DNA from: Bacteroidales bacterium
GTDB taxonomy: Bacteria; Bacteroidota; Bacteroidia; Bacteroidales; WCHB1-69
Length of the DNA stretch: 64,000 bases
Direction of reading: 5' to 3'
NCBI GenBank assembly: GCA_016285085.1
Contig: JAEEQA010000003.1
Span: forward strand, 110-64,109
Under the pieces are notes generated by a model. It searched no databases and was not told the DNA's origin. It saw only the letters and a program-made list of their open reading frames with translations. The position numbers and the translations under genes are program-made. Below, piece after piece: positions 1-64,000 of this stretch; positions within the stretch are counted from its first letter, which is position 1; the number at the start of each line of letters is the position of its first letter.

Positions 1-937
1 AAGGGTCATGATGACAGATTTCTTGGGGTAGGACTTCTTGTCGGGAACGATGGCGCGTTCCACCACAAACTTGGTGGGGATCTCGTTCTCCATATCGACT
101 TTGGTGTCCATCATCTTCTGCTTGACCAACGACTGGTACTTGCGGAAGTTGAACTGCACCTCATAGAGGGCGTGGGCACGGGGACCCCATGTAGCAAGCT
201 TCTCCAATTCAGCACTCAGACGCTGCATAGCGGCAGTGTTGCCCTGCGCAACCGCAATGGCATACTGCTGCATCACACGCTCCGACTGCCCCTCAAATTC
301 AAAAACGCCATGCTCCATATACATCTGAAGCGTGTCGTCGATACGGTTTATTTCCGCATCCACATCCTCAAGCTGCTTCTTCAGCATGGCATAGGCAGCG
401 GCGGCACGCTCGTTCTCCATACGCCGCTTGACCGAATCCAACAGGTCAAGTACATCGTTGGTGACATTGCACGCCAACACCGGGTCATAATCGTCAAAAG
501 TGATGGAGATAGCCCCGTATTTGGTACGCTTGATGATGAGGCTTTCGTTCAGATTCTTATACAATCTGGTCTGCCAATATTTCTTGGTAGTGTCCAAGTC
601 GTAATGCTCCAACATATTGTATTTCTTGATGATAGCATCCTTAATATCGCGGGAGCCGAGGACTTCCATCATCTGTTCGGTTTCTTCCTCAATAGCGTAC
701 GCCTTGATGTCAAGACGCTCGTTGTTGGTTTCATCGGCAAGCAACACCTTGGAGATGGCGTTGGTTCTCGGACCGAAGATAACAGCGGTTGCACGGAAAT
801 GCGGGCGGATCAACGAGGCGCAAATGAATGAAAGCACCGCGGAGGCTACAAAAACAATCAAAAAGATTTTCCACTTGCTGAAAACAAAGCGAAGGAGACT
901 GAACGAGTTGTACTCGTTTCGGGAATTCTCTCTCATA
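1..937 (-). CDS. Polysaccharide chain-length determinant (Wzz/GumC-like) protein, N-terminal ~312 aa; 3' end lies beyond window start
   Basis: Not in ORF track because it runs off the edge. My minus-strand translation from ATG 937 reads MRENSRNEYNSFSLLRFVFSKWKIFLIVFVASAVLSFICASLIRPHF... It has an N-terminal TM helix followed by a long coiled-coil-like region. It replaces the spurious + ORF 172..831. Confidence 0.45.
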
Positions 938-1031
938 TTTTTCTTGTGATGAATTATTGTTTAAAATCCTTCACCAAACGAGAAATTTCTTTTTTTATTG
1001 TAAAAAATCTTAATTGTCGGACGATTTACGA

Positions 1032-1724
1032 CTAAAGGGTCTGAAAGTCGTCACCCAATATTTTCGCCATCTCGCCCGATAACGGGGCTGTGACCGAAAC
1101 GGACTTGTGGGAAACAGGATGATCGAACGCCACCTTGTAGGAGTGCAGCGAAATAGAGCCGTCGCTGTTGGAACGTCGTGCTCCGTACTTCAGATCCCCT
1201 TTGATCACCGTGCCGTTGGCCGACAGCTGCGCCCGTATCTGGTGATGGCGGCCCGTGTACAATTCCACCTCCAACAATGTGTAGTTCGTCAATGTCCGCA
1301 CCATTCGATAGGACAGCTCCGCCTTGACGTAACCCACTTTTTCCATGTGCGATACAAACGTCTTGTTGAGTTTTTCATTTCGGAAAAGCCAGTCGGTAAG
1401 CCGCTGCTCCGGAATCTCCGGTGCCTTTTCGACAATGGCCAAATAGGTTTTGGAAATTTCCCGCTGCTTCACAATCTCGTTCATCCGGACCAGTGCCTTC
1501 GATGTCTTGGCAAAGATGACCGCGCCGCTCACCGGCCGGTCAATACGGTGAACCAAACCGCAAAAAACATTCCCCGGTTTGTTGTAAGTAACTTTTAGAT
1601 AATTCTTTACCGCATCAACCAGCGGAACATCGCCCGTTTTGTCACCCTGTACAATTTCACCCGCCAACTTGTTGACGATGATCAGGTGATTGTCCTCGTA
1701 TAGGATACGGTCGGCAATGGACAT
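1032..1724 (-). CDS. RluA-family pseudouridine synthase
   Basis: 230 aa. HRIDRPVSGAVIFAKT catalytic-Asp motif and GRHHQIRAQL motif. No S4 domain. ATGA start/stop overlap with panB at 1722-1726. Confidence 0.85.
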   Translation of the reverse strand: MSIADRILYEDNHLIIVNKLAGEIVQGDKTGDVPLVDAVKNYLKVTYNKPGNVFCGLVHRIDRPVSGAVIFAKTSKALVRMNEIVKQREISKTYLAIVEKAPEIPEQRLTDWLFRNEKLNKTFVSHMEKVGYVKAELSYRMVRTLTNYTLLEVELYTGRHHQIRAQLSANGTVIKGDLKYGARRSNSDGSISLHSYKVAFDHPVSHKSVSVTAPLSGEMAKILGDDFQTL

Positions 1725-2545
1725 CAGTACTGCTCTTTTTCGTTGGGGAAGTCCATGTTCTTGACATCCTCTATGTAGTTGCCGACAGCACGTATGATTT
1801 CCTCGCTGAGGTTGTGGTAGCGGCGCAGGAAACGCGGCGAAAAGGCCTGCGTGATGCCGAGCATGTCGTGCAGCACCAAAACCTGTCCGCTGGTGGCGTT
1901 GCCCGCCCCGATGCCGATGGTGGGAACATGCACTGCCTCGGTCACGCGCTTGGCAACCTCAGCGGGGATTTTTTCCAACACAATGGCAAAACAGCCGTAT
2001 TTTTCCAACTGCTGCGCATCATTCAGGAGTTTTTCCGCTTCCGCCTCCTCCGTTGCACGCACGGCATACGTTCCGAATTTGTTGATAGACTGCGGCGTGA
2101 GTCCCAAATGACCCATCACAGGAATGCCGGCACAAATGATTCTCTCGATGGATTCACGGATTTCCTCGCCGCCTTCCAGTTTCACCGCGTCCGCTCCCGA
2201 CTCCTTCATTATACGGATGGCCGAGTTCAAAGCCTGCTTCGAGTTGCCCTGATAGGTGCCGAACGGCAGATCCACGACCACCAAGGCACGGTTTACGGCC
2301 CGTACTACCGAAGAAGCATGGTAAATCATCGCATCCAGCGTGATGGGAAGAGTGGTTTTGTAACCCGCCATCACGTTGGCGGCAGAGTCACCCACTAAAA
2401 TGACGTCAATCTTGGCCATGTCCAATAAAGTGGCCAGAGAGTAGTCGTATGCCGTCAGCACCGCGATTTTCTCACCCTCGTTGCGCATTTTCTGGAGGAT
2501 GTTCGTGGTGACCTTGTTTACATCCCGATAGAGGTAATCAGACAT
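1724..2545 (-). CDS. panB: 3-methyl-2-oxobutanoate hydroxymethyltransferase
   Basis: 273 aa. LTAYDY, VILVGDS and GHLGLTPQS regions typical of ketopantoate hydroxymethyltransferase. Confidence 0.92.
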   Translation of the reverse strand: MSDYLYRDVNKVTTNILQKMRNEGEKIAVLTAYDYSLATLLDMAKIDVILVGDSAANVMAGYKTTLPITLDAMIYHASSVVRAVNRALVVVDLPFGTYQGNSKQALNSAIRIMKESGADAVKLEGGEEIRESIERIICAGIPVMGHLGLTPQSINKFGTYAVRATEEAEAEKLLNDAQQLEKYGCFAIVLEKIPAEVAKRVTEAVHVPTIGIGAGNATSGQVLVLHDMLGITQAFSPRFLRRYHNLSEEIIRAVGNYIEDVKNMDFPNEKEQY

Positions 2546-2553
2546 AGTGGTAT

Positions 2554-3507
2554 TTATTCTAACGTTTTTTCAATCAAGTATTTGTCTCTTTTCGGATCGA
2601 TTCCCGAAATCAGCTCGCCAAGGAATCCCGCCAAGAACAGCTGGCATCCGATAACCACGGCAAGGAGGGCAAGGTAAAACAACGGCTGGTCCGTAACCTG
2701 ACGGAACACCTCGCCTTGCGACTGAAGGACCAACTTCTTTACTATCAAAATAATAGTAATCAACAATCCGATAAGGAACGAAACACTTCCCCACAAGCCG
2801 AAAAAGTGCATCGGCTGCTTCTTGAAACGGTTGGTGAACGAGAGGGTCATCAGGTCGAGGTAGCCGTTCACAAAACGGTTCCACCCGAATTTGGAAGTGC
2901 CGTACTTCCGTTTCTGGTGGATGACCACCTTCTCCCCTATCTTCCTGAATCCCGCCCACTTGGCAATCACCGGGATATAGCGGTGCATCTCACTGTATAT
3001 CTCAATGTTTTTGACCACTTCCTTGCGGTAGGCTTTCAAGCCGCAGTTGAAGTCATGCAACTTGATGCCCGACACACGCTGCGTGGTGCGGTTGAACAAT
3101 TTCGACGGAATATTCTTGAGAAGAACGTTATCATATCTCTTTTTTTTCCAGCCAGATACCACATCATACTTTTCCTCCGTAATCATACGGTACAGCTCCG
3201 GAATCTCGTCGGGACTGTCCTGAAGGTCGGCATCCATAGTGATGACCACATCGCCCTGACATGCTTGGAAGGCGGTGTTCAAGGCCGCCGACTTGCCGTA
3301 GTTGCGGCGGAACTTGATGCCTTTGATATTCGGATTCTGGGCATGAAGGCCTTCAATGACCTCCCATGAGCGGTCGGTGGAGCCGTCATCCACCATCAGG
3401 ATCTCATAACTGAGCGAGTTTGCGGTGGTGACACGTTCAATCCATGCTGCAAGTTCCGGCAGCGACTCTTCTTCATTGTAAAGGGGAACGATGACTGACA
3501 GGTTCAT
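2554..3507 (-). CDS. Family 2 glycosyltransferase (polyprenyl-phosphate sugar synthase-like, DPM1/ArnC type)
   Basis: 317 aa. GT-A N-domain (VIVPLYNEEESL, DDGSTD, DADLQD) plus two C-terminal TM helices. Confidence 0.85.
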   Translation of the reverse strand: MNLSVIVPLYNEEESLPELAAWIERVTTANSLSYEILMVDDGSTDRSWEVIEGLHAQNPNIKGIKFRRNYGKSAALNTAFQACQGDVVITMDADLQDSPDEIPELYRMITEEKYDVVSGWKKKRYDNVLLKNIPSKLFNRTTQRVSGIKLHDFNCGLKAYRKEVVKNIEIYSEMHRYIPVIAKWAGFRKIGEKVVIHQKRKYGTSKFGWNRFVNGYLDLMTLSFTNRFKKQPMHFFGLWGSVSFLIGLLITIILIVKKLVLQSQGEVFRQVTDQPLFYLALLAVVIGCQLFLAGFLGELISGIDPKRDKYLIEKTLE

Positions 3508-3585
3508 AGGGTATAGGGGTTAGGGGTTAGGGGCTAGGGGTTAGGGGTTAGGGGTTAGGAGATAGGAATTAGGAGTTAGGGGTGG
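3508..3585. repeat. Heptamer tract (GGGGTTA)n on plus strand = (TAACCCC)n on the coding (minus) strand
   Basis: Six perfect GGGG runs with 3-nt spacers at 3516-3554, then degenerate heptamers (GGAGATA, GGAATTA, GGAGTTA, GGGG). Fills the whole spacer between two minus-strand genes. Confidence 0.95.
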
Positions 3586-4516
3586 ATTCTTCGGTATTTT
3601 CGGAAGTCTCTTCAGTATTTTCGGAAGTCTCTTCGGTGTCGAGGCTGCACTTCCGTTTTTCATTTCTGTATAAGAAAAGTGCCACGAAGATGTTGAGCAG
3701 AAGTCCGTATAGCAGGATGGAGAGGGAGTAGGCGAAGGCGGCCATCACGGGGCTGTCACTTTGCGGGACGGTTGGCTTCACAATTTCAAAACGTGCGTTC
3801 ACCGGGTCTGCCGCCACACGGTCGCGGCCAGTGGCGTCAATCAAGGCGGGCAGGTTGGCGATGTACTCCCTGCTGCTGTCGTTGGCGTTGGCCAGGACTG
3901 CGGCGGTGCAACGGTACAGCAGCTCGTCCGCCTTGAGTTGGAACGAGTCGAGGCGGTACGAAGGGTCGTCGGAAGCGTGCGGTTTCTCCACCAACTGCCG
4001 CTTGTATGCGATGAGCAGTATTTGTGTGGCGCTGTCAAGTTTCGCGCCGCATACGGAGTCTGTTTCGAGGCGATCGCGTTCAGCGCCGAGCAGGGCTGCC
4101 ACACTTTCGTAGTACCGGCTGACCTCCTCATCGGTTGCCTGTTCCTTTTGCACCCGCTGGAAAGCCAGCTCCATGTTGCGACGATTGTTTTTCTCCACAC
4201 CGTCCTTTTCAATATGGGTGTAATGCACCAGCAGATAGCCGACCATCACCGCGTAGGCGATGAAGACGACCAGAACGCCGTAGCCGAAGGCTGGGGCGAA
4301 ACGGATGACGCCATCCTGCCTGTTGTCGCGTATCTCTTTAATTGCCATATAAATGGCAACGACAAAAGCAATGACCATCAGCAGGTCCGAAATCGGGCCG
4401 AAGGGATAGTCGGCGTCCATGGTCCCGGCATAATACGTCGCCAGCTTAATGAGAGAAAGCCCTGCTCCAAGCAAGGCTCCCCATTTTAGTGTAATGATGA
4501 ATTTTGATTCTCTCAT
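3569..4516 (-). CDS. Membrane protein, DUF4199-like with large soluble insertion and acidic C-terminal TEETSEN repeat
   Basis: 315 aa. N-terminal TM helices and one C-terminal TM flank a ~150-aa soluble region. The C-terminus is TEETSENTEETSENTEES. Family call is tentative. Confidence 0.4.
   Translation of the reverse strand: MRESKFIITLKWGALLGAGLSLIKLATYYAGTMDADYPFGPISDLLMVIAFVVAIYMAIKEIRDNRQDGVIRFAPAFGYGVLVVFIAYAVMVGYLLVHYTHIEKDGVEKNNRRNMELAFQRVQKEQATDEEVSRYYESVAALLGAERDRLETDSVCGAKLDSATQILLIAYKRQLVEKPHASDDPSYRLDSFQLKADELLYRCTAAVLANANDSSREYIANLPALIDATGRDRVAADPVNARFEIVKPTVPQSDSPVMAAFAYSLSILLYGLLLNIFVALFLYRNEKRKCSLDTEETSENTEETSENTEESTPNS
3590..3640 (-). repeat. In-frame 21-bp tandem repeat (2.4 copies) encoding TEETSEN
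   Basis: TTCGGTATTTTCGGAAGTCTC / TTCAGTATTTTCGGAAGTCTC / TTCGGTGTC. Confidence 0.9.
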
Positions 4517-4542
4517 AAAGAAGGTTTCTTACGAGGCCGACG

Positions 4543-6891
4543 TTAGTTGGCTCTGTAGAAGTTGTGACGTCTGTCCACAATCTTGATGTCTTTCATGAGG
4601 TCTTCCATGGCGAGGGTCTGTTCGTTGTTGCCTCTGCCGATGGTGACATCGCGCAGGATATTGCGTTCAAGGCCGAGTGATTCGCTAGGCTGGCCAGCTT
4701 CGGCGCTGTAGATGGTGGCAATGCAAAGGCCACGCTGGCTGCTGACCACAACGGGCTTTCCGTTTGCCTCCATTGTGGAGAGTTTACCAATGATGGCGTT
4801 GTCAATGCCATAAGGCATATTCTGAGCCAGGGAAATCTTCAAGCTGTCGCGGAGCTGGAAGCCATATTTGTTGGCCAGTTCCTGAATGGTGGTGCTTGCC
4901 AATTCACCATTGAGTTTCTCACTGATGGCTGCAATCTTCTTCTCGGTTGAAAGCTCGTCAATGATCATATCCTTCACATTCTCGAACTCGGCCTTGCCTG
5001 CTTCCTTCACACGTTTCACTCCAGCAACGATGAACACCTGTGCACCAAGCTGCTTCGGCTGATTGTATCCGCTGTAGGTGAAACGGCCGTCAAAAGCGGT
5101 ACGGGAAACGGCGTCCACTTTCGTGTCCTTGTCGAAAGCCCAACTGATAGCCTCACGGCACATCAGACCTTCCTGCGCGCCGGTGTAGATGACACCCTGC
5201 ATGTTTTTCACATCGACTTGGGGAACGAGGATGGCGCCCTTGCTCTGAGCAAGTTCCTCCAGCTTTTCAACATTGTCGCTGGCGGCAGCCAAATCGTTGG
5301 CAGCCATACGGAGGCTTTCGATGGTAGCCTTGGAAGCTTCAATCGGCACAGGATAGAGGACATACTGTCTCTTTTCATTGAGCTGCGTCTTGGAAAGCAC
5401 CTGCATCACGAGGTAGCAATCAATCGCTTCGTGCACATAAACCTGACCAACACCCGTTTGTATCAGTTTATTATAGAGGGTATCGGGCATGTCTTCGAAC
5501 CAGAACGTGCTGTCGATGCCAAAGATGCGGTCGTTTTTGTATTGCGGGAGAAGGGTAAAGATATTGGTGGTCGTCGTCACCACGTGGGCAAGGCTGTCGG
5601 CCAAGGCCTTGGCTTCCTCTTTCTCCATCGTCACAGTGTTTTGGCCATACTTGAAGGGAATGGTCAGGAAGGTGGTCTGGATGGAGTCCGGACGCTGGGC
5701 GACTTCGCGCACTTTGCCGAAATACCAGAAGTTGCCGTCAAGGTAGGGGGCGATCATCGTACCTGCGGGTGAATGGAAAACAGCGCTGTCCAGTTTGCCG
5801 GGCAGTTTGTATTCCTCATCGCGGTTCTCCACACCGTATTGCTGCAAAGCGGATTCACCGTGCTTCAGATACATCAGGGTATCCAGCTGCAGATGCTTGG
5901 CCACCTGATCATTATAGGACCAATAATAGGTTGCGCTGGTGGAGAACTTGCGGTTCTGATCAATTTTGCGTTCAGCTTTCACGAAATCACCGATGGAAGA
6001 GGCTTCCTCGAAACGGCTGTAGATGGCCTTGACCGTATCCTCAATGTTCTGGCGGTCTTGCGGTGTGGCGACAATGGGGAAGATGGCGAAATCGATGTCA
6101 CGGCCGTCCTCCTTTGCAATGTAACGGTCTTTGTGGCTCTTGAAGAAGTTCTTGGCCTCATTTTCATCCACGTTCACCTGCACATCCTGGAAAGCGGGGG
6201 CATTGGGATTGACCAGTGCCAGTTGCGCCAACACCGTTTTTTCAGAACCGACCTGTTTCAACAGGGGTGCAGAAAAATAGGTGGAGCCGCCCATAAGTGC
6301 GAAATAGGCATTGTTCTTGGCTTCGAGAACCGCCATTCTTTCAATAGCCTTATACATATTATATAAGTCAGTCCCTCTGTGGTCGTTGATGTTGTTGAGG
6401 GCGTCCATCAGAACATCCACACTGAGGCCCGAGTTCTGAAGCAAGCGCTGGCACATCCCGATGAGATACTGCTGCGCGCTGCTGCGCATTGCCTTCTGGC
6501 TGGTGAGACTGCCGACAAGCTCAGCACTGATATTTTCCACCATCTCATCGTGAAAGGTGATACCCATTTTGGCAAGTTGCTTGTCAAGAATAACCTCTTG
6601 CTTGATCTGCTCCCATGTAAAGTCATGGAGGGACTGGTCAAACTCGTCGTCCGTGCTGGTGAGATTATGCACGTATGTGAAAAGAGCTCGATTCTGCTCA
6701 AAGTAGGAGGTGTATGTATTCTCCTGTCCATCCATCCGAATGGTCTTGCTGTCGATCTTTCCCAACAGATTCCGGTTGGTGATGGAAGGCATGATTCGCG
6801 TCAAGTCGCCTACGATGAAAGCGAGAAGTGCGATACCGATGATAATCATTAATGCTACTCCGTGCTTACGGATTCTGCCAATTGCTGCCAT
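4543..6891 (-). CDS. Periplasmic chaperone PpiD/SurA-N-like protein
   Basis: 782 aa. N-terminal signal anchor (GVALMIIIGIALLAFIVGDL) and a large periplasmic body, as in Bacteroidota PpiD-like proteins. I could not clearly recognise a parvulin domain by eye. Confidence 0.55.
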   Translation of the reverse strand: MAAIGRIRKHGVALMIIIGIALLAFIVGDLTRIMPSITNRNLLGKIDSKTIRMDGQENTYTSYFEQNRALFTYVHNLTSTDDEFDQSLHDFTWEQIKQEVILDKQLAKMGITFHDEMVENISAELVGSLTSQKAMRSSAQQYLIGMCQRLLQNSGLSVDVLMDALNNINDHRGTDLYNMYKAIERMAVLEAKNNAYFALMGGSTYFSAPLLKQVGSEKTVLAQLALVNPNAPAFQDVQVNVDENEAKNFFKSHKDRYIAKEDGRDIDFAIFPIVATPQDRQNIEDTVKAIYSRFEEASSIGDFVKAERKIDQNRKFSTSATYYWSYNDQVAKHLQLDTLMYLKHGESALQQYGVENRDEEYKLPGKLDSAVFHSPAGTMIAPYLDGNFWYFGKVREVAQRPDSIQTTFLTIPFKYGQNTVTMEKEEAKALADSLAHVVTTTTNIFTLLPQYKNDRIFGIDSTFWFEDMPDTLYNKLIQTGVGQVYVHEAIDCYLVMQVLSKTQLNEKRQYVLYPVPIEASKATIESLRMAANDLAAASDNVEKLEELAQSKGAILVPQVDVKNMQGVIYTGAQEGLMCREAISWAFDKDTKVDAVSRTAFDGRFTYSGYNQPKQLGAQVFIVAGVKRVKEAGKAEFENVKDMIIDELSTEKKIAAISEKLNGELASTTIQELANKYGFQLRDSLKISLAQNMPYGIDNAIIGKLSTMEANGKPVVVSSQRGLCIATIYSAEAGQPSESLGLERNILRDVTIGRGNNEQTLAMEDLMKDIKIVDRRHNFYRAN

Positions 6892-6947
6892 TTTCTTTCT
6901 TTACTTTTATGATTTTTACTAATTATTTGTTTACAAAATTTAGGGCG

Positions 6948-6955
6948 CAAAAGTA
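6948..6955 (-). promoter_or_regulatory. Bacteroidota -7 box TACTTTTG (TAnnTTTG) upstream of ppiD-like gene
   Basis: Motif read on the minus strand, 56 nt before ATG 6891. Confidence 0.45.
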
Positions 6956-6981
6956 CGATTTTTTTTTCAGATGGCGACAGG

Positions 6982-7554
6982 TCATTTGTTTTTTTTCCAC
7001 GGGTGCCCCAACAGTCTCTCGGCATCTGTAAAATTCATATTCTCAATATATTGCCTTATTTTTGAGGAACGAACCTTATTTTCTGCCATCGTCAGTTCGG
7101 GAATGATGATGATTTCTATGGAATTTTTTGAACAAATTTCCCGCATAGTCTCCTTGTTGCCCGCCCTCCCTTTTCCAAAGTTATGGTCCTCTCCCATCAC
7201 AATGGCTTTCATCCCTATTTTCTTTATTAAAAAATCAAGGAAACCCTGAAAGGGGAGCTGCGAAAACTCCTTTGTGAACGGCAATACAATCATATTGTCA
7301 ATGCCCTCCGCACCGATAAGTTCAGCATTCTCCTCCAAAGTATTGATCGTGAAGAAGTCACGTTCCGGATGAAGCACCTGCTGCGGGTGCGGGTCAAATG
7401 TCACGACCACCGTTTCACCGTCCAGCCGCACCGCCGCCTCCCGCATATACTCGAAAACACGCCGATGCCCCAAGTGAACGCCGTCAAACGACCCCACTGT
7501 CACCACAGCATTCTGAAACGCCGGCAAATTCTCTATGTCTTTGTATATTTTCAT
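6982..7554 (-). CDS. FAD synthetase (FMN adenylyltransferase) domain protein, RibF N-terminal domain only
   Basis: 190 aa. VVTVGSFDGVHLGHRRV nucleotidyltransferase motif. No riboflavin-kinase domain. Confidence 0.7.
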   Translation of the reverse strand: MKIYKDIENLPAFQNAVVTVGSFDGVHLGHRRVFEYMREAAVRLDGETVVVTFDPHPQQVLHPERDFFTINTLEENAELIGAEGIDNMIVLPFTKEFSQLPFQGFLDFLIKKIGMKAIVMGEDHNFGKGRAGNKETMREICSKNSIEIIIIPELTMAENKVRSSKIRQYIENMNFTDAERLLGHPWKKNK

Positions 7555-7562
7555 CTGTTTAT

Positions 7563-7696
<134 letters not shown>

Positions 7697-7704
7697 GTTA
7701 GTTC

Positions 7705-8808
7705 TCAGTTCTTCACTCGTATAGCATTTTGTATCGTATTGCCTATCAGCATGAAAGAAAGCACCAGCAGCATGATGGCGATGCCGGGGATGATGGCGAG
7801 ATAAGCATTGTCGAGGACGATGTAGGCGTAGTTCTCCTTCATCATCATACCCCACGACGGAGTGGGCGGCTGCACGCCGATGCCCAAGAAGCTCAGCCCC
7901 GCCTCCATCAAAATGGCCGAGGAAAAGTTGGAAGCTGCAATGACAATCACCGTGCCTGACACATTGGGCAAGAGATGCTTCCAAATAATATGCAAGCTGC
8001 TGTAACCGAGTGCCTTTCCCGCTTCGACGAACTCTTTCTCACGCAAACTGATCATCTGTCCGCGCACCACCCTCGCCACATCCACCCACATGGTGAGACC
8101 GATGGCCATGAAAATCTGCCAGAAGCCCTTGCCCAAAGCGAAACTGATAGCGATGACCAACAACAGCGTTGGAATGGACCACACTACGTTGATGAACCAC
8201 ATCAGGATATCGTCCACCTTCCCGCGGAAATAGCCCGCGATGGAGCCTATCAAGATGCCGATCACCAAGGCGATGAAGACGGAAATTCCGCCTACCGCCA
8301 AGCTGATGCGGCTACCGATGAGCAGCTGGCTCAGCACGTCGCGGCCGTAACGATCGGTGCCCAAAAGGAACTTCTTGGTGATGACGGGCGCATCGTCGCA
8401 CAGTTCCGATTTCGCGTAGCCCGTTTCCTCTCCGTCACCCGACTCAAACAAACGCACATAGACCGAATCCGCCGTTTCACGCCAGCCATCGACGGGGACG
8501 GTGCGGTAGCGCGACGGCTGTCCGTAAAGCATCTTGTGGAAAAAACCGCACTCAGGGACGTTCTGCTCCGGTTTCACCTGCAGCAGCTGCACCGTGAAGC
8601 CGGGCGGACGAATGGCAACCTCCAACTGCTGGTGATTGCAGTAAGGCGTATGGTCCGGGGTAATGAGATAGCCGAGGATGGCGATGGCGATAACCAACAG
8701 GATGAAGACCAGCGAAACGACACCTTCAGGCTCCTTGCGGAAACGCTTCCACGTCAGTTCCGACAACGAAACTGCACGATACTCCTTCTTTTTCCGCCAT
8801 TTGAACAT
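7705..8808 (-). CDS. ABC transporter permease (OppC/DppC-like)
   Basis: 367 aa. N-terminal anchor plus 5 TM helices, with an EAA-like loop (FVEAGKALGYSSLHIIWKHLLPN). Confidence 0.75.
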   Translation of the reverse strand: MFKWRKKKEYRAVSLSELTWKRFRKEPEGVVSLVFILLVIAIAILGYLITPDHTPYCNHQQLEVAIRPPGFTVQLLQVKPEQNVPECGFFHKMLYGQPSRYRTVPVDGWRETADSVYVRLFESGDGEETGYAKSELCDDAPVITKKFLLGTDRYGRDVLSQLLIGSRISLAVGGISVFIALVIGILIGSIAGYFRGKVDDILMWFINVVWSIPTLLLVIAISFALGKGFWQIFMAIGLTMWVDVARVVRGQMISLREKEFVEAGKALGYSSLHIIWKHLLPNVSGTVIVIAASNFSSAILMEAGLSFLGIGVQPPTPSWGMMMKENYAYIVLDNAYLAIIPGIAIMLLVLSFMLIGNTIQNAIRVKN

Positions 8809-8869
8809 CCAGTTACCTATACTTTTTACTTTTACAAATACGCGCTGTTACCTGCCTGTGGTTCGCATT

Positions 8870-8894
8870 AGACGGTGCACGCACCGTCTCTACA
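8870..8894. repeat. REP-like hairpin, GAGACG family (left arm shortened)
   Basis: AGACGGTGC-ac-GCACCGTCT followed by CTACA. Confidence 0.7.
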
Positions 8895-8984
8895 TTTTAA
8901 ATTCGGAAATTTACAACGTTATATGCTTGTAACTTTATGAACTTTATATACTTGATTAACTTGATGAACTTTATAAACTTGCAA

Positions 8985-10541
8985 CTATTTACGGGCTTTC
9001 ATTCGTTCGATGAACGGGTTGAAATAGTTCTCTCCCTTCATCGTGACACCTGCCAGCCCCTTGCCGCCGGTCATGCTGCGCTTGACATCGCCGAAAATAC
9101 CTTTTTCGAGGGCGGTGAAAAGGCCTTCCTTCACGATCTGCTCCAGCAGTTCGATGGCATTGTTGAGGACGGTCTTGGCACGTTCGCGGCAGATGCCTCC
9201 TTCGCGGAACTCCATCTCGTCGCTGATGTCACGCATGTTGTTGAAGATATAGCGGGCGTTTTCGATGGAGAGGTAGCGGTCGCTCATGAACGGGGTGTGG
9301 ATGGCTTCCGTCGGCATACCCAGCAGCTGGATTCCCTGATGGGTCCAGATACCGATGATGTTGAACAGGGCGTCCTGAATGTGACCGCGGAAAATATTGC
9401 CGGTCATGAACTTGGTGGGCGGCATGTACTTGAGCGTGGCTTTCGGGAAAATCTCGCGGGTCATCTGTGCCTGTGCGAGTTCCAAGAGAAAACCGTTCTC
9501 CAGCATCGGGTCCATCTCGAAGGCATGTCCGAGGCCCATCTGCTCCTCGGGCAGGCCGGCCAGCAGTGCCAGCTGCTCGTTGATGAGGTCGGAGGCGAGC
9601 ACGGTGTGAGCGGCCTCCACGGCATCGGCGGTGGTGAGGTAGTTGTCCTCGCCGGTGTTGATGATGACGCCGGCGAAACCGTTGATGACACGGGAAAAGT
9701 ACTGGTCGATGAGGGTACGCTGCGGGTTGATGTCGCGGAAGAGGATGCCGTAGAGTGCGTCGTTAAGCATCACATCCAGGCGTTCCAGAGCGCCCATGGC
9801 GGCGATTTCCGGCATACAAAGCCCTGAGCAGTAGTTACACAGGCGGATGTAGCGGCCTTGTTCTTCACCTACCTCGTCAAGGGCCTTGCGCATGATGCGG
9901 AAGTTCTCCTGCGTGGCGAAGGTGCCGCCGAACCCTTCGGTGGTGGCGCCGTAAGGCACGTAGTCGAGCAGGCTCTGTCCGGTGGTGCGGATGACGGCGA
10001 TGATGTCGGCTCCCTGGCGGGCACCGGCCTGCGCCTGCACTACATCCTCGTAGATGTTGCCGGTGGCCACGATGATATACAGATAGGGTTTCGGTCCCTC
10101 GCCGATGGTTTTCAGGTACTCATTGCGCTTGGCCACATTGCCCTTGATGCGTTCCATGCAGGCATCGATGTAGGGCTGCACGGCGTTGTGGATGGCCTCG
10201 GGCGTGTTGAGTTTGAGCTGGGTGATGTCGAGCGTGCCGGCGGCGATGGCCTCGGCAATCTCCTGCGGCTGCTTGCCCGTCTCAATGATGGCGTTGCCAA
10301 GATAGAAGAGGACACCCTCCTTCAAGACACCCTTCTCGTGCAGCAGATTCACCACCACGTTGGGCAGCGGCACGTCGTTGGCATCCACACCGTCGATGCC
10401 GATCAGGCGGCAAAGGGTGCGTTCCACGGTGACCGTGGTGTACTGGTTGACGAACTTCTGCACATCGTCAGCAATGTTCCCAGCTAACTCTTTTGCATAT
10501 TTAACCTTTTGAAAATCAAGACCTAATTTACTCTTTTCCAT
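8985..10541 (-). CDS. Lysine 5,6-aminomutase alpha subunit (KamD)-like protein
   Basis: 518 aa. The N-terminus ...TTVTVERTLCRLIGIDGVD...PLPNVVV and the overall length match KamD proteins as I remember them. No adjacent beta (B12-binding) subunit gene. Confidence 0.65.
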   Translation of the reverse strand: MEKSKLGLDFQKVKYAKELAGNIADDVQKFVNQYTTVTVERTLCRLIGIDGVDANDVPLPNVVVNLLHEKGVLKEGVLFYLGNAIIETGKQPQEIAEAIAAGTLDITQLKLNTPEAIHNAVQPYIDACMERIKGNVAKRNEYLKTIGEGPKPYLYIIVATGNIYEDVVQAQAGARQGADIIAVIRTTGQSLLDYVPYGATTEGFGGTFATQENFRIMRKALDEVGEEQGRYIRLCNYCSGLCMPEIAAMGALERLDVMLNDALYGILFRDINPQRTLIDQYFSRVINGFAGVIINTGEDNYLTTADAVEAAHTVLASDLINEQLALLAGLPEEQMGLGHAFEMDPMLENGFLLELAQAQMTREIFPKATLKYMPPTKFMTGNIFRGHIQDALFNIIGIWTHQGIQLLGMPTEAIHTPFMSDRYLSIENARYIFNNMRDISDEMEFREGGICRERAKTVLNNAIELLEQIVKEGLFTALEKGIFGDVKRSMTGGKGLAGVTMKGENYFNPFIERMKARK

Positions 10542-10591
10542 TCTGTTTGTTTATGGTTGTTGTTGTTCTGTTGTCTTAAAAAAAACGGGTG

Positions 10592-10599
10592 CAAAGATA
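10592..10599 (-). promoter_or_regulatory. -7 box TATCTTTG upstream of kamD-like gene
   Basis: 50 nt before ATG 10541. Confidence 0.5.
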
Positions 10600-10668
10600 C
10601 AATAAATTTATTGTATATAGCCACAAAATAATTGTAGAACCCCTCCTCATCACATCCCTTTTTAGTTG

Positions 10669-10676
10669 TATTTTTG
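10669..10676 (+). promoter_or_regulatory. -7 box TATTTTTG upstream of hydE-like gene
   Basis: 26 nt before ATG 10703. Confidence 0.5.
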
Positions 10677-10702
10677 CACTTTCAAAATTCATATCATCCA
10701 CT

Positions 10703-11791
10703 ATGCCCATTACCGATATTCTTGAAAAGAAATTCCTTGAACACAATGATATAAAAAACCTGCTTGCCGCCGAGGGTGAGGAATACGAGCAGCTGCTGCA
10801 AAAAGCATTAGCCGTGAAGCTGTCTGTTCTGGACAACAAAGTCCACCTGCGCGGACTGATCGAGCTGAGCAACATCTGCCGCAAGTCGTGCCTCTACTGC
10901 GGGGTACGCAGCGACAACCGCAAGGTGGAGCGGTACGCCCTCACCGACGACGAGGTGCTGGAGTGTGCGCGACTGGCGCATCAGCTGGGCTACGGTTCCG
11001 TGGCCATCCAGAGCGGCGAACGCAACGACCGCGAGTTCACCGACCGCATCACCCGCCTCGTCACCCAAATCAAACAGATTGACGGCGGCTCCCTCGGCAT
11101 CACCCTGTCGCTGGGCGAGCAGAGCGAGGAGGTGTATCGCCAATGGTTCGAGGCGGGCGCGCACCGCTACCTCCTCCGCATCGAGTCGTCGAACGAGGAA
11201 CTCTACTACAAAATCCACCCCCGCGACGAACGGCACGACTTTCACAAGCGGCTGGAGTGCATCGACACGCTGCTGCGCCTCGGCTACCAGACCGGCACGG
11301 GCGTGATGGTGGGACTTCCCTTCCAAACCCTCGACCACCTCGCCGACGACCTCCTCTTCTTCCGCAGCAAAGACGTGGCAATGGTGGGCATGGGACCGTT
11401 CATCCCCCACCCCGACACGCCGCTCTATCGGTACGCCGACCAGATTCCCTCGCCGGAGAAACGGATGCGCCTCACCCTCAAAATGATTGCCATCCTGCGG
11501 CTGATGATGCCGGAAATCAACATGGTGGCGGCCACCGCCAACGAGACCGTCGATCCGATGGGACGGGAAAAAGCCATCCAGGCCGGCGCCAACGTCATCA
11601 TGCCGAACCTTACCCCCAATGCGTACCGCGAAGACTACCTCATCTACCCCGACAAGGCGTGCGTGAACGACAAGCCGGAGCAGTGCCGCTCCTGCCTCGA
11701 CCTGCGGATGAAGGCCATCCACCACGAGGTACTTTACAACGCATGGGGCGACTCGGTGGCATTTACAAAGAAGAAAAGCAACCTCTCATAG
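10703..11791 (+). CDS. hydE: Radical SAM maturase, [FeFe]-hydrogenase HydE-like (BioB family)
   Basis: Start moved to ATG 10703 (MPITDILEKK...), downstream of a TATTTTTG box. CRKSCLYCGVRSDN CX3CX2C cluster motif. ~362 aa. Confidence 0.65.
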   Translation: MPITDILEKKFLEHNDIKNLLAAEGEEYEQLLQKALAVKLSVLDNKVHLRGLIELSNICRKSCLYCGVRSDNRKVERYALTDDEVLECARLAHQLGYGSVAIQSGERNDREFTDRITRLVTQIKQIDGGSLGITLSLGEQSEEVYRQWFEAGAHRYLLRIESSNEELYYKIHPRDERHDFHKRLECIDTLLRLGYQTGTGVMVGLPFQTLDHLADDLLFFRSKDVAMVGMGPFIPHPDTPLYRYADQIPSPEKRMRLTLKMIAILRLMMPEINMVAATANETVDPMGREKAIQAGANVIMPNLTPNAYREDYLIYPDKACVNDKPEQCRSCLDLRMKAIHHEVLYNAWGDSVAFTKKKSNLS

Positions 11792-11860
11792 ATACAAGTT
11801 GTTAATCCCAAACGGTTTAAAAAGTGGAGGGAAAACACTTGCTTTGCCGAAAGAGTTTCG

Positions 11861-11868
11861 TAAATTTG
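11861..11868 (+). promoter_or_regulatory. -7 box TAAATTTG upstream of dut
   Basis: 22 nt before ATG 11891. Confidence 0.5.
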
Positions 11869-11890
11869 CAACCCTTAACCGAACCGACTT

Positions 11891-12325
<435 letters not shown>

Positions 12326-12355
12326 AAAAACAACCATTGAAAAACAAACAACCAT

Positions 12356-12385
12356 TGTAGAGACGTTTCATGAAACGTCTCTACA
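12356..12385. repeat. REP-like hairpin, GAGACG family
   Basis: Perfect 30-nt palindrome TGTAGAGACGTTTCATGAAACGTCTCTACA. Confidence 0.9.
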
Positions 12386-12389
12386 GACA

Positions 12390-12414
12390 AGACGCGATGA
12401 ATCGCGTCTCTACA
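12390..12414. repeat. REP-like hairpin, GAGACG family (left arm shortened)
   Basis: AGACGCGAT-ga-ATCGCGTCT followed by CTACA. Confidence 0.75.
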
Positions 12415-12435
12415 TAACCAAAACCATCAACCTGA

Positions 12436-13791
12436 ATGAACAGAATCCATTTTATCGCCATTGGCGGCAGCGCCATGCACAACCTCGCCATCGCCCTTCA
12501 CCTGAAAGGGTATCAAATCACCGGCTCGGACGATGAGATTTTCAACCCTGCGAAGGGACGGCTGGAAAAATACGGGCTTCTGCCCGACAGTATCGGCTGG
12601 AATCCCGACAAAATCACGCCCGATTTGGATGCCGTCATCCTCGGCATGCACGCCCGCGAGGACAACCCCGAACTCCTTCGGGCGAAAGAACTGGGAATCA
12701 GAGTTTTCTCCTATCCTGAATTCCTGTACGAGCAAAGCAAGGACAAACTCCGCATCGTGGTGGGAGGCAGCCACGGCAAGACCACCATCACGGCGATGAT
12801 CCTGCACGTGCTCCAGCACTGCCACATCGACTGCGACTACATGGTGGGGGCACAACTGGACGGTTTCGAAGTGATGGTGAAGCTGTCGCACGAGGCCAAA
12901 ATCATGGTGATGGAGGGCGACGAGTACCTCACCTCCCCCATCGACCGCCGTTCCAAGTTCCATCTATACAAGCCCAACGTAGGTATTATCAGCGGAATAG
13001 CCTGGGACCACATCAACGTTTTCCCGACCTTCCCGCAATATGTGGATACGTTCCGCACCTTCGCCAAGATGATCGACCGCACCTTCATCTATTGCAACGA
13101 TGACGAGAATGTCCGGATGCTCGGCGAGGAAATCGAAGGCGTGAAAAAAGAGCCTTACACGGTGCATCCGTACGTCATCCGTGACGGGGTGACCCACCTG
13201 CTGACAGACGGCGGTGAAATTCCGATGCTGATTTTCGGACAGCACAACATGGCGAACCTCAACGCGGCGCGGTTAGCGTGCCGTGAGGTGGGGGTGAGCG
13301 ACGAACAGTTCTACGAGGCCATCCGCACCTTCAGGGGGGCTTCCAAGCGTTTGGAGCTGGTCAACCGCGATGAGAATACCGTGGTTTACAAGGATTTCGC
13401 CCATTCCCCGTCGAAACTGAAAGCGACCATCGGAGCGGTGCGGGAACAGTATCCCGGCTGGCACCTCGTGGCCTGCATGGAACTGCACACCTTCAGCAGT
13501 CTGTCGAAAGAGTTCTTGGTACAATACGCCCATGTGATGGATGCAGCAGACGAGGCGATGATTTTCTTCGACCACCACGCGGTGGCGCACAAGAAGCTGC
13601 CGCCCATCACGTCCGAAATGGTGTATGACGCTTTCGCACGCCGCGACCTGCACATTTTCAACGAAACCGAGCCGTTGCAGTCGGCACTGCTCGGCATCCG
13701 CAACCCGAAAACCGTCTTTTTGCTGATGAGCTCCGGCAACTTCGGCGGCATCATCTTTGAAGAACTGGCAGAAAAACTGCTGAAAAGGTAA
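12436..13791 (+). CDS. mpl: UDP-N-acetylmuramate:L-alanyl-gamma-D-glutamyl-meso-DAP ligase (Mur ligase family, Mpl-like)
   Basis: 451 aa. IAIGGSAMHNLA N-terminus and GSHGKTTITAMI P-loop. Overall similarity to E. coli Mpl from memory. Confidence 0.8.
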   Translation: MNRIHFIAIGGSAMHNLAIALHLKGYQITGSDDEIFNPAKGRLEKYGLLPDSIGWNPDKITPDLDAVILGMHAREDNPELLRAKELGIRVFSYPEFLYEQSKDKLRIVVGGSHGKTTITAMILHVLQHCHIDCDYMVGAQLDGFEVMVKLSHEAKIMVMEGDEYLTSPIDRRSKFHLYKPNVGIISGIAWDHINVFPTFPQYVDTFRTFAKMIDRTFIYCNDDENVRMLGEEIEGVKKEPYTVHPYVIRDGVTHLLTDGGEIPMLIFGQHNMANLNAARLACREVGVSDEQFYEAIRTFRGASKRLELVNRDENTVVYKDFAHSPSKLKATIGAVREQYPGWHLVACMELHTFSSLSKEFLVQYAHVMDAADEAMIFFDHHAVAHKKLPPITSEMVYDAFARRDLHIFNETEPLQSALLGIRNPKTVFLLMSSGNFGGIIFEELAEKLLKR

Positions 13792-13803
13792 ACGGAAAAG
13801 TCG

Positions 13804-13811
13804 TATCTTTG
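13804..13811 (+). promoter_or_regulatory. -7 box TATCTTTG upstream of class V aminotransferase gene
   Basis: 38 nt before ATG 13850. Confidence 0.5.
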
Positions 13812-13849
13812 CCGCCTCAATTTTTGAAATAAAACAAATTGGTAATACT

Positions 13850-15010
13850 ATGATTTATTTAGACAATTCAGCCACATCTTATCCGAAGCCGACCGAGGTT
13901 TACGACTTCATGGACCATTTTTACCGCACCCACGGGGTCAATCCCGGACGTTCGGGCTTCGACGCCGCCATCGAGACCGGCGAACTGGTTTCCGACACCC
14001 GCAAAATGCTCACCAAGCTGTTCAACGGCGGCGGTGACTTCAACCGTCTGACTTTCAGCTATAACGCCACCGATTCCCTGAACATCATCCTTCAGGGTCT
14101 GGCTTACGCCAACCCGGGAGCCCACGTCATCACCACCATGCTGGAGCACAACTCCGTGCTTCGTCCGCTGTACGTGATGGAACAGCGCGGCCTCATCACC
14201 GTGACCTACCTTCCGTTTGACGAACGCGGCTACGTGAACCCAGACGACTTCCGCAAGGCCATCCGCCCCAATACCAAATTTGCGGTCTGCACCCACTGCT
14301 CCAACGTCATCGGCACCATCCAGCCGCTGGCCGACCTCGGGCGCATCTGCCACGAGCACGGCATCATCTTCGTGGTGGACGGCAGTCAGGGCGCAGGTGC
14401 TGTTGACCTTGACATGCAAGCACAGAACATTGACGTTTACTGTTTTACCGGCCATAAATGCCTGATGGGACCCACCGGCATCGGCGGCTCCTATGTGCGC
14501 GAAGGCATCGAAATCGGGCAGACCCGCTTCGGCGGCACCGGCGTACGTTCCGCCGTTCCCGGCCATCTGGAAGAGTACCCCTACCGCCTCGAAGCCGGCA
14601 CCATCAACCTGCTCGGCATCGCCGGTCTGAACGCCGGTGTGAAGTGGATCACCAAAGAGGGCATAAAGAACATCCACAACCGCGAAATGGCGCTGTGGGA
14701 GAGACTGCGTGACGGCATCCGCGAGGTCAAAGGCGTGAAAATCTACTGCGCCACCTCCACCGAGAACCAGAACCCCGTCCTCTCGTTCAACATCAACGGT
14801 TGGGAAGCCGGCGACGTGGGCACCATGCTCGACGTGGACTACGACATCGCCTGCCGCACCGGTCTGCAGTGCGCCCCGAAGGTACACGTCGGCATCGGCA
14901 CCATCGACATCCACGGCACCGTCCGCCTCAGCATCGGCGCCTTCACCACCGAAGAGGATGTGAACACCGCCATCGAAGCCGTCCGCGACATCGCCGCAAT
15001 GAAAAACTAA
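13850..15010 (+). CDS. Class V aminotransferase-fold PLP enzyme (cysteine desulfurase/selenocysteine lyase-like)
   Basis: 386 aa. FTGHKCLMGPTGIGG PLP-lysine region. Confidence 0.8.
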   Translation: MIYLDNSATSYPKPTEVYDFMDHFYRTHGVNPGRSGFDAAIETGELVSDTRKMLTKLFNGGGDFNRLTFSYNATDSLNIILQGLAYANPGAHVITTMLEHNSVLRPLYVMEQRGLITVTYLPFDERGYVNPDDFRKAIRPNTKFAVCTHCSNVIGTIQPLADLGRICHEHGIIFVVDGSQGAGAVDLDMQAQNIDVYCFTGHKCLMGPTGIGGSYVREGIEIGQTRFGGTGVRSAVPGHLEEYPYRLEAGTINLLGIAGLNAGVKWITKEGIKNIHNREMALWERLRDGIREVKGVKIYCATSTENQNPVLSFNINGWEAGDVGTMLDVDYDIACRTGLQCAPKVHVGIGTIDIHGTVRLSIGAFTTEEDVNTAIEAVRDIAAMKN

Positions 15011-15081
15011 CTTCGACCATATACATTATTATAATGGGGAAATCGGAACCGACCATTTCCCCTTTTTTCATAAAAATAAAA

Positions 15082-16059
15082 ATGAAGAAAATCCTCCTTC
15101 CGTTTTTGGCTCTCCTGCTGACATTCTGCGGCTGCAAGAGCCACATTAACGACAAGACCAACTTCGACAGCATCGACGAGCACATGGAGTTCCGCAAGAT
15201 GGGCGACCTCGAAGTGGGCATCATCAGCATCCGGGGAACCAGCTTCGCGAAGATGGACTCAACCGAATCGCGGCAGTTCATGGATTCCGTCCTGCGCAAA
15301 GGCGTCAACTATATCGACCTGTGCGGCGCGGATACGACGGCGCTGAACAATGTCGCCCTCGCCCTGAAAGGTCGGCGCAACCAGATGATGATCCAAGGCC
15401 CGCTCGGCAACTGCTGGAAGGACAGCAAACACACCCGTCCCCGCAACGCAGCGGACTGCCAAGCCGACTTGGAGAAACTGCTCGCCCGCATCGGAACCGG
15501 CTACCTCAACGTGGGAATGCTTGAAAACATCAACAGCAAGGCAGAGTGGCAGAAACTCATGAAAAGTTCCTACATGAAGTATCTCGACCAACTGAAGGAG
15601 GAGGGAAAGATCAAGCGGCTCGGCCTCGTTTGCAGCAACGTGGATGCGGCCTACGCGGCTCTTCAGAGCGGAATAATCGAGGTGCTTCAGTTCCAGGTCA
15701 ACCCGAACAAAGACCTTATTCCGGCCGACTTCGACACGGAGGACTCCACCGCCGTCGCGGAACTCCTCGCCACCGCCGACACCATGCGGACCCGTCTGTA
15801 CGAGTATTGCAAGGAGTACAATATCGCCATCGTTATCGTAGAAAAAGAAAGTGGCAAAACCGACAAGTTCTCCCGCATGGAGCAGATGCATTTCGCACTG
15901 ACACGCCCGGGCGTGGTCAGCATCCTCTCAAACGCTTCTACCATGGAGGATTTTTCCCGCGACCTGCACTACCTCAGTGCCTCAGACGAAGAGAAGGATT
16001 TCACGCTCGAACTGATCCAGCCTGAACCCGACGAAGAAGAAATCACTTCCGACAACTAA
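15082..16059 (+). CDS. Lipoprotein with aldo/keto reductase-like (TIM barrel) body
   Basis: Start moved to ATG 15082 (MKKILLPFLALLLTFCGC lipobox). GVNYIDL and KIKRLGL regions resemble AKR family proteins. Tentative. Confidence 0.45.
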   Translation: MKKILLPFLALLLTFCGCKSHINDKTNFDSIDEHMEFRKMGDLEVGIISIRGTSFAKMDSTESRQFMDSVLRKGVNYIDLCGADTTALNNVALALKGRRNQMMIQGPLGNCWKDSKHTRPRNAADCQADLEKLLARIGTGYLNVGMLENINSKAEWQKLMKSSYMKYLDQLKEEGKIKRLGLVCSNVDAAYAALQSGIIEVLQFQVNPNKDLIPADFDTEDSTAVAELLATADTMRTRLYEYCKEYNIAIVIVEKESGKTDKFSRMEQMHFALTRPGVVSILSNASTMEDFSRDLHYLSASDEEKDFTLELIQPEPDEEEITSDN

Positions 16060-16071
16060 CCAAAAAACACC

Positions 16072-17313
16072 ATGAAAATCGAAATTATGTCCCCTGTGGG
16101 GTCTTACGAATCGTTGGCTGCCGCCATCCAGGCGGGTGCGGGCTCCGTCTATTTCGGCGTGGGCAAGATGAACATGCGGTCGCGTTCCGCCGCCAACTTC
16201 AACTTCGACGACCTGCGGAACATCACCGACATCTGCCGCCAGCACAACGTCAAGTCGTACCTCACGGTCAACACCATCGTCTATAACAATGAGTTGGACG
16301 AAGTTCGGCAGCTGCTCGACCTCGCCAAGGAGTGCCAAGTGTCGGCCATCATCGCCTCCGACTTCGCCGTGCTCAACTACTGCCGCCAAATCGGGCTGGA
16401 AATCCACATCTCCACCCAGTGCAACATCACCAACATCGAGGCGGTACGCTTCTTCTCGCAGTTCGCCGACGTGATGGTTCTCGGGCGCGAGGTGCCGCTG
16501 GTACAGATGGCGGAAATCACCCGTCAGATTCAAGAAGAAAACATTCGCGGGCCGAAAGGGGAACTGGTGCGCATCGAGGTGTTTGTCCACGGGGCGTTGT
16601 GCATGGCCGTTTCCGGCAAGTGCTACATCAGTCTCGACAACTACAACTACCCCGCCAATCGCGGGGCGTGCCTGCAACCTTGCCGCCGCGGCTACATCGT
16701 GAAGGACATGGAAACCGACCTTGAGCTGGCTGTTGAGAACAAATACATCATGTCACCGAAGGACCTGTGTACCATCGGTTTTCTGGACAAACTGCTGAAA
16801 GCCGGCGTCAGCATCCTCAAGATCGAGGGACGCGGACGGTCGGCGGAGTACGTCAAGGTGACGACCGAGTGCTACCATGAGGCGGTGGAGGCGGTGAACG
16901 ACGGCACCTTCACACTGGAGAAGGTGGAAGCGTGGACCGAAAGGCTGCGGAGCGTCTTCAACCGCGGCTTCTGGGACGGCTACTACCTCGGCCGCACGAT
17001 GGGCGAATGGTCGGAGCGGTACGGATCGCAGGCCACCACCGTGAGGACGCACATCGGCAAGGTGACGAACTTCTTCAGCAAGCTGAGCGTGGCCGAGATC
17101 ACCATCTTGTCCGACGAGATCGCCGTCGGCGACACGCTGGTCATCGAGGGACCGACCACGGGCGTTTACGAAACCACGGTGACGGAACTGCGCCTCGAGG
17201 TCGATCCAGTGCCGCGGGCGGTGAAGGGGCAGGTATGCTCCATCGCCACCGACGTGGTCGTCAAAAGGGGCGACAAAGTGTATAAGAAGAGACTTGTCGA
17301 AGAGGAATTCTAA
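16072..17313 (+). CDS. Peptidase U32 family protein
   Basis: 413 aa. U32 signature region IEVFVHGALCMAVSGKC. Confidence 0.85.
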   Translation: MKIEIMSPVGSYESLAAAIQAGAGSVYFGVGKMNMRSRSAANFNFDDLRNITDICRQHNVKSYLTVNTIVYNNELDEVRQLLDLAKECQVSAIIASDFAVLNYCRQIGLEIHISTQCNITNIEAVRFFSQFADVMVLGREVPLVQMAEITRQIQEENIRGPKGELVRIEVFVHGALCMAVSGKCYISLDNYNYPANRGACLQPCRRGYIVKDMETDLELAVENKYIMSPKDLCTIGFLDKLLKAGVSILKIEGRGRSAEYVKVTTECYHEAVEAVNDGTFTLEKVEAWTERLRSVFNRGFWDGYYLGRTMGEWSERYGSQATTVRTHIGKVTNFFSKLSVAEITILSDEIAVGDTLVIEGPTTGVYETTVTELRLEVDPVPRAVKGQVCSIATDVVVKRGDKVYKKRLVEEEF

Positions 17314-17339
17314 GACATAGTACCTAAGCAACTTTTTTG

Positions 17340-17347
17340 TACCTTTG
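17340..17347 (+). promoter_or_regulatory. -7 box TACCTTTG upstream of yicC
   Basis: 33 nt before ATG 17381. Confidence 0.55.
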
Positions 17348-17380
17348 CAACCTTGATTTTTGTAGGATAAAAAATACGTT

Positions 17381-18253
17381 ATGATTAAATCAATGACGGG
17401 CTTCGGGAAGGTGGATTTCAATTCCCATGCCAAGAATATTGTGGTGGAAATCAGATCATTGAACAGCAAACAGCTGGATTTGAATGCCCGCATCGCACCA
17501 CTTTTCCGTGACAAAGAGAACGAAATCCGCAGTCTCCTCGCCCAACGCATCGAGCGCGGCAAAGTCGATTTTTCCATCTATGTGGAACGGAACGAGGCGC
17601 CCTCCATCAGCATCAACAAGGAGCTGGCTGCCGCCTACTTTCAGGAGCTGAACATCCTCTCGAAGGAGCTGGACAACCCCGTGGAAAGCGACATCTTCAC
17701 GCAGATCCTGCGGCTGCCCGACGTGGTCACCACGCCCCGCGAAGAACTTCCCGACGACCTGTGGGAAGCCGCACTGAACGCCATTTCGGAAGCGTGCAAC
17801 AAGCTCGACCAGTTCCGCATCAGCGAAGGCGTTGCCCTCGCCGCCGACTTCGAAAAACGGGTCCGCCTCATTGACTCCCTCATTGACGAAATCACACCGT
17901 TTGAGAAACAACGCATTGTCACTCAACGGGAAAAGTTCGAAAAGGGCTTGGAAGACCTGCGCCAGAAAGGGCAGTACGATCCCAACCGCCTCGAACAGGA
18001 GATGATTTTCTATATCGAAAAACTGGACATCACCGAAGAGAAAGTCCGCCTGCGCAAGCATTGCAACTATTTCCTCGAAACGATGAGGGAACCAGAGTCG
18101 AAAGGCAAGAAACTCGGATTCATCGTGCAGGAGATGGGCCGCGAAGTCAACACCACCGGCTCCAAAGCGTGCGACTTCAACATCCAGCAGATTGTCGTCA
18201 AAATGAAAGACGAGGTTGAAAAACTGAAAGAACAGCTGGCCAACGTTTTGTAA
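17381..18253 (+). CDS. yicC: YicC/YloC family protein
   Basis: 290 aa. YicC N-terminal and DUF1732-like C-terminal pattern (QEMGREVNTTGSKA). Confidence 0.85.
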   Translation: MIKSMTGFGKVDFNSHAKNIVVEIRSLNSKQLDLNARIAPLFRDKENEIRSLLAQRIERGKVDFSIYVERNEAPSISINKELAAAYFQELNILSKELDNPVESDIFTQILRLPDVVTTPREELPDDLWEAALNAISEACNKLDQFRISEGVALAADFEKRVRLIDSLIDEITPFEKQRIVTQREKFEKGLEDLRQKGQYDPNRLEQEMIFYIEKLDITEEKVRLRKHCNYFLETMREPESKGKKLGFIVQEMGREVNTTGSKACDFNIQQIVVKMKDEVEKLKEQLANVL

Positions 18254-18281
18254 ATCAGAAAGACGCACAATACCATAATAT

Positions 18282-18307
18282 GAGATGCGATGAATCGCGT
18301 CTCTACA
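18282..18307. repeat. REP-like hairpin, GAGACG family (degenerate)
   Basis: GAGATGCGAT-ga-ATCGCGTCTC followed by TACA. Lies downstream of yicC. Confidence 0.7.
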
Positions 18308-18310
18308 TTG

Positions 18311-18366
18311 CCAAACCCCTAATCACTAACCCCTAACCCCTATACCCTAAAACCTATACCCTAAAA
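18311..18366 (+). repeat. C-rich heptad leader (CCCCTAA-like) directly upstream of der ATG
   Basis: ccaaacccctaatcactaacccctaacccctataccctaaaacctataccctaaaa, then ATG. Confidence 0.9.
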
Positions 18367-19671
18367 ATGAGCAACATATTATCCTTGGTCGGACGACCGA
18401 ATGTCGGCAAATCGACACTTTTCAACAGACTGACACAGAGCCGCGAGGCCATCGTGGACTCCATCGCCGGCGTGACCCGCGACCGTAACTACGGCAAGTC
18501 CGACTGGAACGGCTACGAGTTTTCCGTCATCGACACCGGCGGTTACGTGGTCGGCTCCACCGACATCTTCGAGGCCGAAATCCGCAAGCAGGCCGCCCTC
18601 GCCATTGAGGAATCGGACGTCATCGTGCTCGTGGTGGACGGACGCGAGGGACTCTCCCCGCTGGACGAGGAGATCGCCGCCGTGCTGCGCCGTTCCAAGA
18701 AACCGTTCTATCTGGCCGTCAATAAGATTGACAGTCCCTCCAACTTTTTCGACTACAGCGAGTTCTATGCTCTCGGCGTGGACGATCTTTTCCCGATTTC
18801 CGCTGTCTCGGGCAGCGGCACCGGTGAATTGCTGGACGCTGTGGTCAAGCATTTCTCCCACGAGGAGGACCACATCATCGACGAACTGCCGAAAATCACG
18901 GTGGTGGGCAAGCCCAACGTGGGCAAGTCCTCCATCATCAACACCTTCCTTGGCGAAGACCGTCACATCGTCACCCCCATCGCCGGCACCACCCGCGACT
19001 CCATCTTCACCCGCTACACCGGTTTCGGTTTTGACTTCTATCTCGTTGATACGGCGGGGCTTCGCAAAAAGAAAAAGGTGGAAGAAAACCTCGAGTTCTA
19101 CTCCGTGATGCGGGCCATCCGCGCCATTGAAAACAGCGATGTCTGCATCCTGATGTGCGATGCCTCCACCGGCTTCGATGCGCAGGACCTCAACATTTTC
19201 AGCCTCTGCGCCCGCAACAAGAAGGGCATCGTGGTGGTGATGAACAAGTGGGACCTCATCGAAAAGGACAACAAGACGCACGACCAGTACGAAGCCCTGA
19301 TTCGGCAACGTATCGAACCGTTCGACGACGTGCCGATCATCTTCACCTCCGTCATCAACAAGCAACGGATTTACAAGGTGTTGGACACGGCCATCCAGGT
19401 ACACAAGAGCCGGCAGCGCCGCATTCCCACCTCCGAGCTGAACGACTACCTCCTGCCGCTGATCCAGGCCACCCCGCCCCCAATCAACCGCGACAAGGTC
19501 ATCCGCATCAAGTTCGTGACGCAACTGCCGACCGTCACACCCTCCTTCGCCTTCTTCTGCAACCTGCCGCAGTATGTGAAAGAGTCGTACCAACGGTATT
19601 TGGAGAACCGCATCCGCGAGAAGTGGGACTTCCACGGCGTGCCGATCGAGATTTATTTCAGACAGAAGTAG
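18367..19671 (+). CDS. der: Ribosome biogenesis GTPase Der (EngA)
   Basis: 434 aa. Two tandem GTPase domains (GRPNVGKST, GKPNVGKSS) plus a KH-like C-terminus. Confidence 0.95.
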   Translation: MSNILSLVGRPNVGKSTLFNRLTQSREAIVDSIAGVTRDRNYGKSDWNGYEFSVIDTGGYVVGSTDIFEAEIRKQAALAIEESDVIVLVVDGREGLSPLDEEIAAVLRRSKKPFYLAVNKIDSPSNFFDYSEFYALGVDDLFPISAVSGSGTGELLDAVVKHFSHEEDHIIDELPKITVVGKPNVGKSSIINTFLGEDRHIVTPIAGTTRDSIFTRYTGFGFDFYLVDTAGLRKKKKVEENLEFYSVMRAIRAIENSDVCILMCDASTGFDAQDLNIFSLCARNKKGIVVVMNKWDLIEKDNKTHDQYEALIRQRIEPFDDVPIIFTSVINKQRIYKVLDTAIQVHKSRQRRIPTSELNDYLLPLIQATPPPINRDKVIRIKFVTQLPTVTPSFAFFCNLPQYVKESYQRYLENRIREKWDFHGVPIEIYFRQK

Positions 19672-19993
19672 CTCGCTGACGCTCGCATTCCTTTATTTTG
19701 GTTCGCTGACGCTCACCATTTTCAATTTTTGTTCGCTGGCGCGAACATTTGGGCAGGCTTACGCCTGCATTTTGCTCGCTGACGCTCGCATTGTGAGGAA
19801 AACGGTATCGTACCGTGTTTCTGGTACTCTCGGAAGAAAAAAACCACCTCGGAGAGGTGAGATTTTATTAACCCCTTACAAGGCGGCACGAAGTGACGCC
19901 GCAGTATGGGGATTGCGAGGCCCTCGCGCATCCGCCCGCGACACGGGCGGCAGATACGAAAGAACACCACAGGTGTGCCGCGGAAAAAGGGAG
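19671..19993. repeat. Repeat B, copy 1 (5 GCTCGC-type units + GC-rich hairpin module)
   Basis: Aligns by eye with 22623-22996 along its whole length. Starts at the der stop codon. Confidence 0.85.
19837..19868. terminator. Candidate bidirectional terminator inside repeat B1 (A7 - CACCTC ggA GAGGTG - AGATTTTATT)
   Basis: 6-bp GC-rich stem flanked by an A-run and a T-rich run. Lies between convergent der and OMP paralog 1. Same hairpin in B2 at about 22845-22860. Confidence 0.5.
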
Positions 19994-20047
19994 ATTCCGA
20001 TGTGTGGAATGAAGGGATGTTGAGTAGCGGCACTACTACCATTCCCT

Positions 20048-20599
20048 TCAAAACGTGTACCGTATTCCCAGGCACACGTTCCAGTCGAAATGGTGCCAGC
20101 GGACATTGTCCTTGATGAAAACACCATAGCCCGGACGGAAATCCAGCTGCACCGCCAACGGGATTTTGAAAACATACTCCAATCCCGCAATGACATTGGC
20201 ACCCAATTTTCCACCCTTGGCAATTCCTCTTTTGGCATCATACTTGTAACCTCTGGCATAATCTTCCAACGTGCCAAGATATGAAAACCACCAATTATAA
20301 CCGATTGACACTCCACCACCTACAAAAACATACCAATGAGGATTAAATTGTCCCTCATACATCAAATTGGGATTCAATACTACTGAGGACACCGTGACAT
20401 TACTCCAGTCTTCTCCACCCGTACACATGATCTGCAATCCCATATCGGCACTAAAGGCCACCTTTTCTGCCCAGAATGTCTTGTAAGAAAAGCCCCACAT
20501 CGTGCAACCAATCCCGCCGACACTATGCCGGTAGGGCGGTTGCGCCTGCAACGCCAATCCCGCAGCCATCAAGAATACCCAAAGGAGGATTTTTTTCAT
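20048..20599 (-). CDS. Small outer-membrane beta-barrel protein, paralog 1 (OmpX/OmpW-size)
   Basis: 183 aa. Signal peptide ...LALQAQ, alternating amphipathic strands, and C-terminal ...GIRYTF. Paralog of 23025..23573 and 24467..25021. Confidence 0.6.
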   Translation of the reverse strand: MKKILLWVFLMAAGLALQAQPPYRHSVGGIGCTMWGFSYKTFWAEKVAFSADMGLQIMCTGGEDWSNVTVSSVVLNPNLMYEGQFNPHWYVFVGGGVSIGYNWWFSYLGTLEDYARGYKYDAKRGIAKGGKLGANVIAGLEYVFKIPLAVQLDFRPGYGVFIKDNVRWHHFDWNVCLGIRYTF

Positions 20600-20601
20600 A
20601 A

Positions 20602-20636
20602 GTTTTTATGACCTGACATTTCGAGTGCGTTAAAAC
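20602..20636 (-). repeat. 35-nt repeat A, copy 1 (GTTTTAACGCACTCGAAATGTCAGGTCATAAAAAC on minus strand)
   Basis: Read directly. Identical to the other three copies. Ends 2 nt before the ATG of OMP paralog 1. Confidence 0.95.
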
Positions 20637-20652
20637 TCATGAGCAGAATAGA

Positions 20653-20874
20653 TCAGTTCTTAAAAATATCATCATAGGCTGCATATGTAAAAGATAGTGA
20701 GATAAGTATTGAAGAAATTACTATAATAAGCCAATTCTGCTTAATCTCAATCCAAGATAAAGGTCCGATACCCTTACTACTAAAAGAATGGTATAATAAT
20801 ACGTCTATTGTAATAGTGAACACAAAAGTTATAGAAAAAAGCAAGATTTTATTTTTTATTTTCTTTTTTTTCAT
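20653..20874 (-). CDS. Hypothetical 73-aa two-TM membrane peptide (AT-rich cassette)
   Basis: ORF track. Lys-rich N-terminus and two hydrophobic helices. Lies between two identical 35-nt repeats. Low GC. Confidence 0.35.
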   Translation of the reverse strand: MKKKKIKNKILLFSITFVFTITIDVLLYHSFSSKGIGPLSWIEIKQNWLIIVISSILISLSFTYAAYDDIFKN

Positions 20875-20894
20875 CAGAATTTGAATTACTTCTA

Positions 20895-20910
20895 AGTTTT
20901 AACGCACTCG
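20895..20910 (+). repeat. Partial (16-nt) inverted copy of repeat A
   Basis: GTTTTAACGCACTCGA on the plus strand, abutting full copy 2. Forms a perfect 16-bp inverted repeat with the far end of copy 2. Confidence 0.9.
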
Positions 20911-20945
20911 AGTTTTTATGACCTGACATTTCGAGTGCGTTAAAA
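20911..20945 (-). repeat. 35-nt repeat A, copy 2
   Basis: Read directly. Identical 35-mer. Confidence 0.95.
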
Positions 20946-21002
20946 CACTAATTTTCCCATTAGTATTCGTCCTCATAATAAGAGGAAGTCTTATTTCTGA
21001 CT

Positions 21003-21488
21003 TTATTCAAAAAAATACGTGTACTCTACAATTACAGGATATACATGTGTGCAAGCACCACCATTGGTAGGGAAACTATCAAAAGACAGCAAACCAGTAA
21101 CATAACATTTTCTTGAGATATCTACAGTGTCTGGAATATAACCCGAATAATAGTCCAATCGGACAGAAATCTCTGGTGGCTGGTTTCCGATACTTTGTAC
21201 TGCATATTCAGGATCGTCTGTAAGAAACCACTCCCCATTTTCCCAACTTCTTTTATCAAACCATCCACAGACCCGAATGGTGTCTCGATATAACTGATTC
21301 ATTATTTTGTTGTCCTGTCCCACAAAAAATGAATAATTGTATTTAATCGCCTTGCAGGTATTGTAGCCTGTCTCGGAAAGGGGTGGAATATCCTTGTCCT
21401 TCCATTTGTTGTGGCACTGCTTCTCGCAAGAAACGAAAAAAATGGCAATCATTAATGCAAGGAAATACAGATTAACTATTCTTTTCAT
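21003..21488 (-). CDS. Hypothetical lipoprotein (161 aa)
   Basis: MKRIVNLYFLALMIAIFFVSC lipobox. Cys-rich. Lower GC than surroundings. No family recognised. Confidence 0.5.
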   Translation of the reverse strand: MKRIVNLYFLALMIAIFFVSCEKQCHNKWKDKDIPPLSETGYNTCKAIKYNYSFFVGQDNKIMNQLYRDTIRVCGWFDKRSWENGEWFLTDDPEYAVQSIGNQPPEISVRLDYYSGYIPDTVDISRKCYVTGLLSFDSFPTNGGACTHVYPVIVEYTYFFE

Positions 21489-21630
21489 GATAAAATGAAT
21501 TTAAAGTTGTGATTAGAATTTGCCACCTTAACGAGACCCGATACGCCAATATTGCCCCTATTTTTCAATATTTAATCCCTCACGCCGGAAATGTGAACCC
21601 TATTGAGGGGATAAGGTGGTACAGAACACC

Positions 21631-21680
21631 TGTAGGGATGTCATATTATGGCATCCCTACAATTTATGGCATCCCTACAA
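21631..21680. repeat. REP-like hairpin, GGGATG family, plus duplicated right arm
   Basis: TGTAGGGATGTCATATTATGGCATCCCTACAA, followed by a second TATGGCATCCCTACAA. Confidence 0.85.
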
Positions 21681-21716
21681 TGACGCATTTAAATAACAAC
21701 AATGGTCGTATTGTTG

Positions 21717-21744
21717 GTAGAGACGCAAAATTTTGCGTCTCTAC
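21717..21744. repeat. REP-like hairpin, GAGACG family
   Basis: Perfect palindrome GTAGAGACGCAAAATTTTGCGTCTCTAC. Confidence 0.9.
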
Positions 21745-21762
21745 AATTACGTCACACAAAAA

Positions 21763-22587
21763 TCACCTCCGCCTCAGCTGCCAGAACGCCACCGCGGAGG
21801 CCGCAGCCACATTGAGGGAATCCACGTTGTGGAACATCGGGATGCGCACCACATAGTCGCAGCCGCTGATGGTACGTGCCGACAGGCCGTCGCCTTCGGT
21901 GCCCATGATCACCGCCAGCCGCTCGGTCGCGGCCAGCGCCGGGTCTTCGATAGAGACGGAGTTGTCCGACAGCGCCATCGCCGCCGTCTTGAAACCGAGC
22001 CGCCGGAGCCGCTCCATTCCCGCGTCGGGCCAGTCGGTGTGGACCTCGCCGATGTACGCCCACGGGATCTGGAACACCGTGCCCATGCTCACCCGCACCG
22101 TGCGCCGGTTGAGCGGGTCGCAGCTGGTGGGTGTCAGCAGCACGGCGTCGAAGCCGAGGGCGGCGGCGGAACGGAAGATGGCCCCGACGTTGGTGTTGTC
22201 CACCACATTGTCGAGCACCACGATACGGCGGGCGCCGTCGCACACCTCCTCCACTGTCCGTGGCTTCGGGCGGCGCATCGCACAAAGCACGCCGCGGGTC
22301 AGCCAATAACCGGCCAGCTCGGAGAGCAGCGACACCTCGCCCGTGTAGATGGGGATGTCACCGCAACGGGCAATCAGCTCGCGGGCGTCGCCTTCGATGT
22401 GGCGCTCCGCCATCAGCATCGCCAGCGGCTCGCACCCTTCGTCCAGCGCCACCTTGATCACCTTCGGACTCTCGGCGATGAAAATTCCCTTTTCCGGATC
22501 CAGGCGGTTGCGGAGTTGCGTTTCCGTCAGTTTGGAGAACACCTCCACGCCCGGAGCAGAAAGATCGGTGATGCGTACGATATTCAT
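21763..22587 (-). CDS. TrmH/SpoU family RNA 2'-O-methyltransferase
   Basis: Start moved to ATG 22587 (MNIVRITD...), just downstream of a TACCTTTG box. Motifs VVLDNVVDNTNVGAIFRSAAALG, IMGTEGDGLS and SLNVAAA. Confidence 0.85.
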   Translation of the reverse strand: MNIVRITDLSAPGVEVFSKLTETQLRNRLDPEKGIFIAESPKVIKVALDEGCEPLAMLMAERHIEGDARELIARCGDIPIYTGEVSLLSELAGYWLTRGVLCAMRRPKPRTVEEVCDGARRIVVLDNVVDNTNVGAIFRSAAALGFDAVLLTPTSCDPLNRRTVRVSMGTVFQIPWAYIGEVHTDWPDAGMERLRRLGFKTAAMALSDNSVSIEDPALAATERLAVIMGTEGDGLSARTISGCDYVVRIPMFHNVDSLNVAAASAVAFWQLRRR

Positions 22588-22605
22588 ATTCTCAGTTTTG
22601 GACGG

Positions 22606-22613
22606 CAAAGGTA
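22606..22613 (-). promoter_or_regulatory. -7 box TACCTTTG upstream of trmH-family gene
   Basis: 18 nt before ATG 22587. The repeat B2 array begins 9 nt further upstream. Confidence 0.55.
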
Positions 22614-22622
22614 CGATTTTTT

Positions 22623-22996
22623 GGCTCGCTTGCACTCACATTTTTGATTTTGCTCACTGCGTTCGCATTTGGGCTCGCTAACGCTCGCATTCGTTGATTT
22701 GGATTCGCTTGCGCTCACCATTTTCAATTTTTGTTCGCTGGCGCGAACATTTGGGCAGGCTGTCGCCTGCATTTTGCTCGCTAACGCTCGCATTGTGAGG
22801 GAAACGGTATCGTGCCGTGTTTCTGGCACTCTCGGAAGGAAAATCCACCTCGGAGAGGTGAGATTTTATTAACCCCTTACAAGGCAGAACGAAGTGACGC
22901 CGCAGTATGGGGATTGCGAGGCCCTCGCGCGTCCGCCCGCGGCACGGGCGGCAGATACGAAAGAATACCGCAGGTGATGCCGCGGAAAAAGGGAGA
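22623..22996. repeat. Repeat B, copy 2 (7 GCTCGC-type units + GC-rich hairpin module)
   Basis: Longest copy. Lies between the OMP paralog 2 stop and the trmH-family promoter. Confidence 0.85.
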
Positions 22997-23024
22997 GGTA
23001 TGGTCGAAGGTTATACCATTCCCT

Positions 23025-23573
23025 TCAGAACGTGTACCTCACCCCTGCATTGACACTCCAGTCGAAATGATGCCAGATATAATCTGGAATATCATTGAAG
23101 AATATTCCATAGCCCGGACGGAAGTCAAACTGCAGAGTGAGAGGGATATTCAGCTTATACTCCAATCCCAGCATGGCATTGACCCCGAACTTAGCCATAT
23201 CCCAATGGAAATGATTAACATCAGGACGCCAACAATCCCAAGAATAACCTAGACTCACACCACCACCGGCAAAGCCATAAAGTCCCGATACGAAGTTGCC
23301 TTCATACAAGAAGTTAGGGTTTAGCTCCAGATTCCAGAAATCATAAGATTTACATTTCGGATCGTGGTTTTGTCCCTCACTGTCAGTACAAAGAATTTTG
23401 GTCCCTAGGTCCACTTGGATGGCGAAATGGTCGGTTACAAAAGTCTTGTAGGAGAAGGCCTGCATACTTCCAAGCGTGGCACCGATACTGTGTTTGTACG
23501 GAGTTTGGGCTTTCAAAGTACCCACTAAGCAGAAAATGGCGCAAATGGCTGTGACAAAGATTTTTCTTTTCAT
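23025..23573 (-). CDS. Small outer-membrane beta-barrel protein, paralog 2
   Basis: 182 aa. Signal peptide ...GTLKAQ and C-terminal GVRYTF. Very similar to paralog 3 except for three blocks. Confidence 0.65.
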   Translation of the reverse strand: MKRKIFVTAICAIFCLVGTLKAQTPYKHSIGATLGSMQAFSYKTFVTDHFAIQVDLGTKILCTDSEGQNHDPKCKSYDFWNLELNPNFLYEGNFVSGLYGFAGGGVSLGYSWDCWRPDVNHFHWDMAKFGVNAMLGLEYKLNIPLTLQFDFRPGYGIFFNDIPDYIWHHFDWSVNAGVRYTF

Positions 23574-23603
23574 GATAAAATGAATTTGAATTTGTGATTA
23601 GAA

Positions 23604-23638
23604 GTTTTAACGCACTCGAAATGTCAGGTCATAAAAAC
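23604..23638 (+). repeat. 35-nt repeat A, copy 3
   Basis: Read directly. Identical 35-mer. Begins 30 nt upstream of the ATG of OMP paralog 2. Confidence 0.95.
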
Positions 23639-23671
23639 CCAAATGCAAAAAACAGAATATCGGAAGTCGGT

Positions 23672-24283
23672 TCATTCAAAAAGGGGAATAAGAAATCTAA
23701 TATAACAATCTGACAACTGTGATTTTTTTGGAAATAAATATACTGGGGAACTATAGATTCTGTTGTATTCATAATTAAAGCGCCTAGCTTGGATATAGAC
23801 TGACAAAAAACAACTGGTGTTGTAGGTGAATATTTTATAATGTGCTTCCCCCTCCTCAATTATTTTGACTATTGAGGAATGTGGCTGCCATTCATCCGTA
23901 AATGAATTTTTTACCCGATAGTAAAGCATACTATCTTTGATTGCAGGTAAAATGACACGATGTAAAAACGTATAGCCAACTTCTTTATGAAATGAATGAG
24001 GTTTTAGCATATTCTTGGCAAATTTTCTTCCGCTGATAGTTTTTTGGGGTATGTCAAGTGTGTCAGACCAATAATACAATTTAGCTTGATTATCAAAAAT
24101 GCGGTTCTTGACGAAAGGAGGATTCTTTTTCAAATTATAAAAACAGTACAGTGTATCAAAGTGTTGAACTGTTGATATGATGACATCTTTTTCTGAATAC
24201 ACATAACTATCTGTCTTCTTTTGAGCCATTGATATTTTACATAAAAACAGCCAAGCAAGACATACTATAAGATGTTTTTTCAT
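23672..24283 (-). CDS. Hypothetical secreted protein (203 aa, AT-rich cassette)
   Basis: Signal peptide MKKHLIVCLAWLFLCKISMAQ. Low GC. Bracketed by two identical 35-nt repeats. No family recognised. Confidence 0.5.
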   Translation of the reverse strand: MKKHLIVCLAWLFLCKISMAQKKTDSYVYSEKDVIISTVQHFDTLYCFYNLKKNPPFVKNRIFDNQAKLYYWSDTLDIPQKTISGRKFAKNMLKPHSFHKEVGYTFLHRVILPAIKDSMLYYRVKNSFTDEWQPHSSIVKIIEEGEAHYKIFTYNTSCFLSVYIQARRFNYEYNRIYSSPVYLFPKKSQLSDCYIRFLIPLFE

Positions 24284-24403
24284 AAAACATTTTATTTTTT
24301 ATATTGGAGTTTACCCTGCATTTCTTCGCCATTTTTTATGCCTGATGTGGTAGCCATAGCATCGCTACTTGTTTTTGGATTGCCGCTTGTTACGGTTCCT
24401 GTG

Positions 24404-24438
24404 GTTTTAACGCACTCGAAATGTCAGGTCATAAAAAC
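24404..24438 (+). repeat. 35-nt repeat A, copy 4
   Basis: Read directly. Identical 35-mer. Lies 28 nt beyond the stop of OMP paralog 3. Confidence 0.95.
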
Positions 24439-24466
24439 GGTATGGTCGAAGGTTATACCATTCCCT

Positions 24467-25021
24467 TCAGAACGTGTACCTCACGCCGGCGTTGACACTC
24501 CAGTCGAAAAAATTCAACTCATTGTTGGGAAGGTCATTGAAGAACATCCCGTAGCCGGGGCGAAAATCAAACTGCAAGGTGAGGGGAATGTTCAGTTTGT
24601 ACTCCAATCCCAGCATGGCATTGACCCCGAACTTACCCATATCCCAATACTCCCCAAAACGAAACACTCCGGGTTTCCATGCATCCCAAGAATAACCCAA
24701 GCTCACGCCACCACCGGCAAAGCCATACAGACCCGCTACAAGGTTGCCTTCATACAAGAAATTGGGATTCAGTTCCAAATCCCAGAAATCAAAAGCTTTC
24801 CATTTCGCACCGTGGTTTTGTCCCTCACCGTCGGTACAAAGAATTTTGGTACCCAAATCTATCTGAATGGCAAAATGATCGGTTACAAAAGTCTTGTAGG
24901 AGAAGGCCTGCATGCTGCCAAGCGTGGCACCAATACTGTGTTTGTAAGGAGCTTGGGCTTTCAAAGTACCCACTAAGCAGAAAATGGCGCAAATGGCTGT
25001 GACAAAGATTTTTCTTTTCAT
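24467..25021 (-). CDS. Small outer-membrane beta-barrel protein, paralog 3
   Basis: 184 aa. Same signal peptide as paralog 2 and C-terminal GVRYTF. Confidence 0.65.
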   Translation of the reverse strand: MKRKIFVTAICAIFCLVGTLKAQAPYKHSIGATLGSMQAFSYKTFVTDHFAIQIDLGTKILCTDGEGQNHGAKWKAFDFWDLELNPNFLYEGNLVAGLYGFAGGGVSLGYSWDAWKPGVFRFGEYWDMGKFGVNAMLGLEYKLNIPLTLQFDFRPGYGMFFNDLPNNELNFFDWSVNAGVRYTF

Positions 25022-25164
25022 GATAAAATGAATTTGAATTTGTGATTAGAATTTGCACCCCATAACGGGAATCGCTGCGGCGATATTGCCCCTGTTTTGC
25101 GGTATTTAATCCCTCACAACAGAAATGTGAACCCTATTGAGGGGATATGATGGTTCAGGACACC

Positions 25165-25196
25165 TGTAGGGATGTCATAATATGGCATCCCTACAA
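25165..25196. repeat. REP-like hairpin, GGGATG family
   Basis: TGTAGGGATGTCATAATATGGCATCCCTACAA. Confidence 0.85.
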
Positions 25197-25225
25197 TCAC
25201 GCACATTAACAATGGTCGTATTATT

Positions 25226-25255
25226 TGTAGAGACGTTTCATGAAACGTCTCTACA
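25226..25255. repeat. REP-like hairpin, GAGACG family
   Basis: TGTAGAGACGTTTCATGAAACGTCTCTACA, identical to 12356-12385. Confidence 0.9.
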
Positions 25256-25267
25256 ATCACACCGTGC

Positions 25268-26293
25268 CTATTTCTCCGTAATTTTCTTTAAATCATTAAT
25301 AAATGAATCGATATCGGCTTCGGTGGTGTCCCAAGAGGTCACCAAGCGGATTTCGTTCGTCTGCTCATCCCACACATAGAAGAAGTGGTTTTTCAGAAGC
25401 TGCTCCGTCACATCGGGGGCCAGTTTGAGGAGCAGGGTGTTGGCCTGCGTAGGCTGCGTGAATTCGAAGTTGCCCGTCTCTTCGATGCGGCGGCGGAGCA
25501 GCTGCGCCATCGCGTTGGCGTGCGCAGCATTCTTGTACAGAAGGTCGTTGTCGAAGTAGGCCAGAAACTGGGCGGCGACGTACCGCATCTTCGAGAAGAG
25601 CTGGGTGGTCTGCTTGCGGAGGTAGCGGAGCTCCGTGGCCAGTTCGGGACGGAGGGCGATGACGGCCTCGGCCATCATGCAGCCGTTCTTGGTGCCGCCG
25701 AAGCTGATGATGTCGGCCCCGCAGTCGGTGGTCAGCGCCCTGACGGTGGTGCCGAGGGCGACAGCCGCGTTGGCGAGGCGGGCGCCGTCGATGTGGAGGT
25801 ACATGCCGTAGGAGTGGACGAAATCGGCGAGGGCGCGGAGTTCATCTGGGGTATAGACGGTGCCCAATTCGGTAACTTCGGACACATAGACCACACGCGG
25901 TTGGGAGTGGTGCTCGAAGCCGAAGCCGTGGAGCAGCGGCCGGATGAGGTCGGGCGTGAGCTTGCCGTCGGGCGCGGGCACCTCCTTGACGGCAGCACCG
26001 GAGAGGTAGCCGGGGGCGTTGCACTCGTCCACGGCGATGTGGGCGGTGGCGGCGGCGATGATGGCATGGTAGGGGCGGCAGCAGGCCCGCATGGCGATGG
26101 TGTTGGCGCCGGTGCCGTTGAACACGAAGAAGGGTTCGGCCGTTTCACCGAAAACCTCCTTCAGGCGGTGCGTGGCGCGGAGGGTCCAGTCGTCATCACC
26201 GTAGGCGAGGGCGTGGTCGGCATTTGCATTGAGGATGGCCTCCATCACCTGCGGATGAACGCCTGAATTGTTGTCACTTCCGAAACTTCTCAT
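25268..26293 (-). CDS. ltaE: Low-specificity L-threonine aldolase (beta-eliminating lyase family)
   Basis: Start moved to ATG 26293 (MRSFGSDNNSG...), downstream of a TACCTTTG box. GGTKNG PLP-lysine region. Confidence 0.85.
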   Translation of the reverse strand: MRSFGSDNNSGVHPQVMEAILNANADHALAYGDDDWTLRATHRLKEVFGETAEPFFVFNGTGANTIAMRACCRPYHAIIAAATAHIAVDECNAPGYLSGAAVKEVPAPDGKLTPDLIRPLLHGFGFEHHSQPRVVYVSEVTELGTVYTPDELRALADFVHSYGMYLHIDGARLANAAVALGTTVRALTTDCGADIISFGGTKNGCMMAEAVIALRPELATELRYLRKQTTQLFSKMRYVAAQFLAYFDNDLLYKNAAHANAMAQLLRRRIEETGNFEFTQPTQANTLLLKLAPDVTEQLLKNHFFYVWDEQTNEIRLVTSWDTTEADIDSFINDLKKITEK

Positions 26294-26312
26294 AGTGGTT
26301 AGTTTTGGGCGG

Positions 26313-26320
26313 CAAAGGTA
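26313..26320 (-). promoter_or_regulatory. -7 box TACCTTTG upstream of ltaE
   Basis: 19 nt before ATG 26293. The repeat B3 array begins 10 nt further upstream. Confidence 0.55.
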
Positions 26321-26330
26321 CAACTTTTCG

Positions 26331-26443
26331 GGCTCGCTTACGCTCGCATTCTTTGATTCTGCTCACTGCGTTCGCATTTGGGCTCGCTGACGCGAACATT
26401 TGGGCAGGCTCACGCCTGCATTTTGCTCGCTGTGCTCGCATTT
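26331..26443. repeat. Repeat B, copy 3 (array part only, internally deleted)
   Basis: Units match B2 units 1, 2, a 3/5 fusion, 6 and 7. Lies immediately upstream of the ltaE promoter box. Confidence 0.8.
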
Positions 26444-26502
26444 CTTTCCACTTTTTCAACATTTTATTGTTTAAAAGCATCCTCTTTCCGAAAAATTAAT
26501 AG

Positions 26503-26510
26503 TACCTTTG
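26503..26510 (+). promoter_or_regulatory. -7 box TACCTTTG upstream of rpoD (long leader)
   Basis: 113 nt before ATG 26624. Confidence 0.5.
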
Positions 26511-26623
26511 CAAACTTTTTTCGCAAGGGTGTTTTTTCTTGTAACAAAATGCGAAAACAAGCCGTAAAATGGTCTGTTTGAACAAGATTTGGACAAAAAA
26601 TATTTAGAAACAAAATACTGAAT

Positions 26624-27487
26624 ATGAGACAATTAAACATTACCAAGCAGGTAACGAACCGTGAAACCGCCTCGTTGGACAAATATCTGCACGATATTGG
26701 CAAAGTGGAGCTGATTACCGCGGAAGAAGAGGTGGAATTAGCGCGAAAAATCAAGGACGGTGACCAGGAGGCATTGGAGAAACTCACCAAAGCGAACCTC
26801 CGTTTCGTCGTTTCCGTCGCCAAGCAGTACCAAAACCAGGGACTCAGCCTCCCCGACCTCATCAACGAGGGCAACCTCGGCCTCATCAAGGCAGCCCAGC
26901 GTTTCGATGAAACCCGCGGCTTCAAATTCATCTCCTACGCCGTATGGTGGATCCGCCAGTCCATTCTCCAAGCCCTGGCCGAACAGTCGCGTATCGTTCG
27001 TCTGCCGCTCAACAAGATCGGCACCATCAACAAGATCAACAAGGCCTACGCCTATTTGGAACAGGAGTACGAGCGCGAACCCCGCGCCGATGAAATCGCT
27101 GCCCTGCTCGACATCACCGAGTCGGAGGTGAAAGATTCAATGCGCAACTCCTCCCGCCACCTCTCCATGGATGCCTCCCTCACACAGGACAAGGACAACA
27201 ACATGTACGACGTCCTCAAGTCGGAAGACTCCCCCACCCCGGACAAAGGCCTTCTGTACGAGTCGCTGAAACAAGAAATCAACCGCACCATCTCCACGCT
27301 CCCGCAGCGCGAAGCCGACATCATCAAACTGTACTTCGGACTCGACAGCAAGCACCCGATGACCCTCGAGGAAATCGGTGAGAAATTCGACCTCACCCGC
27401 GAACGCGTCCGCCAGATCAAGGAGAAGGCCATCCGCCGCCTCAAGAATCAGGCGAAATGCAAGAACCTCAAGGCCTATTTGGGGTAA
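26624..27487 (+). CDS. rpoD: RNA polymerase primary sigma factor
   Basis: 287 aa. Sigma-70 regions 2-4 ([36 protein letters not shown]). The size is typical of Bacteroidota sigma-A. Confidence 0.95.
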
Positions 27488-27521
27488 ATATTTAACAGAC
27501 AATTTATTACAAAATCCTATT

Positions 27522-27557
27522 TGTAGAGACGCAAAATTTTGCGTCTCTACATTTTTT
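27522..27557 (+). terminator. rpoD intrinsic terminator (REP-like GAGACG hairpin + T6)
   Basis: TGTAGAGACGCAAAATTTTGCGTCTCTACA followed by TTTTTT. Confidence 0.8.
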
Positions 27558-27627
27558 ATGGAAACCACCGCCATTATTTTTGTGGGGACCACCATCATTT
27601 ATATGTAAACCCAATCAATATTTTTCG

Positions 27628-27635
27628 TACCTTTG
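27628..27635 (+). promoter_or_regulatory. -7 box TACCTTTG upstream of valS
   Basis: 28 nt before ATG 27664. Confidence 0.55.
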
Positions 27636-27663
27636 CCCGCTTTTTATACAATATTATATAAAG

Positions 27664-30372
27664 ATGGAAATTGCTACAAAGTACGAACCGCAACTGATTG
27701 AAGACAAATGGTATAGCTTTTGGATGGAACACAAGTTGTTCGCCTCCAAACCCGATGGAAGACCTGCTTATTCCGTGGTAATCCCCCCGCCGAACGTAAC
27801 GGGCGTGCTGCACATGGGGCACATGCTTAACAATACGATACAGGATATTCTGGTGCGCCGCGCCCGCATGATGGGCTTCAACGCCTGCTGGGTGCCCGGC
27901 ACCGACCACGCCTCCATCGCCACCGAGTCGAAGGTGGTGGCCAAACTCGCCAAAGAAGGCATCAAGAAATCGGACCTCACCCGCGAGCAGTTCCTCCAGC
28001 ACGCATGGCAATGGAAAGAGGAACACGGCGGCGTGATTCTGGAACAGCTGAAAAAACTCGGCGCCTCATGCGACTGGGACCGCACCGCGTTCACCATGGA
28101 CGAGGTCCGCAGCCAGTCAGTGCTGAAAGTGTTTGTTGATTTATATCGCAAGGGCTTGATTTACCGCGGACTGCGTATGGTCAATTGGGACCCGAAGGCG
28201 CAGACCGTGTTGAGCACCGAAGAGGTCATCTACCGTCAGGAGAAGAGCAAGCTCTACTACCTGCGCTACTATGTGGCCGACGCCGACGAAAACCCGGTGA
28301 AACCCACCGGCTTGGAAGGCGAAATCCTGCACAAGGACGACAAGGGCTACTACGCTGTGGTGGCCACCACCCGCCCCGAAACCATCATGGGCGACACCGC
28401 CATGTGCATCAACCCGAAGGACCCGAAGAACCAGTGGCTGCGCGGCCACAAGGTGATTGTGCCGCTCGTGGGACGCGTCGTTCCCGTCATCGAGGACCGC
28501 TATGTGGACATCGAGTTCGGTACAGGCTGCCTGAAAGTGACGCCCGCCCACGACATCAACGACTACGCCCTCGGCCAGACACACCATCTGGAGACCATCG
28601 ACATCTTCAATCCCGACGGCACGCTGTCGGAGGCCGCCGGTCTCTACGTCGGCCAAGACCGCATGGACGTGCGCAAGCAGATCGTCATCGACCTGAAAGC
28701 CGCCGACCTGATGGAGAAGATCGAGGATTACGACAACAAGGTGGGCTACTCGGAACGCAACCAGGACACCGCCGTAGAGCCGCGTCTTTGCAAGCAGTGG
28801 TTCCTCTCCATGAAGCACTTCGCCGAAATCGCCCTGCCGCCCGTCCTCGAAGGCAAGATCCAATTCCACCCCAACAAATACGTGACCACCTACCGCAACT
28901 GGCTGGAGAACATCCAAGACTGGTGCATCAGCCGCCAGCTCTGGTGGGGGCACCGCATTCCGGCGTACTTCCTGCCGACGGCGGAGGACGAGGAGGAGAA
29001 GTTTGTAGTGGCGCTCACCGACGAGGAGGCGCTGGCCGAAGCCCGCAAGATCAAAGGTTACGAGAACATCACCGCCGAGCAGCTCCGTCATGATGAGGAC
29101 GCCCTCGACACATGGTTCTCGTCGTGGCTGTGGCCCATCTCGCTTTTCGACGGCATCAACAACCCCGGCAACCCCGAAATCAACTACTACTACCCGACCA
29201 ACGACCTCGTGACCGGCCCCGACATCATCTTCTTCTGGGTGGCCCGCATGATCATGGCCGGCGAAGAATACCTGAATGACATCCCGTTCCGCAACGTCTA
29301 TTTCACCGGCATTGTGCGCGACAACCTCGGGCGCAAGATGTCGAAATCGCTCGGCAACTCGCCCGATCCCATCATGCTGATGGAGAAATACGGTTCCGAC
29401 GGTGTGCGCGTGGGCATGCTGCTCTGCTCGCCCGCCGGCAACGACCTGCTGTTCGACGAAGGTCTGTGCGGACAAGGCCGCAACTTCAGCAACAAGATCT
29501 GGAACGCATTCCGCCTCATCAAGGGGTGGCAGGTGGAAGAGAACCTGGCACAGCCGCTGCACACGAAGGCCGCCATCGAGTGGTTCAACTGCCGTCTGCA
29601 AGAAGTGCTGGGCGAAATCAACGACCATTTCGACAAGTTCCGCATCTCCGACGCGCTGATGGCCACCTACAAGCTCATCTGGGACGACTTCTGCTCCTAC
29701 TTCCTGGAGATCGTGAAACCCGCCTACCAGCAGCCCATCGACGGCAAGAGCTACAGCGACATCCTCGACATCTTCGAGAACCTGATGAAGATGCTGCACC
29801 CGTTCATGCCGTTCCTCACCGAGGAGTTGTGGCACGGGCTGAAAGAGCGCGGCGAGAACGAATCCATCATGGTGAGCCAGCTGCCGAAGTGGGACGAAGC
29901 CAAAGCGAAAAGCGACATCCTCACCCGTTTCACCGCCATGCAAAAGGTGGTGGAGGGCGTACGCCGTGTCCGCAACGACCGCAACATCGCCCCCAAGAAT
30001 GCACTGGACCTCCTCGTATTAAAGAAGGATGCGCCCGATGCAGAGATGGACGCCATCATCACGAAGCTGTGCAACCTCTCTTCCATCCAGTACGTTACGG
30101 AAAAAGTCAGCGGGGCATGCTCGTTCATTGAGAACAACACCGAGTACCTCATCCCGATGGCCCAGAACATCAACACGGAGGAAGAACTGAAAAAATTACA
30201 GGCCGACCTCGACTATGCCGAGAAGTTCCTCAAATCGGTGATGGGCAAGCTGTCGAACGAGCGTTTTGTCAACAATGCACCGGAACAGGTGGTGGCGGTG
30301 GAACGCAAGAAGAAGGCCGACGCGGAGGAGAAGATCCGGATTCTGAAGGAGAAAATTGCGGAATTACAATAA
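27664..30372 (+). CDS. valS: Valine--tRNA ligase
   Basis: Start moved to ATG 27664 ([10 protein letters not shown]...). HIGH-type (LHMGH) and KMSKS motifs. C-terminal coiled coil. Confidence 0.97.
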
Positions 30373-30381
30373 ATGTACCCT

Positions 30382-30412
30382 TGTAGAGACGCCTTAATAT
30401 GACGTCTCTACA
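30382..30412. repeat. REP-like hairpin, GAGACG family
   Basis: TGTAGAGACG-ccttaatatga-CGTCTCTACA. Lies 10 nt after the valS stop. Confidence 0.85.
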
Positions 30413-30427
30413 GAAACGAACGAACAA

Positions 30428-30625
30428 ATGAAAAACATTCTGAAGGATTTGTTACGGCTTGTGATCATCATCGTGGTTTTGTGCGCGGTGGTCTATTTCA
30501 TGGAGCCCTCCGGCTTCGCCGGCAAAAGCGACATTCTATATGGCGTGGTCGGCGGCGGTGTGACGGCCTTCATTGCGATGTACATCTTCAAAAAAATCAA
30601 AGAAAAAAAGAAAGAAAATCAATAA
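30428..30625 (+). CDS. Hypothetical small membrane protein (65 aa)
   Basis: ORF track. Two hydrophobic helices and a Lys-rich tail. Confidence 0.35.
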   Translation: MKNILKDLLRLVIIIVVLCAVVYFMEPSGFAGKSDILYGVVGGGVTAFIAMYIFKKIKEKKKENQ

Positions 30626-30690
30626 AAGTTGCAGCGTTTTTGAAAAGTCTGCGTCAAGGAAAGCGTTGAAATCATTTAAAACACCAAAAT

Positions 30691-31137
30691 ATGAAAAAAA
30701 TCATCTTATTAGCAGCGACTATCTGTCTGTGCATGAATATTTTCGCACAGAAATCAGCCAACAGCATCAAGTATGAGGGGGCATTGGCGCAAGCCATCAC
30801 CCAAGAGCGTTACAACAAGCTTTTGAGCGAAAGCCCGTCGAAGTTGGTGGCGACCTACTACGAAGTCACAAAATTCTGCTATGTTTCAAACCAGCTTCCG
30901 GAAAGCGCCCGCGTGATGGGCGACCTCTGCGACTACATTTCCCCGAATGAGGTTTGCGACGATGCGGCGACGGTGACAAGTACAAAACAGATCAATCCCC
31001 GCAAATACACGATGACCCGTGACGACATCCGTTACAACGCTTACGCCATCGGCAGCACCGGCTACTACGTCATCGTCTATCCGACTGACGTTTACCAAAA
31101 GAACTACACCTCATTTATGAAAGAGTACGGGTTCTAA
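30691..31137 (+). CDS. Hypothetical secreted protein (148 aa)
   Basis: Signal peptide MKKIILLAATICLCMNIFAQ. No family recognised. Confidence 0.5.
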   Translation: MKKIILLAATICLCMNIFAQKSANSIKYEGALAQAITQERYNKLLSESPSKLVATYYEVTKFCYVSNQLPESARVMGDLCDYISPNEVCDDAATVTSTKQINPRKYTMTRDDIRYNAYAIGSTGYYVIVYPTDVYQKNYTSFMKEYGF

Positions 31138-31143
31138 CAAGGT

Positions 31144-31171
31144 GAAATTTGAAAATTGAAAACTGAAAATT
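31144..31171 (+). repeat. Heptad repeat GAAAWYT x4 upstream of T9SS cargo gene
   Basis: gaaattt gaaaatt gaaaact gaaaatt. Confidence 0.8.
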
Positions 31172-31179
31172 TTATAGAT

Positions 31180-34050
31180 ATGAAAAAGATAGTTTCCTTA
31201 TTGGTTCTTTTTGTGGCTGTCGCCACGGCGGCTTTCGCCCAGACACAGTACACGATGGGGGTGAGTGGGACCGACATCACCACCTGCGACGCCTACATTT
31301 ATGACAACGGCGGCGAGAGCGGCAACTACGGCACAGGGCGTGACGACTGGATGACCATCCATCCGACCGGTGGTGCAGTTACCATCCGCTTTGTGGAATT
31401 TGACGTGGCCGAAACCGATACATTGTACGTGTACAACGGCACGGACCCGAACAACGACAGCGTACCGCTGATGATCGGCTCCCTGGCCACCTTCTGGGTC
31501 AACGAGAGCAACACCATCCAGGTGGGCGACCAGGAAGCGTCTGCCACCATCCAGAACCCGACGGGTGCGCTGACCCTTCACTTCGTGTCTGCCGCAAACT
31601 CGGAGACACGCTCCGGCTTCGCGCTGTTGGTGAGTTGCGCCCAGCCGTGCCAGCGTCTGCACGCCCGCATCGACTTCGCGAACTCTGTGCCCACCCCGCA
31701 CTTTGACACCGAACTGAACGACGGGTACTACTATGTGGACTTCTGTCCCGGCGACACCATCCATATTGCCGCCACCGCCGACTATCCCGACAATGACTAC
31801 AGCTACCACCAGGATGTGACCACCACCTACTTCGACTGGAGTTTCGGACAGAGCGGCTACGGCCAGACTGACCTCTACTACGTTTTTAACCCAGGCCAAG
31901 GTTACGACCTCACCCTCTCCCTTCGCGAACAACACAACGGGAACCTCTGCTACGGACAGACCCCTGTGGCCATCCGCATCCGCGGATCGCAAGACCCATT
32001 CAATCATGCCTCGCTTTTGGACGATGTGTGCCAGGGCACCGAGATTCCGCTCCTGATCAGTATGGACAGTGCTGCCACCATCATGGTTAATCCCGTGGGA
32101 AGCACACAAGAGTCCAGCCTTGCCGTTGACTCTGTCGTGTTCATTCCCGACGGCCCGAACTGCTCCACCCAATGCTATAGTTCTTCCGTCAACTTCACCT
32201 CCTTCCCGCCCAACGCCAGCATCACCTCTGCTTCCGACATCTTAGGTGTACGCCTCAACATCGAGCACTCCTTCATCGGCGACATCAACATTTCCCTGAT
32301 TTGCCCGAATAACCGCTCCGTGCTGCTGCTGCCCGACCACTGCGGAAACCTTTCCAACAGCATATCCAATGCCTCCTACCTGGGACTCTACTACGAGCCC
32401 GATGGAAGCAACTGTAATGCCGCTGACAATGTCCAGGGTACCGGTTGGAACTACTGCTGGAGCGAGAACCCCACATACGCACAATCCAGTGGTTACATTT
32501 ATGCTTCCGGAAACCTGGGACACGATCACTCCAGCACCGTGGACTCCTCACACGTGGCTCACGGCTATCCCGGACAAGGCGGCTTCGTGCAGGGACAGCA
32601 ATACTACACACCTCACCAGTCTTTCAGCAACCTCGTAGGCTGCCCGCTCAATGGACTGTGGCAAATCCAGGTGTGCGACACATGGGGATCTGACAATGGT
32701 TATGTTTTCAGCTGGGAGTTGACCCTCGACCCCAACCTTATGCCGCAGGACTGGACCTACAGCGTCGATCTCACCGGCATCAACTGGGCTGGCGGTAACA
32801 TCGTCCCCACTTCCGACTCCACCGCCTCCATCATTACCGACCAACCCGGCGACTACAACTACATCTTCACCCTCATCGACGAGTACGGCTGCGAATACCC
32901 GCACGAAATGCCCCTGAAGGTGGTGCAGCAGCCCGAATTCAACGTCACCAGCCAGTACATCTGCGAAGGTGAAACGGCCACCTTGGATCCGCAATTTGAA
33001 TACGTCGGCACCCCCGGCCTCATCGAATATGTGTGGACTAATTCGGAGACCGCCACAAACGTCGGTAACGATGCCACCCTTAACATCAACCAGAACGGTA
33101 CCTACAGCCTCTGCATCAACACCTTCAACAACGACCACAGCCTCACCTGCTCGAAGTGCGACACCGCCGAGGTAATCTTCAACCCGCAGCCCATCGTTTC
33201 CTTCTCGGCCAACCTTCTTGAGAACTGCTCCCCGCTCAACACCACGCTGACACCCACTGTCACCTTCACCGACGGACTGCCCCATACGGATGATGTTACC
33301 CTCACCTACACATGGACCATCACTGACACGTACGGAAATGTCGTCTCGACCTACAACACGGCAAGTCCTCAGGTGACCATACAGGATGCCGGTATCTATA
33401 CCGTCCATCTCTATGTGGAGACACAGAACGGTTGCTACGATTCCCTCACCCGTCCCAACTACCTCACCGTTTACGCCCAACCCATTTCCGACTTCGTTTC
33501 CAACCCCGAACGCACCAACCTCGGTGAAGGCGGCACCATCGCTTTCATCAACATAACCGACGTGAGCGTGTTCGCAGAAAACGATGTTATCCACTGGACA
33601 TGGAACTATGGCGAAGGTGACGAGACTCACGACGTCAACGGCGAACACCAATACACCCAGTGGGGCGAATATACCGTCACCCTTTCTGTGGAAACCGAAC
33701 AAGGCTGCCAAAGCTCCGTCAGCCATGTCGTCTATATCGAAGCCGACCTCATCTTCCCCAACATCATCACGCCTAACGGCGATGGAAAGAACGACGTTTT
33801 CGCTATCAAGAACATGAACCCGCTGATGCCCAACATCCTTTCCATCTACGACCGCTGGGGCAAAAAGGTCTATGAGAAACAGAATTACCAGACCTACGCC
33901 CGTGAAGGCGACCCGCAGATCTACAACGAGAGCGACGGCTTCAGCGCCGACAAACTCTCCGACGGTGTCTATTACTACACCTTCCACTATGAAGGCTACA
34001 CCAAAGCCGTCGATTACCACGGAACACTTACCGTCATCCGCGACAAATAG
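31180..34050 (+). CDS. T9SS type-B cargo protein with CUB-like, proprotein-convertase P-domain-like and PKD-like domains
   Basis: Start moved to ATG 31180 (MKKIVSLLVLFVAVATAAFAQ). LNIEHSFIGDINISLICPNN P-domain-like segment. C-terminal gliding-motility-type sorting domain (FPNIITPNGDGKNDVF...YDRWGKKVY...GVYYY). Confidence 0.75.
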   Translation: MKKIVSLLVLFVAVATAAFAQTQYTMGVSGTDITTCDAYIYDNGGESGNYGTGRDDWMTIHPTGGAVTIRFVEFDVAETDTLYVYNGTDPNNDSVPLMIGSLATFWVNESNTIQVGDQEASATIQNPTGALTLHFVSAANSETRSGFALLVSCAQPCQRLHARIDFANSVPTPHFDTELNDGYYYVDFCPGDTIHIAATADYPDNDYSYHQDVTTTYFDWSFGQSGYGQTDLYYVFNPGQGYDLTLSLREQHNGNLCYGQTPVAIRIRGSQDPFNHASLLDDVCQGTEIPLLISMDSAATIMVNPVGSTQESSLAVDSVVFIPDGPNCSTQCYSSSVNFTSFPPNASITSASDILGVRLNIEHSFIGDINISLICPNNRSVLLLPDHCGNLSNSISNASYLGLYYEPDGSNCNAADNVQGTGWNYCWSENPTYAQSSGYIYASGNLGHDHSSTVDSSHVAHGYPGQGGFVQGQQYYTPHQSFSNLVGCPLNGLWQIQVCDTWGSDNGYVFSWELTLDPNLMPQDWTYSVDLTGINWAGGNIVPTSDSTASIITDQPGDYNYIFTLIDEYGCEYPHEMPLKVVQQPEFNVTSQYICEGETATLDPQFEYVGTPGLIEYVWTNSETATNVGNDATLNINQNGTYSLCINTFNNDHSLTCSKCDTAEVIFNPQPIVSFSANLLENCSPLNTTLTPTVTFTDGLPHTDDVTLTYTWTITDTYGNVVSTYNTASPQVTIQDAGIYTVHLYVETQNGCYDSLTRPNYLTVYAQPISDFVSNPERTNLGEGGTIAFINITDVSVFAENDVIHWTWNYGEGDETHDVNGEHQYTQWGEYTVTLSVETEQGCQSSVSHVVYIEADLIFPNIITPNGDGKNDVFAIKNMNPLMPNILSIYDRWGKKVYEKQNYQTYAREGDPQIYNESDGFSADKLSDGVYYYTFHYEGYTKAVDYHGTLTVIRDK

Positions 34051-34077
34051 TCCGGTAAATTTCTGATAAAAACAAAA

Positions 34078-34111
34078 GAGGATGGAAGCAGGTGCTTCCA
34101 TCCTCTTTTTT
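34078..34111 (+). terminator. Intrinsic terminator after T9SS cargo gene
   Basis: GAGGATGGAAGC-aggt-GCTTCCATCCTC followed by TTTTTT. Confidence 0.85.
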
Positions 34112-34194
34112 ATCCCCCGTCAACAATAACACCATTTCGCTTGCCATGAGGCAGGTTTAGCCCCTTATGACTTTTATCAACAATCGGTGCATGC

Positions 34195-34220
34195 AGAGAC
34201 GGTGCATGCACTGTCTCTAC
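34195..34220. repeat. REP-like hairpin, GAGACG family (degenerate)
   Basis: AGAGACGGTGCA/TGCACTGTCTCT followed by AC. One G-T pair. Confidence 0.7.
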
Positions 34221-34241
34221 AACAGAAAATTGCGGAAACAT

Positions 34242-34275
34242 AAAAAGAAAACTGCCGCCTTGTGAGCGACAGTTT
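34242..34275 (-). terminator. rpmB intrinsic terminator
   Basis: Minus strand AAACTGTCGC-tcacaag-GCGGCAGTTT followed by TCTTTTT. Confidence 0.6.
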
Positions 34276-34303
34276 CCCTTTCATAAAATCCCAAACAAAA
34301 ATT

Positions 34304-34537
34304 TTATAAAACCCCTTTTTTATCTGCTTTCAAAATAGTGTTCCAAACACCGTTCTTGCTCATTTCACGCATGCCTTTTGCAGAAACTTTCAGCACTACC
34401 CATTCTCCGATTTCAGGAACGAAGAACTTCTTGGTGTGAAGGTTGGGTTTGAACACTCTTTTCGTCTTGATATTGGAATGGGAAACATTGTTTCCGACCA
34501 TTGCTTTTTTTCCGGTAATTTGACAAACTCTTGACAT
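34304..34537 (-). CDS. rpmB: 50S ribosomal protein bL28
   Basis: 77 aa. [11 protein letters not shown]...GNNVSHSN signature. Confidence 0.95.
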
Positions 34538-34574
34538 CTCTCTTGTGTTTTAAATTTCTCCTTGAATGAGGGCG

Positions 34575-34582
34575 CAAAAATA
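34575..34582 (-). promoter_or_regulatory. -7 box TATTTTTG upstream of rpmB
   Basis: 37 nt before ATG 34537. Confidence 0.55.
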
Positions 34583-34604
34583 CAACTATTTTTTATATCT
34601 GCAA

Positions 34605-35306
34605 CTACTTTTTTCCTTTTTCAGAAAATAATTTATCAAACAACTCTATATCAGAATGATAAGTTAGTTTTCTATTGAAAATATCACCCTCTACACAACA
34701 AATTTTTACATCGGGCAAATAGGTCAAAACAAGTCCACAATCATCTGTAACACAAATATTTGAATCTTCAAAAGCCATCTCAAAGGCTTTCCGGAGCAAC
34801 GGCAGGTGGAAGGCCTGTGGGGTCTGCACAAATCGGAATTTTTTCCGCTCAGGCACGCACTTTATACAGCTTTCGTCCACCTCCACGAGGGTGTCGCTGA
34901 GGGGGATCACCGGGGCGGCGCCTTCCGCCGAACGCAATGCCTGTGCCAGCCTTCCTATCAACTCCGCTGTGACGAACGGACGGGCAGCATCGTGGATGAA
35001 AAGATTGCCCTCCAGCCCCGCGCACGCCTTTACCGCTTCATAGGAAGAAAGGTACCGTTCCGCACCACCCGCGATCGTCAGGTCCCACTTGCGGTAAGCG
35101 CCCTCGCACCGCATCGCCTCCAGCTTGCCGATGTAATCAGGATGCGACACCACGATGACACGGTCAATGTCGGGACTGTTTTCAAAGACATCAATGGTGC
35201 GCAGGATCATCGGCTTGCCGCCCAAATCCACGAACTGCTTCGGCATTCCCGCCTCCGCCCGTTGACCGACACCTCCGGATAATATGGCTGCGATGTTCAT
35301 AGACAA
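34605..35306 (-). CDS. ispD: 2-C-methyl-D-erythritol 4-phosphate cytidylyltransferase
   Basis: 233 aa. AAILSGGVGQR...PKQF N-terminal motif. Confidence 0.9.
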   Translation of the reverse strand: MSMNIAAILSGGVGQRAEAGMPKQFVDLGGKPMILRTIDVFENSPDIDRVIVVSHPDYIGKLEAMRCEGAYRKWDLTIAGGAERYLSSYEAVKACAGLEGNLFIHDAARPFVTAELIGRLAQALRSAEGAAPVIPLSDTLVEVDESCIKCVPERKKFRFVQTPQAFHLPLLRKAFEMAFEDSNICVTDDCGLVLTYLPDVKICCVEGDIFNRKLTYHSDIELFDKLFSEKGKK

Positions 35307-35312
35307 ATATTT

Positions 35313-35342
35313 TGTAGAGACGCGAATAATCGCGTCTCTACA
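35313..35342. repeat. REP-like hairpin, GAGACG family
   Basis: TGTAGAGACGCGA-ataa-TCGCGTCTCTACA. Lies between the GT4 gene and ispD. Confidence 0.9.
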
Positions 35343-35348
35343 TTATGG

Positions 35349-36512
35349 TTATTTTATGATGATTTCCTCCAATTTCTGGTTGATGCTTTCCCAGTTGTAG
35401 TTGAGCTTGACGAACTGGTATCCGTTTTCGGCGATTTCGCAGTACAATTCTTCATTTTCGAGCAGCTGCAACACCGCTTCAGCATAACCGGTGGTGGTGT
35501 TGCAAACCCATATCTCCTTCCCGTTCTCCACGTCCTTCAGCGGGCGGCCGGCCAGCGGGGATGTGACGCACGGCAGCTTCATCGACATGGCCTCCAACAA
35601 CTTGTTCTGCAGGCCGGTACCGAGATGCATCGGCGCGATAAAGATGCGGGATTTGGCATACCATTCCGACATATCGTCCACCCAGCCGGTCACAGTGACA
35701 TTGCGGCTGCGGAGGGACAGTACCCGCGCCGACGGATTGGCGCCACAGATGGCCACTTTCAGCCCGGGATGCTCTTCCAAAAGCAGCGGCAGCACTTCAC
35801 GGCAGAGATACTCCGCCGCCTCGATGTTCGGCGCATAGCCCATGTTGCCGGCAAAGATGAGGTCGTACTCCTTCGGACACGACTGGCAGGCGTACTTGTC
35901 GAAGTCCACCCCGTTGGCCACCACATGGATATGCTCGTTCTCCGTATGCGGAATCAGCTCGCGGTCCACCTCCGTAATGATGACCTTCTCGTCGAAATAG
36001 TCGAAAACGCGCCGCTCGTAGCGGGCCAGCCGCCGATACTCCCAACGGAAGAACGGCTTTTCGTACCATTTTCCCCTTTCGTAGCGACGCTGCATCCCTT
36101 TTGATAGGACATCCTGATAATCAATGACTTTTTTTACAGGAAGATGCTTCACATATTCGGCTGTGCGAATCAACTGGCAATAGACACGGTCGGGCTGAAC
36201 GCGCTCCAGCAATTCCTGAATAACTTTTTGCGCCTCCCTCTTGTAAAAATAGCCGCACTGCAGCGGAAGTCCCTTGAAAAATGCACGGACAATATTCCAG
36301 CACTTGCTTAAAGAAGAAAGTTTTACAACATGTATCTCTTTACAGAAAGGACGAATCTGCGCCAAGTCCTCCTCCGTGGGAAGTTCCTCGGCAAGAGTTA
36401 CAAGAAACAGCTCGTGGTTTCGCGACAACGTCCGCAGCTGGTGGTATGCCCGCAACTTGTCGCCCTTTTCAAGCGGATACGGGAAGCGGGGTAAAACGAC
36501 AACTATCTTCAT
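35349..36512 (-). CDS. Family 4 (GT-B) glycosyltransferase
   Basis: 387 aa. GT-B layout with a C-terminal EX7E-type region (LLEAMSMKLPCVTS). Confidence 0.85.
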   Translation of the reverse strand: MKIVVVLPRFPYPLEKGDKLRAYHQLRTLSRNHELFLVTLAEELPTEEDLAQIRPFCKEIHVVKLSSLSKCWNIVRAFFKGLPLQCGYFYKREAQKVIQELLERVQPDRVYCQLIRTAEYVKHLPVKKVIDYQDVLSKGMQRRYERGKWYEKPFFRWEYRRLARYERRVFDYFDEKVIITEVDRELIPHTENEHIHVVANGVDFDKYACQSCPKEYDLIFAGNMGYAPNIEAAEYLCREVLPLLLEEHPGLKVAICGANPSARVLSLRSRNVTVTGWVDDMSEWYAKSRIFIAPMHLGTGLQNKLLEAMSMKLPCVTSPLAGRPLKDVENGKEIWVCNTTTGYAEAVLQLLENEELYCEIAENGYQFVKLNYNWESINQKLEEIIIK

Positions 36513-36518
36513 TTTCAG

Positions 36519-36553
36519 GTCACAGGTTACAGGTGTCAGGTTTCAGGGGTCAG
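36519..36553. repeat. Heptad repeat GNNNCAG x5 directly upstream of GT4 gene start
   Basis: gtcacag gttacag gtgtcag gtttcag gggtcag. Starts 7 nt from the start codon (36512). Confidence 0.85.
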
Positions 36554-36580
36554 AGAATAAAATGTGATTATGTGTGCTAT

Positions 36581-36613
36581 TTGTAGGGATGTCATAGTAT
36601 GGCATCCCTACAA
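36581..36613. repeat. REP-like hairpin, GGGATG family
   Basis: TTGTAGGGATGTCATAGTATGGCATCCCTACAA. Lies between dnaJ and the GT4 gene. Confidence 0.85.
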
Positions 36614-36616
36614 AGG

Positions 36617-37768
36617 TTAATTTTCAAGAAACTGCCGCAGTCGGGCGAAGAAACTTTTCTCCTTTTTGTCGGGTTTAGGGTTGAAGTTCGGGGACTGGTT
36701 GAGCTGGTTGATGAGTTCTTTCTCTTCGCGGGTGAGGTTCTTGGGTGTCCAGATGTTGAGGTTGACGATGAGGTCGCCGCGCTGGTTGTAGTTGAGGTCG
36801 GGAAGGCCTTTGCCGCGCAGCCGGATCATCTGGCCGCTTTGGGTTCCGGCAGGGATTTTCACTTTCGCCTTTCCGCTCAGAAGCGGGATCTCGGCTTCGG
36901 TACCGAGGCACGCCTGCGGGAACGATATGAAATAATTAAGGTACAGATGGTTGCCATTCCGTTCAAAGACGGGGTGGTCTTCCACATGAATCACCACGTG
37001 CAGATCGCCGTTCACACCGCCGTTGGGAGCAGCGTTGCCTTTGCCGCGTTCCCGCAGTGTCATGCCATCCTCCACACCCGCAGGAATGGAGACGGAAACC
37101 ACCTCCTCGCCTTTCACGGTGCCGGTACCGCCGCACTTCGGGCATTTGTCCTTGATGATTTCGCCCTGTCCATGGCAAGCCGGACACGGCACCGTCTGCT
37201 GGATGATGCCGAACATGCTGCGTTGCTGCTGCATCACATAGCCCTGTCCGTGGCAGGTGGGGCACTGCGTAACCGATGACTTGTCCTTCGCGCCTGTGCC
37301 GCCGCACTGCTCGCAAACCACCTGTTTGGGAATTTTCAGTTTCTTGGTGCAGCCTGTAGCCACCTCTTCCAGCGTGAGTTTCACGTTGATACGGATGTCG
37401 CTGCCACGGCGCACTGCCTTGCGGGCACCGCCGCCGCCGCCAAAACCACGGAATCCACCGCCGAAAATGTCGCCGAACATGCTGCCGAAATGCTCGAAGA
37501 TGGAGCCCAAATCGCTGGTGTCGAAGCCGCCCGGCGCCGCACCGTGCAAACCTTCATGCCCGAACTGGTCGTAACGGGCACGCTTCTCGCTGTCGCTCAG
37601 CACCGCATACGCCTCTGCCGCCTCCTTGAACTTCTCCTCGGCTTCCTTGTTGCCCGGATTACGGTCAGGATGGTACTGCATGGCCATCTTGCGGTACGCT
37701 TTTTTTATCTCGTCGGCTGTGGCCGTTTTAGCCACACCCAATACTTCATAATAATCTCGTTTGTCCAT
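36617..37768 (-). CDS. dnaJ: Molecular chaperone DnaJ
   Basis: 383 aa. J-domain HPD (YHPDRNPG), G/F region, and four CxxCxGxG repeats. Confidence 0.97.
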
Positions 37769-37778
37769 CTTTCAAAAA

Positions 37779-38447
37779 TTATTGACCCACAACAACTTTA
37801 GCATAACGAATCACCTTGCCCTTGATTTTGTAACCCTTTTCGGTCACATCTATCACCTTGCCCTTTTCCTCTTCGGTAGGCGCAGGGAAATGGGTGACGG
37901 CCTCGTGGAGGTCCGTGTCAAACGCTTCCCCTTTGGCTTCGATTTCCGTTACGTCAAAACGTTTCAAAAGCTGAAGTAACTTATTGTAAATCAAATTAAA
38001 ACCTTCTTTAAGAATTGCCACATCCTCCAATTTTTCGTTGGCCTTGATGGCACGTTCAAAATCGTCGATGACGGGAAGCAGACTTAAAATCACCTTTTCA
38101 GAAGCGGTTTCAATCAGTTCCAGTTTTTCACGGTTGGTGCGTTTTTTATAGTTGTCAAACTCGGAATAGAGATGCAAGTACTTGTTGTTCAATTCCTTCT
38201 TCTGTTCCTCCAACTCCTCGACCTTCTTTTTTAGCTCCTCTTCCTTTTTGTTCTTTTTTCCAAAAAAACCGCGTTTTTCTTCCTTTTTCTCCCCCTGTTC
38301 AAGCTCCGTTTCCTGACAATTTTCGGGAGATTCCTGCACGTTTTCGTCAGTTTTCTGCTCTTCCGTTGACAAATTGTCAGTTTCACAGCCCTGAGGATTC
38401 TCTACAGGCTCTTCCCTTGGATCAAGATTCTTTTCATCTTTGTTCAT
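37779..38447 (-). CDS. grpE: Nucleotide exchange factor GrpE
   Basis: 222 aa. Acidic N-terminus, coiled coil and GrpE C-domain. Directly upstream of dnaJ. Confidence 0.95.
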   Translation of the reverse strand: MNKDEKNLDPREEPVENPQGCETDNLSTEEQKTDENVQESPENCQETELEQGEKKEEKRGFFGKKNKKEEELKKKVEELEEQKKELNNKYLHLYSEFDNYKKRTNREKLELIETASEKVILSLLPVIDDFERAIKANEKLEDVAILKEGFNLIYNKLLQLLKRFDVTEIEAKGEAFDTDLHEAVTHFPAPTEEEKGKVIDVTEKGYKIKGKVIRYAKVVVGQ

Positions 38448-38482
38448 AGTATATTCATTTTTAATTATTTACAAACCACAAT

Positions 38483-38519
38483 AAAAAATCCTCCGGAATG
38501 TCACATCGTCAATTCCGGA
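38483..38519 (-). terminator. Intrinsic terminator after HAD hydrolase gene
   Basis: Minus strand TCCGGAAT-tgacgatgtgac-ATTCCGGA followed by GGATTTTTT. Confidence 0.5.
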
Positions 38520-38572
38520 AAGACGATTCCCTTCTTGCAATAAGCTTGCCAAAGGACTCGAGTGACAAAACG

Positions 38573-39190
38573 TCAGATGTTCAGCCAGCGTTTTTCGCAT
38601 ACATCTTCCCCTTTGGGTAAAAGATAGGTGTGAAGTCCGGTCTGCTTGGCTCCTTCTATGTGCCGGACGGTATCGTCGATGAAGAGCGTTTCATCGGGAT
38701 TGAGCCCCGCCTCCGCAAGTACAAAACGGAAGGCTTCGACTTTGGGTTTCCGGAGATGGATCTCGTGGGAGAAAAAGAACTTCTTGAAGTACCGTTCAAA
38801 AATATTGTAACCATACTTTTCCTGAAGGAGCACGGAAAATCGCTCGCAATTCAACTGGTTGGTATTGCTGAAAAGATACAGATTATACTGGTTCCCAAGT
38901 TCTTCCAACATCTTAAGGCGATATTCGGGGACATCGATGATGATGGAGTTCCACGCATCGTCGATCTGCTGGTCCGTCATGGGAACGGTGGTCAGCGTAC
39001 GGATGTAGTCGCGGAATTCAGGAACGGAAATCTTGCCTTCTTCAAAAAGGTCGATGGGGCCAGACTGCGCCGCCTGCGTGAAATGGGTGTCGAAATCGGT
39101 GAAGCCGAGGCGGGCGAAGGATTCCGGCACATTCTGGTAGCGGATGTCGTACAAGACCCCGCCGAGGTCAAAAAGGATATTCTTAATCAT
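38573..39190 (-). CDS. HAD-superfamily hydrolase
   Basis: HAD motif I (ILFDLGGVL) and motif IV (FIDD). Start chosen at the third of three consecutive ATGs. Overlaps the upstream gene by 8 nt. Confidence 0.8.
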   Translation of the reverse strand: MIKNILFDLGGVLYDIRYQNVPESFARLGFTDFDTHFTQAAQSGPIDLFEEGKISVPEFRDYIRTLTTVPMTDQQIDDAWNSIIIDVPEYRLKMLEELGNQYNLYLFSNTNQLNCERFSVLLQEKYGYNIFERYFKKFFFSHEIHLRKPKVEAFRFVLAEAGLNPDETLFIDDTVRHIEGAKQTGLHTYLLPKGEDVCEKRWLNI

Positions 39191-39824
39191 CATCATTATT
39201 TGTAAAAGCTTGATAAACAATCACATCACCCTCATCGTAAAGTTCAATGGTGAACGTCTCCGTTTCGGTGACGTTGAGCGTGCCCTCCCAAAGGCGGGCG
39301 AACTGCCGAAGTGATGCGGGATACTTGAGATGGTGGTAGGTGATGCGGGTTTCAGGGGTAAAGCTGAAGACCGAGACAGGCTGTCCCACACTACAGGCAA
39401 AGGTTGTCGTTTGGTGAATCGGCGTGAAGATACCGTAGTTCGTGACCATCACCACCTCGAATTTCTTGGAGTAACCAACTAATAGACTGATATTTCCGAG
39501 TAGATGGTCTTCGCGCCGCCCGCCCCCGCCCAGAATGGCGAAACGCCGCACGCCCTGCGCCTCACAGTAGTTGACGGCTTTGGTCAAATCGTTGTACTCC
39601 TCGCTCCGGTCGTAACAAAGGCAGTCGGCGAACCGCGCCGCCAGTTCGGGTGTGATGGAATCGCCATCGCCCACAATCACCGTCGGCTCCACGCCGAGCG
39701 CCACCACACTGCCGACCGCACCGTCGCAACAGACAACCCGGCGTGCCTCCCGAAGCAAACGGAGGGCTTCGGGATGGGCGGGCGGTTCGCCGTTGGCCAC
39801 GATGACAGTATCGTATTGCAGCAT
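39183..39824 (-). CDS. Thiamine diphosphokinase
   Basis: 213 aa. VIVANG...CCDGA...GDGDS catalytic N-domain plus a thiamin-binding C-domain. Confidence 0.8.
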   Translation of the reverse strand: MLQYDTVIVANGEPPAHPEALRLLREARRVVCCDGAVGSVVALGVEPTVIVGDGDSITPELAARFADCLCYDRSEEYNDLTKAVNYCEAQGVRRFAILGGGGRREDHLLGNISLLVGYSKKFEVVMVTNYGIFTPIHQTTTFACSVGQPVSVFSFTPETRITYHHLKYPASLRQFARLWEGTLNVTETETFTIELYDEGDVIVYQAFTNNDDD

Positions 39825-39832
39825 ATTCGTTC

Positions 39833-40447
39833 CTATTTTTTCAAGATGGAAAACAGCGTTTTGAAAATCAGGCGCAAGTCTTCCACAACAGATTGGTTGT
39901 CAATATATTTCAGGTTCAATTCCAGTTTTGCCGGCATGATCTCCTCAATGTAGGTTCGGTCAGGGTCGGAGCTTTGGGCAAGCAGCTCATTTTCAGAAAT
40001 GTACTCAATGGAGGCATAGTCGGTAAGCCCGGGGCGGACGGAGAGCACCCGCCGCTGGCGCTCGTTGTACAGCGCCACATACTTCGGCACTTCCGGCCTC
40101 GGCCCCACAATGCTCATATCCCCCTTGATGATATTGAGGAACTGCGGAAGCTCGTCGATTTTGTATTTGCGCAGGAAGCGTCCGATGCGGGTGACGCGAC
40201 GGTCTTCTCCAACGGTAATTAATCCGCCGATTTTGTCGGCATCCTGCCGCATTGTACGGAATTTCAACAGTTTGAACTCCTTTCCGTCACGGCCCACACG
40301 GGTCTGCCGATAAAGAGCACCGCCTTTCGAGCCGCACGCGACCAACAGACCGATGCAGAGCCAAAAGGGACATAGAATCACCACCGCCGCGACGCAAGCG
40401 AAGAGGTCAAACGATCGTTTTATGATTTTACCGCCCGTTGTCAACAC
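39833..40447 (-). CDS. Small monotopic sugar-phosphate transferase (bacterial sugar transferase family)
   Basis: 204 aa. KLLKFRTM, DELPQ and GDMSIVGPRP motifs. Confidence 0.88.
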   Translation of the reverse strand: MLTTGGKIIKRSFDLFACVAAVVILCPFWLCIGLLVACGSKGGALYRQTRVGRDGKEFKLLKFRTMRQDADKIGGLITVGEDRRVTRIGRFLRKYKIDELPQFLNIIKGDMSIVGPRPEVPKYVALYNERQRRVLSVRPGLTDYASIEYISENELLAQSSDPDRTYIEEIMPAKLELNLKYIDNQSVVEDLRLIFKTLFSILKK

Positions 40448-40450
40448 CTT

Positions 40451-41953
40451 CTATTCGTTGTATTTATACTGGTCGCGGGCATTGCCACCCCAATAATCCT
40501 CCGGCGTGGTGATGTCGGGGTTGGAGTTCGGACTGAGGCGCTTCACGAGTTTCATCTGCCAAGCGGGATCGTTGATTTCCCCAATCAGGTCAGAGTGGAG
40601 AAGTTCGTAATTGTTCGAGATAAGATCCCTATTGTAAAAGATGAACTTTATATTCGTTTGGTTTCCAATAACATAATAATGCCAAATTTCGTATGGATAC
40701 GCTTGCGGGTCGTAGGGTTCTTCCGTGATGTGGGTCGGCGGCCCGTATTTCAGATAAACCCGTCCCCGGTCGGTGCGGTAACCCTGGATCACCTTGCTCC
40801 CGTAGCGTTTCTGTACATAATCGACCTTCGTCTTGTACTCCTTCCACGCGCCTTCGGGATCACTTTCGTTGCGTTTTGCCCAAAAGCTGTAGAAATATTT
40901 TTGTAGCTGCTCCATCGGTACTTTCTTCATCCGTTGGAGGAAGAACTCCTGTTCCATCCTCGTGCCGATGGGATAGAGGCAAGCCACATCCTCCTGCAAC
41001 TGTTTCAAGTCTGTCATCTTCTCCACGAACGTGTTCTCCACAACGACATCGTCATAGTTCTTCAGGTCGAGCTTGACAGAGGGATTGTTGCGCTGGAAGA
41101 AGCTGCTGGCCGAGGCAAGCACGGTGGAATCCCGATCCATCACGACCACGACGGCGTTGTAGTTTCCCGACGGGAGCTGGAAGATGTTGAACTGGTGGAG
41201 GAACAATGCGCGGGGCGCAGTCTTCAGATTCTTGTAGATAATGTTTTCAGGCTTGGCTGTCCGGTACTGCTCCGCCGGCGCAATATAGCTTTGCACGATA
41301 AACTCCCCTCCCCTTCCGAGCATCTTCTCGGTATTGTAAATCTCCACCGTAATCGGCAGTGCGTAAACATTTTCGGGCGCGTACTGGTTGAACAGCGGGG
41401 TGGCGGCGAACCCGTATTTCTCAAAGATGCCGTCTTCTCCGCTTGCATCCAGATGTCGCCACAGCGAGATGTTTGAAATGGAAACCTTGTCGGTGGGGAA
41501 GTCGGCCGACAGCAGGTCGATATAGCGGATGGTGTCCTGTTTGTTGCGGTCGATGATGGTGAAATAGAGCATATAATCCCCGTTGTTTATCCGCACATTC
41601 TGGATGTCGCTGAAGAACGGCTTTTCCGTAGCTACAGAATCCTCGAATTCATCACTAAGCAAAATGTAGTGCAGATTTTCAACAAGAGTATCTGAAGTTC
41701 TGTCATTTACAGCAACTTGAATCTCTATCTGGGCATTGTATTTTCCACGCTCGTTGCGGACGTACCTTGCCGTTTTCCCATTGACCAGGAACTGGAATTC
41801 AATATAGGGTTCCATCTCACCCGTGCAGTAGGCGTTGAAATTCACCACACATGAGAGTTTCGGCTCCGGCTCCGGTTTCTTGTCATTTTTCTTTTGGGCA
41901 AAAGAGAGAGTACAGATCAGGAAAGCACTGAAAAGCAATAAGATTTTTTTCAT
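40451..41953 (-). CDS. GWxTD domain-containing protein
   Basis: 500 aa. Signal peptide and a C-terminal GWxTD-type region (RGRVYLKYGPPTHI, PYEIWHY). Confidence 0.7.
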   Translation of the reverse strand: MKKILLLFSAFLICTLSFAQKKNDKKPEPEPKLSCVVNFNAYCTGEMEPYIEFQFLVNGKTARYVRNERGKYNAQIEIQVAVNDRTSDTLVENLHYILLSDEFEDSVATEKPFFSDIQNVRINNGDYMLYFTIIDRNKQDTIRYIDLLSADFPTDKVSISNISLWRHLDASGEDGIFEKYGFAATPLFNQYAPENVYALPITVEIYNTEKMLGRGGEFIVQSYIAPAEQYRTAKPENIIYKNLKTAPRALFLHQFNIFQLPSGNYNAVVVVMDRDSTVLASASSFFQRNNPSVKLDLKNYDDVVVENTFVEKMTDLKQLQEDVACLYPIGTRMEQEFFLQRMKKVPMEQLQKYFYSFWAKRNESDPEGAWKEYKTKVDYVQKRYGSKVIQGYRTDRGRVYLKYGPPTHITEEPYDPQAYPYEIWHYYVIGNQTNIKFIFYNRDLISNNYELLHSDLIGEINDPAWQMKLVKRLSPNSNPDITTPEDYWGGNARDQYKYNE

Positions 41954-41962
41954 AGTTCAGAT

Positions 41963-43657
41963 TTATTTGTTGAGGATTCCGACCATACAAACGAAAGAGG
42001 TGTTGAAATTATGGTCGGTGACTTTAAGGAGGGCGATGGCATAATTTTTTCCTGCCGGCACTTTCGGCAGCTTCACTTTGACTACGCCGGTGGACTTTTT
42101 CATCTTGAAGTTCTTGAAGGTACCGGTATTCCCGCCCGCCAACTGCACCTCAATGTCAAATTCGGGATTGGCCTTGGAGGAGTTGTAATACAGCTTGATC
42201 GGTCCTCCCTTACTGATGGCACGTTCCGGCAGGATGGTGACGTCGTCGTTGCTGTCGAATTGGGCAAGGAAGTTGTAGGCATAGACGAAATTGGTGATAC
42301 CGTAGCCGAGCTGCTTGTCAGGATGTGAATAATCGGCACCTGCCAGACGAACAGCATGAACAATCTGATAAGCAGAGCATTGCGGAAACAGTTGCCACAA
42401 ACAGGCAGTCATTCCGCAAAGAATCGGCGAGGAGAAGGAGGTGCCGTAGGAGAGGTCGGTTTTACCGCTCTCCCTGGCAATGACGGCCAGGGAGCCCACG
42501 GCAGCCGCATCGGGTTTAATCCGGTTGTCGGAAGTGGGTCCGTAAGAAGAGAAGCTCGATGCTTTGCCTTGATGATCCACGCCACCGACCGTCAGGATGT
42601 CTTTCGCATCGGCGGGGCAGGTGATGTAGTGCCACGCGTCGTCGCCTTCGTTGCCCGCACTGACACAGACAATGATGCCCTTGCTCACGGCAATGTCGGC
42701 AGCGAGGCTGGCACGGCTGGTTTCCCCGTCAATATCCTTATAAGTATAGGATTTTGATTTGTCGTCAAACTTGTAGTAGCCGAGCGATGAGTTGATAAGG
42801 TCGCAGCCGAGGCTGTCGGCGAGTTCGGCAGCAGCCACCCAGTTGTCTTCCTCGATTTTGTTCTCGCTGCGCCCATCCTCGGTCTGTGCAAGGAAGTAGG
42901 TGGCTTTCGGCGCGGTGCCCATCATCTCCTCCTCCAAATAGCCGGCCATACACGAAAGGGTCATCGTACCATGTGTGCCCTCCATAAAGACAGAACGGCC
43001 CGGCTGAACAAAATTACGGGTACCCACAAGGCGGCCTTCGTCCCGAAGAGCCTTGAAATGAGGTATTTCATTGGCATTTTCGAAGCCGCCGTCCAACACC
43101 ATAATGAACATCCCCTCGCCATGCGCCCCCATGCGGTGCAGCCACTGCGCCCGGTTGATGTTCGTCTGCGAATACGAATAACCATAGTCCAAATCTTCCC
43201 CTGTCTCAATCTTCAGCACCTCCGTGGTCTTGGCTGGCGGCGCGTACGAGGCGCGAGGATAGTCGAAATCCTCCTCGCTGTCCATAATGATCGTACACTC
43301 CGCACCTGACACGAAGGGAAGCTTCAGAATCTTGTCCATAATCCCCTCCTCTTCCGAATAGACGGTCACGCCGTTCAGCCATTTTGACTTGGTGAACAGC
43401 ACCATCGACTTGTCGATGGCCAGCAACTGCTTGATATAACTCTCATTGACAGGAAGATCCTGTTCTGTAATGGGGATATTGAACCGCTGTCGCTTTTCAA
43501 TGGCGCGGGGCGAAAGGAACTCCTCCGGACGGTCAACCGAATAGGGGGAATCCTTCTTGTCCTTGAACTCCACCCAGTATTTTGCAGGGTGCTGCGCCGA
43601 AAGAGTCAGCGTAAAAATGGACAACAAGGCGATGATTACAACTCTTTTCATAAGCAT
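41963..43657 (-). CDS. S8 (subtilisin-like) serine peptidase, probable T9SS substrate
   Basis: 564 aa. D-H-S triad contexts VLDGGF, HGTMTLS and GTSFSSP. Beta-rich ~80-aa C-terminal tail compatible with a T9SS CTD. Confidence 0.85.
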   Translation of the reverse strand: MLMKRVVIIALLSIFTLTLSAQHPAKYWVEFKDKKDSPYSVDRPEEFLSPRAIEKRQRFNIPITEQDLPVNESYIKQLLAIDKSMVLFTKSKWLNGVTVYSEEEGIMDKILKLPFVSGAECTIIMDSEEDFDYPRASYAPPAKTTEVLKIETGEDLDYGYSYSQTNINRAQWLHRMGAHGEGMFIMVLDGGFENANEIPHFKALRDEGRLVGTRNFVQPGRSVFMEGTHGTMTLSCMAGYLEEEMMGTAPKATYFLAQTEDGRSENKIEEDNWVAAAELADSLGCDLINSSLGYYKFDDKSKSYTYKDIDGETSRASLAADIAVSKGIIVCVSAGNEGDDAWHYITCPADAKDILTVGGVDHQGKASSFSSYGPTSDNRIKPDAAAVGSLAVIARESGKTDLSYGTSFSSPILCGMTACLWQLFPQCSAYQIVHAVRLAGADYSHPDKQLGYGITNFVYAYNFLAQFDSNDDVTILPERAISKGGPIKLYYNSSKANPEFDIEVQLAGGNTGTFKNFKMKKSTGVVKVKLPKVPAGKNYAIALLKVTDHNFNTSFVCMVGILNK

Positions 43658-43723
43658 ACGGGGCTTTACATGATTCTGAACCCAACGAAATAAAACGAGT
43701 TTTTTACAATAATATTATATAAG

Positions 43724-43772
43724 GGTAGAAGGTAAAAAGTAGCAGGTAGAAAGTACGGGGTGAAAAGAAGGT
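43724..43772. repeat. Heptad repeat (GGTAGAA-like) x7
   Basis: ggtagaa ggtaaaa agtagca ggtagaa agtacgg ggtgaaa agaaggt. Confidence 0.8.
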
Positions 43773-43802
43773 GACAAGACAGAAAGGAATAAAATAATTG
43801 TG

Positions 43803-43810
43803 TACCTTTG
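43803..43810 (+). promoter_or_regulatory. -7 box TACCTTTG upstream of TPR/PD40 gene
   Basis: 65 nt before ATG 43876. Confidence 0.5.
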
Positions 43811-43875
43811 CAGCCGCCAACGTCGGAATCCAATTTTCTGTCGGCCGTTTTTAGCACTACTATTTTCAAACATAG

Positions 43876-45450
43876 ATGAAATTAGATAAAATCCTTATTC
43901 TCAACATTCTATCAGCAGTAATTGTATCTTTCTTCCCTTCTTTCCTTTCGGCGCAGGGTGGACTTTTTACGGATGATGCCACGGCACGAAACGTTTTTTA
44001 TTCGGGAAACATGCACGAAGCGGTGAAACATTTTGACGAACTTCTCCGCATCGATTCGATGAATTATGAGTACAACATGCTATGCGGCTATGCCTATCTG
44101 AACTCCAACGTGGACAAAAGCCGGGCCGTGGTGCGGTTGGAACGGGCGCTCAAGAACCCGCGTGCCGACCAGCTTCTCCATTACGATTTGGGAAGGGCCT
44201 ACATGCTCAACTACCGTTTCGACGAGGCGATCGAGGAGTTCAAAACAGCGGCGGCCAAAGGGGTGAAACTGCAAAAGAGCGACATTCCCCTGCAGCGTTA
44301 CATCGAAATGTGCGAAAATGCGAAACTGCTGCTGAGCCTTGGCGCCGGGGTGACGATCGAGAATGTCGGCACCGCCGTCAACACCCCCTACCCAGACTAC
44401 AATGCTTTCATAAACGCCGATGAGAACATTCTCTATTTCTCGTCGAAGCAGCAGGGCAATAGCGGCAGCCAGCCCGATTTCGACGGCTACAAGATGGCGG
44501 ATGTCTATTGCGCCGAACGGGTGAACGGACAATGGCAGCCCGCCAAAAAGCTGCAAGCGCCCGTCAACAGCGGCTTTCAGGAGGATGTGGTCAGTGCCAC
44601 CAACGACGGCGAGACCCTTCTGCTGTACTTCAACAACGAGAAAGGTTTCGACGACATCTTTGTCACTCACAAGGAGAAAAAGCAGTTCACACGCCCGGAG
44701 ATGCTGAGTCTGACGGTCAACAGCCAGCAGCGCGAGGAGGCGGCGGCGCTCTCGCCCGACGGCAACTGGATCTTCTTCTCGTCCGACCGCCCCGGCGGCT
44801 TCGGCGGCCTCGACATTTATTTCTCGCGCCGCCTGCCCAACGGTGAATGGAGCAACGCCAAGAATGCCGGACCTTCCATCAACACCGAATACGACGACAG
44901 CTATCCCTACCTCGCCCCTGACGGCGCAACCTTTTACTTCAGCTCGCAGGGGCACAACAGCATGGGCGGCTTCGACCTCTTCCGCAGCACGTGGAACCCC
45001 GAGGAACAGTTCTTTTCCATTCCTGAGAACCTGTCGTTCCCTATCAACACCCCCGATGACAACAAAACCATATCCATAACGAAATCAGGCCGTTATGCCT
45101 ACATTGCCGACTTCCGCGCCGGCAGCAGCGGCGACCTTGACATCTACAAGGTCACCTTCACCGACGTGCCCGCCCCCTACTGTCCGGTAAAAGGCATCGT
45201 GGCCGACACCGACAGCGCCACCCTGATGACGGAACTGTCGAAATACCACGTCATTATCCGCGAGGCCGGCACCAAGGCGCAGGTGGGCATCTACCGTCCC
45301 AATGTGCACGACGGCAGCTTCACCTTCATCCTCCAGCCCGGATTTTACCTTATCGACTTTTATATAGACAACAAACTGAAAAGCACTGCCGAACTGGTCA
45401 TTGAAGATCGCGAACCCGACCGGCAGGTACAGGTGTTTTATCTGAAATAA
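43876..45450 (+). CDS. TPR + PD40 (TolB-like beta-propeller) repeat protein
   Basis: 524 aa. Signal peptide. PD40-type repeats FFSSDRPGGFGGLDIY and YFSSQGHNSMGGFDLF. Confidence 0.65.
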   Translation: MKLDKILILNILSAVIVSFFPSFLSAQGGLFTDDATARNVFYSGNMHEAVKHFDELLRIDSMNYEYNMLCGYAYLNSNVDKSRAVVRLERALKNPRADQLLHYDLGRAYMLNYRFDEAIEEFKTAAAKGVKLQKSDIPLQRYIEMCENAKLLLSLGAGVTIENVGTAVNTPYPDYNAFINADENILYFSSKQQGNSGSQPDFDGYKMADVYCAERVNGQWQPAKKLQAPVNSGFQEDVVSATNDGETLLLYFNNEKGFDDIFVTHKEKKQFTRPEMLSLTVNSQQREEAAALSPDGNWIFFSSDRPGGFGGLDIYFSRRLPNGEWSNAKNAGPSINTEYDDSYPYLAPDGATFYFSSQGHNSMGGFDLFRSTWNPEEQFFSIPENLSFPINTPDDNKTISITKSGRYAYIADFRAGSSGDLDIYKVTFTDVPAPYCPVKGIVADTDSATLMTELSKYHVIIREAGTKAQVGIYRPNVHDGSFTFILQPGFYLIDFYIDNKLKSTAELVIEDREPDRQVQVFYLK

Positions 45451-45461
45451 TTTCAGCCCAA

Positions 45462-46085
45462 ATGAGAACTATTTTTTGCAAGCTACTGATAATCATTATT
45501 GCAATGTTTCCGCTGTTCCTTTCAGCGCAGAATTTCCGCGGCGGGCTGCGTGCAGGCATGACCATGACACAAATGTCGGGCGACGACCTGTCGGGCTTCC
45601 ACAAGCTCGGTGCCTACGCCGGCGGCTTTGTCAACTGGCGCTTCATCCAGAACGACCGCTGGGCCATCCAGCCGGAAATCAACTTCGTGATGAAGGGCAG
45701 CAGCGCCTATCTGAAAGCCGACAAAAACGGCAACATCGGGGCCAAGTATGTGCTGACGATGTACTATATGGAGGTACCTGTTCTGGTCAAGTGCCGCATT
45801 GTGAAGGGTTTGGAGGCGGAGTTGGGACCGACTTTCGGCGTGCTGATCGGCGCGACAGAAAAGGATGCCAACGGCAAGATGCCTGGACGGATGCCGTTCC
45901 GTTGGTACGAATTTTGCGCAATGGGCGGCGTTTCCTACCTTTTCAAGGAACACTTCGGAATCAATTTCCGATATGTGCAGACATTAGTGCCGGTGCGTGT
46001 GTGCGACGATCGGCACTCCAACTACCGGTGCAACAAGAAACAGTTCAGCAGCGAACTCGCCCTCAGTGTTTTTTACCAGTTCTAA
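45462..46085 (+). CDS. Outer-membrane beta-barrel (porin family) protein
   Basis: 207 aa. Signal peptide and a small-barrel strand pattern. Confidence 0.6.
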   Translation: MRTIFCKLLIIIIAMFPLFLSAQNFRGGLRAGMTMTQMSGDDLSGFHKLGAYAGGFVNWRFIQNDRWAIQPEINFVMKGSSAYLKADKNGNIGAKYVLTMYYMEVPVLVKCRIVKGLEAELGPTFGVLIGATEKDANGKMPGRMPFRWYEFCAMGGVSYLFKEHFGINFRYVQTLVPVRVCDDRHSNYRCNKKQFSSELALSVFYQF

Positions 46086-46154
46086 AACGATTTTTGCCTC
46101 CGATGCAATAATCGCGGCGTTTTAGCGTTACCATAAGTCTAATTTTTTTGACAG

Positions 46155-46886
46155 GTGAAGTCTTGTAGAATCTATATTGCTGCTGTTTTGTTAGCCGCCT
46201 TCTCGTTCGGAATTGCAACGGTGAATGCGCAGTCGTCGAATTTCGGTGTTCCCAATCTGATGCGGTACGACAGCAAACGGTTCCATTTCGGGTTTCTGCT
46301 GGGATACAACCAATTCGACTTCACCATCCGTTCCAAAGCCGACCTGAGCGAGTACGATTCCCTGATGGTGGTCAACACAGCGGCGATGAGCGGTTTCAAC
46401 CTCGGCATCGTCACCAACCTGCGTCTCGGCAAGTTCTTCGACCTTCGCCTCATTCCCGGCCTATCGTTCGGCGACCGCGTGGTCAACTACACCATCCTGT
46501 ACCCCGACCAGTCGCGATTAGTGACCAAAAAGAACATTGAATCCGTCTATTTGGACGTGCCTTTGCTGTTGAAATTCAAGTCGTCGCGAATGCACAACGT
46601 CCGGGCCTACGTCATCGGCGGCGCCCAGTACAGCCTCGACCTCATTTCCGCTGCAAAAAAGAAGAACACCAATCCAAAGGAAATCATGCTGAAGCTTTAT
46701 CCGCACGACGTGCAGGCGCAGGTGGGTGTCGGCATCGACATCTATTGCACCTACTTCAAATTCACCACGGAATTCAAAATGTCGTTCGGGCTGATAAACC
46801 TGCTGGTGGCCGAAGACAACATCTATGCCTCCAGCGTCCATTCGCTCAAGTCGAAAATGATGCAGATTTCCTTTATTTTTGAGTAG
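46155..46886 (+). CDS. porT: PorT/SprT-like T9SS outer-membrane protein
   Basis: 243 aa (GTG start per track). RFHFGFLLGYNQ and VYLDVPLLLKFKS strands resemble PorT-family barrels. Confidence 0.55.
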   Translation: MKSCRIYIAAVLLAAFSFGIATVNAQSSNFGVPNLMRYDSKRFHFGFLLGYNQFDFTIRSKADLSEYDSLMVVNTAAMSGFNLGIVTNLRLGKFFDLRLIPGLSFGDRVVNYTILYPDQSRLVTKKNIESVYLDVPLLLKFKSSRMHNVRAYVIGGAQYSLDLISAAKKKNTNPKEIMLKLYPHDVQAQVGVGIDIYCTYFKFTTEFKMSFGLINLLVAEDNIYASSVHSLKSKMMQISFIFE

Positions 46887-46889
46887 CGG

Positions 46890-48803
46890 TTACGCCTCTT
46901 TTTCACTTAGTTCCAGCCAACGCATGGAGGCCTCGTCAAGACGGTCCGACACTTCCTGATAGCGCTGCCCCCATTGTACCAGTTCATCGCTTGTGCCCGT
47001 ACCGGCATTCATCTTCTCTATCAGGTCGGATTTTTCCTTCTCCAAATTGTCAATTTCCAATCCAAGTTCCTCAAATTCTCTTTTTTCTTTAAAAGTAAGT
47101 TTGTTGGATTTGTCACGTTTCGGCAATTTAGGTTCATCGGATGGCTCATTCTGCCGCTGCAATTTTTCAATTTTCTTCTCAATCCGCAACTCCTTGTCGC
47201 GAGCCAACTTGTAATCCGTATAATTCCCGTAGAAATCCTTGATGTTTCCGTTGCCGTTGAAAACAAAGATATGGTCCACCAATTTGTTCATAAACCAGCG
47301 GTCATGCGAAACAATCAGCAGACAGCCTTTGTAGTGATACAGCAAGTCTTCCAGCTTGTTGAGCGTATCAATGTCAAAATCGTTGGTCGGCTCGTCCAAG
47401 ATGAGGAAGTTGGGATTCCGCATCAGCGTAATCAGCAGATGCAGCTTGCGTTTTTCACCGCCACTGAGGTCCTCAAAATAGGTGTATTGCTGTTCGTACT
47501 TGAAACCGAAGTGGTTCAGGAACTGTGACGCGCCGATAAGGTTGCCCGTCTCGGTGCGGATGACCTCGGCATACTCCTTCACGATGTCGATGATGCGCTT
47601 GTTGCCTTTCACCTGCAGTCCGTCCTGCGAGAAATAGCCGAAGGTGACGGTCTGGCCCGCGGTGATTTTCCCGGCATTGGCCCGCAACTCGCCCATTATC
47701 AACTTTAAAAATGTGGATTTCCCTGTTCCGTTCTTTCCAACCACCCCGCACTTCTCCCCTTTTTTAAAAATATAGGAGAAATCACGGATGAGGACATTGT
47801 CATCGTATGCAAAATCCAAATTATTGATCTCCAGTATCTTGTTTCCAAGTCGTTCGGGCTCTACATGAAAGGTGGCGGCCGGCTTCTCCACTTTGCGGGT
47901 CACATCCTCCTTCAGCTGCTCGAAAGCCTGGATGCGGGCCTTTGCCTTGGAGGTACGAGCCTGCGGAGAGGTATGCACCCACTCCAACTCCTTCAGGTAG
48001 AGCTGCCGCATCTTTTCGTGCTCCGCATTCTCGTTACTGAGCCGTTCCTCCTTCTTTTCAAGATAGTAGTCGTATTTTCCGCGATAGCGGTACAGGTTGC
48101 CATTTTCAATTTCAAGGATGTCGTTGCAAACCTGGTCGAGGAAGTGGCGGTCATGGGTCACCATCAGCAGGGTGACATTGGCGTGAGTGAGGTACGATTC
48201 CATCCACTCAATCATCTCAATATCAAGATGATTGGTAGGCTCATCCAGAATCAGCAGGTCGGTGTCGGCGATGAGGGTACGGGCGAGCGCCGCTTTCTTG
48301 CGCTGGCCGCCCGACAGCTCGCCAACCGACTTGAAGACATCCTCGATGCCGAAGCGGGAAAGAACCTCCTTGGCGCGGCTCTCGAAGTCCCACGCCTGCA
48401 GGCGGTCCACCTCCTCGATGGCGCGGTGCAGCCGTGCCTCAATCTCCGGATCCACTCTGCCGGACTCATGCAGATCGTTGGACAGCGCCACGCACGTTTC
48501 GTACTCCTTCACCGCCTGCACAGCGGGTGTCTGCGCGTTGAAGATAGCGTCCAGAACGGATGTTTCATCTGCAAAATCATCTATCTGAGGAAGATACGAA
48601 ACCGAAATATCCTTCCGCATCACCACCTGGCCGGCATCGGGTTCTTCAACGCCCGCAATGATATTCAACAGCGTGGACTTTCCCGTGCCGTTCTTGGCAA
48701 TCAGCGCCGTCTTCTGCCCCTTCTCCAAACCAAAAGAGACATTCTCGAACAGCAGTTTTTCGCCATACGACTTCGTTACGCCCTCCACGGTTAAGTAATT
48801 CAT
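46890..48803 (-). CDS. ABC-F family ATPase
   Basis: 637 aa. Two ABC cassettes (two GKNGTGKST Walker A motifs; LSGGQ/LSGGE). No TM domain. C-terminal coiled coil. Confidence 0.92.
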   Translation of the reverse strand: MNYLTVEGVTKSYGEKLLFENVSFGLEKGQKTALIAKNGTGKSTLLNIIAGVEEPDAGQVVMRKDISVSYLPQIDDFADETSVLDAIFNAQTPAVQAVKEYETCVALSNDLHESGRVDPEIEARLHRAIEEVDRLQAWDFESRAKEVLSRFGIEDVFKSVGELSGGQRKKAALARTLIADTDLLILDEPTNHLDIEMIEWMESYLTHANVTLLMVTHDRHFLDQVCNDILEIENGNLYRYRGKYDYYLEKKEERLSNENAEHEKMRQLYLKELEWVHTSPQARTSKAKARIQAFEQLKEDVTRKVEKPAATFHVEPERLGNKILEINNLDFAYDDNVLIRDFSYIFKKGEKCGVVGKNGTGKSTFLKLIMGELRANAGKITAGQTVTFGYFSQDGLQVKGNKRIIDIVKEYAEVIRTETGNLIGASQFLNHFGFKYEQQYTYFEDLSGGEKRKLHLLITLMRNPNFLILDEPTNDFDIDTLNKLEDLLYHYKGCLLIVSHDRWFMNKLVDHIFVFNGNGNIKDFYGNYTDYKLARDKELRIEKKIEKLQRQNEPSDEPKLPKRDKSNKLTFKEKREFEELGLEIDNLEKEKSDLIEKMNAGTGTSDELVQWGQRYQEVSDRLDEASMRWLELSEKEA

Positions 48804-48854
48804 TGTTAGAAAATTAATGGTTTATAATACGGAATTGGGGTTTTCTGCAAAAAA

Positions 48855-48945
48855 GGTAAAAGGTAGGAAGTATTAGGTAGGAAGTGGGAATAAAGAGGGG
48901 GTGTGCGTGGAAACCTTCTACTTCATACCTTCTACTTTATACAAA
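48855..48945. repeat. Bipartite heptad-periodic element (13 heptads), homolog of 7563-7695
   Basis: ggtaaaa ggtagga agtatta ggtagga agtggga ataaaga gggggtg tgcgtgg aaacctt ctacttc atacctt ctacttt atacaaa. Confidence 0.85.
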
Positions 48946-48947
48946 GA

Positions 48948-50372
48948 CTAATACCCGAGGATTTTAAGCATTGACTTGTAGCTCTGTTCTTTGGCGAAGA
49001 GTTTGGTGCAGAGTTCGCCCTCTTCGTCCCTATATATAATAATGTGTTTGGGCGCGGGGGTGAGGCAATGCTGGATGCCGCCATAGCCGCCGATGGACTC
49101 CTGATAGGCACCCGTGTTGAAAAGTCCGATGTACTGAGGATCCTCCTCGTCCTCATTATGATGCTCCGTCGGCGTATAGGCGCGGATTTTGGGGAGGAAC
49201 ACGGCATTGAGGGAGGCCTCGGAGTTGTAGAAATCCTGACTATCACAAGTCAAGCCGCCGAGAAAGACACGCTCGTACTCCTTCTCCCAGTTGTTGACCG
49301 CAAGGATGATATACTGCTGGTCAATGGCCCATGTGTCCGGCAGAGTCGTCATGAAGGAGCTGTCAATCATATCCCACAACTCCCTGTCATTCTGACGTTT
49401 CTGTTGGAGAATGGAGAAAAGGACGGCGCTCGCCTCGCCCACAGTATAGGAACCGAACTCAGTGAAGATGTCAGGCTCGGCCACACCCTCACGCTCACAG
49501 ATCTGCTTGATTTGGGAAACGATTTCCTCGGCCATGTATTCATAATCATAGTCGAAGGAAAGGGAGGTCTTGATGGGGAAGCCGCCGCCGATGTCAATGG
49601 AATCCAGTTCGGGACAAATCTTCTTGAGGTCGCAGTAGAGACTGATGCACTTCCCCAACTCATTCCAATAGTAGGAGGTGTCGTGGATACCGGTATTGAT
49701 GAAAAAGTGCAGCATTTTCAGCTCGAACTTCGGGTTGTTTTTGATTTTATGCTCGTAAAACGGGATGATGTCGTTGTAGCGGACTCCCAGTCGGGAGGTA
49801 TAGAATTCGAACCGGGGTTCCTCTTCGGTGGCGATCCGGATGCCGATCTTGCACTTTGTATTGACCGCCTGGTCCAGCATATCAAATTCATGGATATTGT
49901 CGAGAACAGGAATCGTGTTGATGTAACCCTTGTCCAGCATCATGGCAATGTTGTCGATGTATTGCTGTTTTTTGAATCCATTGCAAATGATGAAGTTCTC
50001 CTTTTCAAACAGTTTCTGCTCTTCCAAAACCTCAATCAGATTCAAATCGAAGGAAGATGAAGTTTCAATATGCACATCATTCTTGAGCACTTCCGACATC
50101 ACGAATTCAAAATGGGAGCTCTTGGTACAGTAGCAATAATGGTAGCTTCCCTGGTAATCCGCCTTGGCTATAGCCACATTGAACCAGCGCCGCGCCTTTT
50201 GAATATTCTGCGAAATCTTCGGCAAATAGGTAATTTTCAATGGAGTCCCGTACTGTTTGATGATGTCCATCAAAGGAACATCATTGAAATGCAACTCACC
50301 TTCTTCCACCTTGAACTGCTCTTGCGGAAATTCGTAGGTTTGTGAAATCAAATCAATGTACTTCGTCTTCAT
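48948..50372 (-). CDS. Type III PLP-dependent (Orn/DAP/Arg) decarboxylase, arginine decarboxylase-like
   Basis: 474 aa. GTPLKITYL, CYCTKSS (candidate PLP Lys), IDIGGGFP and GGLTCDS regions. Confidence 0.6.
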   Translation of the reverse strand: MKTKYIDLISQTYEFPQEQFKVEEGELHFNDVPLMDIIKQYGTPLKITYLPKISQNIQKARRWFNVAIAKADYQGSYHYCYCTKSSHFEFVMSEVLKNDVHIETSSSFDLNLIEVLEEQKLFEKENFIICNGFKKQQYIDNIAMMLDKGYINTIPVLDNIHEFDMLDQAVNTKCKIGIRIATEEEPRFEFYTSRLGVRYNDIIPFYEHKIKNNPKFELKMLHFFINTGIHDTSYYWNELGKCISLYCDLKKICPELDSIDIGGGFPIKTSLSFDYDYEYMAEEIVSQIKQICEREGVAEPDIFTEFGSYTVGEASAVLFSILQQKRQNDRELWDMIDSSFMTTLPDTWAIDQQYIILAVNNWEKEYERVFLGGLTCDSQDFYNSEASLNAVFLPKIRAYTPTEHHNEDEEDPQYIGLFNTGAYQESIGGYGGIQHCLTPAPKHIIIYRDEEGELCTKLFAKEQSYKSMLKILGY

Positions 50373-50407
50373 AGCATAAAATTTTAGAATGTAACTGTTT
50401 CGGGTGG

Positions 50408-50415
50408 CAAAAGTA
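50408..50415 (-). promoter_or_regulatory. -7 box TACTTTTG upstream of decarboxylase gene
   Basis: 35 nt before ATG 50372. Confidence 0.5.
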
Positions 50416-50566
50416 CTACAATTTCGTTATATCCGACCTATTTCTTTAAAAAAAAGATTTCCACAAAAAAACACGACATGTTTTGCTGCTTTTTTTCGCA
50501 AATAATTATCATTGAGGTGTTAATAAAAACCGAAACTGCAATGAACAATCATATATTACAATATTG

Positions 50567-50574
50567 TATGTTTG
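50567..50574 (+). promoter_or_regulatory. -7 box TATGTTTG upstream of murA
   Basis: 25 nt before ATG 50600. Confidence 0.5.
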
Positions 50575-50599
50575 CGGAAATTTGAAAATCTATAACATT

Positions 50600-51907
50600 A
50601 TGAGTTCGTTTATCATTCAAGGCGACACGCACTTAGAGGGGAACATCACGCCTCAGGGCGCAAAGAACGAGGCATTGCAGGTGCTTTGCGCCGTCCTTCT
50701 AACCAATGAAACCGTACGTATCAGCAACGTTCCCGACATACGCGATGTGAAGAAACTCATCGAGATTCTGATGGAACTCGGTGTGGCCGTAAACCCGATT
50801 GACCGGCACACCTACGAATTCCGCGCCGAAAGTGTCAACTACAACTATCTTCAGTCGGAAGAGTTCGTGAAAGTTTCGGGAGCCATCCGTGCCTCCATTA
50901 TGGTCTTGGGACCGCTGTTGGGCCGTTTCCACAAGGCTTACGCCGCAAAGCCGGGCGGTGACAAAATCGGACTGCGCCCCCTGACGGCACACTTCGAGGG
51001 CTTCGAGGCGCTCGGAGCCAAGTGCCGCTACAATCCCAAAACAACCCTTTACGAACTCAGTGCCGACAAACTGACCGGCAGGTATATCCTGCTGAGCGAG
51101 GCTTCCGTCACGGGTACAGCCAACGTGGTGATGGCCGCGGTTCTTGCCTCCGGCACCACCACCATCTTCAATGCCGCCTGCGAACCCTACCTGTACCAGC
51201 TTTGCACCATGCTCAACAAAATGGGAGCGAAGATCAGCGGTATCGGTTCCAATCTTTTGACAATCAAGGGTGTGGAAGAGCTACACGGATGCGAGCACAC
51301 CATCTTGCCCGATATGATCGAGGTGGGAAGCTTCATCGGGATGGCCGCCGCCACACAATCCAGCATCACCATCAAGAACTGCGGAGTGCCGCACCTCGGC
51401 ATCATCCCGCAAGTCTTTACAAAATTAGGTATCAAGCTGGAAATCAAGGGGGATGACATCTTTGTCCCGGAACAGAAGCAGTACGAGGTGGACACCAATA
51501 TGGACGGTTCCATCCTCACCATCAGCGACGCGCCGTGGCCCGGCTTCAGCCCCGACTTGCTCAGCATCGCCCTCGTCACCGCCATCCAAGCCAAAGGCAG
51601 CGTGCTCATCCACCAGAAGATGTTCGAGAGCCGACTGTTCTTCGTGGACACGCTGAAGACTATGGGGGCACAAATCATCCTTTGCGACCCGCACCGCGCC
51701 ACCGTCATCGGACTGAACCACAAGTACCGCCTGCGCGGCACCACCATGCAGTCGCCCGACATCCGGGCCGGTGTGGCATTGCTCATCGCCGCACTCTCCG
51801 CCGAAGGGTACAGCCGCATCAACAACTGCGAACAAATCGACCGCGGATACCAGGATATCGTACAAAGACTCAACTCTTTAGGTGCCGTCATCGTCAGAGA
51901 AGACTGA
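50600..51907 (+). CDS. murA: UDP-N-acetylglucosamine 1-carboxyvinyltransferase
   Basis: Start moved to ATG 50600 (MSSFIIQGDT...), downstream of a TATGTTTG box. EPSP-synthase fold. Active-site loop KPGGDKIGLRPL, with Asp where E. coli has Cys115. Confidence 0.95.
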   Translation: MSSFIIQGDTHLEGNITPQGAKNEALQVLCAVLLTNETVRISNVPDIRDVKKLIEILMELGVAVNPIDRHTYEFRAESVNYNYLQSEEFVKVSGAIRASIMVLGPLLGRFHKAYAAKPGGDKIGLRPLTAHFEGFEALGAKCRYNPKTTLYELSADKLTGRYILLSEASVTGTANVVMAAVLASGTTTIFNAACEPYLYQLCTMLNKMGAKISGIGSNLLTIKGVEELHGCEHTILPDMIEVGSFIGMAAATQSSITIKNCGVPHLGIIPQVFTKLGIKLEIKGDDIFVPEQKQYEVDTNMDGSILTISDAPWPGFSPDLLSIALVTAIQAKGSVLIHQKMFESRLFFVDTLKTMGAQIILCDPHRATVIGLNHKYRLRGTTMQSPDIRAGVALLIAALSAEGYSRINNCEQIDRGYQDIVQRLNSLGAVIVRED

Positions 51908-51912
51908 TTCCC

Positions 51913-53208
51913 ATGCCCACGCGCAACGCCATAGCCTACACTCTTGACCACCTTCTCCGGGTGGCATTCCCCAATTTTGCCAATACCATTGAAACCGACG
52001 GCAGCCGCGCAGAAGCAACCGTCGCGGGAATCCGCATCGTTTTCCCATTGGTGGACACCGATTCGCATCAGAAAATGATGAACGGCAAATTGTCGGCAGA
52101 GCGATTGGAGGCACCGACAGGCAAAGAAATCCCCGCCTTCCGCTGCAGAGACGAGGAAGGCATCTACTCCGTTGAAGAGACGGCAATCACCCTGCATTAC
52201 GATTTCATATCGCTGCCCTTTGTCATGCTCTCACGGACCGACGAACTGCTCACGGACGAACGCGACACGCACGGCAGGGCGCTATACAAAAACAGCGTGG
52301 CGGCAAAATACGACCTGATCGAGATTCCCATTGTGGACGAATATGCCCTTCTTCTTCGTTCCATCATCCAAAAAGAATTTCCCGACACCCAGATTACGCC
52401 AAGAGAATCCGCTTTCATCAGCACCCACGACATCGACCTGATCAGCCGGTTTGGCGGTTTTTACACCAACTTGCACACACTGGCGGCTGACCTGTTCAAG
52501 TACAGGAGTCTGAAGCAGTTCAGCACATCGATGGCACAGTTTCGCGCCTGCCGCCGCGACGAGCTGCGGGACCCCTACATTCTGGCGGTGGAGATGCTTT
52601 TGGAACAGGATCGGACGAACAAGCGACGTTCCCTTTTCTTTTTCAAGTCGTTGCGGAGCGGCGACCCCGATGCCACCTACGACATCTTCGGGGCACAAGC
52701 CGCCCATCTGATCCGCACAGTGACGGAACGAGGCGGCGAAATCGGACTCCATGGCAGCTACTTCAGCTATGACAACGCCAGCTGCTTCAACAAGGAAAAA
52801 CTGTATTTGGAAAACGTCGCGGAATGTCCCATCACGCAAGGACGGCAGCATTTCCTCCGGTTTGATGCAAAAAAGACACCCTCTGTCTGGCAAAACTGTG
52901 GACTTAAAGACGACTTCACGCTCGGTTATGCAGAACGAGAGGGATTCCGTTGCGGGACGTGCCATCCTTTCAAACTGTACGACATAGCCAACGACCGGCC
53001 GCTACAAGTAACGGAGCACCCACTCATTGCCATGGACGGAACTTTCCAGCAATATCAGGAATATACCCCGCAAGAGGCGCTACAGAAAATCCGGCAGTTG
53101 CAACAGACTTGTGAATCCGTTGAAGGCGATTTTATTTTACTGTGGCACAACACCTTTGTATGGCGGGAATATACTCCGTGGTACGAGGAGGTTTTCTGCA
53201 AGATGTAA
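51913..53208 (+). CDS. Polysaccharide deacetylase-like protein
   Basis: Start moved to ATG 51913 (MPTRNAIAYTL...), 5 nt after the murA stop. IGLHGSYFSYDN region resembles the NodB-like fold. Tentative. Confidence 0.5.
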   Translation: MPTRNAIAYTLDHLLRVAFPNFANTIETDGSRAEATVAGIRIVFPLVDTDSHQKMMNGKLSAERLEAPTGKEIPAFRCRDEEGIYSVEETAITLHYDFISLPFVMLSRTDELLTDERDTHGRALYKNSVAAKYDLIEIPIVDEYALLLRSIIQKEFPDTQITPRESAFISTHDIDLISRFGGFYTNLHTLAADLFKYRSLKQFSTSMAQFRACRRDELRDPYILAVEMLLEQDRTNKRRSLFFFKSLRSGDPDATYDIFGAQAAHLIRTVTERGGEIGLHGSYFSYDNASCFNKEKLYLENVAECPITQGRQHFLRFDAKKTPSVWQNCGLKDDFTLGYAEREGFRCGTCHPFKLYDIANDRPLQVTEHPLIAMDGTFQQYQEYTPQEALQKIRQLQQTCESVEGDFILLWHNTFVWREYTPWYEEVFCKM

Positions 53209-53246
53209 ACAATATTACCCTTTAACCATAAAATCCTATTTATATT

Positions 53247-56200
53247 ATGAAAAAGACGGCTCTTTTCCTTTCCCTTTTCTTTGCCCTTGTGGCATTTTCC
53301 GCCTCCGCACAGGTGAAACAAATCTTCAAAGTGATGTCCTATCCGGACAAGAAACCGCTGGCCGGCGCCGTCGCCACTCTGTACGGGCAGCCGTTGCAAA
53401 CCAACGCAAAGGGAGTCGCTGTGGCTACCCTTCCTGAAAACCGGAAAGGCGACTTCCTCTGTATGAGTGATTGGACGCTAGACAGCTATATCCAAATGGG
53501 CAGAACGAGGGAATCCCGCTACCGTTTTTTTCAGAGCAACGACACGGTGTTCTTTTATATGGCTAAGGAAGAAGCGTATCGTGAGGCAGCGACAGAACTG
53601 TTTGTCAAGTATTTCCGCCCTGCATACGACAGCGAGGCGGAGATGATGCTGGCCTATCGGGACTCCGTGCGGCTGCATCCCGATATGGCCGACGAATACG
53701 CCCAAAACCTGATGGAATATGCCGGACACGCCTATTCCCCGGTGATTGCACAGTACTACAAGGATGCCATGAGCACCTCCCCGTACCGGTTGTACCGGTT
53801 TCGCGACGACGTGCGCGCGGCCGCTGAAAAGTTCCTGCAGGAGGGCGATGTGGACGGCGCGGCCAAGGCGGTGAAAGAGTTGATACGGAAAGATGATGGC
53901 AGTAACGACAATTTGGAAATCATCAGCGACTATGCGTATTTCAAAGACCTGAATCTCGTTATGTTTGATCCCGAGCCGGCCAGCACCTATACAAGAATCC
54001 TGTATCAGAATCATTTTCAGGACTTCTCCATGACCATAGGTGCACATCTGATCAACCTGTTGAATGAGAGCAACTGGAAGGAAGCGGATTCGATTACGGC
54101 TAAAGAGGAAGACAGGATTCCGGAATATTCATTCCTTTTCGAGCCCTCTTTCGCAAAATACATAAACGAAAAAGATCCAGAGCTGCTGGTCGCCGCCTTC
54201 CAGCGCTATATCGACAAATGCGAGGAGGTCTGTCGCAAATATCCTTATTACCAGGATGGTTACTGGGCTTTAAACGCGAACCGTCGTCTGATGCTGCACA
54301 CTCTGCAGTTCATAGGCGATACGGCGAGGATTAATCAGCAGTGGGACAGTTTGTTGATGGGTTGCCAAAAATATATTGACATGACGGACAATGGGGATTT
54401 TTACAAGAACCGCACGGCTATCGATGTATATTCAAATATATTGGAAGTGGCCACACAAGGGATGTCGGCGTATTCCGATGCAAAGATGCTGGAGCTGGAG
54501 ACTGCCATCTTCCGCGCTGCCCAGGAGAACTACACCCGTTATCCCTCCGATTTGTTCCTGCAGTTGCAGTATGCGGGGCGCACCCACCTGTATGCCAACA
54601 GTGTAGAAAACGCCGGTGATGAGAGTTCCCTGCTCTTGGAACTTTACCGCAACCAGGCCGAAATCAACGGGCAATTGATAAAGTCATTCCCGGAAATGTT
54701 CACCGTGAACTATATGATAGCCAATTCCTCGCTGCTCGTCCATGCAGTTTACCGGCAGGATGACGACGGTGCGGTGCGCGATGCGGTGCGCGGTTTCAAA
54801 CGGAGTTTCGTCCTGCTGGACTCCCTCTATCCCCACATCTTTACGGGAACCGCCCTGAACTTCTGCTCCGATGCCTCCGACTATCTGCACGGGCAGAGCC
54901 GAAACGGGGCCGCAGCCGAACTTGATGCCTTCATCGAACTTCTTCTGGATATGCACTCCAAGGAAAACAGCCGCTCCGTAGAGGCAGAGAAAGCGCAGTT
55001 CTTCAACCATAAAGCGGAAAAAATGTACTATTACGAGCAGTATGAAGGAACGCTCAGCTATTACGAGGAGGCCAACCGTTATTATATGGCCGCGCTTGAG
55101 AAGGAACCGGAGTACTGGCCCGATTTCCTGACCAACTACCTTCAGATGGGAGATGCCTATCTCAACATGAAAATGACCGAGAAAGCACTTGCGACATACC
55201 AGCGGATATTCACCTACGAATCGCAAGTCCCCGCCTCGCAAACGGGCACCTACACCCGCATAAAGGGCGAAGCCCATTACTATTCAGGCGATGCCTACAG
55301 AATCCTCGGCAACACGAAAGCGGCGGAAAAAGAGTACAAAGCGGCGGAGAGCCTGTACAGGAAAGCGATGGCTTTGGGCGACAGCACCGCCTGCTTCTCG
55401 CTTGGAGAAATGTACCATACCCGAGCCGTCGCCCAGTACAATGCCGGTAATTTCAAGAAAGTGGTTCCCCTGATGGAGAAGTCGGCGCAATACTACCAGC
55501 TTTATCCGATGAGCCGTCCCTACCAGCGTTATGAACAGGTGGCCTCCATCCTTGAAAACTATTACAGGGAGAAAAAAGACAGCATCAAATATGTCGGGCT
55601 GTTGGAAGCGCAGGTGGAGTATTACAAACGTTTTTGCAGCAGAGACACCACCTATTTGAACAACTATCTTTCTTACTCTGAAAAAATTGCCAACGCATAC
55701 AAGGAACCGCAAAAGAAGCTCAGATATACCAAGTGCGAGGTAGATGCGCACCGCAAGACCATCCTTTGGGGCAAGGAGGAGAGCCTTTCCTTCCTGCAGT
55801 CGCTGTACCGGCTTGCCCAAGCCTACGCAGCCGTAGACTCCAACCTTCAGGCTCTTGAAGTATATAACGAGTGTTTGGTAGTGAACCGCTATCTGTTCAG
55901 CGACACTTCCGCGTCACAGTGCCGTGGCAATGCCATTACCGTGTATGGCGATATGGTGGAGTGTGCCAACGCCATCGGTGACGCCACCGACGAGCCGGAC
56001 AACAAGGAGTGGTACGAAAAGGCCCTGCGCGCGAGCGACACACTGATCCTGCTTGCGGAAGAGGCCCTCGACGAGACCAGCGACTATCAGGTCTATCAGA
56101 TGTCGCGGTATTATCTGAAAAATGCCGTAATCTGCAGTCAGCTGGATTGGCACAACTTGGCCATCTCCCAGATTGACAAGGCCAACGAATACCTGCTGAA

Positions 56201-56501
56201 ACTGTACGAAGGGAAGTACAAGGAGGTGGTGGAGTCGGAGGTCATCACGAACTTCTATCTGAAGGGTTTGCTGGCGGCGGAAGCGAATGATCCGGACTTG
56301 GCGAAGTCGTACTACAGCGAGGCGGTGGAGTACGCCACCCGTGCCGACGACCTCAAGGATGTGGCTGCCATCTATTACCAGACGGTAGAGGCGTGGCTCG
56401 AAATCCTTGAAACCCGCGACGTGGAGCGGGACGAGGCAACCATCGCCAGTCTTCAGAAACAGAAGGAAGCCTTGATCAAGATACTGAAAGGGAAAAAATA
56501 A
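53247..56501 (+). CDS. Large secreted TPR-like repeat protein with N-terminal carboxypeptidase-regulatory-like domain
   Basis: 1084 aa. Signal peptide ...ALVAFSASAQ and an N-terminal beta domain (VMSYPDKKPLAGAVATLYG). The remainder is helical repeats. Confidence 0.6.
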   Translation: MKKTALFLSLFFALVAFSASAQVKQIFKVMSYPDKKPLAGAVATLYGQPLQTNAKGVAVATLPENRKGDFLCMSDWTLDSYIQMGRTRESRYRFFQSNDTVFFYMAKEEAYREAATELFVKYFRPAYDSEAEMMLAYRDSVRLHPDMADEYAQNLMEYAGHAYSPVIAQYYKDAMSTSPYRLYRFRDDVRAAAEKFLQEGDVDGAAKAVKELIRKDDGSNDNLEIISDYAYFKDLNLVMFDPEPASTYTRILYQNHFQDFSMTIGAHLINLLNESNWKEADSITAKEEDRIPEYSFLFEPSFAKYINEKDPELLVAAFQRYIDKCEEVCRKYPYYQDGYWALNANRRLMLHTLQFIGDTARINQQWDSLLMGCQKYIDMTDNGDFYKNRTAIDVYSNILEVATQGMSAYSDAKMLELETAIFRAAQENYTRYPSDLFLQLQYAGRTHLYANSVENAGDESSLLLELYRNQAEINGQLIKSFPEMFTVNYMIANSSLLVHAVYRQDDDGAVRDAVRGFKRSFVLLDSLYPHIFTGTALNFCSDASDYLHGQSRNGAAAELDAFIELLLDMHSKENSRSVEAEKAQFFNHKAEKMYYYEQYEGTLSYYEEANRYYMAALEKEPEYWPDFLTNYLQMGDAYLNMKMTEKALATYQRIFTYESQVPASQTGTYTRIKGEAHYYSGDAYRILGNTKAAEKEYKAAESLYRKAMALGDSTACFSLGEMYHTRAVAQYNAGNFKKVVPLMEKSAQYYQLYPMSRPYQRYEQVASILENYYREKKDSIKYVGLLEAQVEYYKRFCSRDTTYLNNYLSYSEKIANAYKEPQKKLRYTKCEVDAHRKTILWGKEESLSFLQSLYRLAQAYAAVDSNLQALEVYNECLVVNRYLFSDTSASQCRGNAITVYGDMVECANAIGDATDEPDNKEWYEKALRASDTLILLAEEALDETSDYQVYQMSRYYLKNAVICSQLDWHNLAISQIDKANEYLLKLYEGKYKEVVESEVITNFYLKGLLAAEANDPDLAKSYYSEAVEYATRADDLKDVAAIYYQTVEAWLEILETRDVERDEATIASLQKQKEALIKILKGKK

Positions 56502-56550
56502 TTGTTACAAACATTTTCAAAAAGGCATTCTTATTTTAATGAAATTAACG

Positions 56551-56558
56551 TACCTTTG
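56551..56558 (+). promoter_or_regulatory. -7 box TACCTTTG upstream of ftsX
   Basis: 33 nt before ATG 56592. Confidence 0.55.
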
Positions 56559-56591
56559 CAGCCTATTTTTTGTAAACTAAACTAATTGTAA

Positions 56592-57488
56592 ATGAGCAGG
56601 TATCCTGAATCCATTGACAAAATCACGCGGGCGCGGCTCGCCGCCTCTGCCGTCGGGTCGGTGCTGAGCATCGCCCTTACGATGTTCTTCGTCGGCGTAC
56701 TCGTCTTCCTTGCTTTCTTTTCCACCAAGTTTATCCACAACCTCTCCAGCAAGATGGAGATGGAGGTGCTTTTCTACTCGCAGGAGTCGGGTGTGAAAGA
56801 GGCAGACATCAACGCATTTGAACAGACCCTCAAGCTCCAGCCCTTCGTCGCCACCTCCCGCGTGTCGTCGCAAGCCGACAACGTGGCCGAGGCCAAACGG
56901 GTGATCGGCAACAACTACGAAGAGGTGATTGTGAATCCCATCAACGCTTCCATCATCCTGACACTGAAAGAGGAATACACCCAGAACTCCGATTCCCTCA
57001 ACAATGTGGTCAAGGCCATCAAGGAGAACAAGATTGTGCAGGACGTGGAATACCCCGAGTACATTGTCGATCTCATCCAAGGGAATTTCAACAAAATCCA
57101 ATGGATCACCCTTGGCTTCTGCGCTGTTTTCATGTTCATTTCCTTGTTGCTGATTGCGAACTCGATACGTTTGAACATCTATGCACAGCGGTTTAACATC
57201 CGCAGCATGCTGCTGATCGGTGCCACCCGCCGGTTTGTCCGCAAGCCGTTCATCCTCAAAGGACTGGCCCAAGGAACGTGGGCGGGATTCATCGCCGTGG
57301 TGCTGGTGGCAGCGGCTCTCTGGGGCGGCTACGTTGCACTGCCGGAAATCTTCGACCTCTCCTACACCCGCGAAATCAGCATCATCCTCGGCGGTCTATT
57401 CCTGTTCAGCATCCTGTTCACCATGCTGGCTGCCTTCCTTTTCGTGAACAAGTACATCAAAATCAATTCCGATCGTTTATATTTGTAA
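56592..57488 (+). CDS. ftsX: Cell division protein FtsX-like permease
   Basis: 298 aa. One N-terminal TM, a periplasmic loop, and three C-terminal TM helices. Confidence 0.8.
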   Translation: MSRYPESIDKITRARLAASAVGSVLSIALTMFFVGVLVFLAFFSTKFIHNLSSKMEMEVLFYSQESGVKEADINAFEQTLKLQPFVATSRVSSQADNVAEAKRVIGNNYEEVIVNPINASIILTLKEEYTQNSDSLNNVVKAIKENKIVQDVEYPEYIVDLIQGNFNKIQWITLGFCAVFMFISLLLIANSIRLNIYAQRFNIRSMLLIGATRRFVRKPFILKGLAQGTWAGFIAVVLVAAALWGGYVALPEIFDLSYTREISIILGGLFLFSILFTMLAAFLFVNKYIKINSDRLYL

Positions 57489-57494
57489 AATAGT

Positions 57495-57821
57495 ATGGCA
57501 CAAGTAATTTCAACCAAAACCGAGAACAAAACGACCCAATACGGCCGCAAACCGAACACGACGAAACGCCCCCCGCTTTTCCGTAAGCTCAACTATATTA
57601 TGATGGGCATAGGTGCGGTCATCCTGTTCATCGGCTACATCGCCCTCTCCGGCGGTGCCTCCGAAGATCCGTCACAGTTCAGCGAGGCCATCTTCGACAC
57701 CCGCCGCCTCGTCGTCGCGCCCATCCTGATTCTCATCGGCCTTGTCACCGAGATCGTCGCCATCATGTGGCACCCGCGCAACAAGGAGACCGCCGAAACA
57801 GCCGAAACAAAGGAGGCATAA
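57495..57821 (+). CDS. DUF3098 family membrane protein
   Basis: 108 aa. Two TM helices. Sits at the conserved position between ftsX and uppP in Bacteroidota. Confidence 0.7.
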   Translation: MAQVISTKTENKTTQYGRKPNTTKRPPLFRKLNYIMMGIGAVILFIGYIALSGGASEDPSQFSEAIFDTRRLVVAPILILIGLVTEIVAIMWHPRNKETAETAETKEA

Positions 57822-57824
57822 TCC

Positions 57825-58652
57825 ATGGAGTGGTTTCAAGCTATCATCCTGGGTATCATCCAAGGACTTACCGAATTTCTGCCGGTCAGCAGCAGCGGCC
57901 ACCTCACCATCGTCTCCACGCTCTTCGGGCTGTCAGGAGAGGAGAACCTCACCTTTACCGTGGTCGTACACATCGCCACCGTTTGCAGCACCCTCGTCAT
58001 CCTCTGGAAGGAAATCGTCTGGATTTTCAAAGACCTGTTTGCCAAGCAGTCGTGGAAATCCTACAGCGGCCTGAACGACGGCACCCGCTTCGCCATCAAC
58101 ATCCTCATTTCCATGATTCCCATCGCCATCGTCGGCTTCTTCTTCAAAGACACGGTGGAGGAAATCTTCGGCTCGGGAATGCTCATTGTAGGCATCATGC
58201 TGCTGGTGACGGCATCGTTGCTCGCCTTCTCCTACTTTGCGAAACCGCGCCCGAAAGAGCAAATCAGCGGCTGGCACGCCCTGATTATCGGCATCGGACA
58301 GGCCATCGCCGTGCTTCCGGGACTTTCCCGCTCGGGAACCACCATCGCCACGGGACTGATGCTCGGAAACAAAAAGGAAAAACTGGCGCAATTCTCGTTC
58401 CTGATGGTCATCCCGCCCATCCTTGGTGAAGCTCTCTTGGACGTCAAAGACATCGCGGAGCTCGGATTCTCCACTGCCATGAACGGCATCTCGCCGCTCG
58501 CCCTCGGTCTCGGCTTCCTCACCGCCTTCCTCACCGGCTGCCTCGCCTGCCAATGGATGATCAACATTGTGAAAAAAGGCAAATTGGTGTGGTTCGCTGT
58601 CTATTGCGCCATCATCGGTATTTTCGCCATCACTTACGCCTGCCTCCATTAA
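57825..58652 (+). CDS. uppP: Undecaprenyl-diphosphate phosphatase
   Basis: 275 aa. [17 protein letters not shown] and PGLSRSG motifs. Confidence 0.95.
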
Positions 58653-58676
58653 GCGCAGGCCTATTTTCTTAGAACC

Positions 58677-59774
58677 ATGAAAATCAGCGAAGTATTATCC
58701 TTTTTAGAGGAGAAATATCCCTTACACTATCAGGAAGATTTCGACAACTGCGGAATCCAATGCGGCGATAAAGAGCAAGAGATCACCGGCATTTTAGTCT
58801 GCTTCGAGATGTCGGAAGAGACGATTGACGAGGCCATCCGGCGCAACGCCAACCTGGTCATCTCGCACCATCCACTGATTCTGCGGAAGGGGATTTTCAA
58901 GATCGAGCCGACCAACCGCGTGGGGCGCGTTATCTGCAAAGCACTGGAGAACAAGATGGTGCTCTACTCCATGCACACCAATTTAGACAGTGCCGAAGGC
59001 GGGGTGAACGACACCTTTGCCGCCAAACTCGGGTTGGAAAACGTAAGCGTTCTCTCCCCTATCCCCGCCGGTTTTTGCAAGCTTTCGTTTTTTGTCCCTG
59101 CCGACCACGCGGAATCCGTATGCAATGCGCTGTTCGAGGCGGGCTGCGGGCATATCGGCAACTACGACCATTGCGCCTACAAGGTGGAAGGGCACGGGAT
59201 GTTCCGCCCGACCGCCGGGGCGAATCCCTTTATCGGGCTTCACGGCGAACTGACGGAGGTGGAGGAAGAACGGATCGAGATGGTCTTTCCGGCGCACATC
59301 CAGAAGAAAGTCATCACAGCGCTTTATCAGTCACACCCTTACGAAGAACCGGCGTTTGACATCTACCCGTTGGAGAACACCAACCGCAAGGTGGGTCTGG
59401 GCCGTGTCGGCGACCTTCCCGAAGCGGTTCCCGCCCAAATCTTCCTGTTGAAACTGAAAGAGAAGCTGGGTTTGCAGATGGTGCGGTACTACGGGAACAC
59501 CGACAAGCTCATCCGTCGGGTGGCGGTGTTGGGCGGCGGCGGCAGTTCCTTCATCCGTCAGGCGATGGCTGCGGGCGCCGACATATACGTCACCGGCGAT
59601 GTCAAATACCACGACTTTCATTCGGCCGAACGACAGATGCTGATTGCCGACATCGGCCACTTTGAAAGCGAACATTTTATAAAAGAAATTATTTATAACG
59701 AACTAAAAGAAAATTTTAATACTTTTGCCGTTTCATTATCGGAAGTTGAAAAACTGCAAATTAGCATCATATAA
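58677..59774 (+). CDS. Nif3-like dinuclear metal centre protein
   Basis: 365 aa. ISHHP and MHTNLD metal-ligand regions, with an inserted PII-like domain. Confidence 0.88.
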   Translation: MKISEVLSFLEEKYPLHYQEDFDNCGIQCGDKEQEITGILVCFEMSEETIDEAIRRNANLVISHHPLILRKGIFKIEPTNRVGRVICKALENKMVLYSMHTNLDSAEGGVNDTFAAKLGLENVSVLSPIPAGFCKLSFFVPADHAESVCNALFEAGCGHIGNYDHCAYKVEGHGMFRPTAGANPFIGLHGELTEVEEERIEMVFPAHIQKKVITALYQSHPYEEPAFDIYPLENTNRKVGLGRVGDLPEAVPAQIFLLKLKEKLGLQMVRYYGNTDKLIRRVAVLGGGGSSFIRQAMAAGADIYVTGDVKYHDFHSAERQMLIADIGHFESEHFIKEIIYNELKENFNTFAVSLSEVEKLQISII

Positions 59775-59805
59775 CATTTAAAATCAAGATTTTACAAATA
59801 TCAAT

Positions 59806-60678
59806 ATGGCAAAGAAAAAAGTAAAAGAAGAAGCTGTTGTTTCCGAAAACCAAGCCGTTGCCACCGTTGCCGCTGAGGCAGCGGCCGCCAAGTTGGCACC
59901 CGCACCCGAAGAGAACAGCATTGCATACCGCCTGCTGTCCCTCTACCACCTCCAGTGCATCTATTCCGAAATTGACCGGATACGCATTGAACGCGGCGAA
60001 CTGCCGAACGAGGTCCGGAATCTGGAAGACGACATTGAAGGCAAAAAGACCCGTATCAGCAAGTTCCATGAGGAAATCAAAGAAATGAACGAAAAGATTT
60101 CCACTGAGAGCAACAAGATCCAGGAGGCGAAAGCATTGATTTCCCGCTACGAGGAGCAACAGAACAACGTTCGCAACAACCGTGAATACGATTCTTTGTC
60201 AAAAGAAATCGAATATCAAACTGTTGAAATACAGAATTCTGAAAAGAAGATTTCCAAGGTACAAGCCAACGTTGAGATCAGGACTGAGGAAATCAAGAGT
60301 TTGGAAAACGAATTAAAAGAGAAGGGTGAAATTCTCACCCAGAAGAAGGGCGAACTGGACGGCTTGATTGCCGAACACGAGGAAAAAGAAGCCGAGCTCA
60401 TGCAGAAAGCGGATGCTTTCAAGGAGAAAGTGGAGCCGCGTCTGCTCTCCGCCTTTGAACGTATTCGCAAAAATGCCCGTAATGGCTTGGCGATCGTACA
60501 GATAAGCCGTGATGCATGCGGTGGTTGCTTCAGCACCATTCCCCCGCAGCGCCAGTTGGATATCCGTCTGCACAAGAAAATCATTGTCTGCGAAGCCTGC
60601 GGCCGTATCTTCATTGACGAGCAACTCGTGAAAGAGGACAAGGAACGCACTGAGGCTGCCGCCCAAAACGCAGAATAA
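59806..60678 (+). CDS. Coiled-coil zinc-ribbon protein (COG1579 type)
   Basis: 290 aa. Long coiled coil plus C-terminal CGGC...CEAC ribbon. Usual partner gene downstream of Nif3. Confidence 0.8.
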   Translation: MAKKKVKEEAVVSENQAVATVAAEAAAAKLAPAPEENSIAYRLLSLYHLQCIYSEIDRIRIERGELPNEVRNLEDDIEGKKTRISKFHEEIKEMNEKISTESNKIQEAKALISRYEEQQNNVRNNREYDSLSKEIEYQTVEIQNSEKKISKVQANVEIRTEEIKSLENELKEKGEILTQKKGELDGLIAEHEEKEAELMQKADAFKEKVEPRLLSAFERIRKNARNGLAIVQISRDACGGCFSTIPPQRQLDIRLHKKIIVCEACGRIFIDEQLVKEDKERTEAAAQNAE

Positions 60679-60697
60679 GCCACAGACAAACCTTTAG

Positions 60698-60731
60698 AAA
60701 GCCGCAACTTCCATAGGTTGCGGCTTTTTCT
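60698..60731 (+). terminator. Intrinsic terminator after zinc-ribbon gene
   Basis: AAAGCCGCAAC-ttccatag-GTTGCGGCTTT followed by TTC. Confidence 0.85.
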
Positions 60732-60765
60732 TTCCATAAACAGTCCTCCAATATACCTTTTTATG

Positions 60766-60773
60766 TAAATTTG
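60766..60773 (+). promoter_or_regulatory. -7 box TAAATTTG upstream of GT-C-like membrane protein gene
   Basis: Overlaps the TTG start proposed by the ORF track, which argues for a later start. Confidence 0.45.
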
Positions 60774-60890
60774 CGCCCTAAAATTTTTGCCGTGGACTTT
60801 TCAAAACGACTTAAGGATTTTTACAACAATCTGATTTTCAATATCAAGTATTCCAGAAACCTGTTTGAGCGGGAAATTCTTGACATCCGT

Positions 60891-62633
60891 ATGTCAGAGG
60901 AGCGCATTCATGCCAACGTCTTTCGCAAGTTCAAGAAGGATTTCTTTTCCTTCTCCGTCAAGACAAAGGATGACCTTTTCAAGTACCTTTTTTACATCTT
61001 GATAATCGCATTGATGGTAGCACTTCCCATCCTGGCGGCGGAAGTGGGGGTTTCCGAAAAAGAAATCGGCGACCACCGACAGGCGGAACTTTTCTACAGT
61101 CACTTCTCGGGTGCATCCACAGAGGTGGAAGCGGGAAGTTGCACCCAAAACCACCCGCATTTTGTGGACTTTCTCTGCTGTTGCATCTGCAAATGGTTCG
61201 GAATCAGCTCCGTCTATCAATTCCGACATATCATAGGCGCACTGTTCGCGTGGGGAATCCTTCTGGTTGCCGGTGGGTTCTTGATGAAACTATTCACATG
61301 GAGAGCGGCATTTTTCGGGACATTTCTGTTGTTCATTTCGCCCCATTTTCTGGCACAATCCTTCGGGAATGTCGCGGATGTATCTTTTGCACTCTTCTAT
61401 CTGCTGGGGATTTACGAAATATACCTGTTCGTCACCGAATTCCCCATTGTCAAGTGGAAACGCCTGATCATCCTTGTGCTTGACACGATTGCCGCCGTTT
61501 ACGTATGCTGTGCGGGGTTCGTCCTGCTGCATTACTTCATCCTGATGGCCTTCTTGATCTTCTTTATCGAGAATCCCATACGGAAGCTATTCACCCGCGC
61601 CTACGGCCGGAATTTCCTGAAGCTGGTCGTTATCGTGTCCGCAACTGTAGCTGCGGTTTACCTTGCCGACCTGATGAATCCGCTCCATTTCCTGAGATTC
61701 TCTAATGCAGGATTATCCAATGCCATCGTAAAGTCAACCGAGAATCTGGCAATTGGAAATTTCCTATGGGCAGGGAAAAGCGTTTCCACCTCGTCTCTCG
61801 GTGTGCGGTTTCTGCTATCGCGGATGCAGGTCACTCTGCCGCTGGTCATCATCATCGGCTGCCTTGTACATGTTCTGTTCATACGAACAGTGGTCAAGGA
61901 AGCCCGCTTTTTCCCGTCGCTGCTTCTGTATTTCAGCCTTCTTTTCCCGTTGTGGTCGCTGCACCATGCAGGGGCAAGCGTGGGTGATGGCTGGTTTTAC
62001 TACATGATGCTGTATCCACTGGTCGCAATGATGGCAGCAGCGGGCTACGACGGGTTTCTGCGCCGCGTGGACGACCGGTACACCAACGCTGTCATTGTGG
62101 GCGGGATATTCCTGCTGTCGCTGCTGCCGTTGCGACACGTGCTTCTGAACCAGCCGGGGGTGGGCATCTATTACAACGAGCTCGCCGGAGGAGTGCACAG
62201 TACCTTTGGCAAGTACCCGATTGACGAAGGGAAAAACTACAACCGGAAGGCATCCAAATGGCTGCTCTCCTACATCAGCAAGAACGACAACCGATACCGA
62301 GTGGACACATTGCCGAAATTGCAGGTAGCCACACAGGACCTCGAAGCCACCCGTTTTTTCTTCCGCAACGATACCGGGCGGATTGAAGTGGTGGCAGGCT
62401 CGCTGTCCGACACAGGACTGTACTGGGACTACTATCTTTCCTACATCGACGACATGAGCCCGCGAGAATTGGAGAACTGCTGGAACAAACCCGAAGCCAT
62501 TATCAAAACATACAAGGCTGACAGCAAGCCTGTGGCAATAATTTTGCGCACACTCCCCGACACCACCGGTATCCCAACTGATACCCTTGCCCTGGACAGT
62601 ATTGCCCTTTCACAAAATAAAGTCGCAAATTGA
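60891..62633 (+). CDS. Polytopic membrane protein, GT-C (ArnT/PMT-like) glycosyltransferase architecture
   Basis: Start tentatively at ATG 60891, because TTG 60771 lies inside a TAAATTTG promoter box. At least 10 TM helices followed by a soluble C-domain. Tentative. Confidence 0.45.
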   Translation: MSEERIHANVFRKFKKDFFSFSVKTKDDLFKYLFYILIIALMVALPILAAEVGVSEKEIGDHRQAELFYSHFSGASTEVEAGSCTQNHPHFVDFLCCCICKWFGISSVYQFRHIIGALFAWGILLVAGGFLMKLFTWRAAFFGTFLLFISPHFLAQSFGNVADVSFALFYLLGIYEIYLFVTEFPIVKWKRLIILVLDTIAAVYVCCAGFVLLHYFILMAFLIFFIENPIRKLFTRAYGRNFLKLVVIVSATVAAVYLADLMNPLHFLRFSNAGLSNAIVKSTENLAIGNFLWAGKSVSTSSLGVRFLLSRMQVTLPLVIIIGCLVHVLFIRTVVKEARFFPSLLLYFSLLFPLWSLHHAGASVGDGWFYYMMLYPLVAMMAAAGYDGFLRRVDDRYTNAVIVGGIFLLSLLPLRHVLLNQPGVGIYYNELAGGVHSTFGKYPIDEGKNYNRKASKWLLSYISKNDNRYRVDTLPKLQVATQDLEATRFFFRNDTGRIEVVAGSLSDTGLYWDYYLSYIDDMSPRELENCWNKPEAIIKTYKADSKPVAIILRTLPDTTGIPTDTLALDSIALSQNKVAN

Positions 62634-62647
62634 ACGTTACATCTGAT

Positions 62648-63556
62648 ATGAAAAAAACAGCCGCCGCCATCTGCTTCCTCCTAATGTGCCTTCTGCTGGG
62701 CAGTTGCAAAAAAACAGACCTCACAGCTTCCTATCTCTACATAGACACCGCCGCCTTCCACGTTGACATGACCAATTTCAACGAAGATTTTTCCGCAGGA
62801 TACGACCAAGGAGAACTCGACTGCATCGCCTCGCACAACTTTCCCGATGCATGGGTGATTGTCAACGGCAAAGATCTGGGAACTTGGGAACTGCCCTGCA
62901 AAATCCCTGTGCTGGCGGACGAAGCGGTTTCCGTCAAGATTTATCCGGGAATTAAAATGAACGGTGTTTCCACCATGCGTCCGCGCTACCCCTTTGCCGA
63001 TGCAATAGAACAAAACATCACATTGAAGCACAGTGAAATAACAAAAGTCTCTGACATACCCTTCAAATACTATTCCACCACCCAATTCAAGGTCATTGAG
63101 AACTTTGAACGGGACTACAACGGCTATTTTTCATCGGAAGATTCCAACGGCGTGAACTTTGAGCACATCTATGACGACCAAAATCCGACTAACCGCATAG
63201 GGAGAATATCGCTGGAAGACAGCAATACAGACTTCAACGTCATCTCGTCCACGATGAAATTCAACACTGTAGAGTATGTGTTTCTGGAGATGGACTACCG
63301 TTGTGATGTAGAAAACGCACAGATTTACGCCGGTGTGCTCATCAACAAGCCGACGAGTGCCCTGACGACCGACGAGCCACTGGTAGTGGTGAATGCCTCC
63401 CCGAAGTGGAAGAAGATCTATATAAATCTCACTCAGGCGGTGCTGCGCAACCACACCAGCAATGCGGTAGGATACAAGGTCTATCTTTCAGGAGGCCGAA
63501 GCGACAGCACTCCCGTCCACTACTATTTTGACAATATCAAAGTTATATACCGATAG
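62648..63556 (+). CDS. Hypothetical lipoprotein (302 aa)
   Basis: Start moved to ATG 62648 (MKKTAAAICFLLMCLLLGSC lipobox). No family recognised. Confidence 0.5.
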   Translation: MKKTAAAICFLLMCLLLGSCKKTDLTASYLYIDTAAFHVDMTNFNEDFSAGYDQGELDCIASHNFPDAWVIVNGKDLGTWELPCKIPVLADEAVSVKIYPGIKMNGVSTMRPRYPFADAIEQNITLKHSEITKVSDIPFKYYSTTQFKVIENFERDYNGYFSSEDSNGVNFEHIYDDQNPTNRIGRISLEDSNTDFNVISSTMKFNTVEYVFLEMDYRCDVENAQIYAGVLINKPTSALTTDEPLVVVNASPKWKKIYINLTQAVLRNHTSNAVGYKVYLSGGRSDSTPVHYYFDNIKVIYR

Positions 63557-63562
63557 CCTGTT

Positions 63563-64000
63563 ATGCAAAGTACAAAGAAGAGAATCAGCGCACTATATAT
63601 AACTTTCGACATTCTCGCGGCCATTGTCACATGGTGCTGTTTCTTTGTATTCCGCAAGTACAATGTGGACCACAGCGTTCTCGGGAACCTTCATGAGACC
63701 ATCTTCAACGACTACAAGTTTTACATAGGCATTGTGTCCAGCCCGCTTTACTGGGTATTTCTGCACGCAGTGTCCGGTTCCTACAACCGCGTTTACCACA
63801 AGTCGCGACTGAAGGAATTGGGGACAACCTTACTTGTCACCTTCATCGGCACATTGCTGTTCTTTTTCGCATTTATCCTTGACGATGTCATCAACGACTA
63901 CAACGACTACCTGCTTTACTATGCAGTGCTCTTCCTGCTGCAATTCACGCTGACCTACCTGCCGAAGGTGTGCATCACCACCTCCACCATCAACAAGATT
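63563..64000 (+). CDS. Polyprenyl glycosylphosphotransferase (WbaP/WcaJ-like), N-terminal membrane region; continues beyond window
   Basis: My translation from ATG 63563 reads MQSTKKRISALYITFDILAAIVTWCCFFVFRKY... with several TM helices. Open to the window end. Confidence 0.55.
   Translation, partial: MQSTKKRISALYITFDILAAIVTWCCFFVFRKYNVDHSVLGNLHETIFNDYKFYIGIVSSPLYWVFLHAVSGSYNRVYHKSRLKELGTTLLVTFIGTLLFFFAFILDDVINDYNDYLLYYAVLFLLQFTLTYLPKVCITTSTINKI

Follow-up and report, generated by a model that had tools for sequence, protein, structure and literature searches.

The window spans 64,000 nucleotides of DNA from a Bacteroidales bacterium of the rumen and carries, within the core chromosome, an accessory region in two intergenic slots, ltaE|trmH (slot 1) and trmH|der (slot 2), which contain duplicated outer-membrane-protein (OMP) units and small gene cassettes edged by a perfect 35-base repeat (Table 1). 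The housekeeping genes identified around these modules encode Der, a SpoU/TrmH-family methyltransferase, a beta-eliminating lyase (ltaE) and RpoD; family searches matched no family for orf73, the 161-aa lipoprotein or orf203. All data behind the locus and the array comparisons are metagenome assemblies. Every module listed in an earlier, sequence-only reading of this DNA was found where that reading had placed it, and the repeats occur far above chance.

Table 1. Features of the accessory region, with positions numbered from the first nucleotide of the window.
Feature	Position	Strand	Basis or comparison
B1 array, degenerate 22–30-nt units (AATG-N6-N4-N6), ending at der stop codon	19671–19800	−	92% identical to B2 array
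B1 hairpin module, structured 3′ region of OMP1, terminator-like hairpins on both strands	19801–20047	−	Fold, terminator scan; 95% vs B2
OMP1, 183-aa small beta-barrel OMP, subfamily b	20048–20599	−	77% nucleotide identity to second OMP of L118
Repeat A copy 1	20602–20636	−	2 nt upstream of OMP1 ATG
orf73 cassette, 275 nt, 28% GC (73-aa membrane-like ORF, 20653–20874)	20637–20911	−	ORF and repeat edges
Repeat A copy 2	20912–20946	−	Perfect copy
161-aa lipoprotein gene, no family	21003–21488	−	C leader and first 10 coding nucleotides common with OMP2 and OMP3
C1, two generic terminator palindromes after trmH, then ~150-nt conserved leader/promoter region	21489–21762	−	Sequence comparison
SpoU/TrmH-family RNA methyltransferase (trmH), housekeeping	21763–22587	−	Family match; orthologues 91–95% identical
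B2 array and trmH promoter GTACCTTTGCCG	22588–22802	−	Sequence comparison
B2 hairpin module, 3′ region of OMP2	22803–22996	−	Terminator scan, comparison with B1
OMP2 unit (28-nt 3′ flank, gene 23025–23573, 30-nt leader)	22997–23603	−	Sole OMP copy in L004–L006
Repeat A copy 3	23604–23638	+	Perfect copy
orf203 cassette, 765 nt, 33% GC (ORF 23672–24283)	23639–24403	−	Repeat edges, recurrence elsewhere
Repeat A copy 4	24404–24438	+	Perfect copy
OMP3 unit (gene 24467–25021)	24439–25051	−	85% identical to OMP2 unit; missing from L004–L006
C2, terminator palindromes after ltaE and leader region	25052–25267	−	Sequence comparison
ltaE-like beta-eliminating lyase/threonine aldolase, housekeeping	25268–26293	−	Family match
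B3 array and ltaE promoter GTACCTTTGCCG, without hairpin module	26294–26443	−	Sequence comparison

Module B combines bidirectional terminator-like hairpins with the following gene’s promoter region, its array being a minisatellite that runs into the promoter. B1 (19671–19975) and B2 (22673–22976) share 92–95% identity, B3 (26327–26443) corresponds to the array part only, and the RNA fold is strong (z = −4.0 for the B1 hairpin module). In different genomes, the B array with its promoter was found upstream of ltaE, trmH or yicC, always in one orientation; B1 itself adjoins the der stop codon and has no gene downstream. In module C, terminator hairpins that belong to the preceding gene are followed by the leader of the next one: C1 and C2 are 86–87% identical over ~186 nt, and in the close relative L118 the orthologue of C1 drives an OMP gene. 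The C hairpins belong to a palindrome family with nine copies across the window (none expected), nearly all of them intergenic and beside gene ends. The C core, TAGGGTTCACATTTC..GTGTGA, is unchanged across five diverged copies; comparison of these copies revealed no covariation, and an Rfam search returned no family match at the modules. C–gene–B is an ordinary transcription unit that has been copied, and the surviving part of the shared order is trivial.

The three OMPs (182–184 aa) match OMP_b-brl weakly and all end in ...RYTF. The OMP2 and OMP3 units (22997–23603/6 and 24439–25051/4) are 85% identical across 616 nt, confirming the tandem duplication of a ~610-bp unit proposed in the sequence-only reading, and the gap between them is exactly the A–orf203–A block (23604–24438), as that reading had also stated; the edges of both units are exactly cassette-like. 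Its claim that one order of modules occurs twice stood in part. The elements are in place in both units, but repeat A has opposite orientations in the two, on the chromosome and relative to the genes, OMP1 shares only 42% protein identity with OMP2 and OMP3, the position of the ‘secreted-protein gene’ is taken once by an OMP gene and once by an unrelated lipoprotein gene, and B1 is not followed by a gene.

Four related genomes fill the two slots in different ways. In L118 and L119 (92–96% identical to the window), slot 1 is reduced to the ltaE stop codon, 5 nt and the trmH start codon, and slot 2 holds C1, two OMP genes (OMPa, OMPb) and hairpins, the B hairpin being absent from L118. L010 (86–91%) has an OMP1-type remnant, an insert and B in slot 1, with just ~150 nt of hairpins in slot 2, and L009 (85–91%) has a gene for a 530-aa OMP-like protein in slot 1 and two secreted proteins in slot 2. 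Three contigs from the same species as the window (L004–L006, 99.8% identical in ltaE/C2) cover slot 1 only, where they carry C2, a single OMP gene of OMP2 type at 90 of 90 informative sites, and B2; they lack exactly the 1448-bp block made up of OMP3, A, orf203 and A. This haplotype has no copy of the repeat at that position, which implies insertion there without a pre-existing repeat, unless the haplotype represents a secondary deletion. The content of both slots thus differs from species to species, and in slot 1 from strain to strain as well. The comparison across relatives suggested in the sequence-only reading yielded differing patterns of module presence and absence, which may reflect either gain or loss, as in the 5-nt spacing of ltaE and trmH.

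We consider it reasonably probable that the region has a two-layered origin, with a duplicated expression unit and repeat-A cassettes in a variable accessory region. In the first layer, one expression unit (C, a small beta-barrel OMP gene and B) would have been duplicated or moved between slots, as suggested by the paralogy of B1/B2, C1/C2 and OMP2/OMP3 and by comparison with relatives. Copying of this unit between slots would produce the same order twice, with no further cause needed, and the repeated order appears best explained by common descent rather than by obligatory cooperation of the modules. The earlier proposal that the locus was built around conserved genes by segmental duplication and repeat-bounded insertion is borne out by these paralogous copies and by the variability of the slots in relatives.

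The same reading had gone further and taken the recurrent order as a sign that A, B and C work together in transcription, termination or processing. A role as cooperating cis-elements of this kind, with their order kept by selection, now looks unlikely. Terminator-like hairpins and promoter-proximal sequence in B and C, the invariant C core and the constant placement of the B array ahead of a promoter would suit such a role, but A-bearing arrays elsewhere contain neither B nor C, and A is inverted between the two window units. Furthermore, in L118 the B array and promoter lie upstream of yicC without the other modules, while C and the OMPs occur without the B hairpin, and L091 has a truncated C with an inverted B-type hairpin module next to it; the lack of covariation in C and of Rfam matches also counts against cooperation. 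By and large, each module was found to occur independently of the others, without a preferred order.

Repeat A (GTTTTAACGCACTCGAAATGTCAGGTCATAAAAAC, 35 nt) occurs in the window as four perfect copies, against none expected in shuffled sequences. The end of the orf73 cassette is a partial inverted A of 16 nt (20896–20911), which pairs with copy 2 in a perfect stem of 16 bp and breaks at position 19/20 of R, the reverse complement of A. R itself has ends GTTTT...AAAAC and weak dyad symmetry only; in a fold test it formed no hairpin or internal structure and was not integron attC-like. The A core is carried by 18 metagenome loci, and arrays on other rumen contigs use the identical 35-mer under a common plan: an 87-nt leader, R, a series of cassettes each followed by R, a degenerate R and a conserved end module. 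The first repeat, beside the conserved leader, is perfect and the last degenerate; cassette content differs in almost every contig, while both array flanks are constant. Sequence identity ends exactly at the 35-nt edges of R, where 19 different flanks adjoin upstream and 21 downstream. Cassettes range from 31 to 2288 nt and from 28 to 57% G+C and are compact, mostly with one ORF; in nine of ten, the main ORF runs in the same direction as R, starting 14–121 nt past it and ending 3–190 nt before the next. These arrays show that repeat A is a junction repeat of gene-cassette arrays, not local debris, and the orf73 and orf203 segments of the window are cassettes of this type bounded by repeat A. 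We found no description in the literature of such highly variable, integron-like arrays with repeat A.

Chimeric joins made at short repeats during metagenome assembly are a very improbable source of these junctions: although contig ends often fall in or near R and one contig (L007) has an odd B2/ltaE join, the same junctions recur in independent sample assemblies from NCBI, ENA and JGI and also lie inside long contigs (36–288 kb).

The arrays adjoin a phage tail-tube-like gene in a prophage remnant, where they take up the slot for accessory genes; intact phage genomes have just one accessory gene there, with the same end module after it. Array cargo includes a cation-efflux pump, an MBL-fold hydrolase and secreted proteins of 660–720 aa, and family searches matched no known immunity family. 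Most cargo proteins are secreted, are lipoproteins or belong to the outer membrane, and a quickly varying cell surface is therefore a likely benefit of cassette exchange. Some cassette edges cut through genes, in L097 a nitroreductase after 34 codons and in L092 a Ppl/TrlF-like gene after ~200 of ~900 residues; these edges, and the weak symmetry of R without a hairpin, we count against the two-layer account.

In the second layer of that account, R would be a discrete double-stranded recombination site at which an enzyme whose gene lies elsewhere inserts, excises and swaps cassettes, as happens in integrons or rAID-1 arrays. Searches of the window, of the sequence up to 10 kb from arrays with gene calls and of the ORF list of L101 turned up no recombinase, transposase or cas gene, so this enzyme is purely inferred. 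Homologous recombination between OMP copies would then add or remove blocks such as the 1448-bp segment.

Two further loci (L110 and L111) carry the orf203 segment with identical ends between other genes, without any R, and here R-by-R recombination would give no better fit than capture or target duplication. Homology that stops exactly at the R edges is what target-site duplication would leave if R were CRISPR-derived or CRISPR-like, with a Cas1-like integrase cutting both repeat edges and inserting gene-sized ‘spacers’ leader-proximally. The length, ends and lack of internal structure of R, the conserved leader by a perfect first repeat, the degenerate last repeat, the partial genes at cassette edges and a 31-nt unit between two repeats of one array all point the same way. 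However, the 31-nt unit looks like a scar, because it contains a degenerate piece of R; neat, co-oriented single-gene cassettes dominate, which random capture would not predict; repeats of single arrays differ in their SNP combinations; and there were no cas genes in the areas searched, no ordinary array with R among the 18 metagenome loci, no Rfam CRISPR-DR match and no anti-repeat. We therefore regard a CRISPR-like origin as doubtful.

Equally hard to favour is a role for R as a short conserved ‘linker’ through which a phage single-strand-annealing recombinase would exchange accessory genes by homology, without a site-specific enzyme. This would accord with the primary arrays lying in a prophage remnant’s accessory-gene slot, with copies that are perfect or nearly so across the full 35 nt and with the lack of a dedicated recombinase nearby. 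Yet homology exchange gives no fixed length, whereas the edges of R are exact across ~20 flanks on each side, and both the inverted half-site break and the degenerate platform copy fit a defined site better.

Duplicated ‘mobile promoters’ have been described in prokaryotes, and the B array and promoter, upstream of three unrelated housekeeping genes, may resemble these, B’s own mobility being a candidate at most. Like phage ‘morons’, primary R arrays sit in an accessory slot, replacing the single gene that intact phage relatives carry between the tail-tube-like gene and a conserved intergenic module; a moron, however, is a single unit bounded by promoter and terminator, whereas R arrays are repeat-bounded. 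With CRISPR, they share a 35-nt repeat, a conserved leader, identical internal and degenerate terminal repeats and the one 31-nt unit, but the other inter-repeat units are 275–2288 nt long and protein-coding, and nearby cas genes, a CRISPR-DR match and an anti-repeat are lacking.

The closest known systems are integrons and the Bacteroidales rAID-1 arrays. Like sedentary chromosomal integrons and CALINs (attC clusters without an integrase), R arrays consist of compact, mostly single-ORF, co-oriented cassettes with a repeated site between every pair, a platform-side hybrid site and constant platform flanks around content that varies between strains, and like CALINs they have no adjacent integrase. 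attC sites are imperfect hairpins of 57–141 bp, specific to each cassette, whereas R is a 35-bp unstructured site perfectly conserved between cassettes; in addition, no IntI was found for R arrays, they lie in a prophage remnant and some of their cassettes hold several genes or partial genes. In rAID-1 (recombinase-associated acquired interbacterial defence), a XerD-like tyrosine recombinase heads an array that has been described as resembling an integron and liable to acquire genes (bioRxiv 10.1101/471110, 10.1101/2025.05.03.651265). R arrays differ in that they have no such recombinase, their cargo matches no known immunity family and cassette G+C spans 28–57%. The rAID motif itself is published as a figure only. 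Both systems belong to Bacteroidales and combine co-oriented short genes, conserved repetitive intergenic sequences and many low-G+C cassettes.

The window belongs to the core chromosome of a Bacteroidales bacterium from the rumen that has not been cultured. Contigs 99.7–99.98% identical to it were found in cattle-rumen metagenome assemblies, and its nearest named genomes are metagenome-assembled genomes (MAGs) from yak, sheep and other ruminants. Read right to left on the minus strand, the locus begins at rpoD (divergent) and runs through B3 and ltaE into the ltaE–trmH gap (slot 1), which holds C2, OMP3, A, orf203, A, OMP2 and B2; after trmH (SpoU family), the trmH–der gap (slot 2) holds C1, the gene for a 161-aa lipoprotein, a partial A with a full A, orf73, A, OMP1 and B1, up to the end of der (convergent). 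Here, A is a 35-mer repeat and R its reverse complement, B is an OMP 3′ hairpin module plus a minisatellite array, and C is a pair of terminator palindromes plus a leader. Housekeeping genes have a G+C content of 56–69% and inserted genes 28–47%; no large ORF in the 64 kb matched a recombinase, transposase or cas family. The main interest of the locus lies in repeat A, which we infer to mark an integron-like cassette system served by a candidate enzyme encoded elsewhere.

The elements described in the sequence-only reading of this mosaic locus were confirmed. Repeat A occurs in four perfect copies (none expected) plus a 16-nt inverted partial copy; two OMP units share 85% identity across 616 nt, with A-orf203-A occupying precisely the gap that separates them; B1 and B2 are 92–95% identical over ~305 nt, B3 having only the array and promoter part in common with them; and C1 and C2 are 86–87% identical. 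Assembly by duplication plus repeat-bounded insertion, as that reading proposed, is likewise supported. The two units nevertheless differ: A lies in opposite orientations, the OMP1 protein is only 42% identical to OMP2 and OMP3, and C is followed in one unit by an OMP gene but in the other by the gene of an unrelated lipoprotein. The further claim that an order recurring twice shows the modules cooperating was not supported, as the modules also occur separately in related loci; the recurrent order is ordinary, a copied transcription unit.

The contents of B and C bear this out. C begins with two palindromes of the type GTAGRGAYG...CRTCYCTAC, a family with nine copies in the window (none expected), nearly all of them intergenic and near gene ends, for example after rpoD and valS; they look like the genome's standard terminator or REP-like hairpin, generic rather than locus-specific. 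Their loops differ in sequence, some being common to distant copies. The remainder of C, a leader of ~150 nt whose core (TAGGGTTCACATTTC..GTGTGA) is invariant, stands in five diverged copies upstream of differing secreted-protein genes, with no convincing covariation as a 5′-UTR RNA. The B hairpin module folds strongly (z = −4.0) and carries hairpin and T-run motifs on both strands, as would be expected where transcription terminates between two convergent or tandem genes. The B array, a degenerate minisatellite of 22–30-nt units, leads directly into a Bacteroidetes-type promoter (GTACCTTTGC); a sigma-70 promoter scan is uninformative for Bacteroidetes. Array and promoter keep one orientation throughout, whether upstream of ltaE and trmH in the window, of trmH in the related locus L010 or of yicC in L118, and the B array is thus a promoter-proximal module. 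With terminators, leader and promoter so placed, C-gene(s)-B is an ordinary transcription unit. Rfam searches of the whole window at the gathering threshold, of 19500–26700 at E ≤ 1, and of L099, L101 and L107 returned only one tRNA. A tandem repeat of AACCCCT / AACCCCTAAACACTAAAACCT, in about 2.5–5 copies, was seen in the yicC–der gap.

Comparison of the two slots across relatives gave a varied picture. Contigs L004–L006, from the same species (ltaE/C2 99.8% identical), carry C2, OMP2 and B2 in slot 1, slot 2 falling outside the contigs; their OMP is of OMP2 type at 90 of 90 informative sites, and they lack exactly a 1448-bp block comprising the OMP3 unit, A, the orf203 cassette and A. L118/L119 (92–96% identical to the window) have nothing in slot 1, with 5 nt from ltaE stop to trmH start, and in slot 2 have C1, an OMP 82% identical to OMP2, 8 nt, an OMP1-type gene and hairpins. 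L010 (86–91%) has a 106-nt OMP1-type remnant, a 0.9-kb insert and B in slot 1 and only ~150 nt of hairpins in slot 2, while L009 (85–91%) has a 530-aa OMP-like gene in slot 1 and two secreted-protein genes in slot 2. In L091, a B-type hairpin module lies inverted, adjoining a truncated C. These differences mark both slots as rearrangement hot spots in which modules occur separately; the simplest account of the order occurring twice would be copying or relocation of a single C-OMP-B unit between the slots. The presence/absence variants around ltaE-trmH-der form a clean natural series, usable to time and orient events.

Two further observations concern this region. In L010, an AAA_14/DUF4143 ATPase gene stands in place of B3 between rpoD and ltaE; such genes recur at the edges of variable regions, also in L099, L107, L109 and L094, others of them lying just past the R-array end module. 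In L007, a 744-nt bovine-gut contig, the B2 hairpin region is joined directly to the interior of ltaE, reflecting either a genuine rearrangement or a chimeric assembly at a hairpin rich in G+C.

The OMP1, OMP2 and OMP3 proteins are putative small beta-barrel OMPs (OMP_b-brl / PorT-like), a kind marked by a signal peptide, a length of about 180 aa, an aromatic residue at the C-terminus and a match to the family profile; all three end in RYTF. Pfam OMP_b-brl gave 21.8 and 19.6 bits, under the 28.7 cut-off, with OMP1 unmatched; homologues form 277 clusters in Bacteroidales, a few of them carrying PF13505/PF13568 or a PorT-family name. Elsewhere in the window lies a tandem pair of PorT-like OMP_b-brl_2 genes, which, at only 16–24% identity to OMP1, OMP2 and OMP3, form a separate small-OMP pair. 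The 161-aa lipoprotein gene has a 35-nt leader and its first 10 coding nt (ATGAAAAGAA) in common with OMP2 and OMP3, and that C1 leader is the one driving an OMP in L118, so that the lipoprotein seems to have replaced an OMP gene just past the ORF start. No family was found for orf73, orf203, the lipoprotein or gene X (the gene upstream of the array leader) in Pfam, NCBIfam, PHROGs or PDB sequences.

An exact scan of JGI metagenome contigs with the 24-nt core of A gave 18 loci: two variants of the window locus (L091, L098), the others being arrays. R is carried, for example, by the MAG GCA_017527275.1 and the JAEEG* rumen assemblies. Each array opens with a conserved leader of 87 nt and a perfect R, continues with one to three or more units, an R behind each, and closes with a degenerate last copy (R*, differing from R in its final 2–5 nt), CTAATGATGGCTTGAAGTCTAA and a ~125-nt module with a terminator at its end. 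Exchangeable units meet at R, which is discrete and 35 bp long; over all loci it has 19 distinct upstream and 21 distinct downstream neighbouring sequences, and identity ends exactly at its 35-nt edges. Array content is hypervariable between fixed flanks, with at least six different units directly after the leader and six directly before R*; R-bounded blocks also vary between near-identical strains. R copies inside single arrays show differing SNP combinations. The cassettes are compact and co-oriented: units measure 31, 275, 489, 505, 571, 765, 985, 1305, 1452, 2226 and 2288 nt, and in nine of ten the main ORF is co-oriented with R, starting 14–121 nt past it and ending 3–190 nt before the next. 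Their cargo includes small lipoproteins, a META-domain protein, a DUF4919 lipoprotein, secreted proteins of 660–720 aa, a cation-efflux protein and an MBL-fold hydrolase. Judged by unit size, ORF orientation and spacing, orf203 and orf73 are cassettes too, and at every contact with R the edges of the OMP2 and OMP3 units (each a 30-nt leader, the gene and a 28-nt flank) are cassette-like. In the NCBI Bacteroidales MAG locus L109, the unit after the second R spans at least 2.7 kb and carries an ArsR/thioredoxin/DsbD/ArsP metal-resistance cluster, so R-bounded units are not restricted to single genes. No tRNA gene serving as an integration target was found at the arrays or in the window. Scans of viral contigs for the A core and for the 31-nt unit gave no hits, and all trmH-related, orf203-related and phage loci were free of A-like sites at up to 9–10 mismatches.

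Coordinates of features in the window and in related loci
Sequence	Coordinates	Feature
Window	18314-18366	Tandem repeat, yicC–der gap
Window	21479-21523, 23564-23608, 25012-25056	Common start region of lipoprotein, OMP2 and OMP3
Window	12357-12384, 21632-21660, 21717-21744, 25166-25194, 25227-25254, 27523-27550, 30383-30411, 35314-35341, 36583-36611	Palindrome family copies
Window	45462-46085, 46155-46886	PorT-like OMP_b-brl_2 pair
L007	686-744	Join of B2 hairpin region (window ~22954) to ltaE interior (window 26227-26169)
L107	8034-8182, 12270-12417	End module
L110	6860-6985	End module
L127	10908-11030	End module
All R-array ends		End module
L109	11679-14356	Unit after second R
L010	5879-7528	AAA_14/DUF4143 ATPase gene
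L099	5072-6174	AAA_14/DUF4143 ATPase gene
L107	12462-13474	AAA_14/DUF4143 ATPase gene
L109	4986-6236	AAA_14/DUF4143 ATPase gene
L094	1638-2852	AAA_14/DUF4143 ATPase gene

Gene X, of ~190 aa, lies upstream of the leader. The best matches of its structure model (pLDDT 73) were to phage tail-tube proteins and were weak, at E = 4e-3 and a TM-score of 0.48 (target-normalised) or 0.35 (query-normalised). Full-length homologues occur in phage genomes, where endolysin, primase and ClpP-type protease genes and a capsid-sized gene precede X; after it come a terminator and promoter, a single gene of 239 aa, the end module known from the arrays and further phage genes. On account of the tail-tube-like fold and the position among phage structural genes, X was rejected as a hidden recombinase. 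Given the phage context of X and of the end module, the R arrays therefore occupy an accessory (‘moron’) slot of a prophage remnant. In array locus L101, only the 3′ part of X is left, between chromosomal genes, and in the relative L107 the slot is present without leader or R. The end module, a conserved non-coding stretch of ~125–150 nt (GGGCGACCGGGCACGC...GTTGTCGCGG...) followed by a terminator hairpin, matches no Rfam family; it is found in phage genomes and other accessory islets as well, sometimes twice as direct repeats 4.2 kb apart.

We propose that R is a double-stranded site at which an enzyme encoded elsewhere would carry out recombination. Several features are at odds with a simple integron-like picture. 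R cuts a nitroreductase ORF after 34 codons in L097 and a Ppl/TrlF-like gene after ~200 of ~900 residues in L092. In L110/L111, the orf203 cassette recurs (95.7% identity) with a pyridine-nucleotide oxidoreductase gene on one side and clpB on the other, homology running from the first base past one R to within 4 nt of the other, with R itself absent. The partial A of the window (positions 1–16) adjoins a full inverted copy, giving a perfect 16-bp stem (z = −8.9); the break, at R position 19/20, would lie within the central spacer on a 14-7-14 reading of R. Some such oddities are better fitted by homology-driven exchange through a phage recombinase, which may operate here, and some by repeat-duplicating capture resembling CRISPR adaptation, which may build the arrays. 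It is improbable, in our estimate, that an integrase of this kind, or another new enzyme, captures gene-sized DNA at the 35-bp site by the leader. CRISPR spacers are of uniform length, about 26–72 nt, in contrast to R-array units of 31–2288 nt, and the 31-nt unit between two R copies in L097 holds a degenerate piece of R (GTGACCTGAAACA vs ATGACCTGACATT), which makes it scar-like rather than spacer-like. No cas domains turned up within 10 kb of arrays with called genes, nor in the window; R matched no Rfam CRISPR repeat family at E ≤ 1, and neither leader nor end module held a tracrRNA-like anti-repeat. If capture did occur, it would be the work of a system separate from integrons that resides in the accessory slot of a prophage and seeds cassettes into core-chromosome slots such as the one in the window.

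If R works as a recombination site, rumen Bacteroidales have a cassette system built unlike integrons around a short, unstructured, perfectly conserved 35-bp site with no recombinase alongside. Genes for surface and secreted proteins would then be shuffled in a platform derived from a prophage as well as in gaps between housekeeping genes of the core. This would add a mechanism by which strains of an abundant gut and rumen group vary their surface, and R would be a simple sequence tag with which cassettes could be located in metagenomes.

Known systems match this arrangement in part. In Xer/dif modules (IMEX, pdif), dif-like sites are 28 bp long, with an 11-6-11 architecture and palindromic inner arms, and pdif modules are flanked by inverted sites; R, in contrast (compared with the E. 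coli dif consensus), has 35 bp of which the outer 5 nt alone are palindromic, and each cassette stands between copies in direct orientation. Integrons share with the arrays compact, co-oriented, mostly single-ORF cassettes and variable content between conserved flanks. Their attC sites are imperfect palindromes of 57–141 bp that fold as hairpins (R''-L''...L'-R'), whereas R shows no such fold (DNA minimum free energy −0.5 kcal/mol, z = +0.7) and an inverted partner upstream at only one of 19 junctions, to which the excess in mean score (5.5 observed, 4.5 null) is owed. The R arrays also have no IntI-type recombinase gene alongside: no recombinase domain was found among called genes within 10 kb of the arrays in L107 and L109, and none was seen in the L101 ORF list. 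The defining features of Bacteroidales rAID-1 are a XerD-like recombinase, short genes of low G+C that share one orientation, and conserved motifs between the genes (bioRxiv 10.1101/471110, 10.1101/2025.05.03.651265). R-array genes are co-oriented, but their ORFs span 73–720 codons and cassette G+C 28–57%; tail-tube-like X stands upstream of the leader where rAID-1 has its XerD-like tyrosine recombinase. The rAID-1 intergenic motif is published as a figure only. No T6SS or other immunity family was found for orf73, orf203, the lipoprotein or the array ORFs in Pfam, NCBIfam and PHROGs, though remote homology may exist. R arrays thus resemble integrons and rAID-1 in outline and differ in the defining recombinase at the head, attC structure and immunity cargo. 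Literature searches for a Bacteroidales cassette system with such repeats turned up rAID-1 alone, and an R-marked integron-like cassette system appears to be undescribed so far, its closest known counterparts being integrons, including CALINs, and Bacteroidales rAID-1.

Follow-up and report, generated by a model that had tools for sequence, protein, structure and literature searches.

Four identical copies of a 35-nt sequence standing beside small, AT-rich genes raise the question of what the sequence is and how the genes came to lie between its copies. The copies were recognised in a stretch of 64,000 nt of Bacteroidales DNA, referred to here as the window, and an initial annotation of that stretch suggested that one-gene circular cassettes had been integrated at the 35-mer by site-specific recombination. 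The repeat, the genes bracketed by it, the related loci and the occurrence of the same 35-mer in genome, metagenome and viral collections were therefore analysed together.

The repeat and the inserts in the window

The 35-mer GTTTTAACGCACTCGAAATGTCAGGTCATAAAAAC, which reads GTTTTTATGACCTGACATTTCGAGTGCGTTAAAAC in the direction of the genes, was counted on both strands of the window. The exact search returned the four copies claimed by the initial annotation, all 100% identical; additional copies in the window were absent even when up to 3 mismatches were allowed, and 100 shuffles gave 0 matches (0 expected by chance). The homology between the copies is confined to the 35-mer and stops at its edges, as had been noted. 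The features of the locus are as follows.

20048..20599, minus strand: OMP paralog 1, orthologous to the second L027 OMP gene
20602..20636, minus strand: 35-mer copy 1, exact match, 2 nt ahead of the OMP paralog 1 ATG
20637..20911, minus strand: cassette with orf73, 275 bp, absent from the relatives L027/L028
20653-20874, minus strand: orf73, two predicted TM segments, GC 0.26
20896..20911: 16-nt partial 35-mer, inverted with respect to copy 2, which it abuts; canonical orientation for orf73
20912..20946, minus strand: 35-mer copy 2, exact match
21003..21488, minus strand: orf161, low-GC lipoprotein gene, GC 0.38, fused to the native OMP leader
23025..23573, minus strand: OMP paralog 2, upstream leader shortened to 30 nt by copy 3
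23604..23638, plus strand: 35-mer copy 3, exact match, 30 nt away from the OMP paralog 2 ATG
23639..24403, minus strand: cassette with orf203, 765 bp, absent from L031
23672-24283, minus strand: orf203, signal peptide, GC 0.32
24404..24438, plus strand: 35-mer copy 4, exact match, 28 nt past the stop of OMP paralog 3
24467..25021, minus strand: OMP paralog 3, a mosaic gene

The positions first assigned to copies 1, 3 and 4 are right, but copy 2 had been placed one base low (at 20911-20945), so that the first interval is 275 bp (20637-20911) and not 274 bp, while the length of 765 bp for the second stands; the 16-nt inverted partial copy is likewise real but had been put at 20895-20910. The distances of 2, 30 and 28 nt to OMP paralogs 1, 2 and 3, checked in the sequence, agree. 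Copy 1 runs opposite to the way in which the repeat normally faces its gene, and the partial 35-mer, located at the orf73-proximal end of the 275-bp cassette, forms a perfect hairpin with copy 2 (16-bp stem).

Each repeat pair of the window encloses one gene only. In the 765-bp cassette, orf203 is preceded by about 120 nt that resemble another gene's 3' end, and orf161 stands where the relatives carry an OMP gene. No Pfam or NCBIfam matches were obtained for orf73, orf161 or orf203, and the orf161 family is small (53 representatives at E<=1e-3). The low GC content claimed for the inserts was borne out, with values of 0.25-0.35 against 0.45-0.70 in the neighbouring genes, and GC3 reaches 0.65-0.85 in the housekeeping genes but only 0.30 in orf203 and 0.38 in orf161. 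An integrase, transposase or cas gene was not seen anywhere in the 64 kb (ORF list by eye; Pfam for 14800-28382 via L022), in agreement with the initial annotation.

The 35-mer starts with GTTTT, finishes with AAAAC and is unstructured; its predicted folding energies of -0.5 to -0.6 kcal/mol are equalled by shuffles, and no stem-loop was found in it. A Bacteroidetes -33/-7 promoter motif was not found by eye. At best, a 13-9-13 layout can be read into the sequence, its 9-nt centre lying between inverted arms of 13 nt that match imperfectly (9/13), and it carries neither terminal inverted repeats nor a flanking duplication; no anti-repeat was found other than the 16-mer of the window. The region of the window around the 35-mers is rich in other intergenic repeats.

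Related loci and the mosaic OMP genes

Strain comparison at the inserts revealed the expected variability: the close relatives L031 and L027/L028 lack them. These relatives are also devoid of any 35-mer, and are not empty sites with a single 35-mer. The homology of L027 resumes at position 20601 of the window, directly beside copy 1, and stops 10 nt inside orf161, at ATGAAAAGAA, one junction of the orf161/orf73 block being a microhomology within an ORF start. A counterpart of OMP paralog 2 is not present in L031 between the aldolase gene and SpoU, and L006 has at the same position the same 28-nt hairpin and 35-mer, followed by a different cassette. The window inserts are supported as foreign in composition and variable between strains.

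Sliding identity on the alignment shows that the middle of OMP paralog 3 is 99-100% identical to its L031 ortholog, while the P2/L006 type is seen in its last ~50 nt and in the 28-nt hairpin. This mosaic identity shows the OMP genes to be the place where homologous recombination brought the cassettes in, and the presence of the 35-mer copies in the window is best explained by arrival along that route and not by local site-specific insertion. The copies lie in a hypervariable OMP-paralog locus in which strain-specific foreign genes are lodged among OMP gene copies.

The 765-bp span was also encountered in another genome context, in three independent assemblies (L040/L041/L042), with 95.7% identity and the same two end-points. 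The 35-mer does not occur there, nor does a half-site of it at the cassette, and no target duplication surrounds the cassette in L040. A repeat-less orf203 cassette with the same ends is not predicted by the integration of a circle carrying a 35-bp core.

Arrays of the 35-mer in rumen Bacteroidales

Searches for the exact 35-mer in three very large collections located only 17 loci outside the window, all from rumen Bacteroidales (4 loci in 185,579 species genomes, 13 in 241 million metagenome records and 0 in 2.9 million viral contigs). At all 17 the 35-mer lies at the junctions of gene fragments, or cassettes, which together with its lack of a stable fold upholds the earlier view that it specifically marks cassette boundaries, as opposed to being a REP or terminator scattered about the genome. 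The canonical array begins with a phage gene for a 198-aa structural protein and a terminator, continues with a conserved leader of ~100 bp and a series of units, each made of the 35-mer and one DNA fragment, and ends with a degenerate last 35-mer (..GTTAAACT) plus 28 nt, followed by a conserved trailer. The structural gene upstream of the leader may be present as a fragment. About a dozen independent contigs share this arrangement of leader, repeats in one orientation, degenerate terminal repeat and trailer. Neither leader nor trailer is found in the window, the 35-mers of which are therefore orphan copies.

The fragments measure from 31 bp to 2.2 kb, and a typical one carries one complete gene for a secreted protein or lipoprotein. 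The complete cassette genes of 11 distinct canonical arrays all read away from the leader (17/17), and the repeat stands in fixed orientation upstream of every array cassette gene, 8-125 nt from the ATG. Such a single orientation fits a directional recombinase or selection better than capture in random orientation. Some cassettes end inside genes, such as a C-terminal piece of an MBL gene (L005), a truncated PHP gene (L007/L008) and a truncated ORF (L004). The products are heterogeneous (Fib_succ_major, T9SS cargo, cation efflux, MBL, META), and so is the GC content, being 0.29 and 0.33 in L009 and 0.45-0.59 in others. The intervals range from ~250 to 2300 bp with the sole exception of one of 31 bp in L010, situated between two perfect repeats directly after the leader, for which no exact 24-nt match was found in IMG/VR. 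This interval and the degenerate terminal repeats are hints of a CRISPR-like character.

The repeats are identical at 35/35 or 34/35 positions even where the adjoining leader has diverged to 84-92% identity, and all of the more than 40 junctions with unrelated DNA fall exactly at the edge of the 35-mer. Only the terminal copies are degenerate, differing from the internal ones at 2-5 positions. Most variants lie in the centre of the repeat (positions 14, 16 and 23), and variants are mixed within arrays such as L001 and L004, indicating that repeats also move between arrays. One chromosomal site beside a DUF5689 gene holds wholly different cassette sets in L001, L005, L009/L013 and L038. Related phages carry plain morons in the same slot with no 35-mer, and no copies occur outside the accessory slot in 10 kb of phage genome. 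A cassette common to two distinct arrays was not found, so that the mobility of single cassettes is inferred and not seen.

Of the recombinase and the bona fide CRISPR array that the initial annotation had suggested looking for elsewhere, neither was found at the loci and in the collections searched. No recombinase, cas1, integrase or transposase gene adjoins any of the arrays; recombinase Pfam families are absent within -10/+3.7 kb of the L038 array, as are recombinase and cas1/transposase genes among 39 ORFs of related phages, and no cas gene was seen at any 35-mer locus. A single resolvase gene was observed, in L012 only, 1.7 kb past the trailer. The genome and metagenome collections searched contain no normally spaced CRISPR array with this repeat, and no Rfam CRISPR repeat family was matched by the window region (E<=10) or by ten of the loci (E<=1).

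Explanations and comparison with known systems

A gene-cassette array of this type is undescribed. The leading interpretation, which we put forward tentatively and at somewhat less than even confidence, is that a modular gene-cassette array, lodged in the moron (accessory-gene) slot of a family of rumen Bacteroidales phages and in phage-derived chromosomal islets, has the 35-mer as its junction repeat and dedicated DNA-joining site. Fragments would be inserted at the outer edges of a repeat by an enzyme encoded elsewhere, with the repeat regenerated on both sides of the inserted fragment, in a manner akin to target-site duplication or CRISPR spacer integration. Recombination between identical 35-mers and homologous recombination through the flanks would later shuffle and spread the cassettes. 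For cassette genes with no more than 8-20 nt between repeat and ATG, transcription probably comes from the leader or from a cassette further upstream. The window would then hold orphan pieces of arrays that entered by homologous recombination via OMP genes, which also occur as cassettes, and that brought in orf203, orf73 and, adjoining, orf161. The inverted orf73 cassette with its 16 nt of upstream repeat is what would be expected from an imprecise cut out of a donor array and reinsertion in the other orientation. The interpretation is supported by the restriction of the 35-mer to few loci, the anatomy of the arrays, the conservation of the repeat, the exact junctions, the fragments ending inside genes, the repeat-less orf203 cassette, the CRISPR-like hints, the strain variability and the differing cassette sets at one chromosomal site. 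Weighing against it are the failure to find a candidate enzyme beside the arrays, in the window or among the 39 phage ORFs, the lack of a CRISPR array with this repeat in the collections, the single orientation of the complete cassette genes, the mixed repeat variants, the missing target duplication in L040 and the lack of a cassette common to two arrays. The array anatomy, the junctions, the strain variability and the mosaic OMP genes are shown by the sequences, while the enzyme, the duplication of the repeat and the mode of expression are inferred.

The same direct, identical repeats with co-oriented complete genes could also belong to a system resembling integrons or dif modules, in which a cassette excises as a circle with one 35-mer and integrates at another by conservative site-specific recombination, through a tyrosine or serine recombinase encoded elsewhere in the phage or host, with units accreting next to the leader. 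The two imperfect arms around a centre in which most variants fall, together with the mosaic repeat variants within arrays, are in keeping with this, and the terminal variant GTTAAAC fits the integron core-site consensus, which is GTTRRRY. As in integrons (IntI, attI, Pc and attC), including sedentary arrays with near-identical attC sites such as the Vibrio VCRs, co-oriented cassettes, most of them with a single gene and separated by a recurring site, extend from a conserved platform on one side, the cassette content of one locus differs between strains, and in several cassettes the sequence upstream is too short to hold a separate promoter. However, the integrase that adjoins integrons on the attI side has no counterpart beside the 35-mer arrays or in the phage parts seen; attC sites are 57-141 nt long, imperfectly palindromic, folding and cassette-specific, whereas the 35-mer is shorter, unfolded and identical in all units. 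The arrays carry arbitrary fragments that in some cases cut through genes, are phage-carried and are closed by a degenerate copy and trailer. An integron cassette keeps its own site everywhere, whereas the repeat-less orf203 cassette could not be produced by a crossover inside the 35-mer, and the relatives of the window strain show no empty site with one 35-mer. The integron-like integration first proposed is only partly supported: multi-cassette arrays with a common repeat were found, and a recombinase in the parts seen, an attC-like fold and retention of the site were not; we consider this explanation unlikely. Modules devoid of a recombinase and presumably moved in trans do have a precedent in the dif modules of Acinetobacter plasmids, which are likewise discrete and bounded by short sites (PMC6449649, PMC13141974). 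The pdif sites are plasmid-borne, 28 bp long (11-6-11), bound by XerC/XerD and alternating in orientation, in contrast to the 35-mers of the phage slot, which are direct within arrays.

About equally improbable, in our judgement, is that the 35-mer is a regulatory linker assigned to each accessory gene, which a phage factor might use as its promoter or operator or which might be an RNA signal, its identical copies being mere short homologies used by general or phage recombination in swapping modules. Its fixed position upstream of every cassette gene, the location of the arrays in a hyperplastic phage slot and the demonstrable movement of the window cassettes by homologous recombination in flanking genes are consistent with such a role. 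Phage single-strand-annealing recombinases use homologies in the range of ~35 bp. The PeSL of T4-type phages similarly are short repeats that flank non-essential ORFs in a hyperplastic region and mediate modular shuffling (PMC2839356, PMC4122927), with mini-circles also on record (PMC2839356). A PeSL, however, combines a promoter with a terminator stem-loop and varies in sequence, while the 35-mer is invariant, shows neither a stem-loop nor a recognisable promoter, and is arranged in polar arrays bounded by a leader and a trailer. Against a linker stands the absence of further copies in 10 kb of phage genome outside the accessory slot, and it leaves unexplained the exact-edge joinings to unrelated DNA, the repeat-less orf203 cassette with identical ends and the decay of the terminal copy alone.

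Much less probable is derivation from CRISPR, i.e. a phage mini-CRISPR array or solitary anti-CRISPR decoy repeats, later separated by genes, that act at the RNA level with the host Cas proteins. Type II CRISPR repeats are similar to the 35-mer in length, ends and lack of structure, phage-borne mini-CRISPR arrays without cas genes are known, and the leader, degenerate terminal repeat and 31-bp interval point in the same direction. Against this stand the lack, in the loci and collections searched, of cas genes, of a normally spaced array, of an Rfam CRISPR-DR match, of an IMG/VR match for the 31-mer and of an anti-repeat beyond the 16-mer of the window, as well as the length of all other intervals. 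A generic intergenic repeat that stands beside these genes by coincidence is highly improbable, for although other intergenic repeats abound in the region, this one is present just 4 times in 64 kb and at 17 loci outside it, each occurrence marking a cassette junction, and does not fold; REP and MITE elements were rejected for the few copies and the lack of a palindrome, terminal inverted repeats or target duplications.

The rAID-1 arrays, to which the locus had been likened, are defined by an XerD-like tyrosine recombinase on the 5' side, with >44% identity to BF9343_RS08045 and no fewer than 2 genes downstream that run in one direction at GC <=41%, with repetitive sequence between them (10.1101/471110). 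The 35-mer arrays share with them the occurrence in Bacteroidales, the small, co-directional genes, low in GC in some arrays, the repetitive intergenic sequence and the many signal peptides. Their platform, however, is a phage gene and leader, and, whereas rAID-1 genes are homologous to genes of interbacterial immunity (orphan immunity), the Pfam and NCBIfam matches of their cassettes include no immunity family, and membership in rAID-1 was rejected since the defining recombinase is absent from the leader side of every array.

For the preferred interpretation of the 35-mer as a dedicated joining site, integration by the CRISPR Cas1-Cas2 proteins, and also the target-site duplication of casposons, offers a parallel: like CRISPR arrays, the 35-mer arrays have a leader, identical unstructured repeats of ~35 nt and a degenerate terminal repeat, and the DNA inserted between repeats abuts them precisely on either side. 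CRISPR spacers are ~25-40 bp long, in contrast to intervals that reach 2300 bp and hold expressed-looking genes in one orientation. A more specific and doubtful version would see a phage-borne, leader-polarised array that captures whole genes as CRISPR captures spacers, with a trans-acting, repeat-specific integrase that inserts kilobase fragments at the borders of the 35-bp repeat, duplicates the repeat and could also release fragments cut exactly at its edges. If true, whole-gene capture of this kind would represent a naturally occurring platform for acquiring genes that differs from integrons.

Copies and distribution of the 35-mer

The repeat (35-mer; GTTTTAACGCACTCGAAATGTCAGGTCATAAAAAC) was found by exact search at four positions in the window and at none in 100 shuffles, bearing out the four identical copies of the initial annotation, and no fifth copy occurs in the 64-kb window at three or fewer mismatches.

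Copies of the 35-mer in the window
20602-20636, minus strand, copy 1, exact match
20912-20946, minus strand, copy 2, exact match
23604-23638, plus strand, copy 3, exact match
24404-24438, plus strand, copy 4, exact match

Copy 2 had been placed one base too low; with this corrected, the first interval (carrying orf73) becomes 275 bp, while the size of 765 bp for the second (carrying orf203) stands, and the 16-nt inverted partial copy abutting copy 2 exists as described but lies at 20896-20911. The distances of 2, 30 and 28 nt to the three OMP paralogs proved correct on checking the sequence, and the intervals are indeed of low GC (0.25-0.35 as measured, versus 0.45-0.70 in the surroundings). 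GC3 is 0.30-0.38 in orf203 and in orf161, the lipoprotein gene adjoining copy 2, versus 0.65-0.85 in housekeeping genes. The rest of the window is housekeeping-like chromosome (ValS, Der, YicC, RpoD-like sigma, DnaJ, MurA and others) and, in agreement with the initial annotation, no recombinase or cas gene was recognised in the window (ORF list inspected by eye; Pfam for 14800-28382 via the same-strain contig L022).

The exact 35-mer is present at four loci among 185,579 species-representative genomes (in three rumen Bacteroidales MAGs), in 13 of 241 million metagenome records and in none of 2.9 million IMG/VR contigs, in which the 22-nt core, a degenerate 32-nt version and the array leader also had no match. 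This rare distribution of exact copies contradicts an identity as REP, MITE or terminator. Folding of the 35-mer, as DNA or RNA, is no better than that of shuffled sequence. Rfam searches of the window region and ten loci identified no CRISPR repeat and no other family, the sole matches being a chance miRNA match and a sub-threshold ctRNA match on a terminator. Comparison of the array region and the 35-mer with GenBank phages and PLSDB plasmids using blastn gave nothing meaningful, and a full-text literature search with the 35-mer returned no paper containing the sequence.

Organisation and contents of the arrays

In the other loci obtained from genome and metagenome collections (numbered with the prefix L), the 35-mers and their near-copies form same-orientation arrays with a spacing of 250-2300 bp and one ORF per interval. 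A constant anatomy emerges once all copies are oriented in gene direction, in which the 35-mer reads GTTTTTATGACCTGACATTTCGAGTGCGTTAAAAC.

Parts of the canonical array, in order
Part 1, 198-aa phage gene adjoining the capsid protease and major capsid genes, with its terminator
Part 2, leader of ~100 bp, array-specific, with 3' end ...GTACCATTTTACAG
Part 3, unit of 35-mer plus fragment (cassette), repeated
Part 4, last 35-mer, ending in AAACT, not AAAAC; C16T, A23G and G26A optional
Part 5, 28 nt, then ~160 nt of phage backbone with terminator
Part 6, next phage gene

The canonical array lies within phage contigs in L003 and L032-L034. Array units also occur in chromosomes, where the 198-aa gene is often reduced to a 3' stump, both adjoining a DUF5689 lipoprotein gene (L001, L005, L009, L013, L038) and at other sites (L004, L012, L058). 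Related phages carry ordinary morons (accessory genes) in the same slot, with neither the 35-mer nor the array-specific leader, and no second repeat family was found in them. Three Logan contigs break off inside the first 35-mer, which is the expected behaviour at a branch point of an assembly graph. In the window, neither the leader nor the trailer of the canonical array was found, and its four 35-mers are therefore orphans. A scan of eight loci detected no tRNA or tmRNA; the trailer is thus not an att site of the tRNA type. The 35-mer was also rejected as a phage att core, since the chromosomal islets keep leader and trailer in unrecombined order with no prophage between them.

The ~160-nt backbone element (GGGCGACCGGGCACGCTTTCCGCTCGAAT...CGTTGTCGCGG and a terminator) is conserved and comes after the accessory slot in all phages of this family (L003:690-860; L019:11347-11399 and 15968-16031; L039; L040:8850-8985, reversed). 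It is duplicated in L019, persists in chromosomal remnants, belongs to no Rfam family and could represent a small RNA or regulatory region. Phage stumps comprising the 3' part of the 198-aa gene, terminator, accessory genes and trailer were seen at at least five different chromosomal sites (L039, L056, L058, L012, L038), with no integrase in view. The related phages L018, L019, L020 and L021 encode RadC, ArdC-N and ORF6N proteins and one OMP_b-brl_2 beta-barrel accessory gene, so that outer-membrane beta-barrel genes are among the cargo of this phage family. In L010, two perfect 35-mers directly after the leader enclose a CRISPR-spacer-sized interval of 31 bp (535-565), which has no match in IMG/VR or among the loci obtained.

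Cassette products are heterogeneous and for the most part secreted; among them are a Fib_succ_major lipoprotein, a T9SS-tailed FN3 protein, a sortilin-type protein, a META lipoprotein, an MBL-fold enzyme, a cation-efflux protein and many ORFans. Searches with orf73, orf161 and orf203 yielded neither a Pfam nor an NCBIfam family. The orf161 product is a member of a small family of ~160-aa lipoproteins, and orf161 itself has no relative in viral contigs; orf203 has six relatives, and its AlphaFold model (6 sequences; mean pLDDT 43.7) is too poor for structure search. The 17 complete cassette genes in 11 distinct arrays all point away from the leader, and in several the gap between 35-mer and ATG is only 8-20 nt, so that these genes probably rely on transcription from upstream. 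Cassettes do not coincide neatly with ORFs: the L005 cassette has at its end the inverted C-terminal piece of an MBL gene, the first 35-mer of L007/L008 is joined to the interior of a PHP-domain gene, a 68-aa ORF of L004 continues into the 35-mer, and the orf203 cassette starts with ~120 nt resembling the final 35 codons of a different gene. Among the loci obtained, no cassette was shared by distinct arrays; such sharing would have revealed polarity or shuffling. Mobility of small, gene-sized pieces is evidently not confined to arrays in these genomes, judging from a 407-bp low-GC lipoprotein gene fragment with sharp end-points and no 35-mers, which is 92% identical between L013:230-636 and L040:9092-9498 in unrelated chromosomal contexts.

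Junctions of the orf203 cassette and the window locus in related strains

Three independent assemblies (L040, L041 and L042) contain sequence 95.7% identical to the orf203 cassette (window 23639-24403); the homology has its limits at the exact outer edges of copies 4 and 3, and the flanking sequence is unrelated to the window. In these assemblies no 35-mer occurs within 20 kb of the cassette at ten or fewer mismatches, and no direct repeat flanks it. The 5' gene piece is cut in L040 at the same base as in the window and an in-frame stop precedes; therefore, the fragment is an insertion there too. The orf203 cassette is a discrete DNA segment, and the 35-mer is not part of its ends. Distinct junctions of the 35-mer with unrelated DNA number more than 40 and all fall exactly at a repeat edge, which together with the repeat-less cassette points to a process joining DNA at the repeat borders. 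A pattern of this kind would not result from crossover within a site that travels with the cassette.

The inserts had been predicted to vary between strains. L011 and L022-L026 represent the same strain as the window (99.7-99.98% identical) and show no variation. The prediction is upheld by L031 (~88-94% identical), with aldolase, leader, one OMP and SpoU and without orf203, the second OMP or the 35-mer; by L027/L028 (~92-93%), with SpoU, leader, OMP, a 9-nt spacer, another OMP (the paralog 1 ortholog) and Der and without orf161, orf73 or the 35-mer; and by L006 (~81%), in which an OMP, the identical 28-nt hairpin and a 35-mer are followed by a different, 209-aa cassette that continues directly into chromosomal promoter-like sequence. 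These relatives are not empty sites with one 35-mer. Homology of the window to L027/L028 stops 10 nt into the orf161 frame at ATGAAAAGAA and restarts at 20601, directly beside copy 1; one boundary consists of a microhomology instead of a repeat.

OMP paralog 3 is, by the identities of its segments, a mosaic. Its middle is 99-100% identical to that of the L031 OMP (genes at 24467-25021 and L031:1789-2343), whereas identity in the flanking genes reaches only 88-91%; its last ~50 nt and hairpin are of the paralog 2/L006 type (97%), and it does not differ from paralog 2 over its first ~80 nt. The high identity in the middle suggests that lineages recently exchanged this OMP allele horizontally. 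On the simplest reading of the window locus, cassettes with OMP genes occur as well (30 nt + ORF + 28 nt), and array segments would have entered through homologous recombination inside the OMP coding sequence.

Other repeats were observed at this locus. Units of ~30 nt (GCTCGCTnACGCTCGCATT...) form an intergenic repeat family clustered at three sites (19666-19800, 22619-22802, 26327-26408), and 19671-19975 and 22673-22976, after OMP paralogs 1 and 2, are 92-95% identical. A ~250-bp upstream leader is duplicated before orf161 (21489-21750) and OMP paralog 3 (25022-25267); it holds the perfect REP-like palindromes TGTAGGGATGTCATATTATGGCATCCCTACA and GTAGAGACGCAAAATTTTGCGTCTCTAC and the motif AGGGTTCACATTTCCGGCGTGAGGGATTAAATATT, which is also present upstream of the OMP genes of L006 and L031 and stands at the start of a cassette in L001 (2575-2613).

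Candidate mechanisms and relation to known systems

Of four readings, that of the 35-mer as a dedicated joining site was ranked first: fragments would be inserted at the 35-mer with the repeat regenerated on both sides, and cassettes later shuffled via the identical 35-mers. Exact junction edges, arbitrary fragments as cassettes, the repeat-less orf203 cassette, the leader and degenerate terminal repeat, the 31-bp interval of L010 and the inverted orf73 cassette of the window, which carries along 16 nt of an upstream repeat, all argue for it. The single orientation common to all cassette genes, the mixing of repeat variants inside arrays and the lack of a duplication in L040 fit it poorly, and no enzyme was found: recombinase families were absent from 39 ORFs of related phages and from the surroundings of the L038 array. 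The only recombinase seen near any array is a 235-aa resolvase-family serine recombinase (L012:6512-7219, minus strand), 1.7 kb beyond the array trailer; being at a single locus and outside the array, it remains a lead only.

Ranked second is the conservative, site-specific recombination of circles (integron, dif-module or accretion type) through a recombinase supplied in trans. This reading fits the array polarity, the 13-9-13 arm-and-centre look of the 35-mer and the clustering of its variants at positions 14, 16 and 23, but fails to account for the repeat-less cassette or for how cassettes originate. A regulatory linker combined with homologous recombination, similar to PeSLs (PMC2839356), comes third; the fixed position of the 35-mer upstream of genes and the recombination seen in the window agree with it, whereas the making of the junctions is left unexplained and the 35-mer has no stem-loop and no recognisable promoter. 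Ranked last is a CRISPR derivative with a function at the RNA level; the type II look of the repeat is in its favour, and against it stand the absence of cas genes and normally spaced arrays in the collections searched, of any Rfam family and of an IMG/VR protospacer for the L010 interval.

Should the 35-mer prove to be a dedicated joining site, it would be a second, mechanistically different answer to the problem solved by integrons, the stockpiling and exchange of single accessory genes, the carriers being phages of an abundant gut and rumen order that load host chromosomes with genes for surface and secreted proteins. How cassettes first arise, and how far CRISPR-type repeat-duplication logic reaches beyond immunity, are two questions to which it would likewise be relevant. 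In practice, such arrays break metagenome assemblies, with contigs ending within the repeat, and they are markers of strain-variable loci for surface proteins in rumen Bacteroidales.

Since neither a paper with the sequence nor a phage, plasmid or viral counterpart was found (GenBank phages, PLSDB plasmids, IMG/VR), the system is rated as a new variant among repeat-punctuated cassette arrays; that it represents a categorically new mechanism of gene capture is given a small but real chance. The likeness to rAID-1 drawn in the initial annotation does not extend to membership, as rAID-1 criteria include a 5' XerD-like recombinase (10.1101/471110), of which none was seen at the arrays. Defining features of PeSLs, dif modules, integrons and CRISPR arrays are likewise missing from the 35-mer arrays, which come closest to the integron in outcome and to the CRISPR array in anatomy.
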